Shown here piece after piece: positions 1-64,000 of a stretch of DNA of 64,000 nt. Numbering within the stretch: position 1 is the first letter of the stretch; each line of letters opens with the position of its first letter. The translations under genes were made by a program, and so were the position numbers. This stretch comes from Eubacteriales bacterium (GTDB taxonomy: Bacteria > Bacillota > Clostridia > Oscillospirales > QAKW01). The notes under the pieces were generated by a model. The model did no database searches. It was given only the letters and a program-made list of their open reading frames with translations, and was not told where the DNA came from. The stretch covers positions 1,734 through 65,733 of the forward strand of contig JAZUNB010000011.1 in NCBI GenBank assembly GCA_045603925.1, read 5' to 3'.

Positions 1-718
1 AATGAGATTTGATCTCCTTAAAAATATACGGCGCACCCAAAGCCCCTCTCGCCAGCATAAAACCATCTGCACCGGTTTCCGCCAAAATCCGCCGCGCCGA
101 TGCGCCATCCACCACATCTCCGTTTGCAATAACAGGGATGGATACAGCGTCCTTGATGCGCCGAATCATTTCATAATCGGCAGAGCCGGAATAAAACTGC
201 TCCCTGGTACGACCGTGCACGGTAATAAATGCCGCGCCCGCCGCCTCCATTTCCCGGGCAAAGCCGATCACCGAAGGATCCGGTGATTCGATGCCGATCC
301 GCATCTTCACGCTGACCGGTCTGCCGCAACCCTTAACGGCGGCCTTTACCAAAGCAGCAGAAAGAGACGGTTCGCGCAAAAGCGCGCTACCGTCTCCGTT
401 GTTGAAAATTTTCGGGGCAGGACACCCCATATTCAAATCAATTCCCGCAGGTGAAAAACGCTCCCAAACAAACTTGGCAGCATATTCCATCGCTTCAGGA
501 TCCCGACCGAAAAGCTGGATCAGCATCGGCTCCTCATCCGCCGTATGTTCCGCTAAATCGATGGTTTTTTCCGCACCAAAACGAATGGCTTTAGCGCTGA
601 TCATCTCCGAAACGGTATAATCAGCGCCGAATTCTCGGCAGATTCGCCGAAAGCCACTATCGCCGGGCCCCGCCATCGGCGCAAGCCCTATTTTATTACA
701 CGGGGTAAAGCTGTTCAC
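1..718 (-). CDS. dus: tRNA-dihydrouridine synthase (3' end lies beyond the window)
   Basis: Absent from the ORF track because it runs off the window edge. My minus-strand translation from GTG at 718 gives VNSFTPCNKIGLAPMAGPGDSGFRRICREFGADYTVSEMISAKAI...LNMGCPAPKIFNNGDGSALL...FITVHGRTREQFYSGSADY...VIANGDV. This matches the Dus FMN TIM-barrel pattern, including NxGCP. The GTG overlaps the stop of the upstream gene (GTGA). Confidence 0.85.
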   Translation of the reverse strand, partial: MNSFTPCNKIGLAPMAGPGDSGFRRICREFGADYTVSEMISAKAIRFGAEKTIDLAEHTADEEPMLIQLFGRDPEAMEYAAKFVWERFSPAGIDLNMGCPAPKIFNNGDGSALLREPSLSAALVKAAVKGCGRPVSVKMRIGIESPDPSVIGFAREMEAAGAAFITVHGRTREQFYSGSADYEMIRRIKDAVSIPVIANGDVVDGASARRILAETGADGFMLARGALGAPYIFKEIKSH

Positions 719-1986
719 TCAGTTTCTTCCACAGGCGGCCGCACCAACACGATCAAACGAGTCACGCGGTTTCCTTCAACCTCTTTCACAATTACCGTTA
801 ACCGACGGAAATGGAACGCATCAAAGACCTCCGGCATTGAACCGATCATCTCAGCCGCCCAACCGCCAACAGTGGTGGATTCACTTTCAAAATCCCGATC
901 ATCCAGATCCAATTCATCCAGAAAATCAAGGATACTCATTTGACCGTTACACTCATAGCGTTCGTCGCTGATCTTCACAAAATCATCAACGATTTCATCG
1001 GTCTCATCCCAGATCTCACCAACCAACTGTTCCAAAACGTCTTCCATAGTAAGAATACCCATGGTTCCGCCGTATTCATCGCTGACAATTGCCATATGAG
1101 TCTGCCGTTCCCTCAGTTCTGAAAGAATGGCGGGAAGCTTCATGGATTCGGGAATATAAACTGCTTCCATCAGTATCTCCCGCAGAGAAACCTCGGGGTG
1201 ATCCACCAATTCCTTATAAAGGGAATTTACATGCAGAATACCGATGATATGGTCGATCGTCTCTTCATAAACCGGGATACGGGAGAACTGATTCTCCGCA
1301 ATGATCTCCAAGATCTTCTCCAAAGGCTTATCGACATCAATGGCAACCATATCGATCCGCGGAGTGAGAATATCTTCGGCCGTCAGATCGGGAAATTCGA
1401 GAGCAGACTGCAACAATTCGGTCTGATCCTCATCCAAAACGCCCTCATCCTCAACCGTTTCCAGAAGATTGGCAAACTCCTCTTCGGTCATGGTCACCTC
1501 TTCCTCACCGGGCTTTTTCCAAAGCAGAGAGAGGCACTTAAAGATCGCAGAAGAGATCAAAACCAAGGGATAAAACAATACCATCAGAACCAATAACGGA
1601 TATGCCGCAAACTTCGTAATGGCTTCATTCTTCCGCTGGCTGATCACCTTGGGTGAGATCTCGCCAAAAATCAGGATCAGCACCGTCATCGAGAGAGTCA
1701 CGACTGTAGTCGCGGTACTCTCCGCGATCTTAAACTGACGGCACACCTGCAAGGCAATAACCGTCGCCACCGAAGTTGCGGCAATATTCACCAGATTATT
1801 ACCGATCAAAATGGTGGAAAGAATATTTTCATAATGATCGCAGATAAATACAACGGTTTTTGCGATCTTACTCCCCTGCTCCGCCTCCTTTTTCATCCGC
1901 AGACGGTTCACAGCAGTAAAGGCAATTTCCGAACCGGAAAAGAATGCCGAAAAACAAATCAAAATAACAATCAATACATACATCAT
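715..1986 (-). CDS. CNNM/HlyC-CorC family transporter (DUF21 membrane domain + CBS pair + CorC_HlyC C-terminal domain)
   Basis: 423 aa. N-terminal TM helices carry FSGSEIAF, the central part looks like a CBS pair, and the C-terminal part looks like a transporter-associated domain. Confidence 0.85.
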   Translation of the reverse strand: MMYVLIVILICFSAFFSGSEIAFTAVNRLRMKKEAEQGSKIAKTVVFICDHYENILSTILIGNNLVNIAATSVATVIALQVCRQFKIAESTATTVVTLSMTVLILIFGEISPKVISQRKNEAITKFAAYPLLVLMVLFYPLVLISSAIFKCLSLLWKKPGEEEVTMTEEEFANLLETVEDEGVLDEDQTELLQSALEFPDLTAEDILTPRIDMVAIDVDKPLEKILEIIAENQFSRIPVYEETIDHIIGILHVNSLYKELVDHPEVSLREILMEAVYIPESMKLPAILSELRERQTHMAIVSDEYGGTMGILTMEDVLEQLVGEIWDETDEIVDDFVKISDERYECNGQMSILDFLDELDLDDRDFESESTTVGGWAAEMIGSMPEVFDAFHFRRLTVIVKEVEGNRVTRLIVLVRPPVEETE

Positions 1987-2000
1987 TGTTTTTCACCCCC

Positions 2001-3011
2001 TCATTCCAGTTCCAGACCTTCGCCGAGGTCTGTTTCATCCTGAATGTCGCCCACAAGCTCTTCCAGAATGTCTTCAAGGGTTACCATGCCGATCTTCTTG
2101 CGCTGTTCATCTCTCAAAAAGACCATATGTAATTTATTCAAACGCATACGGCTGAGCAGATCGGAGATCTCAATGTTTGCATCAAACAAATAGGTTTTCA
2201 ACAGCATCTTTTTCAAATCGATCTTCTGCTTGGTCACATATTTGCCCAAAAAAGAGTTTACCTGCAGAATGCCGATCACATTCTGCTTATTCCCCTGAAA
2301 TACGGGAATTCTGGAATAGCGCTGTTCCTTCACAAACTGCGCAATATCATCCAAAGAGCGGTTTGCATCCAGCATGATCACCTGATCCATCGGGATCATG
2401 ATCTCCGATGCAACCTTTTCGCTGAATTCCATTGCCGAATGCACCAATGCCTGGGTTTCAGGCTCCAAAACGCCCTCATCCTCAATGGTTTCGATAATGT
2501 TGATCAGATCCTCTTCGGTTACGGTATTATCGACCTTTTCAGCCTTAAACAGCTTGGAGATGGCGTTTGAAAGGGATGTAAACAAAAAAGAAACCGGGGT
2601 CAGTAATTTCACCAGAAAGGATAAGCTTCCGCCAAAAGACAAAGCCAGCTTTTCACTGTTGCTCTTAGCAATACTCTTGGGAAGCATCTCACCCAGCAAA
2701 TATACGATCACGGTCGTCACAATGGTACCGACCGCAACATAAGCCTCGCCAAAGCGGTTGGTCACAAACACCGTTGACAACGAAGCACAAAATGCATGTA
2801 AAACATTTGTGCCGATCAAGATGGTGGCCAAAGACTTATCATACCGATCGGTAATCCAGATCGCGCGCTTCGCTCTGCGGTTCCCTTCATCGGCCATCGT
2901 ACGGATACGAACCTTGTTCATCGCCGTATACGCCGTCTCCGCGGCAGCAAAGTATGCGCACAATATTAATAAAACAGCATAAATCAGAATAGACCAACTG
3001 TCGCCGTCCAT
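2001..3011 (-). CDS. DUF21 + CBS-pair membrane protein (CNNM-type paralogue lacking the CorC_HlyC C-terminal domain)
   Basis: 336 aa. The N-terminus has TM helices with AAAETAYT followed by a CBS pair, and the protein ends right after the CBS region. It lies 14 nt upstream of the 423-aa paralogue. Confidence 0.8.
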   Translation of the reverse strand: MDGDSWSILIYAVLLILCAYFAAAETAYTAMNKVRIRTMADEGNRRAKRAIWITDRYDKSLATILIGTNVLHAFCASLSTVFVTNRFGEAYVAVGTIVTTVIVYLLGEMLPKSIAKSNSEKLALSFGGSLSFLVKLLTPVSFLFTSLSNAISKLFKAEKVDNTVTEEDLINIIETIEDEGVLEPETQALVHSAMEFSEKVASEIMIPMDQVIMLDANRSLDDIAQFVKEQRYSRIPVFQGNKQNVIGILQVNSFLGKYVTKQKIDLKKMLLKTYLFDANIEISDLLSRMRLNKLHMVFLRDEQRKKIGMVTLEDILEELVGDIQDETDLGEGLELE

Positions 3012-3051
3012 TTAATTTACCAACTCCTTGTTTATATAATATATTATTGCT

Positions 3052-3080
3052 ATTGTAACCAATTTTTAAGGTTTTGTCAA
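3052..3080 (-). promoter_or_regulatory. sigma-A type promoter for the CNNM pair
   Basis: Minus strand reads TTGACA (3080-3075), a 17-nt spacer, then TACAAT (3057-3052). It sits about 40 nt upstream of the ATG at 3011. Confidence 0.5.
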
Positions 3081-3088
3081 TAGTTGAC

Positions 3089-3139
3089 AAAAGAAAACTG
3101 CCCCTTGTGAAAAATCATTGGCTAAATCACAAAGAGCAG
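3089..3139 (-). terminator. rho-independent terminator after the PfoR-like gene
   Basis: 13-bp stem: ctgctctttgtga / tcacaaggggcag in minus sense. Two positions are G-U wobbles only in minus sense and would be C-A mismatches in plus sense. The stem is followed by TTTTCTTTT. Confidence 0.65.
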
Positions 3140-3170
3140 TTAAAGTTTAGATTACTATGAATACTTACGC

Positions 3171-4226
3171 TTAAAGTTTCAGATCATTCTCCTTGATCCA
3201 GCCGATGGATCTTAGAATCCATCCGCCAAGCAAAGAGAGCACTGCGGGAAGCACAAAGCAGATCAAGACCAAACCGATCCAATCCATAGCAGTGATCATT
3301 CTACCGGCATCTACCCAACCGGTATAAACGCCGATCTGCCCCACCAGACCGCAGGTTCCCATACCGCTTGCCACAGGAGGCCCGTTCATTTCAAGCTTAA
3401 ACAAGCAGGTAGCCAAGGGACCGGTAATGGCAGAGGCAACAATGGGCGGGATCCAGATCCGAGGATTACGCACAATATTTCCCATCTGAAGCATCGAAGT
3501 ACCAAGCCCCTGGGAAACAAGTCCTCCCCAACGGTTTTCCTTAAAGCTCATCACCGCAAAACCGATCATCTGCGCGCAGCAGCCCGCCACCGCGGCCCCA
3601 CCGGCCAAGCCGGTCAGAGAAAGAGCGGCACATATGGCGGCACTGGAAATAGGCAGGGTTAAAAAGATTCCAACCAGCACCGATACAACAACACCCATTA
3701 AAAACGGTTGCAGCTCGGTTGCCCACATGATCAGCTGACCCAAAGAACTTGCGCCTTTGCCGATCCAGGGAGCCAGCCAAGCCGACAGAGCAACACCCAC
3801 CATAATGGTGACAAAGGGCGTTACGAGAATGTCAACCTTCGTTTCCTTGGAAACCATTTTTCCGCATTCAGCGGCAATGATGGCAATAATCAAAACCGCC
3901 AAAGGACCGCCTGCTCCCCCGAGACCATTGGCCGCAGAACCAACTGCAACCAGTGAAAACAACACCAGATTAGGTGCCTTCAGAGCATAGCCGATGGCAA
4001 CTGCCATGGCAGGACCCGACATAGCAGACGCATATTTCCCAACCTCAACCAAAAATGAACTGCCGGTGAGATCGCCGATAGTATCAATGATCGTACCGAT
4101 CAGCAGTGAGCAAAACAAACCTTGGGCCATGGCACCCAAAGCATCGATCAAATAGCGTCGCCAGGAAAGCTCGATCTCTTTTCGTTTTAAAAAAGACTTC
4201 AATTTGCTCAATGATAAGACCTCCAA
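3171..4226 (-). CDS. PTS EIIC-like polytopic membrane protein (PfoR / COG3641-like)
   Basis: 351 aa, glycine-rich and multi-TM (GGAGGPLAVLIIAIIAAECGKMV, GLAGGAAVAGCCAQMIGF). No EIIA, EIIB or HPr partner is adjacent. The listed start is TTG. A GGAGG lies 8 nt before an internal TTG at codon 6, so the true start may be about 15 nt downstream. Confidence 0.6.
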   Translation of the reverse strand: MEVLSLSKLKSFLKRKEIELSWRRYLIDALGAMAQGLFCSLLIGTIIDTIGDLTGSSFLVEVGKYASAMSGPAMAVAIGYALKAPNLVLFSLVAVGSAANGLGGAGGPLAVLIIAIIAAECGKMVSKETKVDILVTPFVTIMVGVALSAWLAPWIGKGASSLGQLIMWATELQPFLMGVVVSVLVGIFLTLPISSAAICAALSLTGLAGGAAVAGCCAQMIGFAVMSFKENRWGGLVSQGLGTSMLQMGNIVRNPRIWIPPIVASAITGPLATCLFKLEMNGPPVASGMGTCGLVGQIGVYTGWVDAGRMITAMDWIGLVLICFVLPAVLSLLGGWILRSIGWIKENDLKL

Positions 4227-4320
4227 ATCATCTTTTTTCTGTTATTTTATCACCATCGTTTTTGATCCGCAAGGGAAAAACTCTACAAATTTTTTCCATA
4301 CCACAGAGAGATATATATGA

Positions 4321-4351
4321 AAAGAGCGAAAAACCGCCGTTTTTCGCTCTT
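4321..4351 (-). terminator. terminator-like hairpin after htrA
   Basis: The stem is gagcgaaaa / ttttcgctc, directly after the stop at 4358. The U-tract is short (cttttcat). Confidence 0.45.
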
Positions 4352-4357
4352 AATATT

Positions 4358-5767
4358 TTATTCTGAAGCCTCAAATAGGGTAATTTCAAGGTCAAAGGTC
4401 TCCCCATCTCTCCAAACGGTGATTTTAACATTATCACCCGGATGGAAGGCATCCTTCAAATCATTGAGTTCAGCCATGGATTTGATCTCCTCACCATTAA
4501 ACCCGATTACCACATCGTCTTCCTTCAGCCCCTTCTTGGCTGCATCACGATCCTCTTCCACATGGACAACATAAACGCCCTGCGGCATATTATGGTATTT
4601 CGCATAAGCCTCTGTAAGATCGGTACCGGAGAAGCCGATATAGGCTCTGCTCTTCACAAAGCCGTAATTGATCAATTCTTCGGAAATGGTAATGGCATCA
4701 TTAATGGGGATAGCAAAGCCGATACCCTCATATCCGGTTGCCACCAATTTAGAAGAGGTGATCCCAACCACCTGACCGTAAGAATTGATCAGCGGACCGC
4801 CGCTGTTGCCGGGGTTGATCTCAGCATTGGTCTGGATCAAGGTCATATAACCGCCGTTCATTTCGATCTTACGATTAAGAGCGGAAACAATACCGTTGGT
4901 AATACTGCCCGAAAGCTCCATCCCATAGGGATTCCCGATGCAAACAACCTCCTCGCCCTCCTCCAGCTGATCGCTGTTGCCAAGCTCGGCAGGAGAAAGA
5001 CCGGTGGCATCCACCTTCAGGATCGCAAGATCTGAGCGCTCATCCTGGCCAACAATGGTTGCGGTATAACTGGTGATCCCATCGATCAAAACCACCTCAA
5101 CCAAGGATGCGTCTTCGATCACATGGGCATTGGTGATGATATAACCATCCTCACTGATGATAAAGCCCGAACCGGAGAACTCGGTCTCCTCGTCATTAGA
5201 CATAGAGATCAAAACCGCAACAACGCTGTTTTTCAGCTTCTTATTGATCTCAACGATCGAAAGGATTTCCCCGCTCTTTTCTTCTTTCGTAATTTCCGGC
5301 ATATTGTAGACGACCTTATCGTCCCGTTCGGAAAGACCGGTCTGTTTATCGGCGGTTTCGTTCTTGGTTTCATTTTCGGTTACTGTCTCATCGGCATCCG
5401 AGGAATGATGAACACCCGTAAGATTGAAGACAGTGGCAATTGTGATGACCAGGCAGCAAAGAAACATAATTCCGACCGCCGTTGCCGCAACAACGATCAA
5501 GCCGAGATTTTCCTTTTTCTTCGGCTGTGGGGCAACAGAATAGGGCTGATAATTCTGATAGGGATTCGGGTTCTGATAAGAATAGCCGCCTTGCCATTGG
5601 GAGGTCGGTGCAGGCTCCGGTTGGGAAACCTGAGGAATCGGCTCTTCTTCTGATACAGGGGCCTCAGCCAAAATCGGTTCTTCTGCCTGAACCGGTTCAC
5701 GAACATCACTTATCGGTTCGGTATTCTCAATGGAATCGGGAATTCCTTGGTTCAATTGTTCATCCAT
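4358..5767 (-). CDS. htrA: membrane-anchored HtrA/DegP-family serine protease with PDZ domain
   Basis: 469 aa. Trypsin-fold triad context is present (TNAHVI ... D ... GNSGGPL) with a C-terminal PDZ-like segment. A single TM helix follows a Pro/Gln/Tyr-rich N-terminal region. Confidence 0.85.
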   Translation of the reverse strand: MDEQLNQGIPDSIENTEPISDVREPVQAEEPILAEAPVSEEEPIPQVSQPEPAPTSQWQGGYSYQNPNPYQNYQPYSVAPQPKKKENLGLIVVAATAVGIMFLCCLVITIATVFNLTGVHHSSDADETVTENETKNETADKQTGLSERDDKVVYNMPEITKEEKSGEILSIVEINKKLKNSVVAVLISMSNDEETEFSGSGFIISEDGYIITNAHVIEDASLVEVVLIDGITSYTATIVGQDERSDLAILKVDATGLSPAELGNSDQLEEGEEVVCIGNPYGMELSGSITNGIVSALNRKIEMNGGYMTLIQTNAEINPGNSGGPLINSYGQVVGITSSKLVATGYEGIGFAIPINDAITISEELINYGFVKSRAYIGFSGTDLTEAYAKYHNMPQGVYVVHVEEDRDAAKKGLKEDDVVIGFNGEEIKSMAELNDLKDAFHPGDNVKITVWRDGETFDLEITLFEASE

Positions 5768-5778
5768 AACTGTTCCTC

Positions 5779-7194
5779 CTAAAACTCCTCACGCGCTTCC
5801 TTCAGCGTGAAGGTAAACTCTGCAAATGCGCCCTCTTTAGAGGTAAGAAAAATATCCTCACCATGAGCATCAATAATGCTCTTAACCATATATAAACCCA
5901 GACCGACACCCTTTCGGCTGATACCTCGGCTTTTATCGGTTTTATAGAAACGTTCAAAGATCCGACCGGCCTCTGCCTGGGGAATTCCTTCGCCGGTATT
6001 CTTAACAGAAAAATAGATCTTATCCGCCTTTTGTTCCATCGAAACGACGATCTCGCCGCCCTCGGGAGTGAATTTCACAGCATTATCCAAAAGATTATAG
6101 ATCACCCGGTAGATCGCGTCATGATCGCCGATGGCATATACCGATTCATCGGGCAACTGAATGGTCAGACGAATCTTTTCTTCTTCGATCCGATCCTCTG
6201 CAGTCAACAAAACACGATGGGCAATCTCAGTCAGATCAAAGGGAAGCATCTGATAGGAGATCTCCCCCGACTGAATGCGAGCGACATCCAAAAGATTATT
6301 GACCATTCGGGATAGCCGCCGCACCTCTTCCGAAACCAAAAGCAGATATTTCTCTCGAGAATCATCCGGAATAGTACCGTCGATAATTCCGTCGATAAAC
6401 CCACCTATTGTCGTCATAGGAGTTCTCAATTCATGGGAAACATCGGCAATAAACTCGCGCCGCATACTCTCCAGCCGATCCAGGCCATCCGCCATTTGAT
6501 TAAAGGTGGTAGCAAGGGCACCGAGTTCACCCTCCGGTGCAACCGTTATACGGCGGGAAAAATCGCCCTTTGCATAGGATTTTGCGGCCAGGGCCATCTC
6601 ATACAGCGGCTTGGTGATCTGATAGGTGATAATATACAGCGCCACAAAGGCGATGAGCATAACCGTTATTCCGCAGGCTAAAAAGGTAAGCAAGATGCTT
6701 TGCATCGCGGAGTTTACGCGAACCTGCCGCGCAGTCACAAACACTCCACCGATCACCTCGCTATTATCGCCGCGGATCGGCACTCCCACCGTATAGGAGT
6801 TTCCCAGCTCCTCGATCAGAACCGCTTGCCGACGATAGATCTCGCCGCCAAATACCGTATCGACGGCAGCATCGGGCAGAATCACAGCTTTATCGGGCAA
6901 GGTGCTTTGAACGATGCGCCCCCATTGATTGATGATGATCACATCGCTGTCGATGGTTTCCTTCACCGTTTCAATGGCGCCCTCCATCACCGTTCCCACA
7001 AAAACATTATAATTGGCAGGCATCCCCTGCAGCATAGAAGCTACCTTATTGGCGGCATTTTCCATATTGCGGTCCTGCTCTTTTATGCTTCGTATCGTGT
7101 AAACGCCGGTAGTCGCCGTACCCAACACAAATACGGTTAACAGTATGATCAGCGCGCAAACGCTGAAATATCGAAAAAATATTCGCCTATGCAC
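5779..7194 (-). CDS. sensor histidine kinase (two TM helices, HAMP, HisKA, HATPase_c)
   Basis: H-box SHELRTPMT, N-box LLDNAVKFTPEGG, G-box GVGLGLYMV. Confidence 0.9.
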   Translation of the reverse strand: MHRRIFFRYFSVCALIILLTVFVLGTATTGVYTIRSIKEQDRNMENAANKVASMLQGMPANYNVFVGTVMEGAIETVKETIDSDVIIINQWGRIVQSTLPDKAVILPDAAVDTVFGGEIYRRQAVLIEELGNSYTVGVPIRGDNSEVIGGVFVTARQVRVNSAMQSILLTFLACGITVMLIAFVALYIITYQITKPLYEMALAAKSYAKGDFSRRITVAPEGELGALATTFNQMADGLDRLESMRREFIADVSHELRTPMTTIGGFIDGIIDGTIPDDSREKYLLLVSEEVRRLSRMVNNLLDVARIQSGEISYQMLPFDLTEIAHRVLLTAEDRIEEEKIRLTIQLPDESVYAIGDHDAIYRVIYNLLDNAVKFTPEGGEIVVSMEQKADKIYFSVKNTGEGIPQAEAGRIFERFYKTDKSRGISRKGVGLGLYMVKSIIDAHGEDIFLTSKEGAFAEFTFTLKEAREEF

Positions 7195-7878
7195 TTAATC
7201 TATGGTCTCAAATTTATAGCCGATCCCCCAAACGGTACGGATCGCCCATTGATCTGAAACACCCTCCAATTTTTCCCGAATTCTTTTAATATGAACATCA
7301 ACCGTTCTGGAATCGCCAAAATACTTAAAGCCCCAGATCTCATCCAAAAGCTGATCGCGAGTAAAGACCCGATTGGGATTTTTAGCAAGATGATACAAAA
7401 GTTCGATCTCCTTGGGCGGAGCATCCACCTGCTTGCCCTTTACCATCAGTTTATAATTGGTAAGCGAAACAAAAAGATTGGGGTATTCCACCTCTTGGCG
7501 AGATTCATTGGGCAAAGTTCCCGCCCGCCGTAAAACAGTTTTCACCCGCGCCATCACCTCTTTGGCATCAAAAGGCTTGGTCACATAATCATCGGCACCC
7601 AGCTCCAGACCCAACACTTTATCAAAGGTCTCTCCTTTTGCCGAAAGCATAATGATCGGTACATTGGAGCTTTGGCGGATTTCACGGCAGACCTGCCATC
7701 CGTCTTTTTTCGGAAGCATAATATCCAAAAGGATCAGATCGGGGCCAAAGGAAGCAAATTTCTGTACCGCCTCTTCTCCATCCCCTGCAGATTCAACCGT
7801 ATATCCGTCCTTCACAAGATAAATTTTCAGTAATTCACAAATATTCTGTTCATCATCAACAACTAAGACTCTACTCAT
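7195..7878 (-). CDS. OmpR-family response regulator
   Basis: The receiver domain shows VLVVDDE, LLDIMLP and a conserved K. The winged-helix output domain shows RTVDVHIKRIREKL. Its stop abuts the kinase start. Confidence 0.9.
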   Translation of the reverse strand: MSRVLVVDDEQNICELLKIYLVKDGYTVESAGDGEEAVQKFASFGPDLILLDIMLPKKDGWQVCREIRQSSNVPIIMLSAKGETFDKVLGLELGADDYVTKPFDAKEVMARVKTVLRRAGTLPNESRQEVEYPNLFVSLTNYKLMVKGKQVDAPPKEIELLYHLAKNPNRVFTRDQLLDEIWGFKYFGDSRTVDVHIKRIREKLEGVSDQWAIRTVWGIGYKFETID

Positions 7879-7971
7879 GATCTGTCACCTTCCTAATTTT
7901 GGATATTAACAGTATACCTTTTATCGCGGCAAAATGGATGAAGAAATTATGAACAAACTTAAAGAAATATT

Positions 7972-8604
7972 TTAATATGAGAAGGGGCAGTATAGCTCCT
8001 CCAGCCGCTCCACCTTAGCATTTCCTGCGGATAGATCCATCAGTTTTCGGCAAAACTCCTCTTCCTGAACCGCCTTCATCAAAAGCTCGGCATGAACCGT
8101 ATCGCTGAATTCGGTATCTTGAATCTCGATCTTCATATCGTCGGTCAACCGCTGAAGCCGATCATAAAAGGAATAACTGCATCCCACCTTCAGGCGAACG
8201 CCTCGCTCCATGACCGCAATTCCCGCCGCACGAACACCGTCTGCCGCGCCCTTGGAATAAGCCCGCACCAAACCGCCCGCACCCAGCAGGATCCCACCGA
8301 AATAGCGGGTCACAACAACTGCAACATTATACAGATCCTCTTTTTTCAACACATCCAGCATAGGCATTCCGGCAGTTCCGCCCGGCTCTCCATCGTCAAA
8401 AAAACGCTCTACAAACGGTGTTTTCAACCGATAAGCCGCGCAGTTATGGGTAGCATCGGGAAACTCCGCCTTCATTCTGGCGATGAAAGCATCCGCCTCT
8501 TCAACGGTTTCCACCCGTTCCAGGGTCGTTATAAACCGGCTTTTACGCTCTATAAATTCTGTTCGGCAGTTGGATGCCGGAACCAAATAACCGTTTTCCT
8601 GCAT
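7972..8604 (-). CDS. YigZ / IMPACT-family protein (UPF0029)
   Basis: 210 aa with RKSRFI...HNCAAY...DDGEPGGTAGMPML...VVVTRYFGGILLGAGGLVRAY, which is typical of the family. Confidence 0.8.
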   Translation of the reverse strand: MQENGYLVPASNCRTEFIERKSRFITTLERVETVEEADAFIARMKAEFPDATHNCAAYRLKTPFVERFFDDGEPGGTAGMPMLDVLKKEDLYNVAVVVTRYFGGILLGAGGLVRAYSKGAADGVRAAGIAVMERGVRLKVGCSYSFYDRLQRLTDDMKIEIQDTEFSDTVHAELLMKAVQEEEFCRKLMDLSAGNAKVERLEELYCPFSY

Positions 8605-8635
8605 TGATATTCTCCAAAATCAATTAATTATTACT

Positions 8636-8664
8636 ATTTTAGCACAGTTTTACGGATTTCGCAA
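8636..8664 (-). promoter_or_regulatory. sigma-A type promoter for the yigZ-family gene
   Basis: Minus strand reads TTGCGA (8664-8659), a 17-nt spacer, then TGcTAAAAT (extended -10, 8641-8636). Confidence 0.5.
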
Positions 8665-8718
8665 TCCAAAAAGGAAAATGCTCCGCCAAATGCGTTGTAC
8701 CCGTAAGGACAATCAATC

Positions 8719-8774
8719 AAAAAGAAAACTCTCAATCCGGCTTTCATGCTTGATTGAGAGTTTTTTTGTTTTTT
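8719..8774. terminator. bidirectional rho-independent terminator
   Basis: 11-bp stem aactctcaatc (8727-8737) / gattgagagtt (8752-8762). It is flanked by A10-like (8719-8728) and T-rich (8761-8774) runs, so a U-tract follows the stem in either sense. In minus sense it closes the ilvA transcript after the hairpin array. Confidence 0.6.
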
Positions 8775-8775
8775 G

Positions 8776-8981
8776 GCGATATGTCGGCCTTTGGCCGACT
8801 CGATATATTTGCCAAAGGCAAATTCGATATAATTTTCCAAGGAAAATTTCGATATGATATCAATTCCTTTTCTCGTCCCGAAGGGACATATCGAACCGAA
8901 GGTATATCGAATCCCAATGGAATATATCGAAAATTCCAAAGGAATTTATATCGCTGCAAAGTGTCCTTAGGAGCACTTTGC
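8776..8981. repeat. mirror-symmetric array of eight short hairpins joined by the conserved heptamers GCGATAT/TCGATAT (x4) then ATATCGA/ATATCGC (x4)
   Basis: Heptamers lie at 8776, 8800, 8824 and 8849 (sense) and at 8888, 8904, 8924 and 8948 (exact reverse complement). Hairpins lie at 8783-8799, 8807-8823, 8831-8848, 8875-8887, 8895-8903, 8911-8923, 8931-8947 and 8956-8981. Every stem ends in CC-(2-4 nt loop)-GG, but the stem sequences differ from unit to unit. Confidence 0.7.
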
Positions 8982-8996
8982 GAAGCGGAGCATTTT

Positions 8997-10193
8997 TTAA
9001 TCTAATAATTTAAAACCAAATTCCGATAGTGCGTTGCGGATAATCTCCACATGCTCAAAGTTTCTGGTTTCCAGAATAACATGCAGATAGCAGCCGTTGA
9101 TATCCGACCCTGCATTAGTATGCTCATGGTGCACACCGATCACATTGCCGCCCAATTCGGCGATAATTCGGGATACATGCTTCAGCTGACCAGGCTTATC
9201 CATCAATTCGATGTTCAGACGGCAGGTTCTTCCTGACATCAGAAGACCTCGATCAATAACGCGGGAAAGGATGGTAACATCGATATTACCACCCGAGAGC
9301 AGGCAGGCCACCTTCTTCCCTTTGATCGGCACCTTATTAAACATTGCCGCCGCGGCCGCAGTAGCGCCTGCACCTTCAGTCACCAATTTCTGCTGCTCCA
9401 TCAAAGCAAGGATCGCCGCAGAAATCTCATCATCGGTAACGGTAACGATCTCGTCCACATATTTGGAGCAAAGTTCAAAGGTCAACTGTCCGGGCTTTTT
9501 CACCGCAATACCGTCTGCAATGGTGGAAACGCTCTTTAATTCTTCGATCTGATGATCCTTGACCGAATTGAACATGCTGGGCGCACCTGCTGCTTGAACA
9601 CCGTAAACCTTGATATTGGGGTTTAAGTTCTTTACCGCAAAGGCAACACCCGAGATCAATCCGCCACCGCCGATGGGGACAATCACAGCATCCAGATCCT
9701 GAATCTGATCAAAAAGTTCCAGACCGATGGTGCCCTGACCGGCAATAACATATTCATCATCAAAGGGATGGATAAAGGTATAGCCCTTTTCATCCCGCAG
9801 TTGCAGAGCCTTGGCATAGGCATCATCATAAACACCCTCCACCAAAACCACCTCTGCGCCATAGCTGCGGGTAGCCTCAACCTTAGAGATCGGTGCACCG
9901 TCGGGCAAACAGATCACCGATTTGATCCCGTTTTTTTGAGCAGAAAGAGCAACCCCTTGAGCATGATTGCCCGCAGAGCAGGCAATCACGCCTCTGGCCT
10001 TTTCCTCATCGCTCAGCTGAGACATCTTATAATAAGCGCCCCGAACCTTAAAGGAACCGGTGATCTGCAGATTTTCGGTCTTTAAATAAACCTCAGCCTC
10101 CGGATTAATATGGGGAGCCGCGATCACATCCGTTTTACGGATCACATCTCTCAATACATATCCGGCATGGTAGATTTTATCAAGTGTCAACAT
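8997..10193 (-). CDS. ilvA: threonine ammonia-lyase (biosynthetic threonine dehydratase, short form with one ACT-like domain)
   Basis: 398 aa with the PLP-lysine motif GSFKVRGA, the glycine loop PIGGGGLISG and a C-terminal regulatory domain. It is the last gene of the BCAA operon. Confidence 0.85.
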   Translation of the reverse strand: MLTLDKIYHAGYVLRDVIRKTDVIAAPHINPEAEVYLKTENLQITGSFKVRGAYYKMSQLSDEEKARGVIACSAGNHAQGVALSAQKNGIKSVICLPDGAPISKVEATRSYGAEVVLVEGVYDDAYAKALQLRDEKGYTFIHPFDDEYVIAGQGTIGLELFDQIQDLDAVIVPIGGGGLISGVAFAVKNLNPNIKVYGVQAAGAPSMFNSVKDHQIEELKSVSTIADGIAVKKPGQLTFELCSKYVDEIVTVTDDEISAAILALMEQQKLVTEGAGATAAAAAMFNKVPIKGKKVACLLSGGNIDVTILSRVIDRGLLMSGRTCRLNIELMDKPGQLKHVSRIIAELGGNVIGVHHEHTNAGSDINGCYLHVILETRNFEHVEIIRNALSEFGFKLLD

Positions 10194-10208
10194 ATCCTTA
10201 TCCCTTTT

Positions 10209-11411
10209 CTATTGTTGCGAAAGTAAATAGTCTGTAAACTGATCGGCCGCACGGGCAGAACGCCCGCCCTTGCGAAGAGCAAAGGCTTCGGCAAGAAGCT
10301 CTAGTTCATTGGGATCCTTCCCGATCCCCTTGACTTCTGCCAATTGATGAACGATCCGAAGGTAAAGCTCTTTATTGGGCTTGGAAAAGAGAACCGTCAG
10401 CCCAAAACGCTCCGAAAGAGAGATCAGTTCCTGCACCGTATCATTATGATGCACATCATCCCCCGAGCGATCCGAGAAGCTTTCCTTCACCAAATGGCGG
10501 CGGGTGCTGGTGGCATAGATCACCGTATTCTTATTACGCGCCGAAACCGACCCTTCCAATATTGCCTTTAGAGTGCTGAAATAATCGTCATTTTTATTGA
10601 AGGAAAGATCATCAATAAAGATAATAAACTTTAAAGGATTCCGGCTAAGCTCGTCCATAATCATCGGCAATTGAAGCACCTGCTCCTTGCGGATCTCGAT
10701 CAAGCGAAGGCCTTCCGAAGCTAAAAGGTTGGTTACCGCCTTCACTGTGGAGGACTTACCGGTACCGGCATCCCCGCAAAGAAGAATGTTGGCAGCGGGC
10801 TTCCCATTCAATAATGCGCGGGTATTATCAATGACCTGCTTGCGCTCTTCTTCATAGCCGATCAGATCCTCCAAAGAGATGGGATCTGCACTGCGAACAG
10901 GTACAATACTGCCATCCTGCAGGGTAAACATCCGATTGGATACAAAAATTCCGTAGCCAAACCGATGAACATCCTTGACCCGCGCTTCATAAAGCGCCGC
11001 AAAATCTTTGGCCTCATTTTCAAAGAGCGCAAGATAACCGACATGGCCCACCATCTCGGCAAGCTTTTGAGGTTCCAATGAAGAGATCGCCGAAAACAAA
11101 GCAAGTTCATTTTCAACACAGCGTTGCAAAACCGCAGGGATCGGTTCATTATGGGCTCTTAAGATCACATATTCATTTTCATCCTCAAACAATGCCTTTT
11201 GAAGATAATCGCTCAGGCAATGGGAAAATGAAAACAACGCGCCCACAAATGCGCTATAGCTATCGGCCAAGGCCACCTTATCTTCTGTTTTCAGATTTAA
11301 GAAACTGCGCAGGGCAACCATCGGCGGTTGCTGCAAAACATTGCGGAATACCACCACCGAGGAAAGCGCCATAGAAACATTCTTCCAATCCGAGATCATC
11401 GGGTTCGCCAC
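10209..11411 (-). CDS. DUF815-family P-loop ATPase with an uncharacterised ~170-aa N-terminal domain
   Basis: 400 aa. Walker A is LLCGDAGTGKSSTVKAV and the DUF815-typical block is FIIFIDDLSF...LKAILEGS. It lies 7 nt after leuB and 15 nt before ilvA. Confidence 0.75.
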   Translation of the reverse strand: MANPMISDWKNVSMALSSVVVFRNVLQQPPMVALRSFLNLKTEDKVALADSYSAFVGALFSFSHCLSDYLQKALFEDENEYVILRAHNEPIPAVLQRCVENELALFSAISSLEPQKLAEMVGHVGYLALFENEAKDFAALYEARVKDVHRFGYGIFVSNRMFTLQDGSIVPVRSADPISLEDLIGYEEERKQVIDNTRALLNGKPAANILLCGDAGTGKSSTVKAVTNLLASEGLRLIEIRKEQVLQLPMIMDELSRNPLKFIIFIDDLSFNKNDDYFSTLKAILEGSVSARNKNTVIYATSTRRHLVKESFSDRSGDDVHHNDTVQELISLSERFGLTVLFSKPNKELYLRIVHQLAEVKGIGKDPNELELLAEAFALRKGGRSARAADQFTDYLLSQQ

Positions 11412-11418
11412 ACTTTCA

Positions 11419-12492
11419 TCAGGCCAATTCAGCCAAAATCTTTTCGGTCATCTGGGTACAGGTCAGAGGCTCTTTACCAGCGGCCGCCAGATCAGCCGTT
11501 CTCCAGCCGTTATTTAATACGCGATCCACCGCATCCTCAATGGCGTCCGCCTCTTTTCCAAGATCAAAGGAATAACGAAGCATCATTGCCGCAGATAATA
11601 CGGTTGCAATGGGATTTGCTTTATTTTGCCCTGCAATATCGGGTGCAGAGCCGTGGATCGGCTCATACATTCCGCGGGTGCCATCTCCCAAAGAGGCGGA
11701 GGGCAGCATACCGATGGAGCCGGTGATCTGGGAAGCCTCATCCGAAAGAATATCCCCAAACATATTGGAGGTAACCACCACATCAAACTGCGCGGGATTC
11801 TTTACCAACTGCATGGCGGCATTATCCACCAGCATATCCTTGCAGGTTACATCGGGATAATCGGCGGCCATCTCATGAACCACCTTTCTCCAAAGACGGG
11901 AGGTCTCCAATACGTTGGCTTTATCGATGCTGATCACATTGCCGCGGCGTTTTTTCGCCGTTTCAAAAGCCACTCTTGCAATACGCTCGATCTCCAAGCG
12001 GCTGTAGCATTCGGTATCATAGGCCTCTTCGCCGTATTTTCCCTGGCGATAGCCGCGGTCCCCGAAATAGATGCCGCCGGTCAGCTCCCGCACGATCATC
12101 AGATCAAAGCCCTTCTCCACCAGATCTTCCCGCAAGGGACACTCTGCCTTCAAAGCAGGATAAAGCTTGGCAGGGCGCAGATTGGTATAAAGGCCCAATG
12201 CGGCGCGAATGCCTAGAAGCGCCTTTTCAGGGCGCTGATCACCGGGCAGAGTATCCCATTTGGGACCGCCTACCGCGCCCAGTAAAACACTGTCGCTGGC
12301 CAGGCAACCGTCTACCGTTTCCTGCGGCAGAGGCTTTCCGGTTGCATCGATGGCGGCGCCGCCGATGAGATAATCGGTAAACTGAAAAGTATGACCGTAT
12401 TTTTCACCGATCTTCTTCAGAACAGCAACTGCGCTGTCCACAATTTCGGGGCCGATTCCGTCCCCTTTTAATAAAGCGATATTATAGTTCAT
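11419..12492 (-). CDS. leuB: 3-isopropylmalate dehydrogenase
   Basis: The track ORF extends to 12588, but the conserved N-terminus [18 protein letters not shown] starts at the ATG at 12492, 7 nt after the leuD stop. This gives 357 aa. Confidence 0.9.
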
Positions 12493-12499
12493 GGTCTTA

Positions 12500-12994
12500 T
12501 CAGCGAATGCTGCCCTTTCTGATGGATTCAACCAAGCCGCCGTTGGTAATGATCTCTTGAATAAACGGCGGGAAGGGTTCGATTTCATAGGTGGCTCCGG
12601 TGGTCTTATTGCAGATCACACCGAGATCCATATCAGCCTCCACCTCATTTCCGTCGGCAATGGCTTCTGCCGCCTCGGGGCATTCCACAATGGCGAGCCC
12701 GATGTTGATGGCGTTGCGGTAAAAGATCCGCGCGAAGCTCTTGGCAATTACCAAGGAGATCCCACTCTCTTTAATGGCGATGGGCGCATGCTCACGGGAA
12801 GAACCGCAGCCGAAATTAAAACCGGCCACCATAATATCCCCGGGGGTTACCCGCTTGGTGAAGTTTACATCCAGGTCTTCCATACAATGGGAAGCCAATT
12901 CTTTTTTATCAATGGTATTGAGATAGCGGGCAGGGATGATCACATCGGTATCCACATTATCTCCGTATTTTATAACCGTTCCTGCAAATTTCAT
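12500..12994 (-). CDS. leuD: 3-isopropylmalate dehydratase small subunit
   Basis: 164 aa with [15 protein letters not shown] and [14 protein letters not shown]. It overlaps the leuC stop by 4 nt. Confidence 0.9.
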
Positions 12995-14262
12995 CCCAAC
13001 ACCTCCTCAACACCGGCGATCTTGCCGGCAATGGCACTTGCCGCGGCCACAGCAGGGCTGGCAAGATAAACCTCCGATTCGGGATCGCCCATACGACCCA
13101 CAAAATTCCGATTGGTGGTAGCCACCGCGCGCTCTCCCTTGGCAAGAATGCCCATATAACCGCCCAGACAAGGGCCGCAGGTGGGCGTTGAAACAACGCA
13201 GCCTGCCTCAATAAAGATCTTTAAAAGACCGGTCTCCAGCGCTTTCAGGTAAATATCCTGGGTAGCAGGAATAATGATGGCGCGCACATGGGAAGCGATC
13301 TTCTTTCCCTTCAGGATGGAAGCGGCCTCCTCCAGATCCTTATAATGACCGTTGGTGCAAGAGCCGATCACAACCTGATCGATCCGCACATCTCCCACCG
13401 CATCAATGGTGCGGGTATTTTCGGGAAGATGCGGGAATGCAACAGTAGAGGTAATGGCAGAGAGATCAATTTCAATGGTCTCCTCATATTCCGCATCGGC
13501 ATCGGCGGTATAAACCACCGGCTCCCGATCGGAATGTTCCTTAATATAAGCCAAGGTCTGCTCGTCCACCTCAAAAATGCCGTTTTTCGCGCCGGCTTCA
13601 ATGGCCATATTGGTAATGGTCAGCCGATCGTAAATGGACAGCGCAGCAACGCCCTCGCCGGTAAACTCCATAGACTTATAAAGGGCGCCATCCACCCCGA
13701 TCTTTCCGATAATATGCAGGATCACATCCTTACCGGAAACATAAGGATTCAGCTTTCCTTTCAGAACAAACCGAATTGCAGAAGGAACCTTCAGCCAAAC
13801 CTTACCGATGGCCATACCGGCGGCCATATCGGTAGAACCGACGCCGGTGGAGAAAGCGCCCAAAGCACCGTAAGTACAAGTATGGGAATCGGCGCCGATC
13901 ACAACATCGCCTGCAACCACCAGCCCTTTTTCGGGCAACAGCGCGTGCTCAATACCCATACGACCCACGTCATAAAAATGGGTCACTTCTTTTTCATTGC
14001 AGAAATCTCTGCACATTTTACATTGAACCGCGGCTTTGATGTCCTTATTGGGGGCAAAATGATCCATTACCATGGTCACCTTCTCCCGATCATAGACCTC
14101 CTCAAAGCCCATACGGTCAAATTCGCGGATCGCAACCGGAGAGGTAATATCGTTACCCAACACACGATCCAGATTTACCAATACCAACTGCCCTGCTTTT
14201 ACTTCATCCAAGCCTGCATGGGCGGCCAGTATTTTTTGTGTCATTGTCATAGCCATAGCCAT
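12991..14262 (-). CDS. leuC: 3-isopropylmalate dehydratase large subunit
   Basis: 423 aa of the aconitase family, with [16 protein letters not shown] and the cluster cysteines GSCTNG...CGPCLG. Confidence 0.9.
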
Positions 14263-14273
14263 TAAACTCCAAA

Positions 14274-15938
14274 TTATTTAATGTTGATGATCGCGCCGCG
14301 ATCGGCAGAAGACACCGCATCGGCATACCGTTTCAGATAACCGGTAATGTTGGTTTTCTTTTCAATGGGCATCTCTTCTTTTCTCTTTGCAAGCTCCTCA
14401 TCGGAGACTTTCAGGGTGATGGTATGGTTGGGAATATCAATGGCAATCATATCCCCTTCCTTTACATAGGCGATGGTACCGCCGCGCACTGCTTCGGGCG
14501 AAACATGCCCGATGGAAGCGCCGCGGGTCGCGCCGGAGAACCGACCGTCGGTAATCAGCGCAACCTCCTTGTCCAGACCCATTCCTGCAATCGCAGAGGT
14601 GGGAGAAAGCATCTCGCGCATACCGGGGCCGCCGGAGGGACCCTCATAGCGGATCACAACCACATCGCCGGCTTTGATCCCGCCGGCATAGATCACCTTA
14701 ATACATTCCTCTTCACTGTTGAAGACGCGGGCGGGCCCTTCATGGACCAGCATTTCTGCGGCAACAGCGCTTCTTTTAACCACGCACCCATCGGGGGCCA
14801 GATTCCCCTTCAGTACCGCAATACCGCCGGTTTCGCTATAGGGTTGATCGATAGGGCGGATCACCTGTTCATTCAGGTTGGAAACTCCCTCCAGATTCTC
14901 CCCTACGGTTTTGCCGGCACAGGTCATGCAATCGGTATGAAGAAGATTTTTCTTGGTCAGTTCCTTCAATACCGCATATACACCGCCTGCCTCTTCCAGA
15001 TCCTCCATAAAGGTGGGGCCTGCAGGAGCAAGATGGCAGAGATTGGGTGTTTTAGCGCTGATCTCATTGGCCATATCCAGATTCAAACGGATGCCGCATT
15101 CATTGGCAATCGCGGGAAGGTGCAACATACTGTTGGTGGAGCAACCCAGAGCCATATCGGCAGTCAGCGCGTTTTGGAATGCCTTCTCGGTCATAATATC
15201 CAAGGGGCGGATATCCTTGCGGATCAGCTCCATTACCTGCATACCTGCACGCTTGGCAAGCTCAATACGCTGAGAATATACTGCGGGAATGGTGCCGTTT
15301 CCTCTTAAGCCCATACCCAATACTTCAGTCAGGCAGTTCATGGAGTTTGCGGTATACATTCCGGAGCAAGAACCGCAGGTAGGACAAGTTTTACACTCAA
15401 ACTCGCGCAGTTTCTCTTCATCGATCTTGCCGGCCATATAAGAGCCAACCGCCTCAAACATGCTGGAGAGGCTGGTCTTCTTTCCGTTTACGCGCCCTGC
15501 AAGCATAGGACCGCCGCTGACAAAAACAGTAGGAATATTCAGCCGCGCGGCCGCCATCAGCAGACCGGGAACGTTTTTATCGCAATTGGGGACCATGACC
15601 AGGCCATCAAACCCATGAGCCATCACCATAGCCTCGGTGGAATCAGCGATCAGATCGCGGGTCACCAAGGAATATTTCATTCCCTGATGTCCCATGGCAA
15701 TTCCATCGCAAACCGCGATGGCGGGAAACACGATGGGGGTCCCCCCTGCCATCGCTACACCCAGCTTAACCGCCTCAGTGATCTTATCCAGATTCATATG
15801 ACCGGGCACGATCTCATTATACGAGCTCACAATACCGATCAACGGGCGGGAGGTTTCCTCCTCTGTTAACCCAAGGGCATGATAAAGGGAGCGGTGCGGC
15901 GCGTTATTTGCACCGCACACAATTGTATCTTTAACCAT
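14274..15938 (-). CDS. ilvD: dihydroxy-acid dehydratase
   Basis: 554 aa with [17 protein letters not shown] and TDGRFSG. Confidence 0.95.
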
Positions 15939-15954
15939 GATATCCTCCTGCCGA

Positions 15955-17500
<1,546 letters not shown>

Positions 17501-17504
<4 letters not shown>

Positions 17505-19168
17505 TCTCCTTTCCGAGTAATGATATCGTCCATCGAACCACCGGGAGGCAGCATCGGTAAGACGAATTCATCCTTATCGATCAGGCAATCGATCAGCACC
17601 GGTCCTTGACTGTTATTCGCCTCCACAAAGGCTTTTTCAAACTCTTCCTGGGTTGCGGCCCGCAAGCCCTTTGCGCCGAAGGCTTCCGCCAATTTCACAA
17701 AATCGGTCTTGCGTTCAAGGGTCGTATTGGAATAGTGCTGGTTGAAGAACAAGGTCTGCCATTGGCGAACCATTCCCAAAACACCGTTGTTCATTAAAAC
17801 AATGGTAACGGGAACCTGGTAGGAAACAGCTGTTGCCAATTCGTTCAGGTTCATACCAAAGCTTCCGTCGCCGGTGATCAGCACGGTTCTCTCCTTGGAG
17901 CCGACCGCCGCGCCGATGGCGGCACCCAGGCCAAAGCCCATGGTTCCGAGACCGCCGCTGGATACAAACTTGCGTGTCTTCTTGAATTTACAGTATTGCG
18001 CCGCCCACATCTGATGCTGACCCACATCGGTGGCAAACACCGTTTCGGGGTTGATATGCTTATTGATAATGCCGATCAGATCGCGGGGATTCAGATCCTC
18101 CCGCTTCTCTATGGCTGCGGCTTCTTCTGCCTTCAATTGCTCAATATAAGCCATCCATTCAGGGTGCTTTTGCGGATGCACCCGATCTGCCAGACGGTTG
18201 AAGGTATCCTGCACATCGCCGATAATTCCGGCGTGAATGGGGATATTCTTATTCAATTCCGAAAAATCAATATCGATATGAATGATCTTGGCATTGGGAG
18301 CATACTTGTTCTTATTCCCGGTAGCACGGTCGCTGAACCGAACACCGATGGCGATGATCAGATCTGCGTGGTGCTGGGCCATAGAAGAAGCATAATGACC
18401 GTGCATTCCCTGCATTCCCAGGAAACGGGGGCATTCACTGTCTACACCCGAGAGACCCATCAGCGTACATCCGATCACCCCATCGATCTTTTCGGCAAAA
18501 GCCGCAAGGTCATCGGAGATTCCGGCGCCGATGGCGCCGCCGCCGATATAAATATAAGGGCGTTCACTGCTGTTGATCAACTCTGCCGCTTTGGCGATCT
18601 CTTCCTCGGGAACGATCCGATTATCAAATTTCGGAGCAAGAGGCTTCGGTTCATAGTCATATTCCGCCGTTTGAATATCCTTGGGAATATCGAGCAACAC
18701 CGGACCCGGTCGCCCGCTGCGGGCAATACGATAGGCCTCGCGGATATTATCAGCCAGCTGGGAAATATCATTCACAAAATAATTATGCTTGGTAATCGGA
18801 AGGGTGATGCCGGTGATATCGATCTCCTGAAAACTGTCCTTACCGATCAAGCTGCAGGGTACGTTACCGGTAATGGCCAGAAGCGGAACCGAATCCAGCA
18901 TCGCGGTCGCAATACCGGTCACCAGATTGGTAGCGCCCGGACCGGAGGTGGCGATCACAACGCCAACCTTTCCGGTAGCGCGGAAGTAACCGTCTGCCGC
19001 GTGGGCAGCGCCCTGCTCATGGGCAGCCAGAAAATGATTGATCCGACTGCTGTTTTTATAAAGTTCATCGTAAATATTGAGCACCTGCCCGCCGGGATAG
19101 CCGAACACATCGGTCACACCCAGCTCGATCAAGGTCTCGATCACGATTTGTGCACCTGTCATTTTCAT
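17501..19168 (-). CDS. ilvB: acetolactate synthase large subunit (ThDP-dependent)
   Basis: 555 aa with GYPGG and the ThDP motif GDGSFGMNLNELAT. Confidence 0.9.
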
Positions 19169-19180
19169 TTGGAATTCCTC

Positions 19181-20851
19181 TTAAACTTTTCGCTCAAACT
19201 TTCTGTTCAATGCGCTTACCAGCGCCTTAATGGACGAGGTGATGATATCCGAATCCACACCAACGCCCCAAACGGTTTTGCCATCCTGATCAAAAATACT
19301 GACATAAGAAGCGGCGCTTGCGTGGGAATCCACATCCAAAGCGTGCTCTGTATAGGAATCGAAGGTATAGACCTCACCGATCACCTTTTTGATCGCATTG
19401 CCGGTAGCATCCAGACGGCCGTTTCCGATTGCCTCCACCACCGAGGTAACACCGTCATATACAATGGTTGCCTTTGCCTTAAAGCCGGGCTGTAATTGTT
19501 CAAAATGAACCTCAGGCACCAAAAGCTTCTCTTCGCGGTTTACATAATCTTTTACAAAGATATCCAGCACTTCCTGCGGCTGCAGTTCTTTATGGCCCTT
19601 ATCGGAAACATGCTTTACATGGTAGCTGAACTCTTCCCGCATCTTCTGAGGAAGAATATAGGCGAATTGGGTTTCCATCAGGTAGCCGATGCCGCCCTTG
19701 CCGGACTGAGAATTGATGCGGATAACATCGGTCTCGTAAACTCTGCCGACGTCGGTGGGATCCAAAGGCAGATACGGAACAGTCCAGAATTCGGGGTTCT
19801 TCTCTTCCCGCCATTTCATACCCTTAGCAATGGCATCCTGGTGGGAGCCGCTGAAGGCGGCAAATACCAACTGACCGCTATAGGGCTGCCGCTCATAAAC
19901 ATGCATCCGCGTCACCTCTTCATAAAGCTGGGTGATCCGCGGCAGATCCGAGAAATCCAGGCAGGGATCCACGCCCTGAGAATACATATTCATCGCCAGC
20001 GTAATGATATCCACATTGCCCGTACGCTCACCGTTGCCAAACAAGGTTCCCTCAATACGGTCGGCGCCGGCCAAAAGGCCCATTTCACTATCCGCCACCG
20101 CGCAACCGCGGTCATTATGGGGATGCAGGGAAATCACAAGGTTTTCCCGACGGTTGAGGTTTTTGCACATATACTCCACTTGGTTAGCATAAACATGGGG
20201 CATTGAATGGGAAACGGTTACAGGCAGGTTGATGATCACCTTATCCTCTGCGGTAGGCTCCCAGATATCAATTACCTCATTACAAATCTCAACGGCAAAT
20301 TCCGGTTCAGTACCGGTAAAACTTTCGGGAGAATACTCAAATTTAAAGTTTCCTTCCGTCTTTTCGCGATACTCCTTGCAAAGCTTTGCACCAAAGCGGG
20401 CAATTTCAATGATCTCTTCCTTACTTTTCTTAAAAACCTGCTCTCTTTGCGCAAGAGAGGTGGAATTATAAAGATGAACCACTGCATTCTTGGCGCCCTT
20501 CAAGGCCTCAAAGGTCTTTGCAATGATATGCTCGCGGGATTGAGTCAATACTTGAATGGAAACATCTTCGGGAATCAGATCCTGCTCGATCAAGGTACGG
20601 CAAAACTCATATTCCGTTTCCGATGCGGCAGGAAACCCGATCTCAATTTCTTTAAAACCGATCCGAACCAGTTCTTTAAAGAAGGTCAGTTTTTCCTGCA
20701 GACTCATAGGAGTAATCAATGCTTGATTTCCGTCTCGCAGGTCCACACTGCACCAAATCGGCGCCTTATCAACATAAGACTTCTTGGCCCAATCCATTGT
20801 GACCGGAGATGCCTCAAAAAACTGTCTGCTGTATTTCTGATAACCTTTCAT
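19181..20851 (-). CDS. leuA: 2-isopropylmalate synthase (long form)
   Basis: 556 aa with DLRDGNQ, HPHNDRGCAVA and a C-terminal LeuA regulatory domain. It is the first gene after the T-box leader. Confidence 0.9.
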   Translation of the reverse strand: MKGYQKYSRQFFEASPVTMDWAKKSYVDKAPIWCSVDLRDGNQALITPMSLQEKLTFFKELVRIGFKEIEIGFPAASETEYEFCRTLIEQDLIPEDVSIQVLTQSREHIIAKTFEALKGAKNAVVHLYNSTSLAQREQVFKKSKEEIIEIARFGAKLCKEYREKTEGNFKFEYSPESFTGTEPEFAVEICNEVIDIWEPTAEDKVIINLPVTVSHSMPHVYANQVEYMCKNLNRRENLVISLHPHNDRGCAVADSEMGLLAGADRIEGTLFGNGERTGNVDIITLAMNMYSQGVDPCLDFSDLPRITQLYEEVTRMHVYERQPYSGQLVFAAFSGSHQDAIAKGMKWREEKNPEFWTVPYLPLDPTDVGRVYETDVIRINSQSGKGGIGYLMETQFAYILPQKMREEFSYHVKHVSDKGHKELQPQEVLDIFVKDYVNREEKLLVPEVHFEQLQPGFKAKATIVYDGVTSVVEAIGNGRLDATGNAIKKVIGEVYTFDSYTEHALDVDSHASAASYVSIFDQDGKTVWGVGVDSDIITSSIKALVSALNRKFERKV

Positions 20852-20882
20852 ATTCAGATCCTTCCCTTGCTCGGTTTTGAAT

Positions 20883-21150
20883 AAAAAAAATCTCCCTTAC
20901 ACAAAACCGCAAATTTGTTTGTGTAAAAGAGACGAAGATTTCTCCGCGGTACCACTCTAATTGACGAATATATCGCCCGCTCTGACGCATCTATCAATGC
21001 GCTTCTCTGTAACGGGAGTACCCGGTCGAACCTACTAAAGCTTTTCAGCCGACAGCTCCGGGAGGAGTTATATACACCGCACTTATCGGCTCACAGCAAC
21101 CGCCGACTCTCTGAAAGCATCAAATGTATCTTTTTTCCCTTCATCGCTTT
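20883..21150 (-). promoter_or_regulatory. T-box riboswitch leader with intrinsic terminator, controlling the leuA...ilvA operon
   Basis: The minus strand carries the T-box sequence AATTAGAGTGGTACCGCGG (20962-20944). It also carries AGAGAG plus a distal-loop-like GGTTGCTGTGA in stem I. The terminator is TCTCTTTTACACAAA / TTTGTGTAAGGGAGA followed by U8; two of its pairs are G-U only in minus sense. The specifier could not be assigned with certainty; a CTC (Leu) around 21062-21067 is a candidate. Confidence 0.85.
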
Positions 21151-21156
21151 TATAAT

Positions 21157-21184
21157 ATTATAGCATTAATACAAGAATTGTCAA
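21157..21184 (-). promoter_or_regulatory. sigma-A type promoter of the BCAA operon
   Basis: Minus strand reads TTGACA (21184-21179), a 16-nt spacer, then TGcTATAAT (extended -10, TATAAT at 21162-21157). Confidence 0.6.
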
Positions 21185-21220
21185 CGGATTTTTCAATATT
21201 TTTTACACTTTAATGCGTTA

Positions 21221-21275
21221 AACAAATAAAACGGCCGAATATGGAAAATTACTGTATAATTTGCCCATATTCGGC
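21221..21275 (-). terminator. rho-independent terminator after ridA
   Basis: 11-bp stem gccgaatatgg (21234-21244) / ccatattcggc (21265-21275). In minus sense it is followed by TTTTATTTGTTT. Confidence 0.6.
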
Positions 21276-21283
21276 TGGATTCA

Positions 21284-21655
21284 TTATAATTCAGCGATCA
21301 CTTCAACCTCAACCAAAACACCTTTGGGAAGGGCTGCGGCAGCAACGCAGCTGCGCGCGGGCTTTTCGGTAAAATACCGACCGTAGATCTCATTAAATAC
21401 AGAAAAATCTTCCATATTCTTCAAAAAGCAAACGGTTTTGACTGCTTTATCATAAGAAGAGCCGGCCGCTTTCAAAACAGCGCCCAGGTTCTTCATTACC
21501 TGCTCGGTCTGCGCCTCGATTCCCTCTGCCTCCACATTTCCGCTCAAAGGGTTAATGGCGATCTGGCCGGAAGTAAAAACCAAGTTTCCGGTGATCACCG
21601 CCTGAGAATAAGGGCCGATGGCAGCAGGGGCATCTTTTGTAAATACCTTTTTCAT
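21284..21655 (-). CDS. ridA: RidA/YjgF-family reactive enamine/imine deaminase
   Basis: 123 aa with AIGPYSQAV...VFTSGQI...ARSCV. Confidence 0.85.
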   Translation of the reverse strand: MKKVFTKDAPAAIGPYSQAVITGNLVFTSGQIAINPLSGNVEAEGIEAQTEQVMKNLGAVLKAAGSSYDKAVKTVCFLKNMEDFSVFNEIYGRYFTEKPARSCVAAAALPKGVLVEVEVIAEL

Positions 21656-21671
21656 ATTTTCTGCTCCTTTT

Positions 21672-21710
21672 AAACAGTAAACCCCTGACCGGAATGCGAT
21701 CAGGGGTTTC
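21672..21710 (-). terminator. terminator-like hairpin after rplL
   Basis: 10-bp stem aaacccctga (21679-21688) / tcaggggttt (21700-21709). The U-tract is weak (TTTACTGTTT). Confidence 0.45.
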
Positions 21711-21720
21711 TCTAATGAAA

Positions 21721-22092
21721 TTACTTCAATTCAACAGTAGCGCCGGCTTCGGTCAGCTTGGTCTTAATTTCCTCAGCCTCATCCTTGGAAGCGCCTTCCT
21801 TAACAGCCTTGGGAGCGTTGTCAACCAGCTCCTTAGCTTCCTTCAGGCCCAGACCGGTGATTTCCTTAACAACCTTGATAACGTTGATCTTGGAAGCGCC
21901 GGCATCGGTCAGGATAACATCGAACTCGGTCTTCTCTTCAGCAGCGGCAGCGCCGGCACCGGGAGCAGCAGCAACAGCAACGGGAGCAGCAGCGGACACG
22001 CCGAACTCCTCTTCGATAGCATGAACCAGGTCAGCCAGTTCCATAACAGACAGGGTCTTGATTTCTTCAACAATATTCTTAATATCAGCCAT
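21721..22092 (-). CDS. rplL: 50S ribosomal protein L7/L12
   Basis: 123 aa with an Ala-rich hinge and the C-terminal domain sequence [24 protein letters not shown]. Confidence 0.95.
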
Positions 22093-22126
22093 TTGTTTAA
22101 TCCTCCAAATAAAATTAAATTAAAAT

Positions 22127-22636
22127 TTACGCAGGGGTCGCTTCGTTTTTCTGATCCACAACAGCCTGCAGAGCGCGAGCCAAACCGGAAACATTTCCGT
22201 TGAGGGCATACAGCAGCATGCAGAGCAAGGTCTCCTTGCTGGGCATAGTGGCCAGTTTTTCCAGTTCTGCAACAGAAACAACTTTGCCTTCCACAAAGCC
22301 GCCCTTAATGGTGAAGTAGTCGTGATCCTTACCAAACTCATAAAGAACCTTGGCGGGAGCAACAACATCATCATTAGAAACAGCCAAAGCGGTAGTGCCG
22401 TTCAAAACATCGGACAGCTCTTCCAGACCGGCTTCTTTAGCAGCAAAACGGGTCAGAGTGTTCTTCACAACACCGTACTCAACGCCGGCTTCTCTCAGCT
22501 TGCGACGCAGAGCGGTATCATCAGCAACATTGATTCCGCTGTAATCTACCAGAACACCGGTTACTGCATTCTGAAGCTTTTCCTTCAGTTCTGCAACAAC
22601 TGCTTGTTTCTGAGCAATGATCTTATCATTTGCCAT
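22127..22636 (-). CDS. rplJ: 50S ribosomal protein L10
   Basis: The track ORF extends to 22690. The conserved start MANDKIIAQKQAVV is at 22636, preceded by GGAGG. Confidence 0.9.
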   Translation of the reverse strand: MANDKIIAQKQAVVAELKEKLQNAVTGVLVDYSGINVADDTALRRKLREAGVEYGVVKNTLTRFAAKEAGLEELSDVLNGTTALAVSNDDVVAPAKVLYEFGKDHDYFTIKGGFVEGKVVSVAELEKLATMPSKETLLCMLLYALNGNVSGLARALQAVVDQKNEATPA

Positions 22637-22790
22637 GAATTGAATTACCTCCATTAGAATTTCAAAAAAATATGCTCTCAAAGACAGCATAACACCTTTG
22701 AGAGCATAAATATCCTAAGATATAAGCACTCCTCGGCGGGATATTAAGCCGCAAAACGGCACCTGCTGTCTACGAAGTATATTTTCGACT
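22637..22790 (-). promoter_or_regulatory. ribosomal protein L10 leader with attenuator terminator
   Basis: The 5' UTR starts after the promoter TTGACA (22824-22819), 17-nt spacer, TATGAT (22801-22796). It contains GTAGACAGCAGGTGCC...GGC, which looks like an rRNA mimic. A 12-bp hairpin (22672-22683 / 22696-22707) is followed by U8 immediately before the rplJ SD. This matches the Firmicute L10-leader attenuation layout. The assignment is from memory of the motif, not from a covariance-model search. Confidence 0.5.
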
Positions 22791-22831
22791 CAACAATCAT
22801 ACCACTATCGGGTATAATTGTCAAGACTTTT

Positions 22832-23524
22832 TTACATAAACTTAGCCTGATTTACCTTCACACCGGGGCCCATGGTGGAAGCAACAGTGCAGCTTCTCAC
22901 ATACTGACCCTTGGCAGCTGCAGGTCTGGCCTTAATAACAGCGCCCATCAGAGTATTGAAGTTCTCAGTCAGCTTTTCCTTACCAAAGGAAACCTTGCCG
23001 ATCGGGCAGTGGATAATATTGGTCTTATCCAAACGATACTCGATCTTACCGGCTTGGATCTCAGCGATCGCCTTAGCAACATCCATGGTAACGGTACCGG
23101 CCTTGGGGTTGGGCATCAAGCCCTTAGGACCCAGAACACGACCCAGACGGCCAACAACGCCCATCATATCAGGGGTGGCAACAACTACATCGTATTCAAA
23201 CCAGTTTTCATTCTGAATTTTGGGGATCAGTTCCTCACCGCCGACAAAATCAGCACCGGCAGCAGTAGCCTCATCAGCCTTCTCGTTCTTAGCGAAAACC
23301 AGAACGCGAGTGGTTTTACCGGTACCATGGGGCAGTACAACTGCGCCACGAACCTGCTGATCGGCATGACGGGAATCAACACCCAGCTTCACGTGGATCT
23401 CAACGGTCTCGTCGAACTTTGCACGTGCAGCCTTTACAACAGCTTCCAGAGCCTCTTCAACATCATACAGCTTTGCAGAGTCGATGAGCTTGGAGCTTTC
23501 AATATAAGACTTTCCTCTTTTCAC
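22832..23524 (-). CDS. rplA: 50S ribosomal protein L1
   Basis: 230 aa with [12 protein letters not shown] and GPRGLMPNPKxGTV-type motifs. Confidence 0.95.
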
Positions 23525-23577
23525 CTATAAATCCTCCTTTGTGGTATTACGGAATTTTCCTCCCACAGATTTTGACA

Positions 23578-24003
23578 TTACTCTTCGACGGTAACGCCCA
23601 TACTTCTTGCAGTACCTGCGATCATACTCATAGCAGCTTCAACATCCACTGCATTCAGATCGGGCATCTTCTGCTCAGCGATCTTCTTAACCTGTTCTTT
23701 GGTAAGAGTAGCGACCTTGGTCTTGTTGGGCACGCCGGAACCGCTTTCAATACCGGCAGCCTTCTTGATCAGGACCGCAGCAGGCGGAGTCTTGGTAACA
23801 AAAGAGAAAGAATGGTCCGCATAAACGGTAATAACAACCGGGATGATATACCCGATATCATTCTTTGTTCTCTCGTTGAATTCCTTAGCAAACGCCATAA
23901 TGTTAACGCCATGCTGACCCAGAGCGGGACCAACCGGGGGCGCCGGAGTTGCTTTACCTGCCGGAATCTGAAGTTTAATGTACCCTGTTACTTTTTGAGC
24001 CAT
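23578..24003 (-). CDS. rplK: 50S ribosomal protein L11
   Basis: The conserved start [36 protein letters not shown] is at 24003; the track ORF begins 9 nt upstream. Confidence 0.95.
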
Positions 24004-24103
24004 CTTAAACACCTCCCTCGTGTTTCAATGTGGTAATATAGCGGAAAGATTAAAAAGTACTCTCCTCCCACTTGCGATAACGCACAAAATGTGCGAATCA
24101 GCC

Positions 24104-24625
24104 TTACTCTACGGGTGCGACCTGCTCGAAGGAAACTTCAACGGAAGTTTCACGGCCGAACATGGACACAACCACCTTCAACTTGGCAGACTCGGGATAT
24201 ACCTCATCTACCACACCAACAAAACCGCTCATGTTGGAAGCAACAAAGCGAACGGAATCGCCCTTCTTGTAATCGGTATGAACCACTCTCTTCTCCACGC
24301 CGAGCTTTTCGATCTCAGCCTGAGTAAGAGGAAGGGGCTCGGAGGTAGAGCCGACAAAGCCGGTAACGCCCTGAATATTACGGACGATATACCAGGTCTC
24401 ATCGGTCATAACCATCTTTACCAACACATAACCGGGAAATACCTTACGCTCATATTCCTTCTGACCTTTTTCAGTTGTTTCAACAACGGTTTCGGTAGGA
24501 ACAGAAATATCCTGAATGACTTCTTCCAGTTTGCGGTTTTCAATAATTCTGCGCAGGTTGGTCGCAACCTTGTTTTCATAAGCAGAATAAGTATGAATTG
24601 CATACCATTTAGCCTTATCAGCCAT
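24104..24625 (-). CDS. nusG: transcription termination/antitermination factor NusG
   Basis: 173 aa. The NGN domain begins KWYAIHTYSAYENKV and a C-terminal KOW domain is present. Confidence 0.95.
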   Translation of the reverse strand: MADKAKWYAIHTYSAYENKVATNLRRIIENRKLEEVIQDISVPTETVVETTEKGQKEYERKVFPGYVLVKMVMTDETWYIVRNIQGVTGFVGSTSEPLPLTQAEIEKLGVEKRVVHTDYKKGDSVRFVASNMSGFVGVVDEVYPESAKLKVVVSMFGRETSVEVSFEQVAPVE

Positions 24626-24650
24626 AACGCTCTGCTCCTTTCTTAAAAAA

Positions 24651-24884
24651 TTAACCTAACAATCCGCCGATCCAGTTGGTCAGCCCCTGGATTCCGTTAA
24701 AGAATGCCCAGTCAAAAGCCCAGATGAATACACCGACAACAACCACGCAAACGATAACAATTACGGAATTGTTAACGACCTGCTTAAAGGTCGGCCAGAT
24801 GATTCTCTTGGTCATTTCAACCCGAACCTCACGGAACCAGCCCAAGATTCTGGAAAAGACGGACTTCTTCTTAGCTTCAGCCAT
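24651..24884 (-). CDS. secE: preprotein translocase subunit SecE
   Basis: 77 aa with a single C-terminal TM helix, positioned between rpmG and nusG. Confidence 0.85.
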   Translation of the reverse strand: MAEAKKKSVFSRILGWFREVRVEMTKRIIWPTFKQVVNNSVIVIVCVVVVGVFIWAFDWAFFNGIQGLTNWIGGLLG

Positions 24885-24908
24885 CTTTGCGTCCTCCTTC
24901 TTTGAATC

Positions 24909-25058
24909 TTACTTGGTTTCTCTATGCAAGGTATGCTTTTTGCAGAACTTGCAGTACTTGTTCATCTCAAGTCTGTCGGGGTCGTTTTTCTTGTTCTTCA
25001 TTGTGTCATAGTTTCTTTGCTTGCATTCGGTACAAGCCAGAGTGATCTTGACTCTCAT
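24909..25058 (-). CDS. rpmG: 50S ribosomal protein L33
   Basis: [49 protein letters not shown] (49 aa, with CxxC...CxxC). The track ORF has a spurious 12-codon extension. Confidence 0.9.
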
Positions 25059-25151
25059 TTTGCGGCACCTCCTGTTATTTTGGCCTCCCTGCATTAATAT
25101 TGGCGGCTATTTTTTTGCACAAAAAAATAAGCCCTTCCGGCAGGTATAAGC

Positions 25152-25180
25152 ATTATAGCATATCATTTTACCATAGTCAA
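25152..25180 (-). promoter_or_regulatory. sigma-A type promoter for rpmG-secE-nusG
   Basis: Minus strand reads TTGACT (25180-25175), a 17-nt spacer, then TGcTATAAT (TATAAT at 25157-25152). Confidence 0.55.
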
Positions 25181-25198
25181 GCATTTTTTTATTTTTTA

Positions 25199-25228
25199 TC
25201 AGGCGCCGCAAAACCTTGCGGCGCCTGA
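25199..25228. other. 13-bp GC-rich hairpin downstream of gatB (terminator-like, sense ambiguous)
   Basis: The stem is tcaggcgccgcaa / ttgcggcgcctga. The T-run follows it on the plus strand only; on the minus (genic) strand it is followed by an A-rich sequence. Confidence 0.4.
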
Positions 25229-25241
25229 CCTTTTTAATGTG

Positions 25242-30114
<4,873 letters not shown>

Positions 30115-30115
30115 C

Positions 30116-30742
30116 TTACATCCTGCAATAGATATTGTTTTCTTTTTCGTAGAGCAATGTCGTCTTTCCACCGTGACCGGGATAGCATACGCAATGGTCT
30201 TCTATGGTGAAGAGTTTATTTTTAATTGATTCGATTTCTTTTTTTATATTGCCGAAGGGCGGAAACTCATTTCCGACAGAGCCTTCAAACAAGGTATCGC
30301 CGGTGAACAAAAGGTCTCCCAAGCGCAAGCAAACCGAGCCTTCGGTATGCCCCGGTGTATGAAGCACCTGAAAATCAAAGCCTGCCACAGAAACCCTTTC
30401 ATCCTCCCGCAGAAAGGAAACACCTTTTTGGATCACAATCGGTTTTCCAAGCACCTGCGGAGAAAGATTATACAGCGCCCTTTTCAAAAGCGGCTCATCT
30501 CCGCAGTGGATATAGATGGGGCAATCGAATGCATCACTGATTTGCTCCGCGGCGGCAATATGATCCGCATGACCGTGGGTCAGTAAAATACCCCTCAATT
30601 GAACCTTATGCGCCTTGATCACCCCAAGGATCTTATCTGCATCATCGCCGCAGTCGATCAGCACTCCTTCTCTGCTCTCATCCTGAATAAGCAGATAATT
30701 ATTACATTCCAACCTGCCGCTCACAATTTGAATAAGCTTCAT
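30116..30742 (-). CDS. MBL-fold metallo-hydrolase (glyoxalase II-like)
   Basis: 208 aa with the LTHGHADHI motif and downstream His and Asp ligands. Confidence 0.85.
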   Translation of the reverse strand: MKLIQIVSGRLECNNYLLIQDESREGVLIDCGDDADKILGVIKAHKVQLRGILLTHGHADHIAAAEQISDAFDCPIYIHCGDEPLLKRALYNLSPQVLGKPIVIQKGVSFLREDERVSVAGFDFQVLHTPGHTEGSVCLRLGDLLFTGDTLFEGSVGNEFPPFGNIKKEIESIKNKLFTIEDHCVCYPGHGGKTTLLYEKENNIYCRM

Positions 30743-31188
30743 TACAGCGCCTCGCTATCAATGATAATATTGATGGGGCCGTCATGTAACGCCTCGATCT
30801 TCATATCACCGCCGAATACACCGCCCTGAACCCGAACGCCCATTTCCTTCAGGCGGTTCCATGCATATTGATACAGCTCTTCTGCCGCATCATACTTCAT
30901 ACTCTCAATAAAGGAGGGGCGAAAGCCTTTTTTTACATCCCCGTAAAGCGTGAAGTTTGAAACAAACAGCATCTCACCGTCCACATCCGCCAGGGAACAG
31001 TTCAGTTTTCCGTCGGGATCGTCCATCACCCGAAGTCCTGCCACCTTTTTTAAGGCTTTCTCGATGGATTCCTTGGTATCATTTTCGTGAAAGCCGCAAA
31101 ACACCAGCATTCCTCTGCCGATCTCGGAGATCAGCTCGCCGTCAACGCGTAACGCCGCATGCTTCACAACCGTGCAAATTGCTCTCAT
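30742..31188 (-). CDS. dtd: D-aminoacyl-tRNA deacylase
   Basis: 148 aa with MRAI...SNFTLYGD...RPSF...GPIN-type conserved blocks. Confidence 0.9.
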   Translation of the reverse strand: MRAICTVVKHAALRVDGELISEIGRGMLVFCGFHENDTKESIEKALKKVAGLRVMDDPDGKLNCSLADVDGEMLFVSNFTLYGDVKKGFRPSFIESMKYDAAEELYQYAWNRLKEMGVRVQGGVFGGDMKIEALHDGPINIIIDSEAL

Positions 31189-31196
31189 AGTTCCTC

Positions 31197-33368
31197 CTAT
31201 TGATTTGCTCTGTGAATGTCGATCACATCGGAATTTTTCCGGATCTTGGAAGAAATATAATTCAGATGCTCCAGACTGTGCACCTCAATACTCATTGAGA
31301 TCACCGAAACATCCGTTTCCTCCTCGCGGGAAGAAAGGCTTCGGATATTCACCTTCAGATCCGCAAGGATGCGGGTCAGATTTGCCATAACGCCGATGGC
31401 ATCGTTTACTCGGATCAGAAGCGTCGTGGTAAAGCTGCCGGTCTCGGCATTATCCCAATGGGCCGCCAGCCAACGCTCCGGCTCCATCTCCATCCCCTTG
31501 CGGGCATTGGGGCAATCGGTCTTATGAATGGAAACGCCATAACCCTTGGTAATAAATCCGCAGATATAATCACCGGGCAACGGATTACAGCATTTGGCAA
31601 ATTTGATCAGGCAATTATCGATTCCTTCCACAACCACACCGCCTGCGCTGGCTTTTGGCTTGGAAACAGGAACGATCTTGATGGGCTTATTCTCTTTTTC
31701 CAGCTGATCGCAATAATCCCGAATGCGCCGCTCCACCTTTACAACCGTCATACCCCCGTAACCGATGGCCGCATAAAGATCTTCAACGGAGTTAAAATGC
31801 AGCTGCAGTGCAATGGTCTTCAAAACCTCATCGCGATTTTCCTTGGGCAGACGAATTCCGTTACGCTTCAGTGCCTTTTCCAGTTCATCTAAGCCGGCGG
31901 CAATGTTTTCTTCCCGCCGCTCATTCTTGATCCAATGGCGGATCTTTTGCTTCGCTTCGCTGGTCTTCACAATCTTCAACCAATCGCGGGAAGGACCGTG
32001 AGTCGCCGAAGAGGTGGTCAGAATTTCAATGATCTCACCGTTTTGAGGCTGATACTCCAGGCCAACGATCTTCCCGTTGACCTTAGCACCAACCATCTTA
32101 TTTCCCACCGCGCTATGGATCGCATAGGCAAAATCGATAACCGTTGCGCCGGCAGGCAGATTAACAACATCCCCTCTCGGAGTAAAAACAAATACCTCAT
32201 CATCAAAAAGATCGATCTTCAGCGCCTTGATGAAATCCTCGGTATCCGAAACATCCTCCTGGGATTCCAGAAGAGTTCGTACCCATTTTAGTTTATCATC
32301 GATGGTCGCCTTTCCGTCCTGAACCCCGCTCTTATATTTCCAATGGGCCGCGATACCGTATTCTGCAGTATTATGCATATCCCAGGTGCGGATCTGAACC
32401 TCAAAAGGAATACCCTCTTTACCGATGACTGTCGTATGCAAAGACTGATACATATTGGGCTTTGGGGTAGAGATATAATCCTTGAACCGACCGGGAATCG
32501 GATTATAAAGATCATGGATCACACCCAAAAGAAAATAGCAATCGGTCACTGTATCGGTGATCAGGCGAAACGCATAAAGATCATACAGTTCTTCAAAGGT
32601 TTTATTCTGGGTAAACAGCTTACGGTAAATACTGAACGTATGCTTCAGGCGATAGGTGAGCTTAAAGGGAATATCATATTCCTTCACCTTTTCGCAGATC
32701 ATCGCCTGGGTTCTTTCAATAAACTCATGGCCGTTTACTTCGGTTTCCCGCAGGCGATCCTCGATCATCCTGCAGCCATCGGGATCCAGATAAGAGACCG
32801 AGATATCCTCCATCTCCTGCTTGACCTTCTGCATACCGAGACGATGAGCCAGCGGCGCATAGATCTCAAGAGTCTCGCGGGCGGTATGCAGCTGCTTATC
32901 CCGCGGGCGGGCACCCAGGGTACGGACATTATGCAAGCGATCCGCCAGCTTGATCAGAATAACACGAATGTCCTTGGCCATGGCCAAAAACATCTTGCGC
33001 AGATACTCGATCTGAGCTTCCTCCTTGGTTGTATAGGAGATCTGACCCAGCTTGGTAACACCATCTACCAAAACCGCACAGCCCTCACCGAATTCCTTTT
33101 TGATATCGGCATAGGTCATCGCTGTATCTTCAATGGTATCGTGCAAAAAGGCAGAAACCATTGAATCGGTATCCAAACCGAATTCATATACCAACTTTGC
33201 CACCTCAATGGGATGGCAAACATAAGGCTCACCGGACGAGCGCAACTGACCGTCGTGCTGCTCTTTGGCACGCAGATATGCGCGTTCGATCTTTTCAATA
33301 TCAAACTTCCGGTCGTCTTTTTTCAAAACCTCCACAAAGTCTGAAAACAGCTTTTCATCAATACTCAT
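31197..33368 (-). CDS. relA: bifunctional (p)ppGpp synthetase/hydrolase (RelA/SpoT homologue)
   Basis: 723 aa with an HD domain (HPIEVA...FLHDTIEDT), a synthetase domain, and TGS and C-terminal ACT domains. Confidence 0.9.
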   Translation of the reverse strand: MSIDEKLFSDFVEVLKKDDRKFDIEKIERAYLRAKEQHDGQLRSSGEPYVCHPIEVAKLVYEFGLDTDSMVSAFLHDTIEDTAMTYADIKKEFGEGCAVLVDGVTKLGQISYTTKEEAQIEYLRKMFLAMAKDIRVILIKLADRLHNVRTLGARPRDKQLHTARETLEIYAPLAHRLGMQKVKQEMEDISVSYLDPDGCRMIEDRLRETEVNGHEFIERTQAMICEKVKEYDIPFKLTYRLKHTFSIYRKLFTQNKTFEELYDLYAFRLITDTVTDCYFLLGVIHDLYNPIPGRFKDYISTPKPNMYQSLHTTVIGKEGIPFEVQIRTWDMHNTAEYGIAAHWKYKSGVQDGKATIDDKLKWVRTLLESQEDVSDTEDFIKALKIDLFDDEVFVFTPRGDVVNLPAGATVIDFAYAIHSAVGNKMVGAKVNGKIVGLEYQPQNGEIIEILTTSSATHGPSRDWLKIVKTSEAKQKIRHWIKNERREENIAAGLDELEKALKRNGIRLPKENRDEVLKTIALQLHFNSVEDLYAAIGYGGMTVVKVERRIRDYCDQLEKENKPIKIVPVSKPKASAGGVVVEGIDNCLIKFAKCCNPLPGDYICGFITKGYGVSIHKTDCPNARKGMEMEPERWLAAHWDNAETGSFTTTLLIRVNDAIGVMANLTRILADLKVNIRSLSSREEETDVSVISMSIEVHSLEHLNYISSKIRKNSDVIDIHRANQ

Positions 33369-35416
33369 CCGATCTCACCTGCCTTTTCTTTTAGTTTTTT
33401 TAGTATAACCGAATCCTCAAGGTTCACACGGTTCTCGGGATAGATCTGCATTTCGGTAAGCAAAGAATCCGAAAGCCGATAGCTCAAAACGCCCAATTCC
33501 CGAAGAGAAGATAAGGAAAAATATATCGCGCCGAAGGTAAGGCGGGCCTGCTGTTCGCGGGCGATCCGCTCTTGCAGCGTAAAGAGATCAAAATGCTGCT
33601 TCTCCAAATCCTCTTGCTTTTTGAAATGGCGATATACCGCCGCTATATCATTGCGGGACGGCACATCCGCCAAAGAGACCTCCATCCGCTCAAACCGACG
33701 GAGCAGATTCATCAAAGGCTCGGCTTTTACACTGCCATACCGAATGTCCTTCACCAATAAACGAACACTGGAGCGGCCGTTGTATTCATTAATATCGGCC
33801 TCAAAAACAACATCCACCGTCTCCCCCGCCTGATAGCAAAAATCAAAAGCGGTCACATTGAAATAAAATGCAGTTACCCGCAGATTTCCGCAACGCATAC
33901 TAAGGCGCATATGATTTCCGTTGGCAGTGGGAATGGCCTCCAGCAATTCAGCATTCATAAATCCGAAGATGGGCGTTTCGTTGCCGCGCCCGAAGGGGGC
34001 AAGCTTATCCAACTCCCGAATCTTATGTACATTGAGATCCGCCTCATTTAAAAGACAATCCATCTCTATGCACTCATCAAATTGGTTTTCCGCCAAAAAG
34101 GCATCCACCTTTTGGCAAAAAGCATCCCGAAATTGCTCCAATTGCTCTGTACGCACCAATACACCGGCCGCAAAAGCATGTCCGCCGAATTTTTCAAGGC
34201 CGCCCGACAACTGCTCCAACGCCTCAAACAGATTAAAGGGACGCACGCTCCGACCGGAGCCTTTGGCAAATTCCCCGTTTACCGTAAACAGAATACAGGG
34301 CTTTCCGTAACGCTCCTTCAGGCGGGAAGCGACAATTCCGATCACACCGTTATGCCAATCCTCGCTCCAAAGCACAATGGCATTACGACGGCGAAGAGAA
34401 GGATCTTCTTCGATCATTTCAATTGCCCGGTTCAGGATCTCATTTTCAGTCGACTGCCGTTGCTGATTTTCCTTGCAAAGCTCATCGACCAGCCTTTCGG
34501 CAACCTTTTTATCGCGGGTTGTCAGAAGCTCCACACCCAATTGGGCGCTTCCCATCCGACCGGCCGCATTGATGCGGGGGGCAATAATAAAGCCAACCGT
34601 AGAGGTATCAACAGGGCGGTCTCCAACGCATCGTTCCAGCAGAACCTGCAAGCCGGGGCAGTCTAACTCTTTCATCAGCTCAAGACCTTTGCGTACAATG
34701 AAGCGGTTCTCTTCCCGCATCGGCATAATATCCGCAACGGTTCCGATAGCGGCAAGGGGAGCATACCGCTCAATGCCATCGCCATGCCCCAAAAGAGCAT
34801 TCAACGCGCAAGCCAGCTTATAAACAACACCCACACCGGCGAGCTCTCCGAACGGATAGCCGCTATCGGGGCACTTGGGATTGAGGATCAGGGTATCGGG
34901 CAAAACGCTCTGGCATTCATGGTGATCGGTAATGATCACATCCATTCCAAGCCGCTTTGCCTCTTCCACTTCGTTCACGGCGGTGATACCGGTATCCACC
35001 GTGATCATGAGGGTGGTTCCCTCGGCGGCAATTCGCTCCACTACCGCGCTGTTGACCCCGTATCCATCGGTGAATCGGCTGGGAATATAAAAATCCGCCT
35101 TGCCGCCGAATTCACGCAAAACCTTTAAAAGCAATGAGGTTGCGGTGATTCCGTCCACATCGTAATCACCGTAAACGGTGATTTTTTCTCCGCGACGGAT
35201 GGCAGTAACAATTCGCTCCACCACCGCCTTCATATTGCGGAAAAGATAGGGATCATAAAGAGCATCGGCCGAAGTCTTCAAAAATGCCTTTGCCTCCGCC
35301 GCAGTTGAAATTCCTCTGTTCAGCAAAATGCGGGCAAAGAAATGAGGGCAACGCAGAGCCTTGCATAACGCAGATACATTATGCTCATTCTGCTTCAACA
35401 GTTTCCAATTACGCAT
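33365..35416 (-). CDS. recJ: single-stranded-DNA-specific exonuclease RecJ
   Basis: 683 aa with the DHH motifs GDYDVDGITA and ITDHHE plus a DHHA1 domain. Its stop overlaps the relA start. Confidence 0.9.
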   Translation of the reverse strand: MRNWKLLKQNEHNVSALCKALRCPHFFARILLNRGISTAAEAKAFLKTSADALYDPYLFRNMKAVVERIVTAIRRGEKITVYGDYDVDGITATSLLLKVLREFGGKADFYIPSRFTDGYGVNSAVVERIAAEGTTLMITVDTGITAVNEVEEAKRLGMDVIITDHHECQSVLPDTLILNPKCPDSGYPFGELAGVGVVYKLACALNALLGHGDGIERYAPLAAIGTVADIMPMREENRFIVRKGLELMKELDCPGLQVLLERCVGDRPVDTSTVGFIIAPRINAAGRMGSAQLGVELLTTRDKKVAERLVDELCKENQQRQSTENEILNRAIEMIEEDPSLRRRNAIVLWSEDWHNGVIGIVASRLKERYGKPCILFTVNGEFAKGSGRSVRPFNLFEALEQLSGGLEKFGGHAFAAGVLVRTEQLEQFRDAFCQKVDAFLAENQFDECIEMDCLLNEADLNVHKIRELDKLAPFGRGNETPIFGFMNAELLEAIPTANGNHMRLSMRCGNLRVTAFYFNVTAFDFCYQAGETVDVVFEADINEYNGRSSVRLLVKDIRYGSVKAEPLMNLLRRFERMEVSLADVPSRNDIAAVYRHFKKQEDLEKQHFDLFTLQERIAREQQARLTFGAIYFSLSSLRELGVLSYRLSDSLLTEMQIYPENRVNLEDSVILKKLKEKAGEIG

Positions 35417-35484
35417 TATGCAAGACCTCCTTTAAAAATAATAATTTATTATATCACTATATTTAAAAAGATGCAATAATAATA

Positions 35485-35528
35485 TATAAAAAACGTGCTT
35501 TTCCGTCAAAAACCGAAAAAGCACGTTC
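35485..35528 (-). terminator. rho-independent terminator after the SipL-like gene
   Basis: Minus strand reads gaacgtgctttt...aaaagcacgttc-type stem followed by TTTTTTAT. Confidence 0.7.
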
Positions 35529-35533
35529 TGTTA

Positions 35534-37057
35534 TTATCCTTTGGCGATCAGCAATAGTCTTTTTTCGTTCAGAATATCCTGCTCCATTTCATTGGCTGAT
35601 TTAATTGCCGAAACAGAGGTGGCATATTTTCGCGCGATATCCCAAAGCCGCTCCCCTTTTTCTGCAAAATAAACAATCAACGGTGCGGCATCTCCTTGCT
35701 CAATAGGATGCTCCGTATCCAGCCGAAGATCAGAGATCACTTCAAAGGTATGTTTTGCAAAAATCATCAATGAGCATTGAATCTCTGTTTTGATCTCCAG
35801 TTTTCCGCCTTCAAGCTTCCCATCAAAACCCAGAACGCAAGGCTTCACTTCGCACCGCATATGCTCCGATAACTGTTTGATCTCCTTTTTGACTGTAAAG
35901 GGTAAAACCTTGTCAATACTCCTGCACTGTTCTCCCTCCATCATAAAGATCGAAAGATCCAAAACACCTTCCATAGAGAGGGTTTTATTCTGGCCGGTGA
36001 TCTTTTGAATAACGGGAGTACCGATGATCTGAATGATTTCGGCCTTTGTGTCCTCCCATTGCAGTTCATGGCGCAGATGATCGATAACTTCGCTCTTTTC
36101 GATCAATTCTTCAGCACTGATCTCTGCTTGCTCGCATTCCAGCGGATAGCGGAAGGAATAGGCCTCGCTCAAAAAACGGTGCTCCAGATTCTGATAAACC
36201 TCTCCCTCGGTCAAAACAGTAGCCGTCAAAGAGATCAGGCGGTTTTTTCCGTCTTCATCCGCCTCCACATCACTGCGCAGATTCACAATACAGGCAGTTG
36301 CTTCCATCATACAATGCTCATCCTGCTGCGGCAGTTCAAGAACCTGACTGAACGGAATGGCAGTAGAAGTACTTTCCACCTTAGATGGATCCGATTCGGG
36401 AGAAAACAGTAAAAACAGATTTGCAATGCCCTTCACAATCGCTTTTCCGGGCAGGATCTTAATGTCTTTGATACAAACAGAGCCATCTGTTTTCAGAATG
36501 TCCTGAATATCGGTATGCACCTCGATCTCACCTTGGATCCTGACCGTATCGACAACATGATCCAGAACTGTATAGACTGTGGCAGGAGTAAAAAGAGCCT
36601 CCGCCTCCCCGCAGTCAAGACCCTCGATGGCCTCATTCGTTTCCTGATCCCGCACCTTTACCGCAACCGAAACCGTTGCCTTTGCGCTGATCTTTCGCGG
36701 ATTCAATAAGCGGCAGGAGGTTCCCGCAACTCGCAGAACCGTTTGCACCCAAGGCTTGGATCCGCTTTCTTTCAAAGGGAAGCTTTCGCTGAAGGCCACC
36801 GTTTCCCCAAATGACTTGATCTCGCCGCCCTCTTCCCCTTGGTAAATAATGCAAAAACGGCAGCTTCCCTCCACATTCAGCCGCTCTCCCTCGATCTCCT
36901 TGGAAATGATCACCGGCACTGCGCTGCATTGAATAATTTTTTCAGCGGCCGGAAAATAATCGGGGATCAGAAGATCGCATTCACACTTTTCTTCCCAAAA
37001 GTTTTCATACAGCGTTTTGGTCGCTGCCACCTTTGCTTGCTGCTGATTACATTCCAT
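35534..37057 (-). CDS. DUF3794/SPOCS-repeat protein with C-terminal LysM domain (SipL-like spore-coat morphogenetic protein)
   Basis: 507 aa. The C-terminus LIVYFAEKGERLWDIARKYATSVSAIKSANEM is a LysM fold pattern. The N-terminal two thirds look like repeated beta-rich DUF3794 segments, and the size matches clostridial SipL. Confidence 0.6.
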   Translation of the reverse strand: MECNQQQAKVAATKTLYENFWEEKCECDLLIPDYFPAAEKIIQCSAVPVIISKEIEGERLNVEGSCRFCIIYQGEEGGEIKSFGETVAFSESFPLKESGSKPWVQTVLRVAGTSCRLLNPRKISAKATVSVAVKVRDQETNEAIEGLDCGEAEALFTPATVYTVLDHVVDTVRIQGEIEVHTDIQDILKTDGSVCIKDIKILPGKAIVKGIANLFLLFSPESDPSKVESTSTAIPFSQVLELPQQDEHCMMEATACIVNLRSDVEADEDGKNRLISLTATVLTEGEVYQNLEHRFLSEAYSFRYPLECEQAEISAEELIEKSEVIDHLRHELQWEDTKAEIIQIIGTPVIQKITGQNKTLSMEGVLDLSIFMMEGEQCRSIDKVLPFTVKKEIKQLSEHMRCEVKPCVLGFDGKLEGGKLEIKTEIQCSLMIFAKHTFEVISDLRLDTEHPIEQGDAAPLIVYFAEKGERLWDIARKYATSVSAIKSANEMEQDILNEKRLLLIAKG

Positions 37058-37201
37058 GATCCAGGCTCCTTTGTTTTTTGATAATATCTATGCCCGGATC
37101 TTGCTATTTATGCCTCACTATGTATTTTAAAAACCCGCTTCAAAATGCCCCGCAAAAACTTCGGAGCCCTCACAACAACGATTTGCATTTAAAATCACTC
37201 C

Positions 37202-37357
37202 TTAATAGAATTTTGCGATCAAAATGCCCATGATTACCACTAAAATACAGCAGATCGCAATGATCAGAATGTCCGGCAAAAAGATCTGGATCAAAATTCC
37301 AAGGGCAATGGAGGCGGCCACGCACCCGCCGATCTTCATTAAACCGTTGCATTTCAT
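37202..37357 (-). CDS. small two-TM membrane protein (hypothetical)
   Basis: MKCNGLMKIGGCVAASIALGILIQIFLPDILIIAICCILVVIMGILIAKFY. AAGGGA lies 9 nt upstream of the ATG at 37357. The gene is weakly supported. Confidence 0.3.
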   Translation of the reverse strand: MKCNGLMKIGGCVAASIALGILIQIFLPDILIIAICCILVVIMGILIAKFY

Positions 37358-37389
37358 TCCCATCAATCCCTTTCCGCACCATTCTTGCC

Positions 37390-37779
37390 TTATTCTATGC
37401 AAAACTCCTCCGGATGGTACCAACGGTAGATCCAGGTGGAATACATTGAATTGATTTTTGCGCGGATTTCTGCAGTTGTTGCCATCGTTTCATGTTCATC
37501 TTCGGTTTGAATATAGGCGTTCAGCTTATGCAATAGGATGCCAAGCTCATCCAGCCGATCGGTGGGCACCAAGCGATGGGCAATAAAGCTTTTATCCTCA
37601 AAATATGCATCCATTTCCAGGGCGGCCGCTTTTCTCTCCTCAAAATCACCTGCATCTTCGATCAGATCCAATTGGCGGTCCATTTTCATAGCAAACCCTG
37701 TCATAAACCAAAGATCCAAGGAAACCACCAAAAGGATCGACAGGGCGATGATGCCAAGGGGAATCATCGTTCGTCTCAT
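37390..37779 (-). CDS. DUF4363-family protein
   Basis: 129 aa with an N-terminal TM helix and a helical remainder. It overlaps the stop of the DUF421 gene, which is the usual clostridial pairing. Confidence 0.65.
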   Translation of the reverse strand: MRRTMIPLGIIALSILLVVSLDLWFMTGFAMKMDRQLDLIEDAGDFEERKAAALEMDAYFEDKSFIAHRLVPTDRLDELGILLHKLNAYIQTEDEHETMATTAEIRAKINSMYSTWIYRWYHPEEFCIE

Positions 37780-38516
37780 ATATCCTCCTTGCGAATCAGA
37801 AAGGTCTTATTATTATCATCCATCGTCAGCATAAAGACATCCTCCAGCGCAACGGAATACCCTTTTAAAATCGCAGATAAGTCATGATCATCCAGGGCTC
37901 TTTCCTGCAAATTCTTTTTGAGCCGATGTCCGTTCATTACTAAAATAGTGGGAATCCCACCGCTTTCTTCGGTTTTCACCTCTAAATCCTCGGCGGTGGG
38001 CGGTGCGCATTGAGGCTTAGGGATCACCGAGACTGTTCCGTTGGTCTCCAATACGGCGATCAGAACATCCTCCACGCGGATGATCCCGTTTCCGCGCATA
38101 GCCTCCATAATGTCTTCCATCGAAACGCGGGTACGAAGCAATTCATATTGGTTCACCTTGCCCTGATTAATCAAAATGATCGGGCTTCCGTAAAACAACC
38201 GCCGAAATTTCATAGACTTCAGGGCAACAAAAGACATCAGCAATTCCAGACCCACCAATAAAAACATCGGCAGGATTCCCCAGATCAACGGCATATTCAA
38301 ATCCTGAAGGGGAAGGGACGCCAATTCCGAGATCAAAATGGTGATCACCAATTCCGAGGGCTGAAGCTCGCCGATCTGGCGTTTCCCCATGATCCGTACC
38401 GCCAAAACAACCGAAAAATACAAAACAACACATCGAAGAACACTAACTGCCACACCGATCACCTCGGTTTTATTCTTTGCTGAGAATACCATAATATGCA
38501 AAAACCCGAAGAGCAA
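37776..38516 (-). CDS. DUF421 (YetF/YrbG-like) membrane protein
   Basis: 246 aa with RIMGKRQIGELQPSELVITILISE and a soluble C-terminal domain. Confidence 0.75.
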   Translation of the reverse strand: MLFGFLHIMVFSAKNKTEVIGVAVSVLRCVVLYFSVVLAVRIMGKRQIGELQPSELVITILISELASLPLQDLNMPLIWGILPMFLLVGLELLMSFVALKSMKFRRLFYGSPIILINQGKVNQYELLRTRVSMEDIMEAMRGNGIIRVEDVLIAVLETNGTVSVIPKPQCAPPTAEDLEVKTEESGGIPTILVMNGHRLKKNLQERALDDHDLSAILKGYSVALEDVFMLTMDDNNKTFLIRKEDI

Positions 38517-38535
38517 AATGCTCTTCGGGTAATCA

Positions 38536-39504
38536 TCAGCCCTCCAGGGCCTTCAGGCGGCCTTCCAGGTCTTCAATGTATTCTTCAAAGGTAATATCGC
38601 GGTTATAGATCTCGGTTGCCACCTCAACCCCCACATAGCGGTAATGCCAGGGCTCGTAATTATAGCCGGTGATATGTTCATCACCCTTGCGGTAGCGCAA
38701 AATAAAGCCATATTCATGGGCATGAGCAGAAAACCATCTGAATTCCGCAGTTTGATCGTAATTTTCATGCAAGCATGCATATTTATTAACAATGGAGGGA
38801 ATGCAGACATCGGCCGCAAGACCGGTATGATGCTCGCTGGCGCCGGGAGGAGCATAATATTGATCGGTCAGGCGAATGGCCTCTTCTTCCGATTTTCCTT
38901 GACCCTTGTAATAATCAATCTTATTGTAGTATTTATTATATTGGCTGGAATAAGTGCGATAGCCGGAGTACAAAGTATAATTGTAGCCCGCTCTCTCCCC
39001 CGCCTTGATCAATTGCAACAGCGCATTGGAGCAGGTACTGTTCAACTGATAATAATTCGCGCGGGAGAATGCCACAAGGTTGGAAGGAACATAATCCGAA
39101 GAAACCCTATGATCACGGTTCACTAAGATCATATAGGGATCATTCAATACCGCCTTGATCTCCTCCGCGGTTTTGGGATCCGGATTTAAACCGCTTAAGG
39201 GAACATTGGACGGCTCATCCACGGAAGGCTCCGGTTCGGGTTCCGGCTCGGGTTCGGGCTCGGGCTCGGGTTCGGGCTCGGGCTCCGGCTCCGGTTCCGG
39301 TTCCGGCTCAGGCTCCGGTTCGGGCGCAGGGGTCACAGGCTCATCGGTCTGCTCATTATTGCCATCTGATTCCACGGTGGGCGCAGGATCTTCTCCTTGA
39401 GAAGGGGCCTCATCCTCCCGCAAAAGTGAGCAAGCCGAAACGATCATTATAATGACCAGACAGGCAAGCCCTAAAAACAACGCAATCTTACTTTTACTTT
39501 TCAT
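38536..39504 (-). CDS. lipoprotein D-alanyl-D-alanine carboxypeptidase (VanY / peptidase M15B) with (PE)n linker
   Basis: Lipobox IVSAC, then about 16 PE dipeptides. The catalytic domain shows SGYRTY...SEHHTGLAADV...EPWHYRYVG. Confidence 0.8.
   Translation of the reverse strand: MKSKSKIALFLGLACLVIIMIVSACSLLREDEAPSQGEDPAPTVESDGNNEQTDEPVTPAPEPEPEPEPEPEPEPEPEPEPEPEPEPEPEPEPSVDEPSNVPLSGLNPDPKTAEEIKAVLNDPYMILVNRDHRVSSDYVPSNLVAFSRANYYQLNSTCSNALLQLIKAGERAGYNYTLYSGYRTYSSQYNKYYNKIDYYKGQGKSEEEAIRLTDQYYAPPGASEHHTGLAADVCIPSIVNKYACLHENYDQTAEFRWFSAHAHEYGFILRYRKGDEHITGYNYEPWHYRYVGVEVATEIYNRDITFEEYIEDLEGRLKALEG
39227..39325 (-). repeat. coding hexanucleotide tandem repeat (ggytcs)n encoding (PE)n
   Basis: About 16.5 imperfect hexamers read directly in the sequence. 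They correspond to PEPEPE... in the 322-aa protein. Confidence 0.9.
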
Positions 39505-39537
39505 TTTTTATACCTCCAAAAACAGAAAGGATCTTTT

Positions 39538-40131
39538 ATGAAAAAAACAAATCAACGCACCATCCGATGGTCATCCATCCTCTTTTTGCTCCTTGCCGCT
39601 GCGACTTTGGCATTTGGTCTGTCAACCAACAAAGCCCCTTCCGCCGATCAAGAAACGCCTCCAAAAGCACCATTGCATCAAGCCCAAAGCGGAACCTTAA
39701 GCAATGAGGAATTCTCCCAACTGATCGAGCAAAGCTTAAAGGAATTAAACTTTGTTGAAAATGTCACTTTTTCAGGGAAAGACGACGGTTATTTCAACAT
39801 CAGCGGAACCTTCACAAATCCGGAACGATTATTGACCTTAAACAGCGAACTGCGCTCTTTTGAATTTCTTCTTACGGCGCTGAAAAACGAATCTGTTACC
39901 ATCCAAGGCCATTTGGGAAAAAACGAGCTGGGAAACGGCTGTTTTGTCACCGATACCGTAACATTTTCCGATTATACAGTTCCCGCAGGGATCGGAACGG
40001 AATATCTCGAACGATATACCACGCTGAATCAATTACTTGCCGTTCCCTTTGAGGAGATCCGCTTCAGTAAAAAGGGGGTCTCCTATGAAAACGGCTTGCC
40101 GGAGTTTATTCAAACTGCTTTGTATAAGTAG
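39538..40131 (+). CDS. hypothetical secreted or membrane-anchored protein
   Basis: 197 aa with an N-terminal hydrophobic anchor (ILFLLLAAATLAF). AAAGGA lies 6 nt before the ATG. I recognise no family. Its 3' end overlaps the convergent membrane-protein gene by 26 nt. Confidence 0.45.
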   Translation: MKKTNQRTIRWSSILFLLLAAATLAFGLSTNKAPSADQETPPKAPLHQAQSGTLSNEEFSQLIEQSLKELNFVENVTFSGKDDGYFNISGTFTNPERLLTLNSELRSFEFLLTALKNESVTIQGHLGKNELGNGCFVTDTVTFSDYTVPAGIGTEYLERYTTLNQLLAVPFEEIRFSKKGVSYENGLPEFIQTALYK

Positions 40132-41068
40132 TATTGAGTTCCTTCTTCTTCGGCATTAACCATACCAAAAGCGAAGCGGCAACAGCAACAACCCCGGCAA
40201 TGATGGGCAGGTGCCAATGCTCCAGACCGTACATTTTAATGAAGGGGATCGGCAGGATCATAAGCCCTTCCAGCAATGCCAAAAGAATACACCAAACAAT
40301 CGATACCCACAGGCGGTAAGAGCCGAATGTGATCTGATCGGCAAAGCGATCAAAGGCCACAACAACCACACCATAGAACAGCAACGCTCCTGCAAAGGAG
40401 AGATGACCGCCCACCGGCTGAAAGATCGAGATGATCGTATTATCAGCGAAACTGATAAAGCCGTCATTGATGATAGCGGGGCCGTTGAAAAGGGAATTAC
40501 CGATCAGGACCAGCGCCATGATCAATAAGTAAAAACCGATAAAGAGAATCGGCGCCATACCAAAGCCGAGGCTAAAGGATTGCCCCTGCTCTTTGATCGC
40601 GCCCCAAGAAAGGCCGAAACGCACCAAAAAGAAGTGCACGATTCCCAGCAGGCATAAGATCAAAGGGATCATAAACTGCTTCTGAGCGATCATTAAAAGC
40701 CCCAAAAGCACCGCCATACCAAAAGGAATCGAGCCAAAGACCGCCAAGGCGGTTTTGGTATGCCGATCCTTATATCCGTCAAAAAAGCTCTTTCTCACAA
40801 AAAAACGAAGCAATGAGAAAAGGCAAAGGAAAACCAGACCGACCATAGTACGGAAAAAGGGCGTATTATAATACGCAATGGTCGAAAAGGTCATCTGAAA
40901 CAGCATAACCAGGGCAGTAAACAAAAACACCGCATCGATAATGCCAACAAAAAACGCCGTTAAATGAACCTTTGTTTTTAATGCCTTCTTATAAAAAAGC
41001 AACCCGCCCGAAAGTCCCGCAACCGAGATCAGCAGAGCAATCGTATAGACAAAAATAATTGCAGCCAT
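40106..41068 (-). CDS. polytopic membrane protein (hypothetical, ~9 TM)
   Basis: 320 aa and hydrophobic throughout. The start overlaps the stop of the upstream membrane-protein gene. Confidence 0.55.
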   Translation of the reverse strand: MAAIIFVYTIALLISVAGLSGGLLFYKKALKTKVHLTAFFVGIIDAVFLFTALVMLFQMTFSTIAYYNTPFFRTMVGLVFLCLFSLLRFFVRKSFFDGYKDRHTKTALAVFGSIPFGMAVLLGLLMIAQKQFMIPLILCLLGIVHFFLVRFGLSWGAIKEQGQSFSLGFGMAPILFIGFYLLIMALVLIGNSLFNGPAIINDGFISFADNTIISIFQPVGGHLSFAGALLFYGVVVVAFDRFADQITFGSYRLWVSIVWCILLALLEGLMILPIPFIKMYGLEHWHLPIIAGVVAVAASLLVWLMPKKKELNTTYTKQFE

Positions 41069-41775
41069 CAGGAAACCTCCTTTTCCTTCTTAAAAGGAAG
41101 CGGAAGCAAAACATACGCCATGATCAGATTAAAGACCAATACCGCAGCAATAAAGCCATAGGTAATATAAACATTGGCAAACAGCAGCATCACCGCAAAC
41201 ATCAAATAATAGGAAAGCGCCAAAACGGGACTTACCAACCGATGATGCTCCAAAACAAGCTCGTAACCGATCGAAGAGACCAGGAGATAGATCACCGCGC
41301 TGATCAGCATCAAAACTCCGAAGCCAAGGGATTGGCTCATATCGATCTCACCCAGATAGATCAATCCGATAATCAAAAGATTCTGCGCCAGAATAAATCC
41401 GCAACCGAAGGTCAGACCGGCATGGCGGTTTTTCTCCTGTTTAACAAGACTGCCAAAGGTAAAAAACTTAATGGCTTCGGTGCACAGATAGAAGATCAGT
41501 AAGGCCAACGATCCGCCGACATAGATATAGGTATTGGCATTCGCCTGGTCGGAAACAGCGATGGCGGGCAAAAACACCTGCGCGGCCACCACGATCAGAA
41601 CTGCATCGATCACCAACGCCAGAAGAAAGGTAACAAAGCCTTGAAGCACCGCTTGAAATGCGATCTCCTTGCGCGCCTTTGAACAATATAAGACCAATAA
41701 GGCGGCAAGAGGAATTACTGCCCCCATCAGAATCGACGGCCAAGCCACCGCAATATTTTGCAAAAATGCACCCAT
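41068..41775 (-). CDS. polytopic membrane protein (hypothetical, ~7 TM)
   Basis: 235 aa, 3 nt after folD. I considered the YhfC/CPBP families, but the EExxR and HxxxN motifs are not evident. Confidence 0.55.
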   Translation of the reverse strand: MGAFLQNIAVAWPSILMGAVIPLAALLVLYCSKARKEIAFQAVLQGFVTFLLALVIDAVLIVVAAQVFLPAIAVSDQANANTYIYVGGSLALLIFYLCTEAIKFFTFGSLVKQEKNRHAGLTFGCGFILAQNLLIIGLIYLGEIDMSQSLGFGVLMLISAVIYLLVSSIGYELVLEHHRLVSPVLALSYYLMFAVMLLFANVYITYGFIAAVLVFNLIMAYVLLPLPFKKEKEVS

Positions 41776-41778
41776 TCT

Positions 41779-42639
41779 TTAATCCTCTTTCAAAGTCAGT
41801 TTTGCCGCTGCAAGAGTATTCTGCATCAGCATAGAAATCGTCATAGGGCCAACCCCACCGGGAACAGGAGTAATATAAGAGGCCTTCTCAAAGCAGCCCT
41901 CAAAATCCACATCACCGCAAAGCTTTCCGTTTTCATCGCGGTTCATCCCAACATCGATGACAACAGCGCCCTCCTTGATCATATCGGCAGTAATGAACTT
42001 CGCTTTTCCGATGGCAACGATCAATATATCCGCAGCCGCGGTTTTTTCAGCGAGGTCCTTGGTTTTGGAATGGCAGATCTGAACCGTTGCATTGGCATGA
42101 AGCAGCAGCATTGCCTGCGGCTTGCCCACAATATTGCTTCTTCCCACAACTACGCAATCCTTCCCTGCCACATCGATTCCGCTGTATTCCAGCAGCTTCA
42201 TAACGCCCGCAGGTGTGCAGGGCAGAAAATCATACTGACCCAGCATGATCTTTCCCACATTCTGCACATGAAAGGCATCCACATCCTTTTTGGGATCAAT
42301 GGCCGCGATCACCTTATTGGCATCCAGATGCTTGGGCAGAGGCAGCTGCACAAGGATCCCATGGATGGCAGGATCTCCATTCAGTTTTTCCACCAAGGAG
42401 AGCAATTCCTCTTCGGTGGTCTCTGCGGGAAGCGCATAGTTTTCCGAATAGAAACCTACTTCCTCGCAGGCCTTGATCTTATTACGCACATAGACCTTGG
42501 AGGCGCTGTCTTCTCCAACGATAACAACGGCCAAGCCGGGATGAACCCCTTGCTCCATCAAGGCAAGGGTCTCTTTTTTTATTGCTTCGCGAACCTGAAG
42601 GGAAATACTCTTTCCGTCAATGATCTTCGCCATCTTCAA
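41779..42639 (-). CDS. folD: bifunctional methylenetetrahydrofolate dehydrogenase/cyclohydrolase
   Basis: 286 aa with SxxYVRNK, GRSNIVGKP and PVPGGVGPMT. Confidence 0.95.
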   Translation of the reverse strand: MKMAKIIDGKSISLQVREAIKKETLALMEQGVHPGLAVVIVGEDSASKVYVRNKIKACEEVGFYSENYALPAETTEEELLSLVEKLNGDPAIHGILVQLPLPKHLDANKVIAAIDPKKDVDAFHVQNVGKIMLGQYDFLPCTPAGVMKLLEYSGIDVAGKDCVVVGRSNIVGKPQAMLLLHANATVQICHSKTKDLAEKTAAADILIVAIGKAKFITADMIKEGAVVIDVGMNRDENGKLCGDVDFEGCFEKASYITPVPGGVGPMTISMLMQNTLAAAKLTLKED

Positions 42640-43555
42640 TCACCTCATTTTCTTTCTGAGAAGCGCTCTCTTCTGCCTCCTCTTCATTAACTGCATAGTC
42701 AAACTGCGGAACATACTGCGGCTTGTCCTCTGCCTTGGCAACTGCCAGCTTCAGGCGAGCAGGCTTTTTTACCCAAACAAAGACCAAGGTGCCAAAAGAA
42801 ACCAATGCCAGCGCCAAAGCAAGCACCATATTGATCCTCAAGCCGAAAATATGCAGATTATAGGCAACATCTCTCATCGGCTCCATCCAGGCGCGGCCGA
42901 TGCCATACCAGGTCATATACATCAAAAAGAGCTCGCCCTTATACTTACGGAAATCCATATAGCCGAGAATGATCAAAAGGCCCAGAAGATTCCAAAGAGA
43001 TTCATATAAGAACAGCGGATGAACATATTCGGCAATGCAGTCTACTCCGACACCCATCCGCCAAGGAAGCTCTGTTTGCACACCGAAGACCTCCACATTG
43101 GCGAAATTGCCCCAGCGGCCGATGATCTGACCGATCATAAAGCCGATGGCAACCAGATCCAGAAGATTCGGCAAAGAGATCTTTTTCACCTTGCAGAAAA
43201 CAGCGACCGCGAGAACGGCGCCCAAAACGCCACCGTAAATGGCAAGGCCGCCGTTCCAGACGCTGATCATATCCATAAAGGAATCAAAACTGTCCAGATC
43301 GCCCAATATGTACCATACCCGCGCGCCGATAAAGCCCGCAGGCAGACCCACCAGCATTCCGTCAATAATATCATCGCCCTTGATGTCAAACCGCTTCGCC
43401 AAGCGATCGCAGATGAAATAAGCGGCTAAAATGCCGATGCAGATAATAATAGCGTACCATTCAATGGTAATATTATCTGTTATTTTAAACGCAGTGGGAT
43501 TGATGGTAAATTCCCCGATCCCGAGACCGGGAAACGACACAGTATTATAATCCAC
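42617..43555 (-). CDS. lgt: prolipoprotein diacylglyceryl transferase
   Basis: 312 aa with GARxxY-, GRWGNF- and GxxRxxxE-type blocks and an acidic C-terminal tail. Confidence 0.9.
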   Translation of the reverse strand: MDYNTVSFPGLGIGEFTINPTAFKITDNITIEWYAIIICIGILAAYFICDRLAKRFDIKGDDIIDGMLVGLPAGFIGARVWYILGDLDSFDSFMDMISVWNGGLAIYGGVLGAVLAVAVFCKVKKISLPNLLDLVAIGFMIGQIIGRWGNFANVEVFGVQTELPWRMGVGVDCIAEYVHPLFLYESLWNLLGLLIILGYMDFRKYKGELFLMYMTWYGIGRAWMEPMRDVAYNLHIFGLRINMVLALALALVSFGTLVFVWVKKPARLKLAVAKAEDKPQYVPQFDYAVNEEEAEESASQKENEVIEDGEDH

Positions 43556-43556
43556 T

Positions 43557-44849
43557 TTATACTTCCTCCTTCAGGGGCTTGATCACCGAAAGACAACTGC
43601 GCTCCCGCGCAAACATTTCCTTTGCGCGGGAAAGCAGGTCCTCTGCAGTGATCTTTTTTAATGCTTCAATAGAATCCAAGGTAACAGCGCCGTTTAAATG
43701 ATTGCCGATGAATCGGTTGACCATTCCATAGGCATGGTCGGTCTCCTGCACCAAAGCGCCGTACAGCCCATTGCGGATCTCCTTGAACCGCTCTTCCTCA
43801 ACGCCTTTTTCAAAAAGCACATTGATATGGTGAAAGGCATGCTCTTCCACCGCCTTGGGATCATCGGTCTCCCCGTTGATGACACAAAAAGAGAAATAAT
43901 CCGAAAGATCATACCAGCAATCAAATTCGTTATTGATCAAGCCCTTTTCATAAAGTTCTTTATAGAACGGAGAAGACTTGCCAAACAAATACTCCAGCAA
44001 GATCTCTACTTCCATTTCCTTTTTGGCAAGGTCAAAGCCCTCTACATCGGTATGGTTGTCCTTAAAGCCGAGATGGAAAATAGGGCGGGAAACCAACATC
44101 TCTTTTTCGGTATAGCGTACCCTTGCGGCATCCGGCTCATGAATGGGAAGCTCAATGGATGCGCGCTTCTCCCCCGCCTCAAAATAGCGGTCAACCGTCT
44201 TCAAAACCTCATCCGGAGAAACATCCCCTGCAACTGCCAAAACCAGGTTTGCGGGATGATAAAAGGTATTATAGCAATCCATAAGGATCTCGGGGGTCAA
44301 GGAATAAATATCCTCCACCGTTCCGGCAATATCACGACAGATAGGATGCTCCTGATATAATCCCTGCACCATGGTAAAATACCCCTGCCAGCCGGGCTCA
44401 TCCTCATACATTTTGATTTCCTGTGCAATGATTCCCTTTTCCTTTTCCACATTCTCTTTCGTAAGATACGGATGGGTCACAAAAGAAAGCAATACATTCA
44501 GGTTTTCTTCAAATCGGTCACTGCACACAAAATAATATGCAGTTTTATCATTGGAGGTATAGGCATTAGCCTTAGCACCGGTCTTCCCGTAAAAATCAAA
44601 GGCGTTGCCTTCTTTTCCCTCAAAGAGCTTATGCTCCAAAAAGTGAGCCGTTCCGTTGGGAACCGAGACCTCACGCCCGTCTGCGGTGGTGAAGCAAAAA
44701 TTCACCGAGCCGAACTTGGTGGCGATCATAGCCGCCTTTTTTGCCTTTTGAGGCTTGTTCATATAGTAGATCGTAAGACCGCTGGGATGGATCCATTTCT
44801 GATATTCTTCCCCGATCGCCGCGCATTGATAGGTTGTAGTTTGCATCAT
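43557..44849 (-). CDS. M16-family zinc peptidase (active subunit)
   Basis: 430 aa with the inverted zinc motif HFLEH present. Confidence 0.85.
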   Translation of the reverse strand: MMQTTTYQCAAIGEEYQKWIHPSGLTIYYMNKPQKAKKAAMIATKFGSVNFCFTTADGREVSVPNGTAHFLEHKLFEGKEGNAFDFYGKTGAKANAYTSNDKTAYYFVCSDRFEENLNVLLSFVTHPYLTKENVEKEKGIIAQEIKMYEDEPGWQGYFTMVQGLYQEHPICRDIAGTVEDIYSLTPEILMDCYNTFYHPANLVLAVAGDVSPDEVLKTVDRYFEAGEKRASIELPIHEPDAARVRYTEKEMLVSRPIFHLGFKDNHTDVEGFDLAKKEMEVEILLEYLFGKSSPFYKELYEKGLINNEFDCWYDLSDYFSFCVINGETDDPKAVEEHAFHHINVLFEKGVEEERFKEIRNGLYGALVQETDHAYGMVNRFIGNHLNGAVTLDSIEALKKITAEDLLSRAKEMFARERSCLSVIKPLKEEV

Positions 44850-46108
44850 TGTTCGTTATGAACCCCTTTCAGTAAATAAACCGTATCCAATGCGATCTCC
44901 TTGGCAATCGCAATGATTTCTTCCTTAGTCACCATTCGGATCTCTTCGATTTCCTGCTCCGGAGTTTTCAACTCCCCGCGCACTGTTCCCGAAAGCATCT
45001 GAGCAGCCAGCGCGCTTTCATTATCGCATAAGCCATAGATGCTGTCGATCAGATAAGCCTTTGCATTTTCAAATTCCTCATCGGTCAGTGCCCCTTCAGC
45101 AATAGCCGAAAGCTGCGCCTCGATCTCCTTGCGCGCCTCCTCATACTTGGTCGATTCCACACCGCTGGATACAAACATCACATTCTTAAAACGATCCACA
45201 GTGGAGGAGCAGTAATAGCAAAGGGACAACCTCTCCCGCACATTCAAAAAGAGCTTAGAGGTTGCGCTTCCGCCGTAAACAACATTAAACAAACGGCAGG
45301 CGGCGCCCTTTTCCATGGCGGTTTTTCCCAATCGGAAGCCCAGATTCAACTTGCTTTGGTTCAGATCCATGGGCTCCACCACCTCCCGCACAGAAGGCCG
45401 GTCAAAAGAAACCGCTGTTTGCGGCATTTTTCCGCTCCGCCGGGAAAAGCCTTCCGCAAGCTCATTCAAAAAGCGGCCGTTCTCTTTACCCACATAAGTG
45501 ATCACAACAAAGGCCTCCTGCATCAGCTTGCAGAAATAAGAATAAAGGGAGCAATGATCAAAGCTCTTTACTGTTTCGATATCGCCCATTTCATGAACGC
45601 CATAGGCTTCATCACTGCACATCAACGCTTTGCAACGCTCCAGGGAATAAACGCGCTTATCATTGAACAGGCCATGGATCTTATCGATCAGATTTGCCTT
45701 TTCCTGCTCGGTATATTCCTTGGAAAAGCCATTATTCTCCACCAAGGGATGAAAGAGCATCTCCTTACAGAATGAAAGAATAGCCCCTTGAATATCCTCC
45801 TGCTCCAAGGCATACTCATTGTTGAGATAGGTAAACGAAAAGGACAAGATCTCAAGCTCCCCCGCTTTGGTGGCGCCCACAGAAAAAGAAGCTCCGTAAT
45901 TGCGCGCCAGATAGCGGCTGATCAGATCCATTTGAGGATATTTTGCGCATCCGCGGCTGAACACGCCCGCAAGAAGAGACATCCCGGTTGCATTTTCCGC
46001 CGAAAGCGGCATAAGAAAATCCACCGATAAATATCCGGTTTTAAAATGATCTGCAATTCCGTAATTGCAAACAACGCCTGTACGCGGCTGTTCCTGATAG
46101 AATTTCAT
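44846..46108 (-). CDS. M16-family peptidase-like protein (no HxxEH; probable non-catalytic partner)
   Basis: 420 aa with the insulinase fold pattern but no HxxEH. It overlaps the downstream M16 gene by 4 nt. Confidence 0.8.
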   Translation of the reverse strand: MKFYQEQPRTGVVCNYGIADHFKTGYLSVDFLMPLSAENATGMSLLAGVFSRGCAKYPQMDLISRYLARNYGASFSVGATKAGELEILSFSFTYLNNEYALEQEDIQGAILSFCKEMLFHPLVENNGFSKEYTEQEKANLIDKIHGLFNDKRVYSLERCKALMCSDEAYGVHEMGDIETVKSFDHCSLYSYFCKLMQEAFVVITYVGKENGRFLNELAEGFSRRSGKMPQTAVSFDRPSVREVVEPMDLNQSKLNLGFRLGKTAMEKGAACRLFNVVYGGSATSKLFLNVRERLSLCYYCSSTVDRFKNVMFVSSGVESTKYEEARKEIEAQLSAIAEGALTDEEFENAKAYLIDSIYGLCDNESALAAQMLSGTVRGELKTPEQEIEEIRMVTKEEIIAIAKEIALDTVYLLKGVHNEQ

Positions 46109-46185
46109 GAGAACTCCTTATATTTTACTTTAAACTATATTTTATCATAAAATCTATAAAAAGAAAAGTACCGGTTTCTATAAAT

Positions 46186-48993
46186 TCATGAACAATTTGT
46201 AACAAAGTAATCTTTCAATCGCTCAACGGTATTTTCCGCAATTTCTCTCGCTTTATCCTCATTGCAAAGCAATTCATAATCCAGAGGATTGCATAAATAC
46301 CCAACCTCCAGCATGATCGCCGGATATTTTGTCTGGCGGCAAACGCGAAGGCTCTGCCTGCGGCATATCATTGTTTCTGCAGCCACCCAATCGGCAATCC
46401 CTGCCGAGAGCGGAGAAGAATATAAGACCATACCGCCGGAGACTTTGGAAAAATCACCGCTTTGATCGGTGGAATTATGATGTACCGAAAGGAAGAGATC
46501 CGGCGTAAACTCTTCCGCCAATTCCACCCGTTTATCCAGCGAAAGCGTTTCCGCTCCCGCCGCCATCAGAGTCACCTCAGCTCCTGCATCGGTCAGTTCC
46601 TCAAAGAGATATTTAGCGAAGGTAAGATTCAGTTCGCTTTCAGCAGGGTATTCCGCGCCGCCTGCGCTGAGCGCACCGACATCCGCTCCCCCATGACCGA
46701 CATCCAGGAGGATCCGCTTCCCCTTCAGCTCATCGGTATGATACCGTAAGCATAATGTAATGCGATTTTTCTGCAAATAAACCTCATAACCCGCCAAAAC
46801 GCGCCCCGAAGCAGAGGTAACGGAAACAACGCTGTTTTGAGAACGACGGTTCAGTTTGACCGAAAGATCCCGATGCTCGGAATCGATCTCAACCTTCGCC
46901 TTCTGCCCGATCTTCAAAAAGATCTCCAGCGAAGGCTCGTTATATTCTGTATAATACGAAAAGTCTTCCTCACAGGAGATCACAACACGCTCATACGGAT
47001 AATCCAACGGTTCTTCCGCCGCCAAGGCTTCTGACCCCAGGGTTTCCTGCTCCACCCAAAAGCCGTTTTTCAAAAGAGCGCGAGTACCCTCCAGCCCGCA
47101 AACCGTCAATTCTGTCCCCAAGCGAAGGGGATCATGATCCATTTGAGACCCCTCAATGCTCTCATCAAAAATATAGGCATCGGACTTCAGCTCCATAGGG
47201 TTTTGATACCCTTCGGAATACAGATGAATATTGAGATCGGTTGCCAGGGTGCTTGTCTGCCCGTTGAGGGTAGCAATATAAGAAAAGCCATCCAACAAGA
47301 GCGTTTCTCCCTGAGGTAAAGAAGGCATCAGCCATTCTCCACGATAGAGACAAGGATCATTCTTTGTGGGCGTCAGCGGAACAGAGACCCATTGATTCTG
47401 AAAAACAACAGAAGAGCCTGCAGGTGCCTGCAAATAAACAGTCAAAACCTCCCCGGCGCCGCGATGGATGGCGCCGCTCGGATAAGCCCCTTGCATTTCG
47501 CCGATGGGCTCTGCCTCTTGATAAGTAACCGAGATGCTCTTCTCGGCGCCGCCGGATACGGCGGTTATGCGGTTAGAACCCTTGGAAAGAGGTACATACG
47601 CTGAAAAAAGCCCATAGGAATTGGTTACTGCGCGTATTCCGTTTACCGTAACCGCCTGCCCTGCAGGGGCTGTCCCCGTTACAGAGATTCTGCCTGCATT
47701 TACAGTCGTTCCGCTTTCGGGAGAAGTGATCTTCAACCCATCCGCCTTCTTCAATTCGATCGGTTGAATAAAATCAGCCGAATCATATAAAAATCGGTTC
47801 TCCCGTTTCTCCATCGGCTCTTCCCCGTTGTAATAAGAAAGAACCGCATCCAATGCGCCCAAGGGGTTTTCGATCATTGTTCCGTAGCGGAAAAAGCAAT
47901 GCCCCGCATAGCTTCTCTTTTTGGAGATATAATGAAGCTGACGGTTCATAATGATCCCGTCCTCAAAGCCAACCTCATCTGTACCCACCTTGTAAAGCGC
48001 CAAGCCGATATAAAGCTTCACCTTGTTTTTGACGCAAAGAGTATCCCACCAATCCACCAACACCCCAAAGGGTGCCGCTTTATGGTCAAAACTCCAATAC
48101 AACTGAGGGCAGATATAATCCAACCAGCCCTCCTCTACCCATTTTTTGCTATCGGCAAAAATATCGGAATAAGCACTGAGCCCCGTTGTTTCGCTTCCTG
48201 CGGGGTGAACCCATTTATTGGCCCAGATCCCAAAGGGGCTGATCCCGAATTGGCATTCCTTGCGGTGCTTTTTGATCACCGAGCCAACCTTGCTGACCAA
48301 CTGATCCACCGCATCCCGCCGAAAGTCTGCCAAGGAAAGACCCTTTCCATAGGCGGAATAAGCGGCACTGTCGTCAAAATCCTCGTTATTGTAAGGATAA
48401 AAATAATCATCAAAATGAATGCCGTCGATAGCATAGTTTCGGGCGATCTCCTCCACTCCATCCAAGATCAGCTTTCGCACCTCAGGAAGGCCGGGATTAT
48501 AATAAAGCCCATCTGCTGTTGTAACGGTATATTCCGGATGGAGAACTGCAGGGTTGTCTGCCGAAAGGCGGCTCCATACATTCGTTCCTGTTCCGATCCG
48601 ATAGGGATTGATCCAGGCATGAAGCTGAATCTTCGCTTTATGCGCCCTCTCAATGAAATAGGCCAAAGGGTCAAAGCCGCTGTCGGGAGCTTTTCCTTGG
48701 GTTCCCGTAAGATAAGCGCTCCAGGGAAAGATCTCCGAGCGATACAAAGCATCGCCGGTGGGCCGCACCTGAAAAAAGATGGTGTTCAGACCCATATCCT
48801 TGCAATTCTCAATAATCGCATCAATCTCATCCTTCAGCCCTTGGGAGGAAAGCCCCATCCGCGAGGGAAAATCAAGATTTCCCACCGAAGCCACCCAGCA
48901 GGCGCGTACCTCGCCCTCTTCAGCCGCCGCTTGCAACGGAAGCATAGAGAATACCATCACCCATATGCAGATAAAAATTCCGATTCTTTTCAT
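46186..48993 (-). CDS. secreted cell-wall enzyme: N-terminal glycosyl-hydrolase-like family 10 (GHL10/DUF187) domain fused to a C-terminal N-acetylmuramoyl-L-alanine amidase (Amidase_3)
   Basis: 935 aa with a signal peptide. The N-terminal ~400 aa look like YngK (RACWVASVGNLDFP...IHFDDYFYP). The C-terminus ILLDVGHGGADVGAL...SVHHNS...EVGYLCNP is the amidase_3 pattern. Confidence 0.75.
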   Translation of the reverse strand: MKRIGIFICIWVMVFSMLPLQAAAEEGEVRACWVASVGNLDFPSRMGLSSQGLKDEIDAIIENCKDMGLNTIFFQVRPTGDALYRSEIFPWSAYLTGTQGKAPDSGFDPLAYFIERAHKAKIQLHAWINPYRIGTGTNVWSRLSADNPAVLHPEYTVTTADGLYYNPGLPEVRKLILDGVEEIARNYAIDGIHFDDYFYPYNNEDFDDSAAYSAYGKGLSLADFRRDAVDQLVSKVGSVIKKHRKECQFGISPFGIWANKWVHPAGSETTGLSAYSDIFADSKKWVEEGWLDYICPQLYWSFDHKAAPFGVLVDWWDTLCVKNKVKLYIGLALYKVGTDEVGFEDGIIMNRQLHYISKKRSYAGHCFFRYGTMIENPLGALDAVLSYYNGEEPMEKRENRFLYDSADFIQPIELKKADGLKITSPESGTTVNAGRISVTGTAPAGQAVTVNGIRAVTNSYGLFSAYVPLSKGSNRITAVSGGAEKSISVTYQEAEPIGEMQGAYPSGAIHRGAGEVLTVYLQAPAGSSVVFQNQWVSVPLTPTKNDPCLYRGEWLMPSLPQGETLLLDGFSYIATLNGQTSTLATDLNIHLYSEGYQNPMELKSDAYIFDESIEGSQMDHDPLRLGTELTVCGLEGTRALLKNGFWVEQETLGSEALAAEEPLDYPYERVVISCEEDFSYYTEYNEPSLEIFLKIGQKAKVEIDSEHRDLSVKLNRRSQNSVVSVTSASGRVLAGYEVYLQKNRITLCLRYHTDELKGKRILLDVGHGGADVGALSAGGAEYPAESELNLTFAKYLFEELTDAGAEVTLMAAGAETLSLDKRVELAEEFTPDLFLSVHHNSTDQSGDFSKVSGGMVLYSSPLSAGIADWVAAETMICRRQSLRVCRQTKYPAIMLEVGYLCNPLDYELLCNEDKAREIAENTVERLKDYFVTNCS

Positions 48994-49000
48994 TGTCTCT

Positions 49001-49281
49001 CCTTAGGGCAGAGCGAGATATCCGGACCTCGTCTAAAAAGGCGGATTTTCACTCACTCTTCGTTAAAATACCCACCTATGGCCGGTATTAGTTGCGTTTG
49101 TGCCTTAACTGAGCAAAAATCCGCACTTTTTAGATCTTCGACCTCAAAACGAGGAGATTTCGAGAGATTTTTGCTCGATTTAGACGAAGCAAGGCTGACG
49201 CCTTGCGAGGATAAAGCGTGTAAAAAGCACCGAAATATGCCGTTTTGAGGCGGGTTCGGATTTCTCGCTCTACCCTAAAGG
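49001..49281. repeat. 281-bp imperfect palindrome (28/29-nt terminal inverted repeats plus nested internal inverted repeats): MITE-like element or structured 5' leader
   Basis: The left arm ccttagggcagagcgagatatccggacc (49001-49028) matches the reverse complement of 49253-49281 with 3 mismatches and 1 bulge. Internal pairs are 49142-49151/49238-49247 (cctcaaaacg/cgttttgagg), 49112-49122/49166-49176 (gagcaaaaatc/gatttttgctc), 49040-49048/49118-49126 (gcggatttt/aaaatccgc) and 49029-49037/49179-49187 (tcgtctaaa/tttagacga). A central hairpin lies at 49142-49154. Confidence 0.7.
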
Positions 49282-49300
49282 TTTATCTGCCTCATTCTAT

Positions 49301-49336
49301 GCAAAAAGTCTTATACAAATGTATAAGACTTTTTGC
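49301..49336 (-). terminator. perfect 16-bp hairpin immediately after the lipoprotein gene stop
   Basis: The stem is gcaaaaagtcttatac-aaat-gtataagactttttgc. There is no separate U-tract beyond the Us inside the stem. Confidence 0.5.
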
Positions 49337-49338
49337 AC

Positions 49339-49788
49339 TTATCCAAGCGGCTTCGCTTCTGTATCATTTTCTTCGTATGCCAGATTATCATAAAGCTCCA
49401 AAAACTTTTCAAAGGTTCCGTCTTTGGTATAGTTATAGGCCATCTGATCATAAAAAGCAAATTCTTCATTAAGGATCAGGCGGTGCTCCACCTCGCTATG
49501 CAGAATAATGATCAGCGGCGTAGAGGTAATGGCCGCAGGCTCCCCTGCAGGAACTTTTACCGCAGGCAGTTTGCGGATCTTATGGCAGATCTTCTCCACA
49601 TCCTCCATACTGTTGACAACCTTAGCGCGATAGAAAACCGTTCCGTCTTCCCCAACATACTCCCGCTGCATTTCAATGGTGCTCACCAACTTCTCGGGGA
49701 TATGAATGGTATCGTTTTTTACTTTAAAGCTGCATCCGCTCATCAGAAGCAGAACCACAGCCAAACATAAGCATAATCCTTTTTTCAT
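49339..49788 (-). CDS. hypothetical lipoprotein
   Basis: The start is taken at MKKGLCLCLAVVLLLMSGC (lipobox). The track ORF has a 16-codon extension. Confidence 0.5.
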   Translation of the reverse strand: MKKGLCLCLAVVLLLMSGCSFKVKNDTIHIPEKLVSTIEMQREYVGEDGTVFYRAKVVNSMEDVEKICHKIRKLPAVKVPAGEPAAITSTPLIIILHSEVEHRLILNEEFAFYDQMAYNYTKDGTFEKFLELYDNLAYEENDTEAKPLG

Positions 49789-49801
49789 GCTGTCCTCTTT
49801 C

Positions 49802-50428
49802 TCAAAGAGCCCCGGTGGAAGATGCCAAGACCGCACCGGAAACTCCGTCTACAGTACAATAGTATATCAAATCATTCAACATGGAAATGAAGCGGATATC
49901 GTATTGCTCCAACCCATCGGTATTGAAAACGGTAATTTCAATATAATCATATTGAAAGTCCTGATTTCCGCTAAAGGCTTTAACACCGTTGGAGATCGCC
50001 TTTCCGCTATCGATAGGCAAGGAATCCACGCGAATCGCTTTTCCTTCCTTCACCATCTGATAAGGCTCTATGCCATCATCGGAATAATTGGCCTTTGAGA
50101 AGCGCTGAACATGCCCTGTTTTAGAATCCACTTCAGCAACATATATATCAGAATACTCGGCGGCCTCCGGCAAAACAGCGGTGTAATACAAAAGCACCGC
50201 GCCGTTACCGTCGCCATTGAGCGCCATCTCCATGCCATAGAGAACCATATCACTCTTATTCTTAGCCGCCAGATAGTCATTCATAGCCGCGGCAATAGTG
50301 ACCGCGGTATTATTGGTTTTACCAAGACTGCTGTCGCTTTTGATAAAATCACTGACAATGGGAATATTGCAGGCGGTTAATGAAACAAGCATCGCCAATA
50401 TTAGCAACAACGCTGCAAACTTTTTCAT
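49802..50428 (-). CDS. hypothetical lipoprotein with PepSY-like repeats
   Basis: Lipobox LVSLTAC. The sequences YVAEVDSKTGHV and YYCTVDGVSGAVL resemble PepSY-type motifs. Confidence 0.5.
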   Translation of the reverse strand: MKKFAALLLILAMLVSLTACNIPIVSDFIKSDSSLGKTNNTAVTIAAAMNDYLAAKNKSDMVLYGMEMALNGDGNGAVLLYYTAVLPEAAEYSDIYVAEVDSKTGHVQRFSKANYSDDGIEPYQMVKEGKAIRVDSLPIDSGKAISNGVKAFSGNQDFQYDYIEITVFNTDGLEQYDIRFISMLNDLIYYCTVDGVSGAVLASSTGAL

Positions 50429-50441
50429 ATACGGCTCCTTA

Positions 50442-51170
50442 TCACAAGCTATATAAATAATCCAATTCTTTTTGAGACAAAACGCGGTATTGACCTGCCC
50501 GCAGGGTTCCGATGGAAAGATCCGCCAGTTTATCCCGCTTCAGGCGAAGGACCTCCAACCCCAAGGCGGTACACATCTTACGGATCTCGCGGTTCTTTCC
50601 TTCATAAAGGGTAAGATAAAAAACAGTGCGGTCTTCTTTGGCCTCCAGAATCTCGATATCCGCCGAGCGGGTGGTATAATCGTCTTCCGCAATATAAATG
50701 CCGGTTTCAAAAGCCTTAATATGCTCCCGATGGATGGCCCCGCGTACAATGACCCGATAGGTCTTTGGGATATTGTTGCGCGGGTGAGTCAGCTTATTGG
50801 CAAGTTCACCGTCGTTGGTAAGAAGCAAAAGGCCTTCGCTATCCTTATCCAGACGGCCGACGGGATAGACCCGCACCCGCTCCTTGCGCACAAGATCGGC
50901 AACGCATTTTCTGCCTTGCTCATCGCTCATAGTGGTCACATATCCCCGCGGCTTATAAAGCATAATGGTTACTTTATTGCGGTTCTGGGGCTTGATGACC
51001 TTTCCGTCGATCCGCACCAGATCCTTATCGCCATCGGTCTTATCCCCCAGATGGACAGGATTCCCGTTTAAGGTCACTCTTCCGCTTTCGATCAAGGCCT
51101 CGGCGGCGCGGCGGGAACAGATGCCGCAGTCTGCAATATATTTTTGAATTCGAATGGTTTTTTCTTGCAT
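50442..51170 (-). CDS. rluB: 23S rRNA pseudouridine synthase (RsuA/RluB family)
   Basis: The start is taken at MQEKTIRIQKYIADCGICSRR (S4 domain). The catalytic block is GRLDKDSEGLLLLTNDG. The track ORF carries a 58-codon extension. Confidence 0.85.
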   Translation of the reverse strand: MQEKTIRIQKYIADCGICSRRAAEALIESGRVTLNGNPVHLGDKTDGDKDLVRIDGKVIKPQNRNKVTIMLYKPRGYVTTMSDEQGRKCVADLVRKERVRVYPVGRLDKDSEGLLLLTNDGELANKLTHPRNNIPKTYRVIVRGAIHREHIKAFETGIYIAEDDYTTRSADIEILEAKEDRTVFYLTLYEGKNREIRKMCTALGLEVLRLKRDKLADLSIGTLRAGQYRVLSQKELDYLYSL

Positions 51171-51211
51171 ATCAATCTCTTTTCGTTTATTTCTTCTATT
51201 GTACCTTTTTT

Positions 51212-52318
51212 TTAGCGGTTTTTCAAGAATAATCGGCGAAAAAATCGAAATATTCGGGCAATAAACAGTTCTTTCTTCACTTCCACCGTAATGGGCTCTG
51301 CCAAAACCAAGGGACTTTCCCCCATTTTGAACTCGTGATACCAATATTCCACCGTTCCGACCACATCTCCGATCTCTTTATTTCCGTAGACAAAAGGGGC
51401 CGCCGCCACCCTCGGTTCCGCCGATCCGTCATAGGCAAAAAAGTCGGCGGTTACCCGATCGCAATTGACCGCCCGTACAACTCCCCCGCCCGCCACATTC
51501 AGTTCAACGGAATAGCTTTCTTTTTCGGCGAGAGTTACCGTTTCGATGGTCTGAAACCATTTTTCATATGCCGAGGTATGGATATTCCAATCATCCCGTC
51601 TGCCCAAGGTTACGCAGATCAGGGGATTTCCGTCCTTTTGCGCCACCGTTACCAGGCAACGCCCCGCGCTCATGGTATAACCGGTTTTTCCGCCGATACA
51701 CGCCCCGTATAAAGTCAGGAGTTTATTATGATTCACAATCACCTGGTCTTTGATCTTATAACTCTTACTGCCGGTGATGATGCGGAAATCTTCATTTTTC
51801 ATTGCCTCGGCCATTATCAGCGCCAATTCATGCGCGGTGGTATAATGTCCCTCGGCGGGAAGACCGTTCGGGTTGGCAAAATGTGTGTTTTTTAACCCCA
51901 TTTCCATGGCCGTTCGGTTCATCATCTCCAAAAAGCCCGACTCGGTTTTTCCCGCAAAAATCGCCAGCGCTACCGCGCAATCATTGGCAGAGCGAAGCAT
52001 CAGTCCATATAGAAGCTCTTCCACCGTATAGGTCTCCCCGGCCTTAACATAAAGCGAAGAGCCCTCGATTCCCACCGCCTCCGGCGGGATGGTAACAACA
52101 TCCGAAAGCTTTACGGTATTTAACACCACCAAAGCGGTCATCACCTTGGTAGTGCTTGCCATCGGCAGGGGCACCTCTGCGTTTTCCCCTTCCAGAACCG
52201 TTTTGGTTCGTCCGTCCATCATCAGATAAGCACCGCTTGATGCCTTGGCAACAGGACACATACCGAAAGTAAGCAGTATGACCAGCGCCCAAAGAATTAT
52301 TCGTTTCAAAAAAATCAC
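51212..52318 (-). CDS. dacB: D-alanyl-D-alanine carboxypeptidase (S11, PBP5 type)
   Basis: 368 aa with a signal peptide and the motifs STTK, SAND and KTG. The listed start is GTG at 52318. Synteny with scpAB and rluB matches B. subtilis dacB. Confidence 0.8.
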   Translation of the reverse strand: MIFLKRIILWALVILLTFGMCPVAKASSGAYLMMDGRTKTVLEGENAEVPLPMASTTKVMTALVVLNTVKLSDVVTIPPEAVGIEGSSLYVKAGETYTVEELLYGLMLRSANDCAVALAIFAGKTESGFLEMMNRTAMEMGLKNTHFANPNGLPAEGHYTTAHELALIMAEAMKNEDFRIITGSKSYKIKDQVIVNHNKLLTLYGACIGGKTGYTMSAGRCLVTVAQKDGNPLICVTLGRRDDWNIHTSAYEKWFQTIETVTLAEKESYSVELNVAGGGVVRAVNCDRVTADFFAYDGSAEPRVAAAPFVYGNKEIGDVVGTVEYWYHEFKMGESPLVLAEPITVEVKKELFIARIFRFFRRLFLKNR

Positions 52319-52343
52319 CCGCCCTATTTATACGGGCGGGTGA
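52307..52343 (-). terminator. hairpin plus U-tract after ytfJ, overlapping the dacB start
   Basis: 10-bp stem tcacccgccc (52315-52324) / gggcgggtga (52334-52343). In minus sense it is followed by TTTTTTTG, and those bases are the first codons of the listed dacB ORF. Confidence 0.45.
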
Positions 52344-52350
52344 TGATGCA

Positions 52351-52731
52351 TTATACCTCTTCCTCAGCGGAATCTTCTTTTTTCTTGATCAGACCGGAGA
52401 TCTTATCGATCACATCAGGCACCATATCGATGAGCTTTTCAGCACCGGATTCCGATTCGCAGACCGGAAGCATCCGAATATTATCGCCGCGGATCACCAG
52501 GAAGCAAACAGGAGTCACCTTTACACTGCCGCCTGCACCGCCGCCGAAATGATCCTTCTGCGCGCCGAAGCCGCTCCCGCCGCTCACAAAGCCGCAAGAG
52601 ACCTTTGAAATAGGAATCAAAGTAATATCATCTGTAGCCTTGATGGGATCTCCGATCACCGTATCCACATCCACAAGATTTTTCAAGCCCTCCAAGGCAC
52701 CGTTCAATACAGTTTCAACTTTATTATCCAT
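52351..52731 (-). CDS. ytfJ: sporulation protein YtfJ (GerW family)
   Basis: 126 aa with IGDPIKATDDITLIPISKVSCGFVSGG and GGGAGGSVKVTPVCFLV. Confidence 0.8.
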   Translation of the reverse strand: MDNKVETVLNGALEGLKNLVDVDTVIGDPIKATDDITLIPISKVSCGFVSGGSGFGAQKDHFGGGAGGSVKVTPVCFLVIRGDNIRMLPVCESESGAEKLIDMVPDVIDKISGLIKKKEDSAEEEV

Positions 52732-53278
52732 TCTTTTCCACTCCTTCGGACTTACTTAATGATAGTATACCGCAAAACAGTAAAGAAATCAATACATAAA
52801 TGATCCGCCATAAATTTGTATAGGCGCGGGCGATGCCCTCCACCGTTGTTTGGGTGGAATCAAAATCGGCAAGGATCGCAACATCCCATTTCTCGCGCGG
52901 ATAAATCGGCGCTAAAGCAGCTGCCGCCGTATCTAAAACTGCATTGGCGCTTCCATAGATCAGCGCAAGATCACCGGGGTCTTCGTGACCTACCGATACG
53001 CGCAATTTCAGCTTTGTCACTGTTAATAATCGGCGCATATGGCCGGGGATCCGCTTGATCAGATCCCAAAGCAACCGCTTGTCAATAGGCGCTTTCTCTT
53101 TTTGCGGTTTTTCCTTCTTTTTCTTTTCTTTTTTCGGTCTTCCCGTTGCAAACACCGTCAAAAACGGGTAAAAGATTCCTGCGCGCACCTGCACCTCTTT
53201 CAGATAAGAGATCTGCAGGGTCAAGGGCATAAAAAGCAAGAAGAGCAAAATTGCCGCTACGATCAAAAAGACTTTCAT
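52724..53278 (-). CDS. DUF2953 (YtfI-like) sporulation membrane protein
   Basis: 184 aa with an N-terminal TM helix and a Lys-rich stretch. It overlaps ytfJ by 8 nt, which is the usual ytfI-ytfJ pairing. Confidence 0.6.
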   Translation of the reverse strand: MKVFLIVAAILLFLLFMPLTLQISYLKEVQVRAGIFYPFLTVFATGRPKKEKKKKEKPQKEKAPIDKRLLWDLIKRIPGHMRRLLTVTKLKLRVSVGHEDPGDLALIYGSANAVLDTAAAALAPIYPREKWDVAILADFDSTQTTVEGIARAYTNLWRIIYVLISLLFCGILSLSKSEGVEKNG

Positions 53279-53877
53279 ACCAATGCTTCTTCAGCGGCAG
53301 GGGCCTCCGCTTCGCTTAAAACATCATCGAAAGACTGCTGACCTTCCACTTCATCACCGGGCAGTTCCAGACGAGGAAGCTCCGGAAGCTGCTCCAACGA
53401 CTGCAGGCCGAAGCAACGCAGAAAGTCTGCTGTTGTACCGTAAAGCCAGGGTCTTCCGGGGGCATCCATTCTGCCCTTTTCCTCGATCAGGCCTTTTTCC
53501 ACCAAGGCATTGATTCCGTAAAAACAGTCCACACCGCGGATCTGCTCCACATAGGCTTTGGTTACCGGTTGATTATAGGCAACAATCGATAAGATCTCCA
53601 AAGCCGCATTGGAAAGCGGGGTGTTCCGCCGATGATCCAACGCTTTTTTGGTGATCTCTCCGTAATAAGGAGAAGAGCACATTTGATAGGTATTATCCAA
53701 TTTCAAAATCTCAAAGCCGCGGTTTTCATTCTTATAACTCTCGCGAAGCTCATCGATGATCATATCCACCCGCTCCCCTTCGATCTCAAGGACCTCTGCG
53801 ATCTTCTTCCGCTCAATGGGCTCGCCGCTGGCAAAAAGGATGGATTCAACCGCTCCGCTGATATAATTCAATTCCAT
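53275..53877 (-). CDS. scpB: segregation and condensation protein B
   Basis: The start is taken at MELNYISGAVESILFASGEPI, next to the scpA stop. Winged-helix repeats are present. Confidence 0.9.
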   Translation of the reverse strand: MELNYISGAVESILFASGEPIERKKIAEVLEIEGERVDMIIDELRESYKNENRGFEILKLDNTYQMCSSPYYGEITKKALDHRRNTPLSNAALEILSIVAYNQPVTKAYVEQIRGVDCFYGINALVEKGLIEEKGRMDAPGRPWLYGTTADFLRCFGLQSLEQLPELPRLELPGDEVEGQQSFDDVLSEAEAPAAEEALV

Positions 53878-53878
53878 A

Positions 53879-54592
53879 TTACTTCTCCTTCTTGAAGGTG
53901 AGATAGAGATCATCGCTTCGGGTTTCCATCTCCACATGCTTGGATTTGGAAAGCTCCAGCACTGCTAAAAAGGTTGCCACAATCTCCGAGCGATTCTTCG
54001 CCGATTTAAACAAACTGCGGAAACTGCAGGTCACCTGCCGCTTCAGCATCCGCAATACACCCAAAATACGGGCAGGTACACTGGCAATCTGCCTGCCGAC
54101 GATTCCTTGAAAACTCTTGATCGGCGGGGGCAGTGCGCGTGCACTGCGCCGCAATACATTGCGATAAGCCTCGGTCAGGGTATCGGTTTCATAGGTCAAT
54201 TTATGCTTCTTATCAAAATCCAGATGCTCTGTGCGGCGCACATATGTAATACCCGCATTTTTCTGATCTTCCCGCAGTTTGCCGAGGATCGCCTTATAGC
54301 GCTTATATTCCGCCAGAGCCTCCGCAAGACTCATCCGAGGATCTTCTTCCTCTTCCTCTGCCTTGGGAAGCAGCATCCGCGATTTGATCAGCATCAACTG
54401 CGCGGCCATCTCAATAAAAGCGCTGGAGACCTCAAGATCCATCTTTTTCAGATCCTCAATATACTCCATATATTGCTCCAGGATCAGCGAAATGGGGATA
54501 TCATAAATTGAAACCTTGTTCTTGGAGATCAGATGAAGCAATAGCTCCAAGGGACCGTCAAAAACCTCTAAAGAAAACTTCAGTTGTTCCAT
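53879..54592 (-). CDS. scpA: segregation and condensation protein A (kleisin)
   Basis: 237 aa with FDGPLELLLHLI at the N-terminus. Confidence 0.9.
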   Translation of the reverse strand: MEQLKFSLEVFDGPLELLLHLISKNKVSIYDIPISLILEQYMEYIEDLKKMDLEVSSAFIEMAAQLMLIKSRMLLPKAEEEEEDPRMSLAEALAEYKRYKAILGKLREDQKNAGITYVRRTEHLDFDKKHKLTYETDTLTEAYRNVLRRSARALPPPIKSFQGIVGRQIASVPARILGVLRMLKRQVTCSFRSLFKSAKNRSEIVATFLAVLELSKSKHVEMETRSDDLYLTFKKEK

Positions 54593-54601
54593 TCTAACTC
54601 C

Positions 54602-55255
54602 TTATAAAAACCAAAATACCATTGACCATAAGCGCAACAGCAGGTTTAATACGCCGCTTTGAACGGCGCCGATCACCGCGCCGACAATATCGGGGATCGG
54701 CAAAAATTCCGGCAGGATCAATACTGCCATAAAAATCAACTGCACCGTTTGGGCATTTCGCGCCATAAAGGATGCATAATTCGGCGAGAAATAGCTGACC
54801 ACCCGCGAACCGTCGAAGGGATGAACGGGGATCAGGTTAAAGACCGCCAAGCCAACATTCAGCAATACCATATACATCAAGAACATCACTAAAAAACGGG
54901 GTGCTCCCAGGGTAATGGAAAGATACAGCAGCAAAGAAGAAAGGGCGCAAAGACAAAGGTTGGAAACAGGCCCTGCAATGGCGGTATAAAGCATTCCCTT
55001 GCGTGGATTTTCAAAATACATGGGATTTACCCGAACCGGCTTGGCCCAGCCGAAATGAACGATCAGCATCACAAGAAAGCCAAAAAGATCAATGTGACGC
55101 AAGGGATTTAAAGAAAGCCGACCGTCCTCTTTCGGGGTGGGATCCCCCAGTCGGGTCGCCATCCAGGCATGGGAGAATTCATGCACCGTCAGAGAAAGAG
55201 CAACTGCCGGTATCAGATAAATGTAATCGGAAATATATGACAAAATATTATTCAT
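54602..55255 (-). CDS. M50 site-2-protease-family membrane metalloprotease
   Basis: HEFSHA (HExxH) and NLIPVHPFDGS motifs are present. The start is taken at MNNILSY, overlapping the engB stop. Confidence 0.8.
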   Translation of the reverse strand: MNNILSYISDYIYLIPAVALSLTVHEFSHAWMATRLGDPTPKEDGRLSLNPLRHIDLFGFLVMLIVHFGWAKPVRVNPMYFENPRKGMLYTAIAGPVSNLCLCALSSLLLYLSITLGAPRFLVMFLMYMVLLNVGLAVFNLIPVHPFDGSRVVSYFSPNYASFMARNAQTVQLIFMAVLILPEFLPIPDIVGAVIGAVQSGVLNLLLRLWSMVFWFL

Positions 55256-55850
55256 TCTGCGCCCCTTCGGCAATGGCGGAAAGCATTGCCACCAATTCCT
55301 CCCGCCCCATACGGGTCTTGGAGGAAAATGCAACGATCCGCTCCGGATTTAAATCGGCATAGATCTCCTTCAATGCCGCAAGATTCTCAGAGACCGCTGT
55401 TTTGGAAAGCTTATCGGCCTTGGTGGCAACGATCCAATAAGGGATCCCCGCCTCTTCTAAAAAGGCCGCCATATCCAGATCATCCGCGGTAGGCTTATGG
55501 CGAAGATCCACCAGCGAGACCGCCAGCTTCTTATCTCCCGCGAAGGAGAAATAAGCCTCCATAAAGCGCGCCCATTTTTCCTTCTCCTTTTGGGAGACGC
55601 GGGCATACCCATAGCCCGGAAGATCCACCAAAAAAAGCTTTCGGTCGATCTCATAGTAATTAACGGTTGCCGTTTTGCCGGGTTTTTCAGAGGTGCGCGC
55701 CATAGACTTTCTGCCCAAAAGACAGTTGATCATAGAGCTTTTTCCAACATTGGAGCGCCCGCAGAATAACACCTCCGGCAAGCCGGTTTGAAATTGAGAA
55801 GGTTTAACCGCAGAGATCCGCAGTTGAACCTGCTGAAGATTTAAACCCAT
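55248..55850 (-). CDS. engB: ribosome-biogenesis GTPase YsxC/EngB
   Basis: G1 motif GRSNVGKSS, then DLPGYG and TKADK. The start is taken at the ATG at 55850, overlapping the lon stop. Confidence 0.9.
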   Translation of the reverse strand: MGLNLQQVQLRISAVKPSQFQTGLPEVLFCGRSNVGKSSMINCLLGRKSMARTSEKPGKTATVNYYEIDRKLFLVDLPGYGYARVSQKEKEKWARFMEAYFSFAGDKKLAVSLVDLRHKPTADDLDMAAFLEEAGIPYWIVATKADKLSKTAVSENLAALKEIYADLNPERIVAFSSKTRMGREELVAMLSAIAEGAQNE

Positions 55851-58255
55851 GCTTCCTTCCCCGTTTCCTTTTTGCCCGCCTTTTGGGGAGGGCAAACAAA
55901 AGTTTTCCGCCGTTTCTCACTGATGCCGAGCACGCCCTTTAAGACCTCATCGGCGTGAGAAACCGCCTTAAATGTAATCGCTTTGCGAACAGTCGGATCG
56001 ATCTTTTCCAGATCCGGCAGATTATCCTTGGGGATATAAACGGTCTTGATCCCGTTTTTGTAAGCCGCCATAGTCTTCTCCCGCAAACCGCCGATGGGCA
56101 ATACGCGACCGGTCAGAGTGATCTCGCCGGTCATGGCCACCTGATTGTCTGCAGGGATTCCGGTCAGCGCAGAGCAAACCGCGGTCGCCACCGTAATACC
56201 GGCGCTGGGACCGTCCTTGGGGATGGCACCTTCCGGAAAATGAATATGCAGATCCTTGGTCTTATAAAAATCATAGCTGACATTCATCCGATCTGCCACA
56301 CTGCGCAGATAAGAAACTGCTGTTCGGGCGCTTTCCTTCATCACATCACCCAGGCTGCCGGTCAGCTCCAATTTGCCGCTTCCTTCCAAAACCGAAACCT
56401 CAACAGTCAGCATTTCGCCGCCCACCGAGGTCCAGGCAAGACCGTTTACGATCCCGAAGCAATGGGGATCATATAACGGCTCGTCCTTATACTTTTTGGG
56501 CCCCAGCAAGGATTCCAATTGAGTTGCGCCAACGGTAAGGCTTTTCTTTCCGTTTTCCACGATCTCAAGAGCCGCCTTCCTCATGATCTTACCAACGCAA
56601 CGCTCCAGCTCGCGCACACCGGATTCGCGGGTATACCCTTCGATCAAGGCGCGGATCGCCGCATCGCTGATCTTGATCTGCGCCCCCTTCAAGCCATGCA
56701 TCTTGCGTTGCTTGGGCACCAGATATTGCTTGGCAATATGATATTTTTCCTCATCAAGATAAGAGGAGAGTTCGATCACTTCCATACGGTCCAATAAAGG
56801 CCGCGGAATGGTATTCAAAGAGTTGGCGGTCATAATAAAGAACGCCTGAGAAAGATCCATCGGCACTTCAATGTAATGATCTACATAATTGCAATTCTGC
56901 TCGCTGTCCAAGACTTCTAAAAGCGCAGAAGCCGGATCCCCTCGCAGATCGGAGCACATCTTATCCACTTCATCCAAAAGGATCAGAGGATTACTGCTAC
57001 CCGCTTTAATGACCGCATCGGCGATCCGACCGGGCATTGCACCGATATAGGTTTTCCGATGACCGCGGATCTCCGCCTCATCGTGTACACCGCCAAGGCT
57101 GACCCGCGCCAATTTGCGGTTGGTCGCTTCTGCAATACTGCGGGCAATGGAGGTCTTACCAACACCCGGCGGGCCAACCAGACATAAGATCTGACCGCCC
57201 ACTGCATTCAAAGAACGCACCGCCAAAAACTCCAGCACGCGGGTTTTCACCTCATCCAGACCGTAATGATCTTTTTCAAGGATCGCGCGCGCCGTTTTGA
57301 TATCCATATTCTCCTCGGTGTATACACCGAAAGGAACCTCTAATACAATATCCAGATAATTGCGGATCACCGCGCCCTCATGGGAAAGCGGGGGCATTTT
57401 TGCCATGCGATCCACTTCCTTGGTGAGTTTTTCCTTGATCTCCTCGGAAGCGTTTAAAGCCTCCACCCGATCATAATAAGCAGCGATATCATCACCGTTA
57501 TCATTCTCGCCAAGCTCATCCTGAATCACCCGCATCTGCTCATGGAGATAATAATCCCGCTGATTTGCCTCAATGGATTCTCTTACCCGCGCATGGATCT
57601 CCTGCTCCATTTTCAGCACTTCGATCTCACGGATCAGGATCTCCAGCAAGGCCTCGCATCGCTTCACGGGATCCAGCGTTTCCAAAACCTCCTGCTTATG
57701 CTCCGGAGAAAGCAGGCTTTGGGCGGCGATCTCATCGGCGCAACGCCCAAGATCATTCTCGGTAAAAATCTCAGGCACCCGTTCTTCTCCGAGCTTAGGA
57801 AGCAGGGAAACATAGTTTCCGAATGCCTCTTTCAAGGAGCGAAGGAGAGCCTCGCGCTCGGTAGATTCCGCAGGAGCCTCGATCTCACCAATGGGAAACA
57901 TGATCCCCAAAAACATTTTCTGCTTCTTTTCCGCCTTCAAAAGATCGCATCGGGAAAGACCGCGCACCATCACCCGAACAGCGCCGTCGGGCAATTTGGC
58001 CACCTGCTTGATCTTGGCAAGGGTGGCAATATCGCATAGATCCTTGGTAGTCGGTTCTTCAATACTAAAATCCCGCTGGGAAGCCACAATGATCAAGCCA
58101 TCATGCTTGGCGGCGGCTTCCACTGCGCATACGGAAAAATCGCGGATCACATCCAGCGTGATGGTTGCCCCCGGAAGAACAACGATCCCGCGGGAAGGGA
58201 TCAGCGGATGCTGCTGTAATGTATGATTATTTTCAAGAATACTGATTTCTGCCAT
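55841..58255 (-). CDS. lon: ATP-dependent Lon protease (LonA)
   Basis: 804 aa with Walker A GPPGVGKTS and the catalytic serine block KDGPSAG. Confidence 0.95.
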   Translation of the reverse strand: MAEISILENNHTLQQHPLIPSRGIVVLPGATITLDVIRDFSVCAVEAAAKHDGLIIVASQRDFSIEEPTTKDLCDIATLAKIKQVAKLPDGAVRVMVRGLSRCDLLKAEKKQKMFLGIMFPIGEIEAPAESTEREALLRSLKEAFGNYVSLLPKLGEERVPEIFTENDLGRCADEIAAQSLLSPEHKQEVLETLDPVKRCEALLEILIREIEVLKMEQEIHARVRESIEANQRDYYLHEQMRVIQDELGENDNGDDIAAYYDRVEALNASEEIKEKLTKEVDRMAKMPPLSHEGAVIRNYLDIVLEVPFGVYTEENMDIKTARAILEKDHYGLDEVKTRVLEFLAVRSLNAVGGQILCLVGPPGVGKTSIARSIAEATNRKLARVSLGGVHDEAEIRGHRKTYIGAMPGRIADAVIKAGSSNPLILLDEVDKMCSDLRGDPASALLEVLDSEQNCNYVDHYIEVPMDLSQAFFIMTANSLNTIPRPLLDRMEVIELSSYLDEEKYHIAKQYLVPKQRKMHGLKGAQIKISDAAIRALIEGYTRESGVRELERCVGKIMRKAALEIVENGKKSLTVGATQLESLLGPKKYKDEPLYDPHCFGIVNGLAWTSVGGEMLTVEVSVLEGSGKLELTGSLGDVMKESARTAVSYLRSVADRMNVSYDFYKTKDLHIHFPEGAIPKDGPSAGITVATAVCSALTGIPADNQVAMTGEITLTGRVLPIGGLREKTMAAYKNGIKTVYIPKDNLPDLEKIDPTVRKAITFKAVSHADEVLKGVLGISEKRRKTFVCPPQKAGKKETGKEAWV

Positions 58256-58287
58256 GGTTACTCCTAAGTAAAAATATATACTGCTTT

Positions 58288-58316
58288 ATTATACTAAATA
58301 ATTGTTTAATAATCAA
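58288..58316 (-). promoter_or_regulatory. sigma-A type promoter for lon
   Basis: Minus strand reads TTGATT (58316-58311), a 17-nt spacer, then TATAAT (58293-58288). Confidence 0.5.
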
Positions 58317-58330
58317 GTATTTTTATTGAA

Positions 58331-58372
58331 CAGAAAATGAACAAAAGGCGACGTTAAACCGTCACCTTTTTT
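58331..58372 (-). terminator. rho-independent terminator of the ger operon (stop codon sits in the loop)
   Basis: The stem is ggtgacg / cgtcgcc in minus sense, with one G-U that would be a C-A mismatch in plus sense. It is extended by A/U pairs and followed by TTTTGTTCATTTT. Confidence 0.5.
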
Positions 58373-59091
58373 GTCATTTGATCTTGAAAATGTCCGAAAA
58401 AATGCGCCGCGCGCAGCATTCCCGTCCCATAGTAAAGTCCGATAATGATCCCTTCCAGATGATGAAATGCCGAAACAGACACGCCCGACCATACAGCAAG
58501 ATAAGGATATTCCGCCATAGAACACGCCCCCGAGCCCAAAGCCAGATACGCCGCCACCCCAAAAGGAATCAGCAAAATGCCGAGGGCAAGCGGCGCCGCG
58601 CGATAATCTTTTCCCAAGCTCATCGGCTCCAAAAAAGCAAGCAGATAAAAGATCAGAATATCCCCCCAATGTCCCATAGGCGGAAGCTCCTGCCTCCAGC
58701 GTGCGCCGCCAAGAGTCGCCACCGACATTGCCGCAAAAATGATCAGGAATACTGTCATCCACCAACCCGAGATGCGCTCCAATTCACCGAAGCGGGTCTG
58801 TACCCCCATCATCCCTATGGCCAGCGTAAGGCAGAGCAAAGCAACCAGTCCTTTTCCCTCAAAAAGCCCGTAGGATGCAACATAGGCTGTAAGAAAAACC
58901 GAAAACAATGCGCAGATTCCGTTCAACCAAAGGATCTTATCCCTCTGCATTTTACTCCAATAGCAATACAAAAGGCCGAGAGGAATCAACGGCAGGATCG
59001 CCGGGAAGGAAATATCTTTTAATACAAACCAGCCAAAAGCCGCGGTTTCGCTCAGCATCAATAAGGAACTACGAAATAATCTCATACCCAC
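58354..59091 (-). CDS. polytopic membrane protein in the GerAB position of the ger operon (short, 245 aa)
   Basis: About 7-8 TM helices. It overlaps the upstream gene by 23 nt. The assignment to the GerAB/APC-like family is positional only. Confidence 0.4.
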   Translation of the reverse strand: MGMRLFRSSLLMLSETAAFGWFVLKDISFPAILPLIPLGLLYCYWSKMQRDKILWLNGICALFSVFLTAYVASYGLFEGKGLVALLCLTLAIGMMGVQTRFGELERISGWWMTVFLIIFAAMSVATLGGARWRQELPPMGHWGDILIFYLLAFLEPMSLGKDYRAAPLALGILLIPFGVAAYLALGSGACSMAEYPYLAVWSGVSVSAFHHLEGIIIGLYYGTGMLRAAHFFGHFQDQMTKKVTV

Positions 59092-59635
59092 CCTTTCCGC
59101 GAATGAAAACCCGCTCGCCGATACTGTTCATCAGATTTTTTACCGTCTGGACCCGGTTTATGCTTTTACTGCTTTGGGCAAGAGCGGTTGAGATCACCGC
59201 CCCTTCCCCTTCAAAGACCTCTCCCGCCGATTGCCTGAAAGCAAAGAACACCGACAGATCCATATGGTTATTCTTTAGCAAACGAAAATACTCAAATACC
59301 CGCGGCATCAAAAAAGCATCGGAGCGTCCCTCGATCACCAATGCCGCCGCATCATTCACAAACAGTGTATCACCGCTCCTGAATTGAACATTTTCGATGC
59401 ATTCTTCCAAAGTGTCACCATAGCCGACCACCGTTTTTCGTTTCATGCCGATCACATCATCCACCGCAGGAACATACAGCTCAAAGGTCGCCCGAATCCG
59501 ACCGTTTTCTTCATCCAAAGCAATTCCGGCAACCTGCGCTGTCTTTTTAAGATCCCGCCGCGGCAGGAAAAGAGAACCAACTACCGCGATCAGCAAAAAC
59601 ACCGCTGTTAGTATACGGTAGATTCGTATGATCAT
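59069..59635 (-). CDS. GerAC-like protein, N-terminal domain only (188 aa, TM-anchored, no lipobox)
   Basis: DLKKTAQVAGIALDEENGRIRATFELYVP resembles the Ger(x)C N-terminal signature (aiGiD...g...v). Canonical Ger(x)C proteins are about 370 aa and have a lipobox cysteine. Confidence 0.5.
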   Translation of the reverse strand: MIIRIYRILTAVFLLIAVVGSLFLPRRDLKKTAQVAGIALDEENGRIRATFELYVPAVDDVIGMKRKTVVGYGDTLEECIENVQFRSGDTLFVNDAAALVIEGRSDAFLMPRVFEYFRLLKNNHMDLSVFFAFRQSAGEVFEGEGAVISTALAQSSKSINRVQTVKNLMNSIGERVFIRGKGGYEIIS

Positions 59636-61065
59636 CGCTGTCTCCTTTCATTTTCGGTAAAGCGGTTTTGGCGACGGAGCATCTGCCAATAGGGGGCGCG
59701 AATAAGGGTATCCTGGTTGCCCTCCCGCCGATCCAAGGTATAGAGAAAAGGAACGCCCAGCGATTCCATTTTTGCCAGATGAAACAACGTCCATACCGCC
59801 ACCGCAATAACCCCTGCCAAGCCAAATACTGCGCCAAACAAAATGGTAGCTGATCGCAGATAAAACACCGCGCCCTTCAGATCCTTTACCATCAATCCGG
59901 TCACGCCTGAAAAAGCAACAATAATGACCATGGGAGTAGAAACAATATTGCTGGAGACCGCCGCATCGCCCAAAATCACCGCGCCCACAACATTCAGCGC
60001 CAAACCTAATCCTGCAGGCATTCGGGTTCCTGTTTCTCTTAAGATCTCAAAAGCAAAAAACAACAGCACCATTTCCGTAACGGTTTTAATAGGAACCCCC
60101 GCCGAGGAGGCCATAACCGTATAAAGCCAATGAGCCGGAAGCACCCCCGGGTTAAAGTTTACCACTGCCAGATAGAACCCCGGAAAGAAGACCGCGCTGA
60201 TAAAGCCCACAAAGCGTAAAAAACGCCCGATATTGGCGTATAAAAAATTCTGGTAATAGTCGTCGGGACTTTGAAAGCCTTCGGCAAAAACATAAGGGAG
60301 GGTGATGACAACAGGGGAACCGTCTAAGATGACCCCAACACGCCCTTCCAACAGTTTAGCCGCCAGAACATCGGGACGAGAGGTCTTCCCCACCGTTTTA
60401 AAAACAGCGCGCGGATGATCGCGTATCAGCTCTGCCAGAATATTCCCGTCCGGCACAAAATCGATATCGATCTGTTCCAGCCGCTTCTTCAGGCGCTCCA
60501 CCGTTTCCGCCCGCACAACTCCATCCAGATAGCAGATCGCCGCTTTATTATTACATCGACCGCTGACAACAGTAAACTCGCATTTCAGTTGAGGCGTTGC
60601 GATCCGCTTTTTCAAAAGCGCAAGATTGGCCATAATATTTTCCGTAAAGCCATCCTCGGGGCCAAGGAGAGAGATCTCCGTTTCCGGCACCTTAGTACTA
60701 CGGGTGGGAATCCCCTTGGCATCAATGATGATGCACCGCGGGGCATCTCCGATCAAGATCACGCAATCACCGGAACCGATCTGGACCATCGCCTTCATGG
60801 GATCATCGGAAATCTCGACCGTATGATTTCCGATGCCCCCTGCCAGCGCCCCTTCGGGAGTCGGTTCATACTGTTGGGTTGCCAAAGGGCGGATCACATC
60901 CCGATCTACCACATCATTACTGACCATCGCACCGGAAAGCAACGCAACAATCGGCAGATCCGCAAAATTCGGATTGCAGATCGGCTTGATCTTAAAAGTG
61001 CCGTCCCGTTCAAATGCGTCCTGAAACAGTTTTAAATTTTTTGAAAAATTTTTCTCAAACTCCAT
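59632..61065 (-). CDS. spore germination protein, GerA/GerKA (A-subunit) family
   Basis: 477 aa. A soluble N-terminal domain is followed by the conserved membrane domain (FYQNFLYANIGRFLRF...). Confidence 0.85.
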   Translation of the reverse strand: MEFEKNFSKNLKLFQDAFERDGTFKIKPICNPNFADLPIVALLSGAMVSNDVVDRDVIRPLATQQYEPTPEGALAGGIGNHTVEISDDPMKAMVQIGSGDCVILIGDAPRCIIIDAKGIPTRSTKVPETEISLLGPEDGFTENIMANLALLKKRIATPQLKCEFTVVSGRCNNKAAICYLDGVVRAETVERLKKRLEQIDIDFVPDGNILAELIRDHPRAVFKTVGKTSRPDVLAAKLLEGRVGVILDGSPVVITLPYVFAEGFQSPDDYYQNFLYANIGRFLRFVGFISAVFFPGFYLAVVNFNPGVLPAHWLYTVMASSAGVPIKTVTEMVLLFFAFEILRETGTRMPAGLGLALNVVGAVILGDAAVSSNIVSTPMVIIVAFSGVTGLMVKDLKGAVFYLRSATILFGAVFGLAGVIAVAVWTLFHLAKMESLGVPFLYTLDRREGNQDTLIRAPYWQMLRRQNRFTENERRQR

Positions 61066-61125
61066 TCCTCGCTCCTTCTACCTTCATTATCGGCAGAAAT
61101 CACTGAATTATTACACTCTGCCGAC

Positions 61126-61154
61126 TTGAAAAATTCCGCTTCTTCGGTTAAAAT
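61126..61154 (+). promoter_or_regulatory. sigma-A type promoter for the HAD hydrolase gene
   Basis: TTGAAA (61126-61131), a 17-nt spacer, then TAAAAT (61149-61154). AGGAGG precedes the ATG at 61176. Confidence 0.5.
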
Positions 61155-61175
61155 GAAGAAAAAGGAGGCCTCAAT

Positions 61176-61808
61176 ATGAGATTTGAAAACTATTTATTCG
61201 ATCTGGACGGTACTCTTACCGATCCCGCTCTCGGCATTACCAACTCCATCCTCTATGCCTTGGAGAAAAAAGGATATCCGTTGCCTCCTCGCGAAGAGCT
61301 TTTCCCCTTTATCGGCCCCCCGCTGGTAGATTCCTTTCGGAGCTATTGCAATATTTCCACCGAAGAAGCGCGGATGATGGTAGATATCTATCGGGAATAT
61401 TTTTCCACCAAAGGACTGTTTGAAAACACTGTATATGAAAACATCCCCTTAGTATTGAAAAGCCTCATAGAACGCGGGATCCGCCTTTATGTTGCCACCA
61501 GCAAGCCGGAACCTTTCGCCAAGCAGATTCTGGATCACTTTGACCTCAGTCAATATTTCACCTTCATCGGCGGAAGCACCATGGAAGAAACCCGCACTAA
61601 AAAAGAAGATGTGATCCAATATGTTTTGGATACCAACCGATTAGACCCCGCCAAAACCTTAATGGTCGGCGATCGCATCTATGATGTGGAAGGCGCTCAC
61701 CAACGAGGCCTTTTTGCGGTGGGCGTGCTTTACGGCTACGGAAATCAAGAAGAACTCTCCCCTGCCGACTGTATTGTTTCAACCCCCTTAGAATTACTTG
61801 AAATCTAA
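61176..61808 (+). CDS. HAD-IA family hydrolase (phosphoglycolate phosphatase / 5'-nucleotidase-like)
   Basis: 210 aa with motif I FDLDGTLTD, motif II TSK and motif IV GDRIYD. Confidence 0.85.
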   Translation: MRFENYLFDLDGTLTDPALGITNSILYALEKKGYPLPPREELFPFIGPPLVDSFRSYCNISTEEARMMVDIYREYFSTKGLFENTVYENIPLVLKSLIERGIRLYVATSKPEPFAKQILDHFDLSQYFTFIGGSTMEETRTKKEDVIQYVLDTNRLDPAKTLMVGDRIYDVEGAHQRGLFAVGVLYGYGNQEELSPADCIVSTPLELLEI

Positions 61809-61841
61809 ATAAAAAGAACCTCCTGCCAAGCAGGAGGTTCT
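61809..61841. terminator. shared terminator between the convergent HAD and ATPase genes
   Basis: 11-bp stem gaacctcctgc (61816-61826) / gcaggaggttc (61830-61840). The U-tract is good in minus sense (TTTTTATTT) and weaker in plus sense. Confidence 0.6.
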
Positions 61842-61855
61842 CGCTTTATAATGGG

Positions 61856-64000
61856 TTATCTACCGCGCTTTTTATCATGCATACGGGAGAAGATCTTGAT
61901 GAATTCAACAATGGGGATAATGCAAACAGCAAGAGCCAGAGCGATCCCGTATTCCATCAGATCCAGATGAGCAAGATTAAAGGCCTTCGCCAGGAAATCC
62001 ACCTCGATAACCAAAGTGGTCAGCAGGAAGGAAAGGATCCCTGCGCCCCAAAGCCACTTGTTCTGATGCTTCATTGTGAAGATAGAGCCGTGGAGAGAAC
62101 GCATATTGAAAGAATGGAAGATCTCAGCCATAGAGAGGGTCAGGAAGGCCATGCTGGTACCAAGATCCGCCGCATTATACATCCCCTGTGCAATAGCATC
62201 GGCATGATGAGCGGTCGCCAGCCAATAACGGCCGATCAGGTAAGATGCCAAGGTAATAACCGTAACCAAAACGCCCTGGTAAGCAACCGCAAAGCCAAGA
62301 CCGCCGGCAAAGATGCCTTCCTTGGAATCGCGGGGAGAGCGCTTCATCACATCTGCCTCGGGCTTTTCCATACCCAGCGCAAGAGCGGGGAAACAGTCGG
62401 TGATCAGGTTGATCCACAGCAGGTGCACAGGCTGGAAGATAGCAGGAGCAAAAATTGCGCCGCCGAGCGTAGCAAAGAAAATAGTCAAAACTTCAGAAAG
62501 GTTAGAGGCCAGCAGGAACTGGATCGCCTTACGGATATTATCGTAAATTCTTCTTCCCTCAGCCGCCGCGGATACGATGGTGGCAAAGTTATCGTCTGCC
62601 AGGATCATATCGGCAACATTCTTGGTAACATCGGTACCGGTAATACCCATACCAACGCCGATATCGGCATTCTTAATGGAGGGAGCATCGTTTACACCGT
62701 CGCCGGTCATAGCGGTGACCTTCCCCTTCTTACGCCAAGCGTTTACAATACGAGTCTTATGCTCCGGTTGAACGCGGGCATAAACAGAATACTTTTCAAC
62801 CTCGGTCTCGAATTCCTCATCGGAGATCTTGTCCAATTCAGCGCCGGTAATGGCCTGATCGGCGGAAGTAATAATACCCAACTGCATTGCGATGGCAACT
62901 GCAGTATCCTTGTGGTCGCCGGTGATCATAATGGCGCGGATACCGGCGGTGCGGCATTCATCGATGGCGGGCTTGACCTCGGGACGAACCGGATCGATCA
63001 TACCCACCAAGCCAACAAAGCAAAGCTCGCATTCCACTGTTTCGGAATCATAAACAGCGGGCTCTTTTTCCAGATTTTTCTTCGCAACCGACAATACACG
63101 AAGAGCCTGATCGGCCATCGCCTTATTAGCGGCAAGGATCTCTTCGCGGATGGCATCGGTCATTTCAACCTCTGCCCCGTTGACCAATACCTTGGTACAT
63201 CTCTTCAGCACTTCATCGGGAGCGCCTTTGGTAAACTGGATCAAAGCGCCGTTGGCATCCTTATGCACGGTGGACATCATCTTCCGTCCGGAATCAAAAG
63301 GAACCTCGCCCACACGCACCAGCTCATTCTTCTGAACATTTTTATCCAAACCGAGCTTATAAGCGTAATTCACCAGCGCACATTCGGTAGGCTCACCAAC
63401 CGCTTCATGGGTTTCGTTATCCAATTCTGCATCGGAGCAAAGAGACATGGCAGTAGCCAGCAGGGTCTCATCCTCGCCGTAGTGATCCACAACCGTCATC
63501 TTATTCTGGGTCAAAGTACCGGTCTTATCGGAGCAGATGATCTGGGTACAGCCCAAGGTCTCCACAGCGGTCAGCTTACGGATAATTGCATTTCTCTTGG
63601 ACATATTGGTAACGCCGATGGAAAGAACAATGGTCACAACGGTTGCCAAGCCTTCGGGGATCGCCGCAACTGCAAGGGAGATGGCAACCATAAAGGTATC
63701 CAGCAGAATCTCCCCGCTGAAGGCACCGTCCAGACCGGCACGGATCAAGTTAATACCAAAGATTACAACACAGATGCCGATAACCAGATAAGTCAGGATC
63801 TTACTCAAGCCTGCGAGCTTTTGCTGCAGAGGAGTCTTTCCTTCTTCTGCCTGAGAAAGAGCATCGGCGATCTTACCCATTTCGGTTTCCATACCGGTGG
63901 CCACAACAACCGCTTTACCGCGGCCGTAAACGACCGTACTGCCCATAAAGACCATATTTTTGCGGTCGCCAAGGGCAACATCACCGTTGGCATTCGGCTG
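61856..64000 (-). CDS. calcium-type cation-translocating P-type ATPase (P2; N-terminus beyond the window)
   Basis: Motifs CSDKTGTLTQNKMTV and MTGDGVNDAPSIKNADIGVGMG are present, with C-terminal TM helices. The reading frame stays open upstream of the listed Met to the window edge. Confidence 0.9.
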   Translation of the reverse strand, partial: QPNANGDVALGDRKNMVFMGSTVVYGRGKAVVVATGMETEMGKIADALSQAEEGKTPLQQKLAGLSKILTYLVIGICVVIFGINLIRAGLDGAFSGEILLDTFMVAISLAVAAIPEGLATVVTIVLSIGVTNMSKRNAIIRKLTAVETLGCTQIICSDKTGTLTQNKMTVVDHYGEDETLLATAMSLCSDAELDNETHEAVGEPTECALVNYAYKLGLDKNVQKNELVRVGEVPFDSGRKMMSTVHKDANGALIQFTKGAPDEVLKRCTKVLVNGAEVEMTDAIREEILAANKAMADQALRVLSVAKKNLEKEPAVYDSETVECELCFVGLVGMIDPVRPEVKPAIDECRTAGIRAIMITGDHKDTAVAIAMQLGIITSADQAITGAELDKISDEEFETEVEKYSVYARVQPEHKTRIVNAWRKKGKVTAMTGDGVNDAPSIKNADIGVGMGITGTDVTKNVADMILADDNFATIVSAAAEGRRIYDNIRKAIQFLLASNLSEVLTIFFATLGGAIFAPAIFQPVHLLWINLITDCFPALALGMEKPEADVMKRSPRDSKEGIFAGGLGFAVAYQGVLVTVITLASYLIGRYWLATAHHADAIAQGMYNAADLGTSMAFLTLSMAEIFHSFNMRSLHGSIFTMKHQNKWLWGAGILSFLLTTLVIEVDFLAKAFNLAHLDLMEYGIALALAVCIIPIVEFIKIFSRMHDKKRGR

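Follow-up and report, generated by a model that had tools for sequence, protein, structure and literature searches.

RESULTS

The array between ilvA and yigZ

The window (the whole 64,000-nt stretch of DNA that was analysed) carries the genes leuB, DUF815/AAA, ilvA, yigZ, RR and HK in that order, and the array under study is located in the spacer between ilvA and yigZ. The initial annotation of this DNA described four plus four inverted heptamers, (T/G)CGATAT and ATATCG(A/C), with short hairpins of unrelated sequence between them, and these are present as claimed. On the plus strand GCGATAT is found at 8776 and TCGATAT at 8800, 8824 and 8849, while ATATCGA is found at 8888, 8904 and 8924 and ATATCGC at 8948. 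There are six copies of TCGATAT/ATATCGA in ~130 nt, and with the outer GCGATAT/ATATCGC pair eight heptamers in 180 nt. YCGATAT has 44 matches in the 64-kb window, compared with 21.3 ± 5.5 in shuffled sequences, and none of 100 shuffles reaches 44. Folding of the array relative to shuffled sequence, on both strands, gives z = −9.3 and −9.9 as RNA and z = −10.7 as DNA. It is the sole closely spaced hairpin cluster with a repeated linker in the window, the linker being absent from the six other three-hairpin clusters.

The eight hairpins are located where the annotation placed them, but not every stem is fully complementary. The hairpin at 8911–8923 (ATCCCAATGGAAT) has an A.C mismatch on the plus strand, corresponding to a G.U pair on the minus strand, and the last hairpin (8956–8981) contains a bulge of one base. 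The described closure of the stems as CC-loop-GG holds for the window copy and not for the family, where relatives close with GC, CG or AU pairs. The array does occupy the interval originally flagged (8776–8981), but the full repeat unit is bigger (~8687–8984) and takes in the structure at 8714–8775 that had been called a bidirectional terminator. The unit is termed E, and its features and borders are as follows.

8985–8996, minus strand: 5′ half of the split ilvA intrinsic terminator, minus sense AAAATGCTCCGC, directly after the ilvA stop codon (8997–8999)
8687–8984, minus strand: inserted repeat unit E, ~290–298 nt, absent in synteny-sharing relatives and homologous with locus L119
8956–8981, minus strand: hp0 (P0), the 5′ hairpin before heptamer 1, GCAAAGTG-C-TCC-TAA-GGA-CACTTTGC
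8888–8954, minus strand: 5′ array of heptamers and hairpins, with hairpin covariation
8948–8954, minus strand: H1, GCGATAT
8931–8947, minus strand: hp1
8941–8952, minus strand: IR-L, the 3′-terminal 5 nt of H1 with the hp1 5′ arm, minus sense GATATAAATTCC, supported by covariation
8924–8930, minus strand: H2
8911–8923, minus strand: hp2, with the G.U pair
8904–8910, minus strand: H3
8895–8903, minus strand: hp3
8888–8894, minus strand: H4
8875–8887, minus strand: hp4, GUCCC-UUC-GGGAC, then conserved GAG
8856–8867, minus strand: IR-R, the centre segment, GGAATTGATATC in minus sense, made up of a repeated hp1 3′ arm and ATATC
8776–8855, minus strand: 3′ array of heptamers and hairpins
8849–8855, minus strand: H5, ATATCGA
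8831–8848, minus strand: hp5
8824–8830, minus strand: H6
8807–8823, minus strand: hp6
8800–8806, minus strand: H7
8783–8799, minus strand: hp7
8776–8782, minus strand: H8, ATATCGC
8714–8775, minus strand: intrinsic terminator belonging to E, supported by inverted repeat, folds, terminator scan and conservation in L119
8697–8711, minus strand: right-terminal imperfect hairpin, minus sense TGTCCTTACGGGTAC, an inverted repeat with the hp0 core
8668–8686, minus strand: 3′ half of the interrupted ilvA terminator (GCGGAGCATTTT in minus sense) with its T-tract CCTTTTT, aligned with L242 and L243

Read in the minus sense, E begins with CTTC and continues as hp0, the heptamer/hairpin array, its own terminator and the terminal hairpin. 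A variable-sequence hairpin occupies the hp0 position in nearly all of ~47 parsed family members, and the core GTGYCC..GGACAC is common to the window, L003, L018, L044, L068, L077 and L119. In hp4 there is a compensatory change between the window and L119 (GTCCC..GGGAC and GTTGC..GCAAC respectively). IR-R includes the GATATC that had been noted as the centre of the array. The terminator comprises an A-tract, ACTCTCAATC, a 14-nt loop, GATTGAGAGT and then TTTTCTTTTT. It has the form of a Rho-independent terminator on the minus strand, with a 10–13-bp stem followed by UUUUCUUUUU, and is missed by a simple terminator scan because of the 14-nt loop; it is kept with the unit in L119, at an unrelated locus. 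The right-terminal hairpin is 80% complementary to 8962–8976 and resembles an inverted hp0 core in the manner of a terminal inverted repeat (TIR), the terminal inverted similarity being weak (~12/16 positions of the hp0 core and this hairpin). By inspection, L044 and L067 have an analogous similarity between hp0 and the right end.

Insertion into the ilvA terminator

The sequences at 8985–8996 and 8675–8686 form a perfect 12-nt inverted repeat. Two relatives, L242 and L243 (IlvA 97 and 94% identical respectively), keep the gene order of the window and have no array. Their ilvA–yigZ spacers are 106 and 100 nt, compared with 392 nt in the window, and the empty site is an intact intrinsic terminator, AAATGCTCCGA-TTTTTT-TCGGAGCATTTTT. 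Its adjacent halves form an 11-bp hairpin followed by a U-run, and the arms align with the split halves in the window. In this alignment the ~290-nt unit of the window is located between the two arms of the terminator, i.e. in its loop. The window copy of E is shown by the sequence comparison to have entered the loop of the ilvA terminator after the split from relatives with 94–97% identical IlvA. There is no target-site duplication (TSD) at the filled-versus-empty junction, and CCAAAT at 8687–8692 may be a leftover of the original terminator loop. In L001 (same species, identical YigZ) the insertion is present minus exactly one 24-nt unit, comprising hp6 and a heptamer.

A dispersed family in Clostridia

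The same architecture is found in dozens of gut and rumen Clostridia MAGs. In a genome scan true arrays occur at no fewer than ~80 loci, nearly all in Oscillospiraceae, Acutalibacteraceae, Christensenellaceae or other ‘Clostridia’ MAGs. At least eight MAGs have arrays on two or more contigs and several contigs have two copies; the window has one copy in 64 kb. The copies are extragenic, multi-copy and biased towards gene 3′ ends (15 between convergent, 18 between tandem and 2 between divergent genes). All of those examined sit between protein-coding or tRNA genes, and the flanking genes are functionally unrelated to one another. L119, a close homologue of the window unit with homology from hp0 to the terminator T-run, likewise lies between unrelated genes.

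The arrays are variable in construction. Heptamer spacing is irregular (16 to ~40 bp), the number of units differs even inside one species (L001 and the window), and half-arrays, everted arrays and arrays with a different linker occur. The copies in L044 and L067 lie between the halves of stems, 12 and 13 nt long, that resemble split terminators. Outer split stems are not a general feature of the family, since significant 12–13-nt stems are found in only 3 of 40 copies and A/T-run matches of 10 nt do not exceed chance. No clear motif is common to the left flanks CTCCG, GACCG and GAGGA, and the three inferred insertion junctions have no conserved cleavage tetranucleotide in common.

The array had not been recognized as any named RNA family, and this is borne out for both the window and the family loci. 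Searching window positions 8000–9600 against Rfam 15 at E ≤ 10 gives best overlapping matches of 15–23 bits, with thresholds of 41–100, and at the gathering thresholds 18 family loci (140 kb) contain tRNAs and one SAM riboswitch only. Full-text literature searches (heptamer strings; tandem-hairpin RNAs, MITEs and loop insertions in Clostridia) returned no description of the family, which appears to be undescribed. The literature matches to the heptamer strings were primers and unrelated papers only. An exact 26-mer of the window subfamily (hp0-H1-hp1) has no matches in the JGI metagenomes. Clustering of 1,359 ORFs within 4 kb of ~80 copies revealed no recurrent transposase, recombinase or reverse transcriptase; several of the top ‘families’ were spurious ORFs running through the array itself. 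There is no phage enrichment, the pattern matches on viral contigs being mostly plain tandem repeats with only ~5 true elements.

Several simpler origins were considered and set aside. Derivation of hp0 from the rumA 3′ end is ruled out, as the hp0 sequences vary as much as the other hairpins. Nesting of a mini-hairpin CTCGCC..GGCGAG into loops was seen only twice, with similar flanks, and is better explained by a shared long hairpin module. A resemblance of hp5 to a CodY box was discounted, as its half-sites are wrongly spaced and the module varies. A CRISPR, a type III toxin–antitoxin repeat array and a riboswitch with its terminator were rejected on the absence of gene association, the non-identical units and the absence from close relatives.

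Strand polarity

The initial annotation read the array in the minus sense, and the mismatch type, the orientation in tandem genes and the sense of the PF05635 gene agree in this. In the minus-type sense there are 67 tandem G.A/A.G and 14 G.U cells, against 4 A.C and 2 C.U/C.C cells in opposition. Between tandem genes E is oriented with the genes in 14 cases and against them in 4, and at all eight linked loci among the genome-scan matches listed it runs in the sense of the PF05635 gene. A terminator follows E about equally in the two senses (13 and 12 of 39), and so carries no strand information.

Secondary structure and covariation

The conclusion that structure is conserved while the stem sequence is free is upheld in a 20-member alignment, where the hairpins are 95.1% paired compared with 69% in shuffles. 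The hairpin pairs have 116 compensatory cells, compared with 34 when shuffled, and 0 of 500 shuffles reaches 116. RNAalifold applied to a MAFFT alignment identifies 24 pairs with compensatory changes.

The long-range pairing differs from that proposed earlier, in which heptamer 1 paired with heptamer 8. Instead, in 40 of 40 members, the segment immediately before heptamer 5 is the complement of H1 and the hp1 5′ arm. Where H1 has the variant GAGAT, ATCTC is found before heptamer 5 (7/7) with heptamer 8 remaining ATATCGA. In the window IR-L is complementary to 8856–8867 at 11 of 12 positions, and over 20 sequences the pairing of IR-L with the centre is 99.2% with 26 compensatory cells. Three segments, the 5′ and 3′ arms of hp1 and the centre, covary together. 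The remaining heptamer pairings (2–7, 3–6 and 4–5) are thermodynamically favoured, yet these heptamers are almost invariant across the family. Judged from the sequences, such pairing is shown not to be obligatory, because some members have one array only or a non-complementary second linker. The two alternative long-range folds are only 4–10 kcal/mol apart.

A strand-specific tandem G.A motif, GAGC-GAA-GCGA, is recurrent in hp5. The loops are mirror-symmetric, those of the 5′ array being UNNC/UUC and those of the 3′ array GNRA/GAA. In DNA, C-GAA-G is a classic example of a very stable mini-hairpin, and with the symmetry of the loops this makes a role as ssDNA on both strands possible. Template-switch (‘quasipalindrome’) correction can keep perfect palindromes complementary, and therefore the covariation is no proof of selection on RNA.

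Association with PF05635 genes

In full-length relatives E is located immediately upstream of, and in the same sense as, a gene of PF05635, the S23p/23S-rRNA intervening-sequence (IVS)/Avd-like four-helix-bundle (4HB) family. Among the matches listed such a gene is carried by 8 of ~80 array loci (~10%), and ~90% of the copies are solo, beside unrelated genes. There is no PF05635 gene near the window copy, in 64 kb. The proteins belong to a clade of 3,906 homologues, and look-up of clade proteins revealed an array directly upstream of the gene in 12 of 12 further loci, in three gene contexts. The 3′ array is translated in each of the 24 over-extended ORF calls inspected in the clade, and the ribosome-binding site (RBS) of the PF05635 gene lies 2–10 nt beyond heptamer 8. 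At the linked loci the 4HB proteins are 61–90% identical, while the flanking RumA-like proteins are merely 36–48% identical. The arrangement is L-C-R-4HB-L in L110 and L248, from which a circular intermediate would be expected. The order rumA–E–PF05635 is retained across deeply diverged lineages, and its wide conservation could mean a host function for E there and not pure selfishness.

DISCUSSION

The array in the window is probably (at a rough probability of 0.7) a ‘solo’ copy of a modular, insertion-prone, IVS-like structured repeat element, E. E consists of tandem units, each of one conserved heptamer and one short hairpin of free sequence. The full form has two arrays in inverted orientation about a centre, preceded by the longer hairpin hp0, and in the lineage of the window it also brings its own intrinsic terminator and terminal hairpin. 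E would be transcribed from the minus strand at the end of the ilvA mRNA, and is predicted to fold there into hp0 and a very stable multi-hairpin body. Competing long-range pairings would be possible, either of H1 and hp1 with the centre, as the covariation indicates, or of the 5′ with the 3′ heptamers, as favoured thermodynamically. Transcription would stop at the terminator of E itself, and since yigZ would keep its own promoter the insertion is probably neutral or merely stabilizes the 3′ end. The hairpins would be maintained in single-stranded form, as RNA and/or ssDNA, with the heptamers probably serving as conserved points of recognition or recombination at which units are lost, gained or swapped exactly, as seen once, in L001.

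Because full-length relatives have the PF05635 gene directly downstream in the same sense, E most likely serves as the structured cis-acting part of a small selfish unit akin to an IVS, and the copy in the window has no such gene. A more speculative extension, which we consider rather unlikely as formulated, is that E and the PF05635 (S23p/Avd-like) gene form a new class of selfish element with a logic like that of the rRNA IVS, in which the PF05635 protein binds the array and promotes its spread. The protein, a pentameric four-helix bundle, would attach to the heptamer/hairpin array in RNA or ssDNA form and, with host enzymes, would promote its copying or insertion into exposed hairpin loops such as those of terminators. 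Solo arrays, as at ilvA, would be left by such insertion.

Other readings of the same data have to be weighed. The initial annotation placed the array within a conserved structured 3′ UTR, or 3′-derived sRNA, of the BCAA (ilv/leu) operon, with an iteron or centromere array in duplex DNA, to which a heptamer-specific protein would bind, as an alternative. On the sense strand E is flanked by the ilvA stop codon and a terminator, and it has eight copies of one heptamer, which speaks for these readings, but taken together they are now highly improbable. The segment is missing in the closest relatives that retain the ilvA–yigZ junction, and related copies are dispersed beside unrelated genes, an outcome that the annotation had itself set against the operon reading. 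No partition or replication genes are associated with the family members, and a double-stranded iteron or centromere is unlikely because the heptamer spacing varies between 16 and ~40 bp. The array in the window is not concerned with BCAA regulation; it is a lineage-specific insertion that replaces the effective end of the ilvA transcript. It could alternatively be supposed that the units act as ssDNA, each array on a different strand, and are mobilized from the lagging-strand template, with ‘ATATCGA plus hairpin’ as a REP-like recognition unit for a structure-specific enzyme such as an HUH/Y1 nuclease encoded elsewhere. The array in the ATATCGA sense carries C–G-closed GAA, GNA or GNRA loops on either strand, the other array carrying the complements, and mini-hairpins of the GCGAAGC type are exceptionally stable in DNA. 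Insertion into a hairpin loop without target duplication, the hairpins at both ends of the unit and the DNA fold (z = −10.7) are also consistent with this. But within 4 kb of ~80 copies there is no recurrent gene for a Y1/HUH or other nuclease, the tandem G.A motif and G.U pairs are confined to one strand, and a common cleavage tetranucleotide is absent from the three inferred junctions, so that this mode of action seems distinctly unlikely.

Lastly, the main role of E may be that of a functional structured RNA, in a leader or between cistrons, to which the pentameric PF05635 protein binds for autoregulation or assembly. The heptamers would then serve for protein binding or for pairing, and the alternative pair of long-range helices would make up a switch. 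Solo copies would act as decoys or sponges, or as 3′-end stabilizers or terminators of the upstream mRNA, and dispersal would be secondary. Strict same-sense polarity with the PF05635 gene, the RBS 2–10 nt past heptamer 8 and the retention of the rumA–E–4HB synteny despite RumA at 36–48% identity argue for such a role, as does the strand-specific tandem G.A motif in hp5. Three-segment covariation is typical of mutually exclusive RNA helices, and the folds are close in energy (4–10 kcal/mol). Sigma-70-like promoters can also be read by eye right upstream of hp0 or H1 in L010, L025 and L092. Against this, the recently inserted window copy is accompanied by no PF05635 gene in 64 kb, most copies (~90%) are solo beside unrelated genes, the unit number varies even inside a species, and half-arrays, everted arrays and different-linker arrays occur. 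A primary RNA function is on balance somewhat unlikely, and a selfish IVS-like module is preferred.

The closest parallel is with the IVS of 23S rRNA, a small selfish insertion that occupies the loop of an existing RNA hairpin and has complementary sequences on its two sides (PMC4990558). The IVSs that contain an S23p ORF (Leptospira, Coxiella and Brucella) share with E the insertion in a hairpin loop, the complementary borders and the association with PF05635. The window unit is located in a host hairpin loop with complementary borders, namely in the ilvA terminator that L242 and L243 have intact. A PF05635 ORF accompanies ~10% of the copies among the matches listed and all examined members of the 3,906-homologue clade, and not the window copy. 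The copies are found between protein-coding or tRNA genes and not in a 23S rRNA gene; the host hairpin is an rRNA helix for the IVS, which RNase III excises, and an mRNA terminator for E. Unlike in the S23p-ORF IVS, the PF05635 gene of E lies downstream of the structured module and most copies have no gene. To our knowledge, a heptamer/hairpin array body has not been described for IVSs.

The RAYT-mobilized REP/BIME elements of Proteobacteria resemble E in having short palindromes after a conserved short motif, in direct and inverted clusters. They too are multi-copy, intergenic and mostly at gene 3′ ends, and presumably form hairpins as ssDNA or RNA. However, the REP palindrome sequence is conserved within a genome and has a GTAG motif. 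In E, a clostridial element, the stems change from one unit to the next and from copy to copy, the 7-nt linker TCGATAT/ATATCGA alone being conserved. No RAYT (Y1 transposase) gene was found within 4 kb of ~80 copies in the clustering of 1,359 ORFs. BOX of Streptococcus pneumoniae (boxA-boxB(n)-boxC; for the class of interspersed repeats, PMC3049150) is similarly modular, with a variable number of internal modules, very stable folds, intergenic location and effects on neighbouring transcripts. Its modules are conserved in sequence, 45–59 nt long and without heptamer-linker logic or an associated protein gene, unlike those of E.

In integron attC sites conserved 7-nt inverse core motifs surround a palindrome of which the structure and not the sequence is conserved, and the site is recognized as a folded single strand; gene-cassette-like duplications may be compared with L042 and L110. 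The attC motif is GTTRRRY (R″/R′ RYYYAAC/GTTRRRY) where E has TCGATAT, and attC is one hairpin where E is an array. No IntI or other tyrosine recombinase recurs near copies of E, and no cassette array was found. MITEs and the palindrome-associated elements derived from IS200/IS605 are, like E, non-autonomous, dispersed and ~200–300 bp in length, with insertion polymorphism between close strains and hairpins at both ends. E differs from a MITE in its lack of clear TIRs and of a target-site duplication, and its internal architecture is unique; no autonomous IS matching it was found. Elements of the IS200/IS605 type have subterminal hairpins, no TIR or TSD, insertion 3′ of a fixed tetranucleotide and a TnpA(Y1) partner; the window unit has terminal hairpins and no TSD, the left flanks have no clear common motif, and no TnpA(Y1) gene is found within 4 kb of ~80 copies. 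CRISPR arrays have identical repeats of ≥23 nt and unique non-palindromic spacers, while E has a conserved unit of 7 nt and variable palindromic parts of 9–20 nt; there are no cas-like neighbours of E copies.

E is unusual among bacterial interspersed repeats in that different clostridial families have the 7-nt linkers in common, with hairpins that vary freely in sequence but stay complementary. Its arrays are modular, units coming and going at the linkers. The arrays are a practical concern in the annotation of gut MAGs, where they confound ORF calling, many PF05635 ORFs being over-extended through them, and they are also a confounder in screens for sRNAs and riboswitches. The clean filled and empty site, an insertion into a terminator loop, provides a tractable system, and the family is tightly and widely tied to orphan PF05635/S23p/Avd-like proteins. 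Together these allow two old questions to be tested, the function of S23p and the movement of IVS-like elements. If E and PF05635 do constitute a class of selfish element, this would provide a function for the long-orphan S23p family and suggest a mechanism for the spread of elements of the IVS type.

Organization and folding of the array

The array lies between the ilvA and yigZ genes, and packs eight heptamer copies into 180 nt. Short hairpins separate the heptamers, and a longer hairpin follows the last one. The features are:

7972–8604, minus strand: YigZ/IMPACT gene, neighbour of the array
8776, 8800, 8824 and 8849, read on the + strand: (G/T)CGATAT heptamers
8888, 8904, 8924 and 8948, read on the + strand: ATATCG(A/C) heptamers
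8997–10193, minus strand: ilvA, neighbour of the array

This is the mirror arrangement of heptamers and intervening hairpins described in the initial annotation. Most hairpins are also as described there, but that at 8911–8923 is imperfect on the + strand (the minus strand forms G.U there) and the last contains a bulge. The heptamer is enriched in the window (44 matches, compared with 21.3 ± 5.5 in shuffles), and each strand folds ∼9–10 sd better than shuffled sequence. The hairpin AATTTTCCAAGGAAAATT (8831–8848) superficially resembles the CodY box AATTTTCWGAAAATT; its half-sites are wrongly spaced and relatives vary in this module, and the resemblance was judged coincidental. Elsewhere in the window, ∼16 tandem GGCTCC/GGCTCG hexamers (39227–39325, 81–85% match) probably encode a Gly/Ser/Ala-rich protein repeat.

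Insertion into the ilvA terminator

The window array is one copy of a modular repeat that is dispersed and conserves its structure; its insertion into the loop of the ilvA terminator is lineage-specific, and it brings its own terminator to that site. Two related loci, L242 and L243, have the same gene order (leuB, DUF815/AAA, ilvA, yigZ, response regulator, kinase) with ilvA–yigZ spacers of 106 and 100 nt respectively, compared with 392 nt in the window. Each empty site has an intact intrinsic terminator, AAATGCTCCGA-TTTTTT-TCGGAGCATTTTT in L242 (−17.3 kcal/mol) and AAAGTGCTCCGATAAAATCGGAGCGCTTTTTT in L243. In the window the arms of the terminator (8985–8996 and 8675–8686) form a perfect 12-nt inverted repeat ∼298 nt apart, and no target duplication is visible on alignment with L242 and L243. 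More distant relatives (89%) have another downstream gene and no element. A function specific to the branched-chain amino acid operon, as originally proposed, is contradicted by L242 and L243, which at 97% and 94% IlvA identity respectively and with the same synteny carry no array.

The insertion is also present in a contig of the same species with identical YigZ (L001), where precisely one unit of 24 nt, a hairpin with a heptamer, is missing. The heptamers are thus the points at which arrays change, and they do so by entire units. Downstream of the split terminator, yigZ has a promoter-like site (TTGCGA, 17 nt, TGcTAAAAT; 8636–8664, minus strand); the relatives with an empty site have its equivalent, so that the insertion did not disrupt the gene's own promoter. 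The 400-aa DUF815/AAA-like ATPase gene between leuB and ilvA (10209–11411, minus strand) keeps its position in all relatives fetched (L242–L247).

A close homologue of the inserted unit is found in another Clostridia metagenome-assembled genome (MAG; locus L119) with unrelated genes on either side. The homology starts at hp0, the longer 5′ hairpin, and ends at the T-run of a shared terminator, ACTCTCAATC...GATTGAGAGT. Some hairpins differ between the two by compensatory changes, while others are replaced wholesale. The copies at L044 and L067 are enclosed by the separated arms of terminator-like stems (12 and 13 nt), for which we estimate a chance expectation of ∼0.05 over 40 loci. The right ends of these two copies and of the window unit (8697–8711) resemble an inverted hp0 core.

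A dispersed family of arrays

A scan of one genome per species with three spaced TCGATAT copies as query gave at least 120 matches. Among those listed, ∼80 loci are arrays with hairpins between the heptamers, the rest being ordinary tandem repeats. Their carriers are nearly all gut or rumen MAGs of Oscillospiraceae, Acutalibacteraceae, Christensenellaceae and unclassified Clostridia, and 40 of the listed copies have the complete mirror architecture with clear polarity. The sense termed Form B corresponds to the minus strand of the window, and is ordered as follows:

hp0; (TCGATAT-hairpin) × ∼4; GAG; copy of the hp1 3′ arm; ATATC; (ATATCGA-hairpin) × ∼4; usually CAAAA

Neither the window copy nor 18 other loci matched any Rfam family, in agreement with the initial annotation. 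The flanking genes are functionally unrelated (metal ATPase, deacetylase, transketolase, patatin, CDF, MATE, YceG and others), no recurrent transposase-like family was found near the copies, and only a few were on viral contigs. Several contigs (L042, L050, L077, L110 and L071) carry two copies; in L042 (4506–6386) one HD-domain gene lies between two 218-nt copies that share 97% identity and are separated by 1,663 bp.

Several members depart from this plan. L092, L014 and L059 have single arrays and L056 has everted arrays. Single-orientation TCGATAT arrays in Christensenella and related MAGs (L012:6000–6450(−), L014:520–800, L059:4650–4950) lie between the inverted repeats GTTGAAAGTTGAAA and TTTCAACTTTCAAC, which replace the second heptamer array. 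The Oscillospiraceae MAG SIG450 (L021:1750–2060 and L103:20–110) combines a TCGATAT/hairpin array with another behind it, built on the unrelated linker (CA)ATTCATG, and there may thus be multiple linker families. GC-rich, GAGCGA-rich inserts of ∼100 nt within the loop of one array hairpin (L003:4830–4970, L144:5620–5740, L228:6600–6720) are another instance of sequence lodged in a hairpin loop. One subfamily (L046, L086, L077 at 2630–2800, and L113) has a conserved extension ∼100–170 nt 3′ of the array, holding a convergent small ORF of 13–19 aa that starts MGDVLSGE or MRDVLGGE.

Conserved structure and strand

The family conserves structure while stem sequence is free, bearing out the original intuition. 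Watson–Crick pairs occupy 1,090 of ∼1,185 stem positions over the copies parsed. In a 20-member alignment 95.1% of hairpin pairs are paired (69.1% in shuffles) with 116 compensatory cells (34 in shuffles), which none of 500 shuffles reached, and RNAalifold finds double changes at 24 pairs. Template switching can re-symmetrise DNA palindromes, so that hairpin covariation alone is no proof of selection on RNA. Read as Form B, the non-canonical positions comprise 67 tandem G.A/A.G cells, mostly in a GAGC-GAA-GCGA motif of the first hairpin past the centre, 14 G.U cells and only 4 A.C or C.A. By crude ORF calls the element is co-oriented with tandem gene pairs 14 times and opposed 4 times, and few copies lie between divergent genes (2 of 35 copies). 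Terminators follow it with equal frequency in both senses. The loops of the two arrays mirror each other, with UNNC/UUC on the 5′ side and GNRA/GAA on the 3′ side, which is compatible with a role as single-stranded DNA on both strands.

Long-range pairing

The initial annotation proposed a nested ladder of heptamer pairs (1–8, 2–7, 3–6 and 4–5). This is favoured by thermodynamics, but covariation is uninformative because the heptamers are almost invariant, only position 1 varying (8 G-C cells and 4 mismatches). Numbering in the minus sense, the last five bases of heptamer H1 together with the hp1 5′ arm are complementary (12–14/14) to the segment just upstream of H5 in 40/40 copies, and the stem part covaries. 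The variant GAGAT is always paired with ATCTC (7/7) while H8 remains ATATCGA, which together with the 40/40 match to the centre argues against 1–8 pairing. The hp1 5′ arm has two covarying partners, one local and one central, and the element therefore has two competing folds, 4–10 kcal/mol apart in a pseudoknot-free model. The single-array, everted and ATTCATG-linker members (L092, L014, L059, L056, L021) show that heptamer–heptamer pairing is not obligatory.

Association with PF05635 genes

Among the matches listed, 8 of the ∼80 array loci carry a gene of PF05635, the four-helix-bundle family of the 23S-rRNA intervening-sequence (IVS) protein or S23p. It starts 15–25 nt past H8, without exception in Form B orientation, with the junction ATATCGA-CAAA(A)GGAG-N-ATG; there is none in the window. 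Looking up four more proteins gave 12 loci, with an array directly upstream of the gene in 12/12 (contexts rumA, aminotransferase and MFS transporter). The array-linked proteins are 61–90% identical, while the adjacent RumA-like methyltransferases are only 36–48% identical. At E<1e-20 the clade comprises 3,906 homologues, every one of them from a Clostridia MAG or a metagenome, and the closest solved structure is 2rld. Gene calling that runs on through the heptamer/hairpin array has over-extended many database ORFs of the clade (P0123–P0237) by 40–70 residues N-terminally; in 24/24 of the over-extended calls examined the 3′ array is translated, as in DLYHIE..ISN..ISN..YIDKGE, from GATTTATATCATATCGA ... 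TATATCGACAAAGGAGA. This annotation artefact is worth flagging.

The commonest context of element plus gene is right behind a TRAM/tRNA_U5-meth_tr (RumA/RlmD-like 23S rRNA methyltransferase) gene (L255, L256–L259, L033, L039, L110), the stop codon of which falls within H1 or hp1. The rRNA methyltransferase may be functionally tied to the 'IVS protein'. In L110 (630–1330) and L248 (2870–3470) a 3′-type array lies upstream of the PF05635 gene and a 5′-type array downstream, and this L-C-R-gene-L order is one that a circular or tandem form would be expected to leave on integrating. The arrangements in L110, L248 and L042 look like cassette or Campbell-type integration at arrays.

Discussion

In general kind the element is a small bacterial interspersed repeat, like REP/BIME, BOX, MITEs and IVS (intervening sequences). 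Literature searches aimed at it found no description, and its design of conserved linkers with free hairpins, the demonstrable insertion into a terminator loop and the tight link to S23p-family genes all appear to be new. The literature describes PF05635 proteins as homopentamers of four-helix bundles with no known function; their genes are part of selfish IVS elements, which lie within helix loops of 23S rRNA and have complementary sequence at the borders (PMC4990558). Avd, an accessory protein of DGRs, is a homologue of these proteins (PMC10053308).

On the minus strand the element would form a structured tail of the ilvA mRNA, where the effect of the insertion is probably neutral or stabilising. 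The heptamers may be points of recognition or recombination. The element would then be the cis module of an IVS-like unit, the full form of which would include the PF05635 gene.

Follow-up and report, generated by a model that had tools for sequence, protein, structure and literature searches.

A structured repeat next to the Shine-Dalgarno sequence of a clostridial cell-wall hydrolase gene is very probably a copy of a dispersed, TA-duplicating MITE family

The locus and the limits of the element

The window analyzed here is a 64,000-nucleotide stretch of DNA from a member of the Clostridia. On its minus strand lies the gene for a secreted cell-wall hydrolase, and the interval between this gene and a terminator-like hairpin of the gene upstream is largely occupied by a repeat with complementary ends. 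The features of the locus are given below.

46186 to 48993, minus strand: gene for the 935-aa secreted cell-wall hydrolase (GHL10 + Glucodextran_B + Amidase_3), with the insertion in its 5' UTR
48999 to 49003, minus strand: native Shine-Dalgarno (SD) sequence AGGAG of the hydrolase gene, outside the element (present in empty sites)
49004 to 49277, minus strand: probable MITE copy of 274 nt, including the duplicated TA at both ends (family-profile nhmmer search, homology limits)
49004 to 49005, minus strand: 3' copy of the TA target-site duplication, with the native SD directly after it (empty-site comparison)
49006 to 49028, minus strand: 3' terminal inverted repeat (TIR; ...GGTCCGGATATCTCGCTCTGCCC), which is the 3' arm of the basal helix (repeat search, consensus fold)
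49253 to 49275, minus strand: 5' TIR (GGGTAGAGCGAGAAATCCGAACC) (repeat search, family alignment)
49276 to 49277, minus strand: 5' copy of the TA target-site duplication (single TA in the empty site of locus L026)
49300 to 49337, minus strand: terminator-like hairpin of the upstream gene, outside the element (18-bp perfect arms, A/T tracts)

The family profile scored the window copy at 299.6 bits on the minus strand and 67.3 bits on the plus strand (nhmmer). This profile sets the orientation that we call forward, and the forward strand of the window copy is the minus strand, which is also the sense strand of the hydrolase gene. Positions 49004 and 49277 are those at which homology to 20 or more copies elsewhere stops. 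The original prediction had placed the ends at 49001 and 49281, and the extra 3 to 4 nt prove to be flanking DNA that pairs by chance. Its description of complementary terminal arms with three mismatches is borne out by a repeat search, in which the 46-nt arms 49003-49048 and 49233-49278 are 74% complementary, with 3 mismatches in the outer ~26 nt. The TIRs of the window element are thus ~25 nt long and can be extended to 46 nt at 74%. A 24-nt arm pattern has only two sites in the window, with 0 expected by chance, and alignment shows the TIRs to be conserved in all family copies. Read together with the TA, the 5' TIR gives TAGGGTAG, which places stop codons in two frames.

The element has no coding capacity, as its open frames are only stop-to-stop stretches. 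Comparison of the longest frame with 5.8 billion proteins gave two matches (52 and 64 aa), both of which are themselves other copies.

A dispersed family in gut Clostridia

An exact TIR pattern matches 22 stretches in 7 MAGs, on several contigs per MAG and in many cases at contig ends. Full-length copies are 75-97% identical and are found in at least 7 Clostridia/Acutalibacteraceae MAGs, with 5-8 or more per MAG. RGIG4291 and SGB_487 each carry at least 7 and SGB_1799 carries at least 5, on different contigs and with unrelated neighbors. Shorter derivatives, reduced by deletion to ~160 nt and ~72 nt, retain the TIRs. The sample (~20 copies) was ascertained by exact match to one TIR, and all of its members come from fragmentary MAGs. 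A route through spurious ORFs gave two extra copies, one in reverse orientation (L029) and one from a diverged subfamily (L030), both of which lie outside the start-proximal pattern described below. A metagenome scan added only 3 further loci, one of them a duplicate, and plasmid and viral collections yielded no family matches.

The genes downstream of the copies include those for SBP_bac_5, Band_7, PNPOx, ScpB, MurB, Mur ligase, AsnB, cohesin/dockerin, SDR, PALP, and a lyase. The idea of a regulon was dismissed after 13 downstream genes were annotated with Pfam and showed no common function. The original prediction had offered two readings, namely a structured leader or translational switch for the hydrolase gene and a MITE-like insertion that supplies the ribosome-binding site. 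The search for copies decides in favor of a MITE over a leader, because many dispersed copies lie beside unrelated genes.

The element has the size (a class of about 50-600 bp), the absence of coding capacity, the TIRs, the target duplication, and the dispersed copies by which MITEs are recognized. We consider it highly likely that positions 49004-49277 are a copy of a non-autonomous, non-coding transposable element whose family is dispersed in uncultured gut Clostridia. The family is a previously undescribed TA-duplicating MITE of Acutalibacteraceae and relatives, and a full-text literature search with the TIR sequence returned unrelated matches only. It thereby adds a mobile element to what is recorded for a poorly studied group. 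Because many copies sit at contig ends, the family also breaks MAG assemblies, and it could cause misannotation through upstream genes truncated at the TAG of the element, spurious internal ORFs, and possibly chimeric contigs at copies.

Empty and filled insertion sites

Two orthologous loci lack the element. At the closest relative, L026, synteny is complete, the hydrolase is 79% identical, and the spacer is 74 nt; at L027, a 65% orthologue in full synteny, the spacer is 55 nt. Exact look-ups of the window's own proteins found none on record. The empty site of L026 reads ...GATATACAATT-TA-AGGAGAATCAATG (in short, ...AATT-TA-AGGAG..ATG, with a single TA), and the filled site of the window reads ...GATAAACCTT-TA[GGG..CCC]TA-AGGAGAGACAATG (in short, ...CCTT-TA[GGG...CCC]TA-AGGAG..ATG). 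From this comparison, which involves one nucleotide-level empty site, the target-site duplication is TA, and TA is present at both ends in all 15 copies that have both ends. The one empty site would fit either a TA duplication or the insertion, 3' of a TA, of an element with TA as its own last two bases, and these two cannot formally be told apart.

An SD sequence is present at both empty sites (AAGGAG in L026 and GGGAG in L027). The MITE reading of the original prediction therefore stands with regard to the TIRs, the dispersed copies, and the TA duplication at the empty site. Its suggestion that the element supplies the ribosome-binding site does not, because AGGAG predates the insertion. The upstream terminator hairpin, which had been placed at 49301-49336, is real, spans 49300-49337, and is kept in the empty orthologous loci L026 and L027.

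The window also holds the converse case.

10194 to 10208, minus strand: empty allele for a different copy of the family (the 15 nt that separate genes 10209-11411 and 8997-10193)

In MAG RGIG4291 (L005) a full copy occupies the orthologous junction, which makes the polymorphism reciprocal. At the hydrolase locus, the insertion occurred at a TA one base upstream of the pre-existing SD and downstream of the terminator of the upstream gene. An insertion between terminator and SD means that any transcript reaching the hydrolase gene carries the element in its 5' UTR. Scans found neither a sigma-70 promoter between the terminator and the element in the window nor, on the genic strand, a promoter-like site within the window copy. 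In the search for such a promoter, a conserved CATA(G/A)AAT motif was noted.

The fold of the element

Two large hairpins make up most of the interior of the element.

49141 to 49251, minus strand: internal hairpin A, alignment A1 columns 28-139 (RNAalifold consensus, compensatory pairs)
49032 to 49134, minus strand: internal hairpin B, A1 columns 146-254 (inverted repeats, RNAalifold consensus)

The 316-nt region that includes them has a minimum free energy of -126.5 kcal/mol, compared with -80.8 +/- 4.8 for shuffled sequences (z = -9.5). However, the opposite strand folds equally well (-125.5 kcal/mol), and the fold is therefore uninformative with regard to an RNA of either strand. The most stable architecture is a Y formed by a basal stem and two ~105-nt hairpins, with a rod-like alternative that is 13 kcal/mol weaker. 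The most stable fold is not the single imperfect palindrome, centered on 49142-49154, that had been proposed at the outset. Hairpin A has 10-nt perfect arms (49142-49151 and 49241-49250). The earlier observation that some segments have two possible partners was accurate, as 49104-49130 can pair with either 49035-49055 or 49166-49183; that is, the 5' arm of hairpin B has the loop of hairpin A as its alternative partner (49166-49183 with 49104-49121). This alternative helix is kept across the family, with 93% of cells paired versus 34-58% in slid controls, and it includes 3 covarying pairs.

Consensus folds reach -113.0 kcal/mol for the sense strand and -116.0 kcal/mol for the antisense strand, with 19 compensatory pairs on each, and the antisense strand is slightly more stable in the full, short, and mini variants alike. 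A signature of selection on a transcribed strand, where G-U would be tolerated and A-C avoided, is absent, with pairing equal on both strands. The internal hairpins and the alternative helix are more structure than transposase binding alone needs. Nonetheless, the nested hairpins would seem to be a property of the mobile element, kept by compensatory change on both strands, rather than an adaptation of the hydrolase gene.

The original prediction had matched the element to no riboswitch class, and neither did Rfam. A permissive scan of the region gave nothing above E = 0.07 or near a gathering score, and when the whole window was scanned at the gathering threshold there was no match to the element, where the palindromes produce only chance-level miRNA and sRNA matches. 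A T-box and an L10 leader are present elsewhere in the window according to Rfam.

The Shine-Dalgarno sequence of the hydrolase gene

The placement of SD nucleotides inside the basal helix holds for the window copy. According to the partition function, this AAGG of AAGGAG pairs completely with CCUU of the 5' flank (P unpaired = 0.0). It is this CCTT flank (49278-49281), complementary by chance, that is predicted to draw the upstream half of the SD and the TA into the basal helix, and the predicted mean accessibility of the SD in the window is 0.27 with the element versus 0.72 without it. These values, the very stable fold, and the conserved, mutually exclusive alternative helix are what could be expected of a cis-regulatory leader that evolved for the hydrolase gene, in which the basal helix sequesters the SD and the alternative pairings form an ON/OFF switch. 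However, SD accessibility is predicted to be unaffected in most other copies, and sequestration was rejected as a family property because it is clear in the window copy only and partial in L005. The element is absent from the syntenic 79% and 65% orthologues, its 75-97% identical copies precede at least 13 functionally unrelated genes, and the TA duplication marks an insertion. Furthermore, 14 nt of the SD-proximal arm (TATCTCGCTCTGCC, in the 3' TIR) are missing from a conspecific strain that is 98.6% identical (L028), no Rfam family matches, and the signature of selection on the sense strand is absent. Because the orthologous sites are empty, a gene-specific evolved leader is refuted, and we accord the idea only the faintest residual probability.

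The element is thus not a dedicated leader, because a mobile copy landed on a TA before the ribosome-binding site of the hydrolase gene. Burial of AAGG would then be a by-product of the insertion site, with at most a mild drop in translation or a change in mRNA stability as a consequence. A side effect of this kind on translation or stability of the hydrolase mRNA is physically plausible. For the hydrolase locus, this removes a false lead, as the large structure is a recent transposon insertion and not a new riboswitch class.

Position and orientation of the copies

The copies are not placed evenly with respect to genes. Sixteen of 20 lie no more than 31 nt upstream of a start codon, compared with 20% of non-coding TA sites (p = 1.6e-8), and their orientation relative to the downstream gene is 14:2 in favor of co-orientation (p = 0.004). 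Fourteen lie directly upstream of a co-oriented start, and only 2 of ~20 adjoin the end of a convergent gene. The copies L025, L017, and L029 are opposite to the neighboring gene start. The target flank is asymmetric (TA|RGGR), with 76% purine versus 49%. The statistics, from ~20 copies, show an accumulation of the family at TA sites that lie 0-25 nt before SD sequences, mostly in co-orientation with the downstream gene.

Among these sites are zero-length operon junctions, where the TAGGGTAG end restores a stop codon to the gene upstream. At L012, L007, L005, and L011 the preceding ORF terminates in the first TAG of the element, and at L009, L003, and L013 in the second TAG. At other sites a promoter immediately precedes the element; the distance from promoter end to element is 8 nt at L014, where the promoter scores 12/12, and 6 nt at L001, where it scores 10/12 and has a TG.

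The start-proximal pattern may come from target choice by the transposase or from survival of harmless insertions only. A symmetric TA target and near-identical TIRs do not predict the 14:2 orientation bias. Polarity was considered as its cause and found insufficient. Terminator-like motifs in the element number 8 in the forward and 18 in the reverse orientation, and the short variants, which have none in either orientation, are still co-oriented. Perhaps the transposition machinery actively targets a TA just 5' of SD sequences (TA|RGGR) in a fixed orientation, such that TAGGGTAG restores the upstream stop and the ribosome-binding site stays intact, although we regard this proposal as tentative and rather doubtful. 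If it is true, the family would exemplify a TIR transposon that translation signals direct to its targets in a specific orientation, and it would be adapted to the tightest operon junctions and the shortest 5' UTRs that compact genomes have, including those upstream of essential genes. Always co-transcribed as a large structured RNA, it would serve translation initiation regions as a natural insulator or modulator that is itself mobile.

Another explanation is that the family has been domesticated as a forward-transcribed intercistronic or 5'-UTR RNA module (an RNase III or RNase Y site, or a 5' stabilizer) that tunes or uncouples the downstream gene. Orientation bias, SD adjacency, and structure conservation would then all result from selection for this role. 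The start-proximal, co-oriented placement is in keeping with such a function, as are the copies that alone form the 5' UTR, from a consensus promoter to the SD, the 19 compensatory pairs retained across 75-97% identical copies, and the copies in operon junctions upstream of the essential MurB, Mur ligase, and ScpB genes, which must be transcribed through. There is precedent in the orientation-dependent effects of ERIC on mRNA and in the cleavage of Correia elements by RNase III (PMC2229807, PMC3049150). However, the fold lacks strand asymmetry, with the antisense strand slightly better in all three size variants; the 3' arm decays freely, both between copies and within the species at the window locus; and the same loci in close relatives have no element. 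Domestication therefore strikes us as unlikely.

If the distribution is true in complete genomes, the target choice of this MITE would be unusual and the opposite of the pneumococcal "safe haven between convergent genes". The family would then also provide natural filled/empty pairs for the effect of a 270-nt hairpin, one base from an SD, on translation, operon polarity, and mRNA decay.

Mobilization

The family is probably mobilized in trans by a TA-duplicating DDE transposase that recognizes GGGTAGAGCGAG... ends. A TA duplication is a feature of MITEs derived from IS630/Tc1-mariner elements and is found here. It is not exclusive to them, as some IS5-family groups give 2- to 3-bp duplications that contain TA. 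Judged from the 2-bp TA duplication alone, the transposase would most likely be IS630/Tc1-mariner-like, and one from the IS5/IS427 group is possible. An autonomous partner, that is, a TIR pair flanking a transposase-sized ORF, was not found in 30 loci.

We also considered that the family might derive, as a non-autonomous element, from a single-strand Y1/HUH transposon (IS200/IS605 "PATE" or REP/RAYT-like), inserted strand-specifically 3' of TA on the lagging-strand template. The bias of genes toward one strand in Firmicutes would then be reflected in the co-orientation with genes. This notion draws on the strong orientation bias, on a GTAG motif in the terminus (TAGGGTAG), on hairpins that compensatory change has retained on both strands, a pattern to be expected of a structure that matters in single-stranded DNA, and on the single empty site, which fits TA-adjacent insertion as well as TA duplication. 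Yet the ends are long, near-perfect TIRs that pair together over 25 or more nt rather than independent subterminal hairpins, TA is on both sides of every copy, two or three copies are opposite to the neighboring gene start, and strand-specific insertion leaves the proximity to start codons unexplained. We judge such an origin to be quite improbable. Identity with REP/BIME (RAYT-associated) or IS200/IS605 PATE repeats was rejected on the same mutually complementary ends and flanking TA, with orientation bias as the sole common feature.

Comparison with known repeat families

Among described elements, RUP, a pneumococcal MITE attributed to IS630-Spn1, resembles the Clostridia family in being small, non-coding, and multi-copy, in its duplex-forming TIRs and TA insertion, and in its presumed mobilization in trans (PMC2229807, PMC3049150). 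In contrast, RUP is 107 bp long, has a simple fold, and is unrelated in sequence, whereas the Clostridia element is ~274 nt long with two internal hairpins, and it has no known counterpart to IS630-Spn1. RUP copies are concentrated in the intervals between convergent genes and in the neighborhood of IS elements, and only ~61% of them follow the coding strand (PMC3049150).

ERIC/IRU of Enterobacteria and Correia/NEMIS of Neisseria are likewise imperfect-palindrome, MITE-like elements that are co-transcribed and form long RNA hairpins via their ends; ERIC has orientation-dependent effects on mRNA stability or processing, and Correia elements are cleaved by RNase III (PMC2229807, PMC3049150). They are shorter (127 bp for ERIC and 100-155 bp for Correia), unrelated to the Clostridia family in sequence and host, and both occur in both orientations. 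Correia elements also carry IHF sites and promoters, unlike the window copy, which has no promoter-like site on the genic strand.

Neisseria REP2 and the Borrelia IR share with the Clostridia family its dispersal, two internal stem-loops, and a constant orientation directly in front of many genes (PMC3184786). REP2 is without TIRs and brings its own promoter, ribosome-binding site, and ATG, whereas the Clostridia element has TIRs and a target duplication and uses the SD and start codon of the host. A REP2-type identity was rejected because the SD and ATG are host sequence at the empty site, no internal promoter-like site is present, and TIRs are.

BOX of S. pneumoniae is modular (boxA-B-C), is without a demonstrated TA duplication, and is not concentrated beside ribosome-binding sites. 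It resembles the Clostridia family in that the repeat provides a stop codon to the gene upstream. BOX elements contain the ends of 36 pneumococcal CDSs (PMC3049150), and the TAGGGTAG terminus of the Clostridia element contains those of at least 7 upstream ORFs.

An inserted MITE precedes the hydrolase gene

The palindromic element upstream of the hydrolase gene is a bacterial MITE. It is about 274 nt long and non-coding, carries terminal inverted repeats, exists in multiple copies, is polymorphic for presence, and is flanked by a duplicated TA, which are the defining features of such elements. The original prediction offered two readings, one of a structured 5′ leader or switch and the other of a MITE-like insertion that supplies the ribosome binding site. 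The latter stands with regard to the terminal repeats, the copy number, and the TA duplication, but the ribosome binding site is native rather than supplied by the element, as AGGAG is present in the empty site. Of main interest are the unusual distribution of insertion sites and, at the hydrolase gene, the naturally occurring alleles with the element present, absent, or shortened in one arm. The relevant features of the window are as follows.

46186-48993, minus strand: hydrolase gene (935-aa protein with GHL10, Glucodextran_B, and Amidase_3 domains)
48999-49003, minus strand: native Shine-Dalgarno (SD) sequence, AGGAG
49004-49277, minus strand: the element, 274 nt, with TA at each end
49003-49048 and 49233-49278: terminal arms, 46 nt, 74% complementary (inverted-repeat search)
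49300-49337: perfect hairpin with 18-bp arms (inverted-repeat search), between the upstream gene and the element
20925-21153, minus strand: T-box leader, 127 bits, above the Rfam gathering threshold
22659-22793, minus strand: ribosomal protein L10 leader, 59.5 bits, above the Rfam gathering threshold

The inverted repeat originally reported is borne out by these arms and by the fold of the region, whose minus-sense (genic) RNA reaches -126.5 kcal/mol compared with -80.8 +/- 4.8 for shuffles (z = -9.5). The same search recovered the hairpin and the internal pairs (I3, I4, and I7) that had been described. Across the 64 kb, a 24-nt pattern taken from one arm finds the two arms and no other site, and chance alone would give no match. 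The opposite strand folds at -125.5 kcal/mol (z = -8.6) and, because both strands fold equally well, an RNA structure and a DNA palindrome are not separable by the fold alone. An Rfam scan of the element, proposed as a check, matched no riboswitch or other RNA family, and its best matches are chance-level miRNA models on palindromes. Over the whole window, the only families that pass gathering thresholds are the T-box and L10 leaders, both located elsewhere. These two leaders confirm that the window is of Firmicutes/Clostridia origin.

Hydrolase homologues were searched, and their loci were retrieved for comparison with the window. The element is absent from the orthologous loci L026 (from SGB_1799; hydrolase identity 79%) and L027 (65%), in which gene order is fully shared with the window (D-Ala-D-Ala carboxypeptidase, pseudouridine synthase, two small genes, hydrolase, two M16 peptidases, and Lgt). 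The spacer before the hydrolase gene is 74 nt in L026, 55 nt in L027, and 345 nt in the window. The empty site in L026 reads ...TTTTTGCATAAAATGAGGCAGATATACAATT-TA-AGGAGAATCAATG, and the filled site in the window reads ...TTTTTGCATAGAATGAGGCAGATAAACCTT-TA[GGG...CCC]TA-AGGAGAGACAATG. The single TA in L026 versus the TA on both sides in the window indicates that the element inserted at a TA that is now duplicated, and that the AGGAG sequence predates the insertion. TA is found at both boundaries in all 15 copies with two readable ends. The insertion at the hydrolase locus is recent, because SGB_1799 has none there, although its genome contains five or more copies at other places, with 90-97% identity to that of the window.

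The window also holds an empty allele of another insertion. Locus L005 (RGIG4291), which is syntenic with window 9772-19168, carries a copy (L005 437-717) at the junction of two genes whose window counterparts (10209-11411 and 8997-10193) have only 15 nt between them (10194-10208). In the filled allele, the upstream protein stops three residues early relative to the window, at the element's TAG. An arm-deleted allele occurs in the conspecific strain L028 (Logan SRR12277017), which is 98.6% identical to window 43186-49054 over 5.9 kb. Its contig breaks inside the element at the hydrolase-locus site (L028 1-48), and in its copy 14 nt (TATCTCGCTCTGCC) are missing from the outer 3′ terminal repeat, beside the SD. 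The loss may reflect decay of a copy that has become immobile, or it may be compensatory and leave the SD free.

Mobilisation would occur in trans, through a DDE transposase whose family duplicates TA and is most likely IS630/Tc1-mariner-like. Some IS5-family groups, which also qualify as TA-duplicating, are the alternative. No autonomous partner was found among the 30 loci examined, and the terminal-repeat sequence has no occurrence in the searchable literature.

Copies, variants, and hosts

A degenerate 21-nt pattern covering both arms, run against one genome per GTDB species, matched 22 stretches in about seven MAGs: Clostridia RGIG4291 and RGIG4652 (roe deer gut), Acutalibacteraceae SGB_487, SGB_2841, and SGB_2286, Eubacteriales SGB_1799, and a Clostridiaceae MAG. 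Each MAG has matches on several different contigs, and many matches lie <200 nt from a contig end, which is typical of assembly-breaking repeats. A metagenome scan added just three loci, and the pattern found zero copies in the viral contigs and plasmids scanned. By blastn, which had been suggested for assessing copy number, and by an nhmmer profile, the dispersed copies share full-element homology at 75-97% identity that ends at the same two positions in all copies. Copy orientation is clear from the profile (~300 bits forward versus ~70 reverse). Variant forms are as follows.

L001, L013, and L020: ~160-nt deletion variants, without the inner arms
L012 2096-2167: 72-nt mini version in which each terminal repeat is reduced to its outer 14 nt
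L011 and L022: truncated copies
L020 5505-5735 and L030: diverged relatives

Every full copy ascertained by the pattern has the same 5′ terminal repeat (columns 2-25 of A1, the alignment of full-length copies), whereas in the 3′ repeat (columns 259-282) nearly every copy differs, each at another position. This asymmetry results in part from ascertainment by exact-match scan. The L030 copy (about 449-720; JGI 3300024272) represents a diverged subfamily that scores 218 bits to the family profile over positions 18-263 and has perfect 20-nt outer repeats distinct from those of the family (GGTGATAAGAATAATCCAAA / TTTGGATTATTCTTATCACC). At L020, two family members lie on either side of a single asparagine synthase gene: the short variant (3479-3642) lies 31 nt before its start, and the diverged element, with ends like TTAAACCCGAACC...GGTTCGGGTTTAA, begins 1 nt past its stop codon. 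A terminal-repeat-like remnant (TTAGGGTGAGCAATCAAACCCGAACCC; L006 177-207) abuts the 5′ end of the L006 copy, which suggests a nested or tandem insertion. Furthermore, an identical 59-nt upstream flank occurs in two MAGs (L013 3958-4016 and L021 1-59), with a short variant before a Mur ligase gene in L013 versus a full variant before scpB in L021. Because a k141 contig begins with the L021 flank, the shared flank is probably an assembly-graph overlap at the repeat; otherwise, it would reflect recombination between copies. This case is a warning of chimeric MAG contigs at these elements.

Conserved pairing

A structure alignment of 11 full copies (mean column identity 87%) gives a Y-shaped consensus fold, in which the terminal repeats form a basal stem of ~25 bp that is joined to two ~105-nt hairpins, with compensatory double changes in 19 of 97 pairs. 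The alternative pairing proposed for internal segments is also conserved, being 92.9% paired versus 34-58% in slid controls and including three covarying pairs. In it, the hairpin A loop is paired with the 5′ arm of hairpin B, and the resulting rod-like fold is less stable than the Y by 13 kcal/mol in the window copy. The consensus energy is -116.0 kcal/mol for the reverse complement versus -113.0 kcal/mol for the sense strand, with 19 compensatory pairs in each, and the antisense folds slightly better in the short and mini variants. The pairing is thus maintained, either under selection or through the way in which the element propagates, and no feature ties it to sense-strand RNA.

Distribution of insertion sites

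In 14 of the ~18 non-redundant copies with a readable 3′ end, a co-oriented, SD-preceded start codon lies 7-31 nt past the 3′ TA. As a null model, we took every TA dinucleotide in the non-coding space of the same 215 kb. Start-proximal positions (<=31 nt upstream) hold 16 of 20 copies versus 20% of null sites (p = 1.6e-8), in a small sample from fragmentary MAGs that was ascertained by exact match to one terminal repeat. The start-proximal copies are forward in 14 cases and reverse in two (L025 and L017; p = 0.004), and only two copies (L016 and L010) abut the end of a convergent gene. Two extra copies, found via spurious ORF calls, fall outside this pattern: that of L029 is reversed relative to its neighbouring genes, and the diverged L030 copy adjoins an apparent 23S rRNA start, ~150 nt upstream of sequence resembling the 23S rRNA 5′ end. 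Reconstructed targets are asymmetric (approximately TA|RGGR), with 76% purine in the gene-proximal flank versus 49% in the other.

A co-directional upstream ORF often enters the element and ends at the element's own TAG.

L012, L007, L005, and L011: stop at the first TAG of TAGGGTAG
L009, L003, and L013: stop at the second TAG of TAGGGTAG

In other copies, 5-30 nt separate the end of the upstream ORF from the element. When the flanks are joined across the insertion in L009 and L003, classic ATGA stop/start overlaps are restored, and thus these copies occupy former zero-length operon junctions and clip a few C-terminal codons. Some copies occupy an entire 5′ UTR: the distance from the end of the promoter to the element is 8 nt in L014, where the promoter is a 12/12 match (TTGACA-17-TATAAT), and 6 nt in L001, where it is a 10/12 match and has an extended -10.

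The start-proximal, co-oriented pattern could arise from transposase target choice, replication-strand linkage, or selection. Terminator-like motifs are about twofold more numerous in the reverse orientation (18 versus 8 forward over 14 copies). Polarity is nevertheless rejected as a sufficient cause of the orientation bias, because the short variants have zero such motifs in either orientation and are still co-oriented.

This distribution is the opposite of that of the pneumococcal BOX, RUP, and SPRITE repeats and IS elements, which occur significantly more often than expected between convergent genes and of which just ~61% follow the coding strand (PMC3049150). Like the family described here, RUP uses a TA target, and it has been attributed to IS630-Spn1 (PMC2229807, PMC3049150). 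BOX resembles the family in supplying stop codons (PMC3049150). Further analogues are the ERIC and Correia elements, which are co-transcribed palindromic MITEs with orientation-dependent RNA effects (PMC2229807, PMC3049150). Neisseria REP2 lies directly upstream of genes in a fixed orientation but differs in having its own promoter, RBS, and ATG and in lacking terminal repeats (PMC3184786).

Effect on the hydrolase gene

In the window copy, the TA and a chance-complementary flank, CCUU, lengthen the basal helix into the SD bases AAGG. The claim that the SD is held in the basal helix is upheld for this copy by computation: the unpaired probability of the four AAGG bases is 0.0, and mean accessibility at positions -14 to -4 is 0.72 for the reconstructed empty site and 0.27 with the element. 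A side effect of the insertion on hydrolase mRNA is plausible.

The reading of the element as a dedicated leader or riboswitch finds no support. The computed SD/AUG accessibility is unaltered by the element in L012, L014, L003, L001, L013, and L020, and genes downstream of other copies have no functional relation to each other (solute-binding protein, SPFH, PNPOx, ScpB, MurB, Mur ligase, asparagine synthase, cohesin/dockerin, SDR, a PLP enzyme, and a lyase). This copy-specific SD pairing and these unrelated genes, together with the empty orthologous loci and the 3′-arm deletion in the conspecific strain, rule out an evolved leader for the hydrolase gene.

A motif, GCATA(G/A)AATGAGGCAGATA, is conserved at the three orthologous loci (window 49282-49300, minus strand; L026 2965-2985; L027 2985-3005) and in each shares sequence with the 3′ arm of the terminator hairpin upstream. 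A search for a sigma-70 promoter at this motif found none. The hydrolase gene might therefore be driven by an alternative sigma factor, possibly one for sporulation, to which the CATAnnnT-like -10 would belong.
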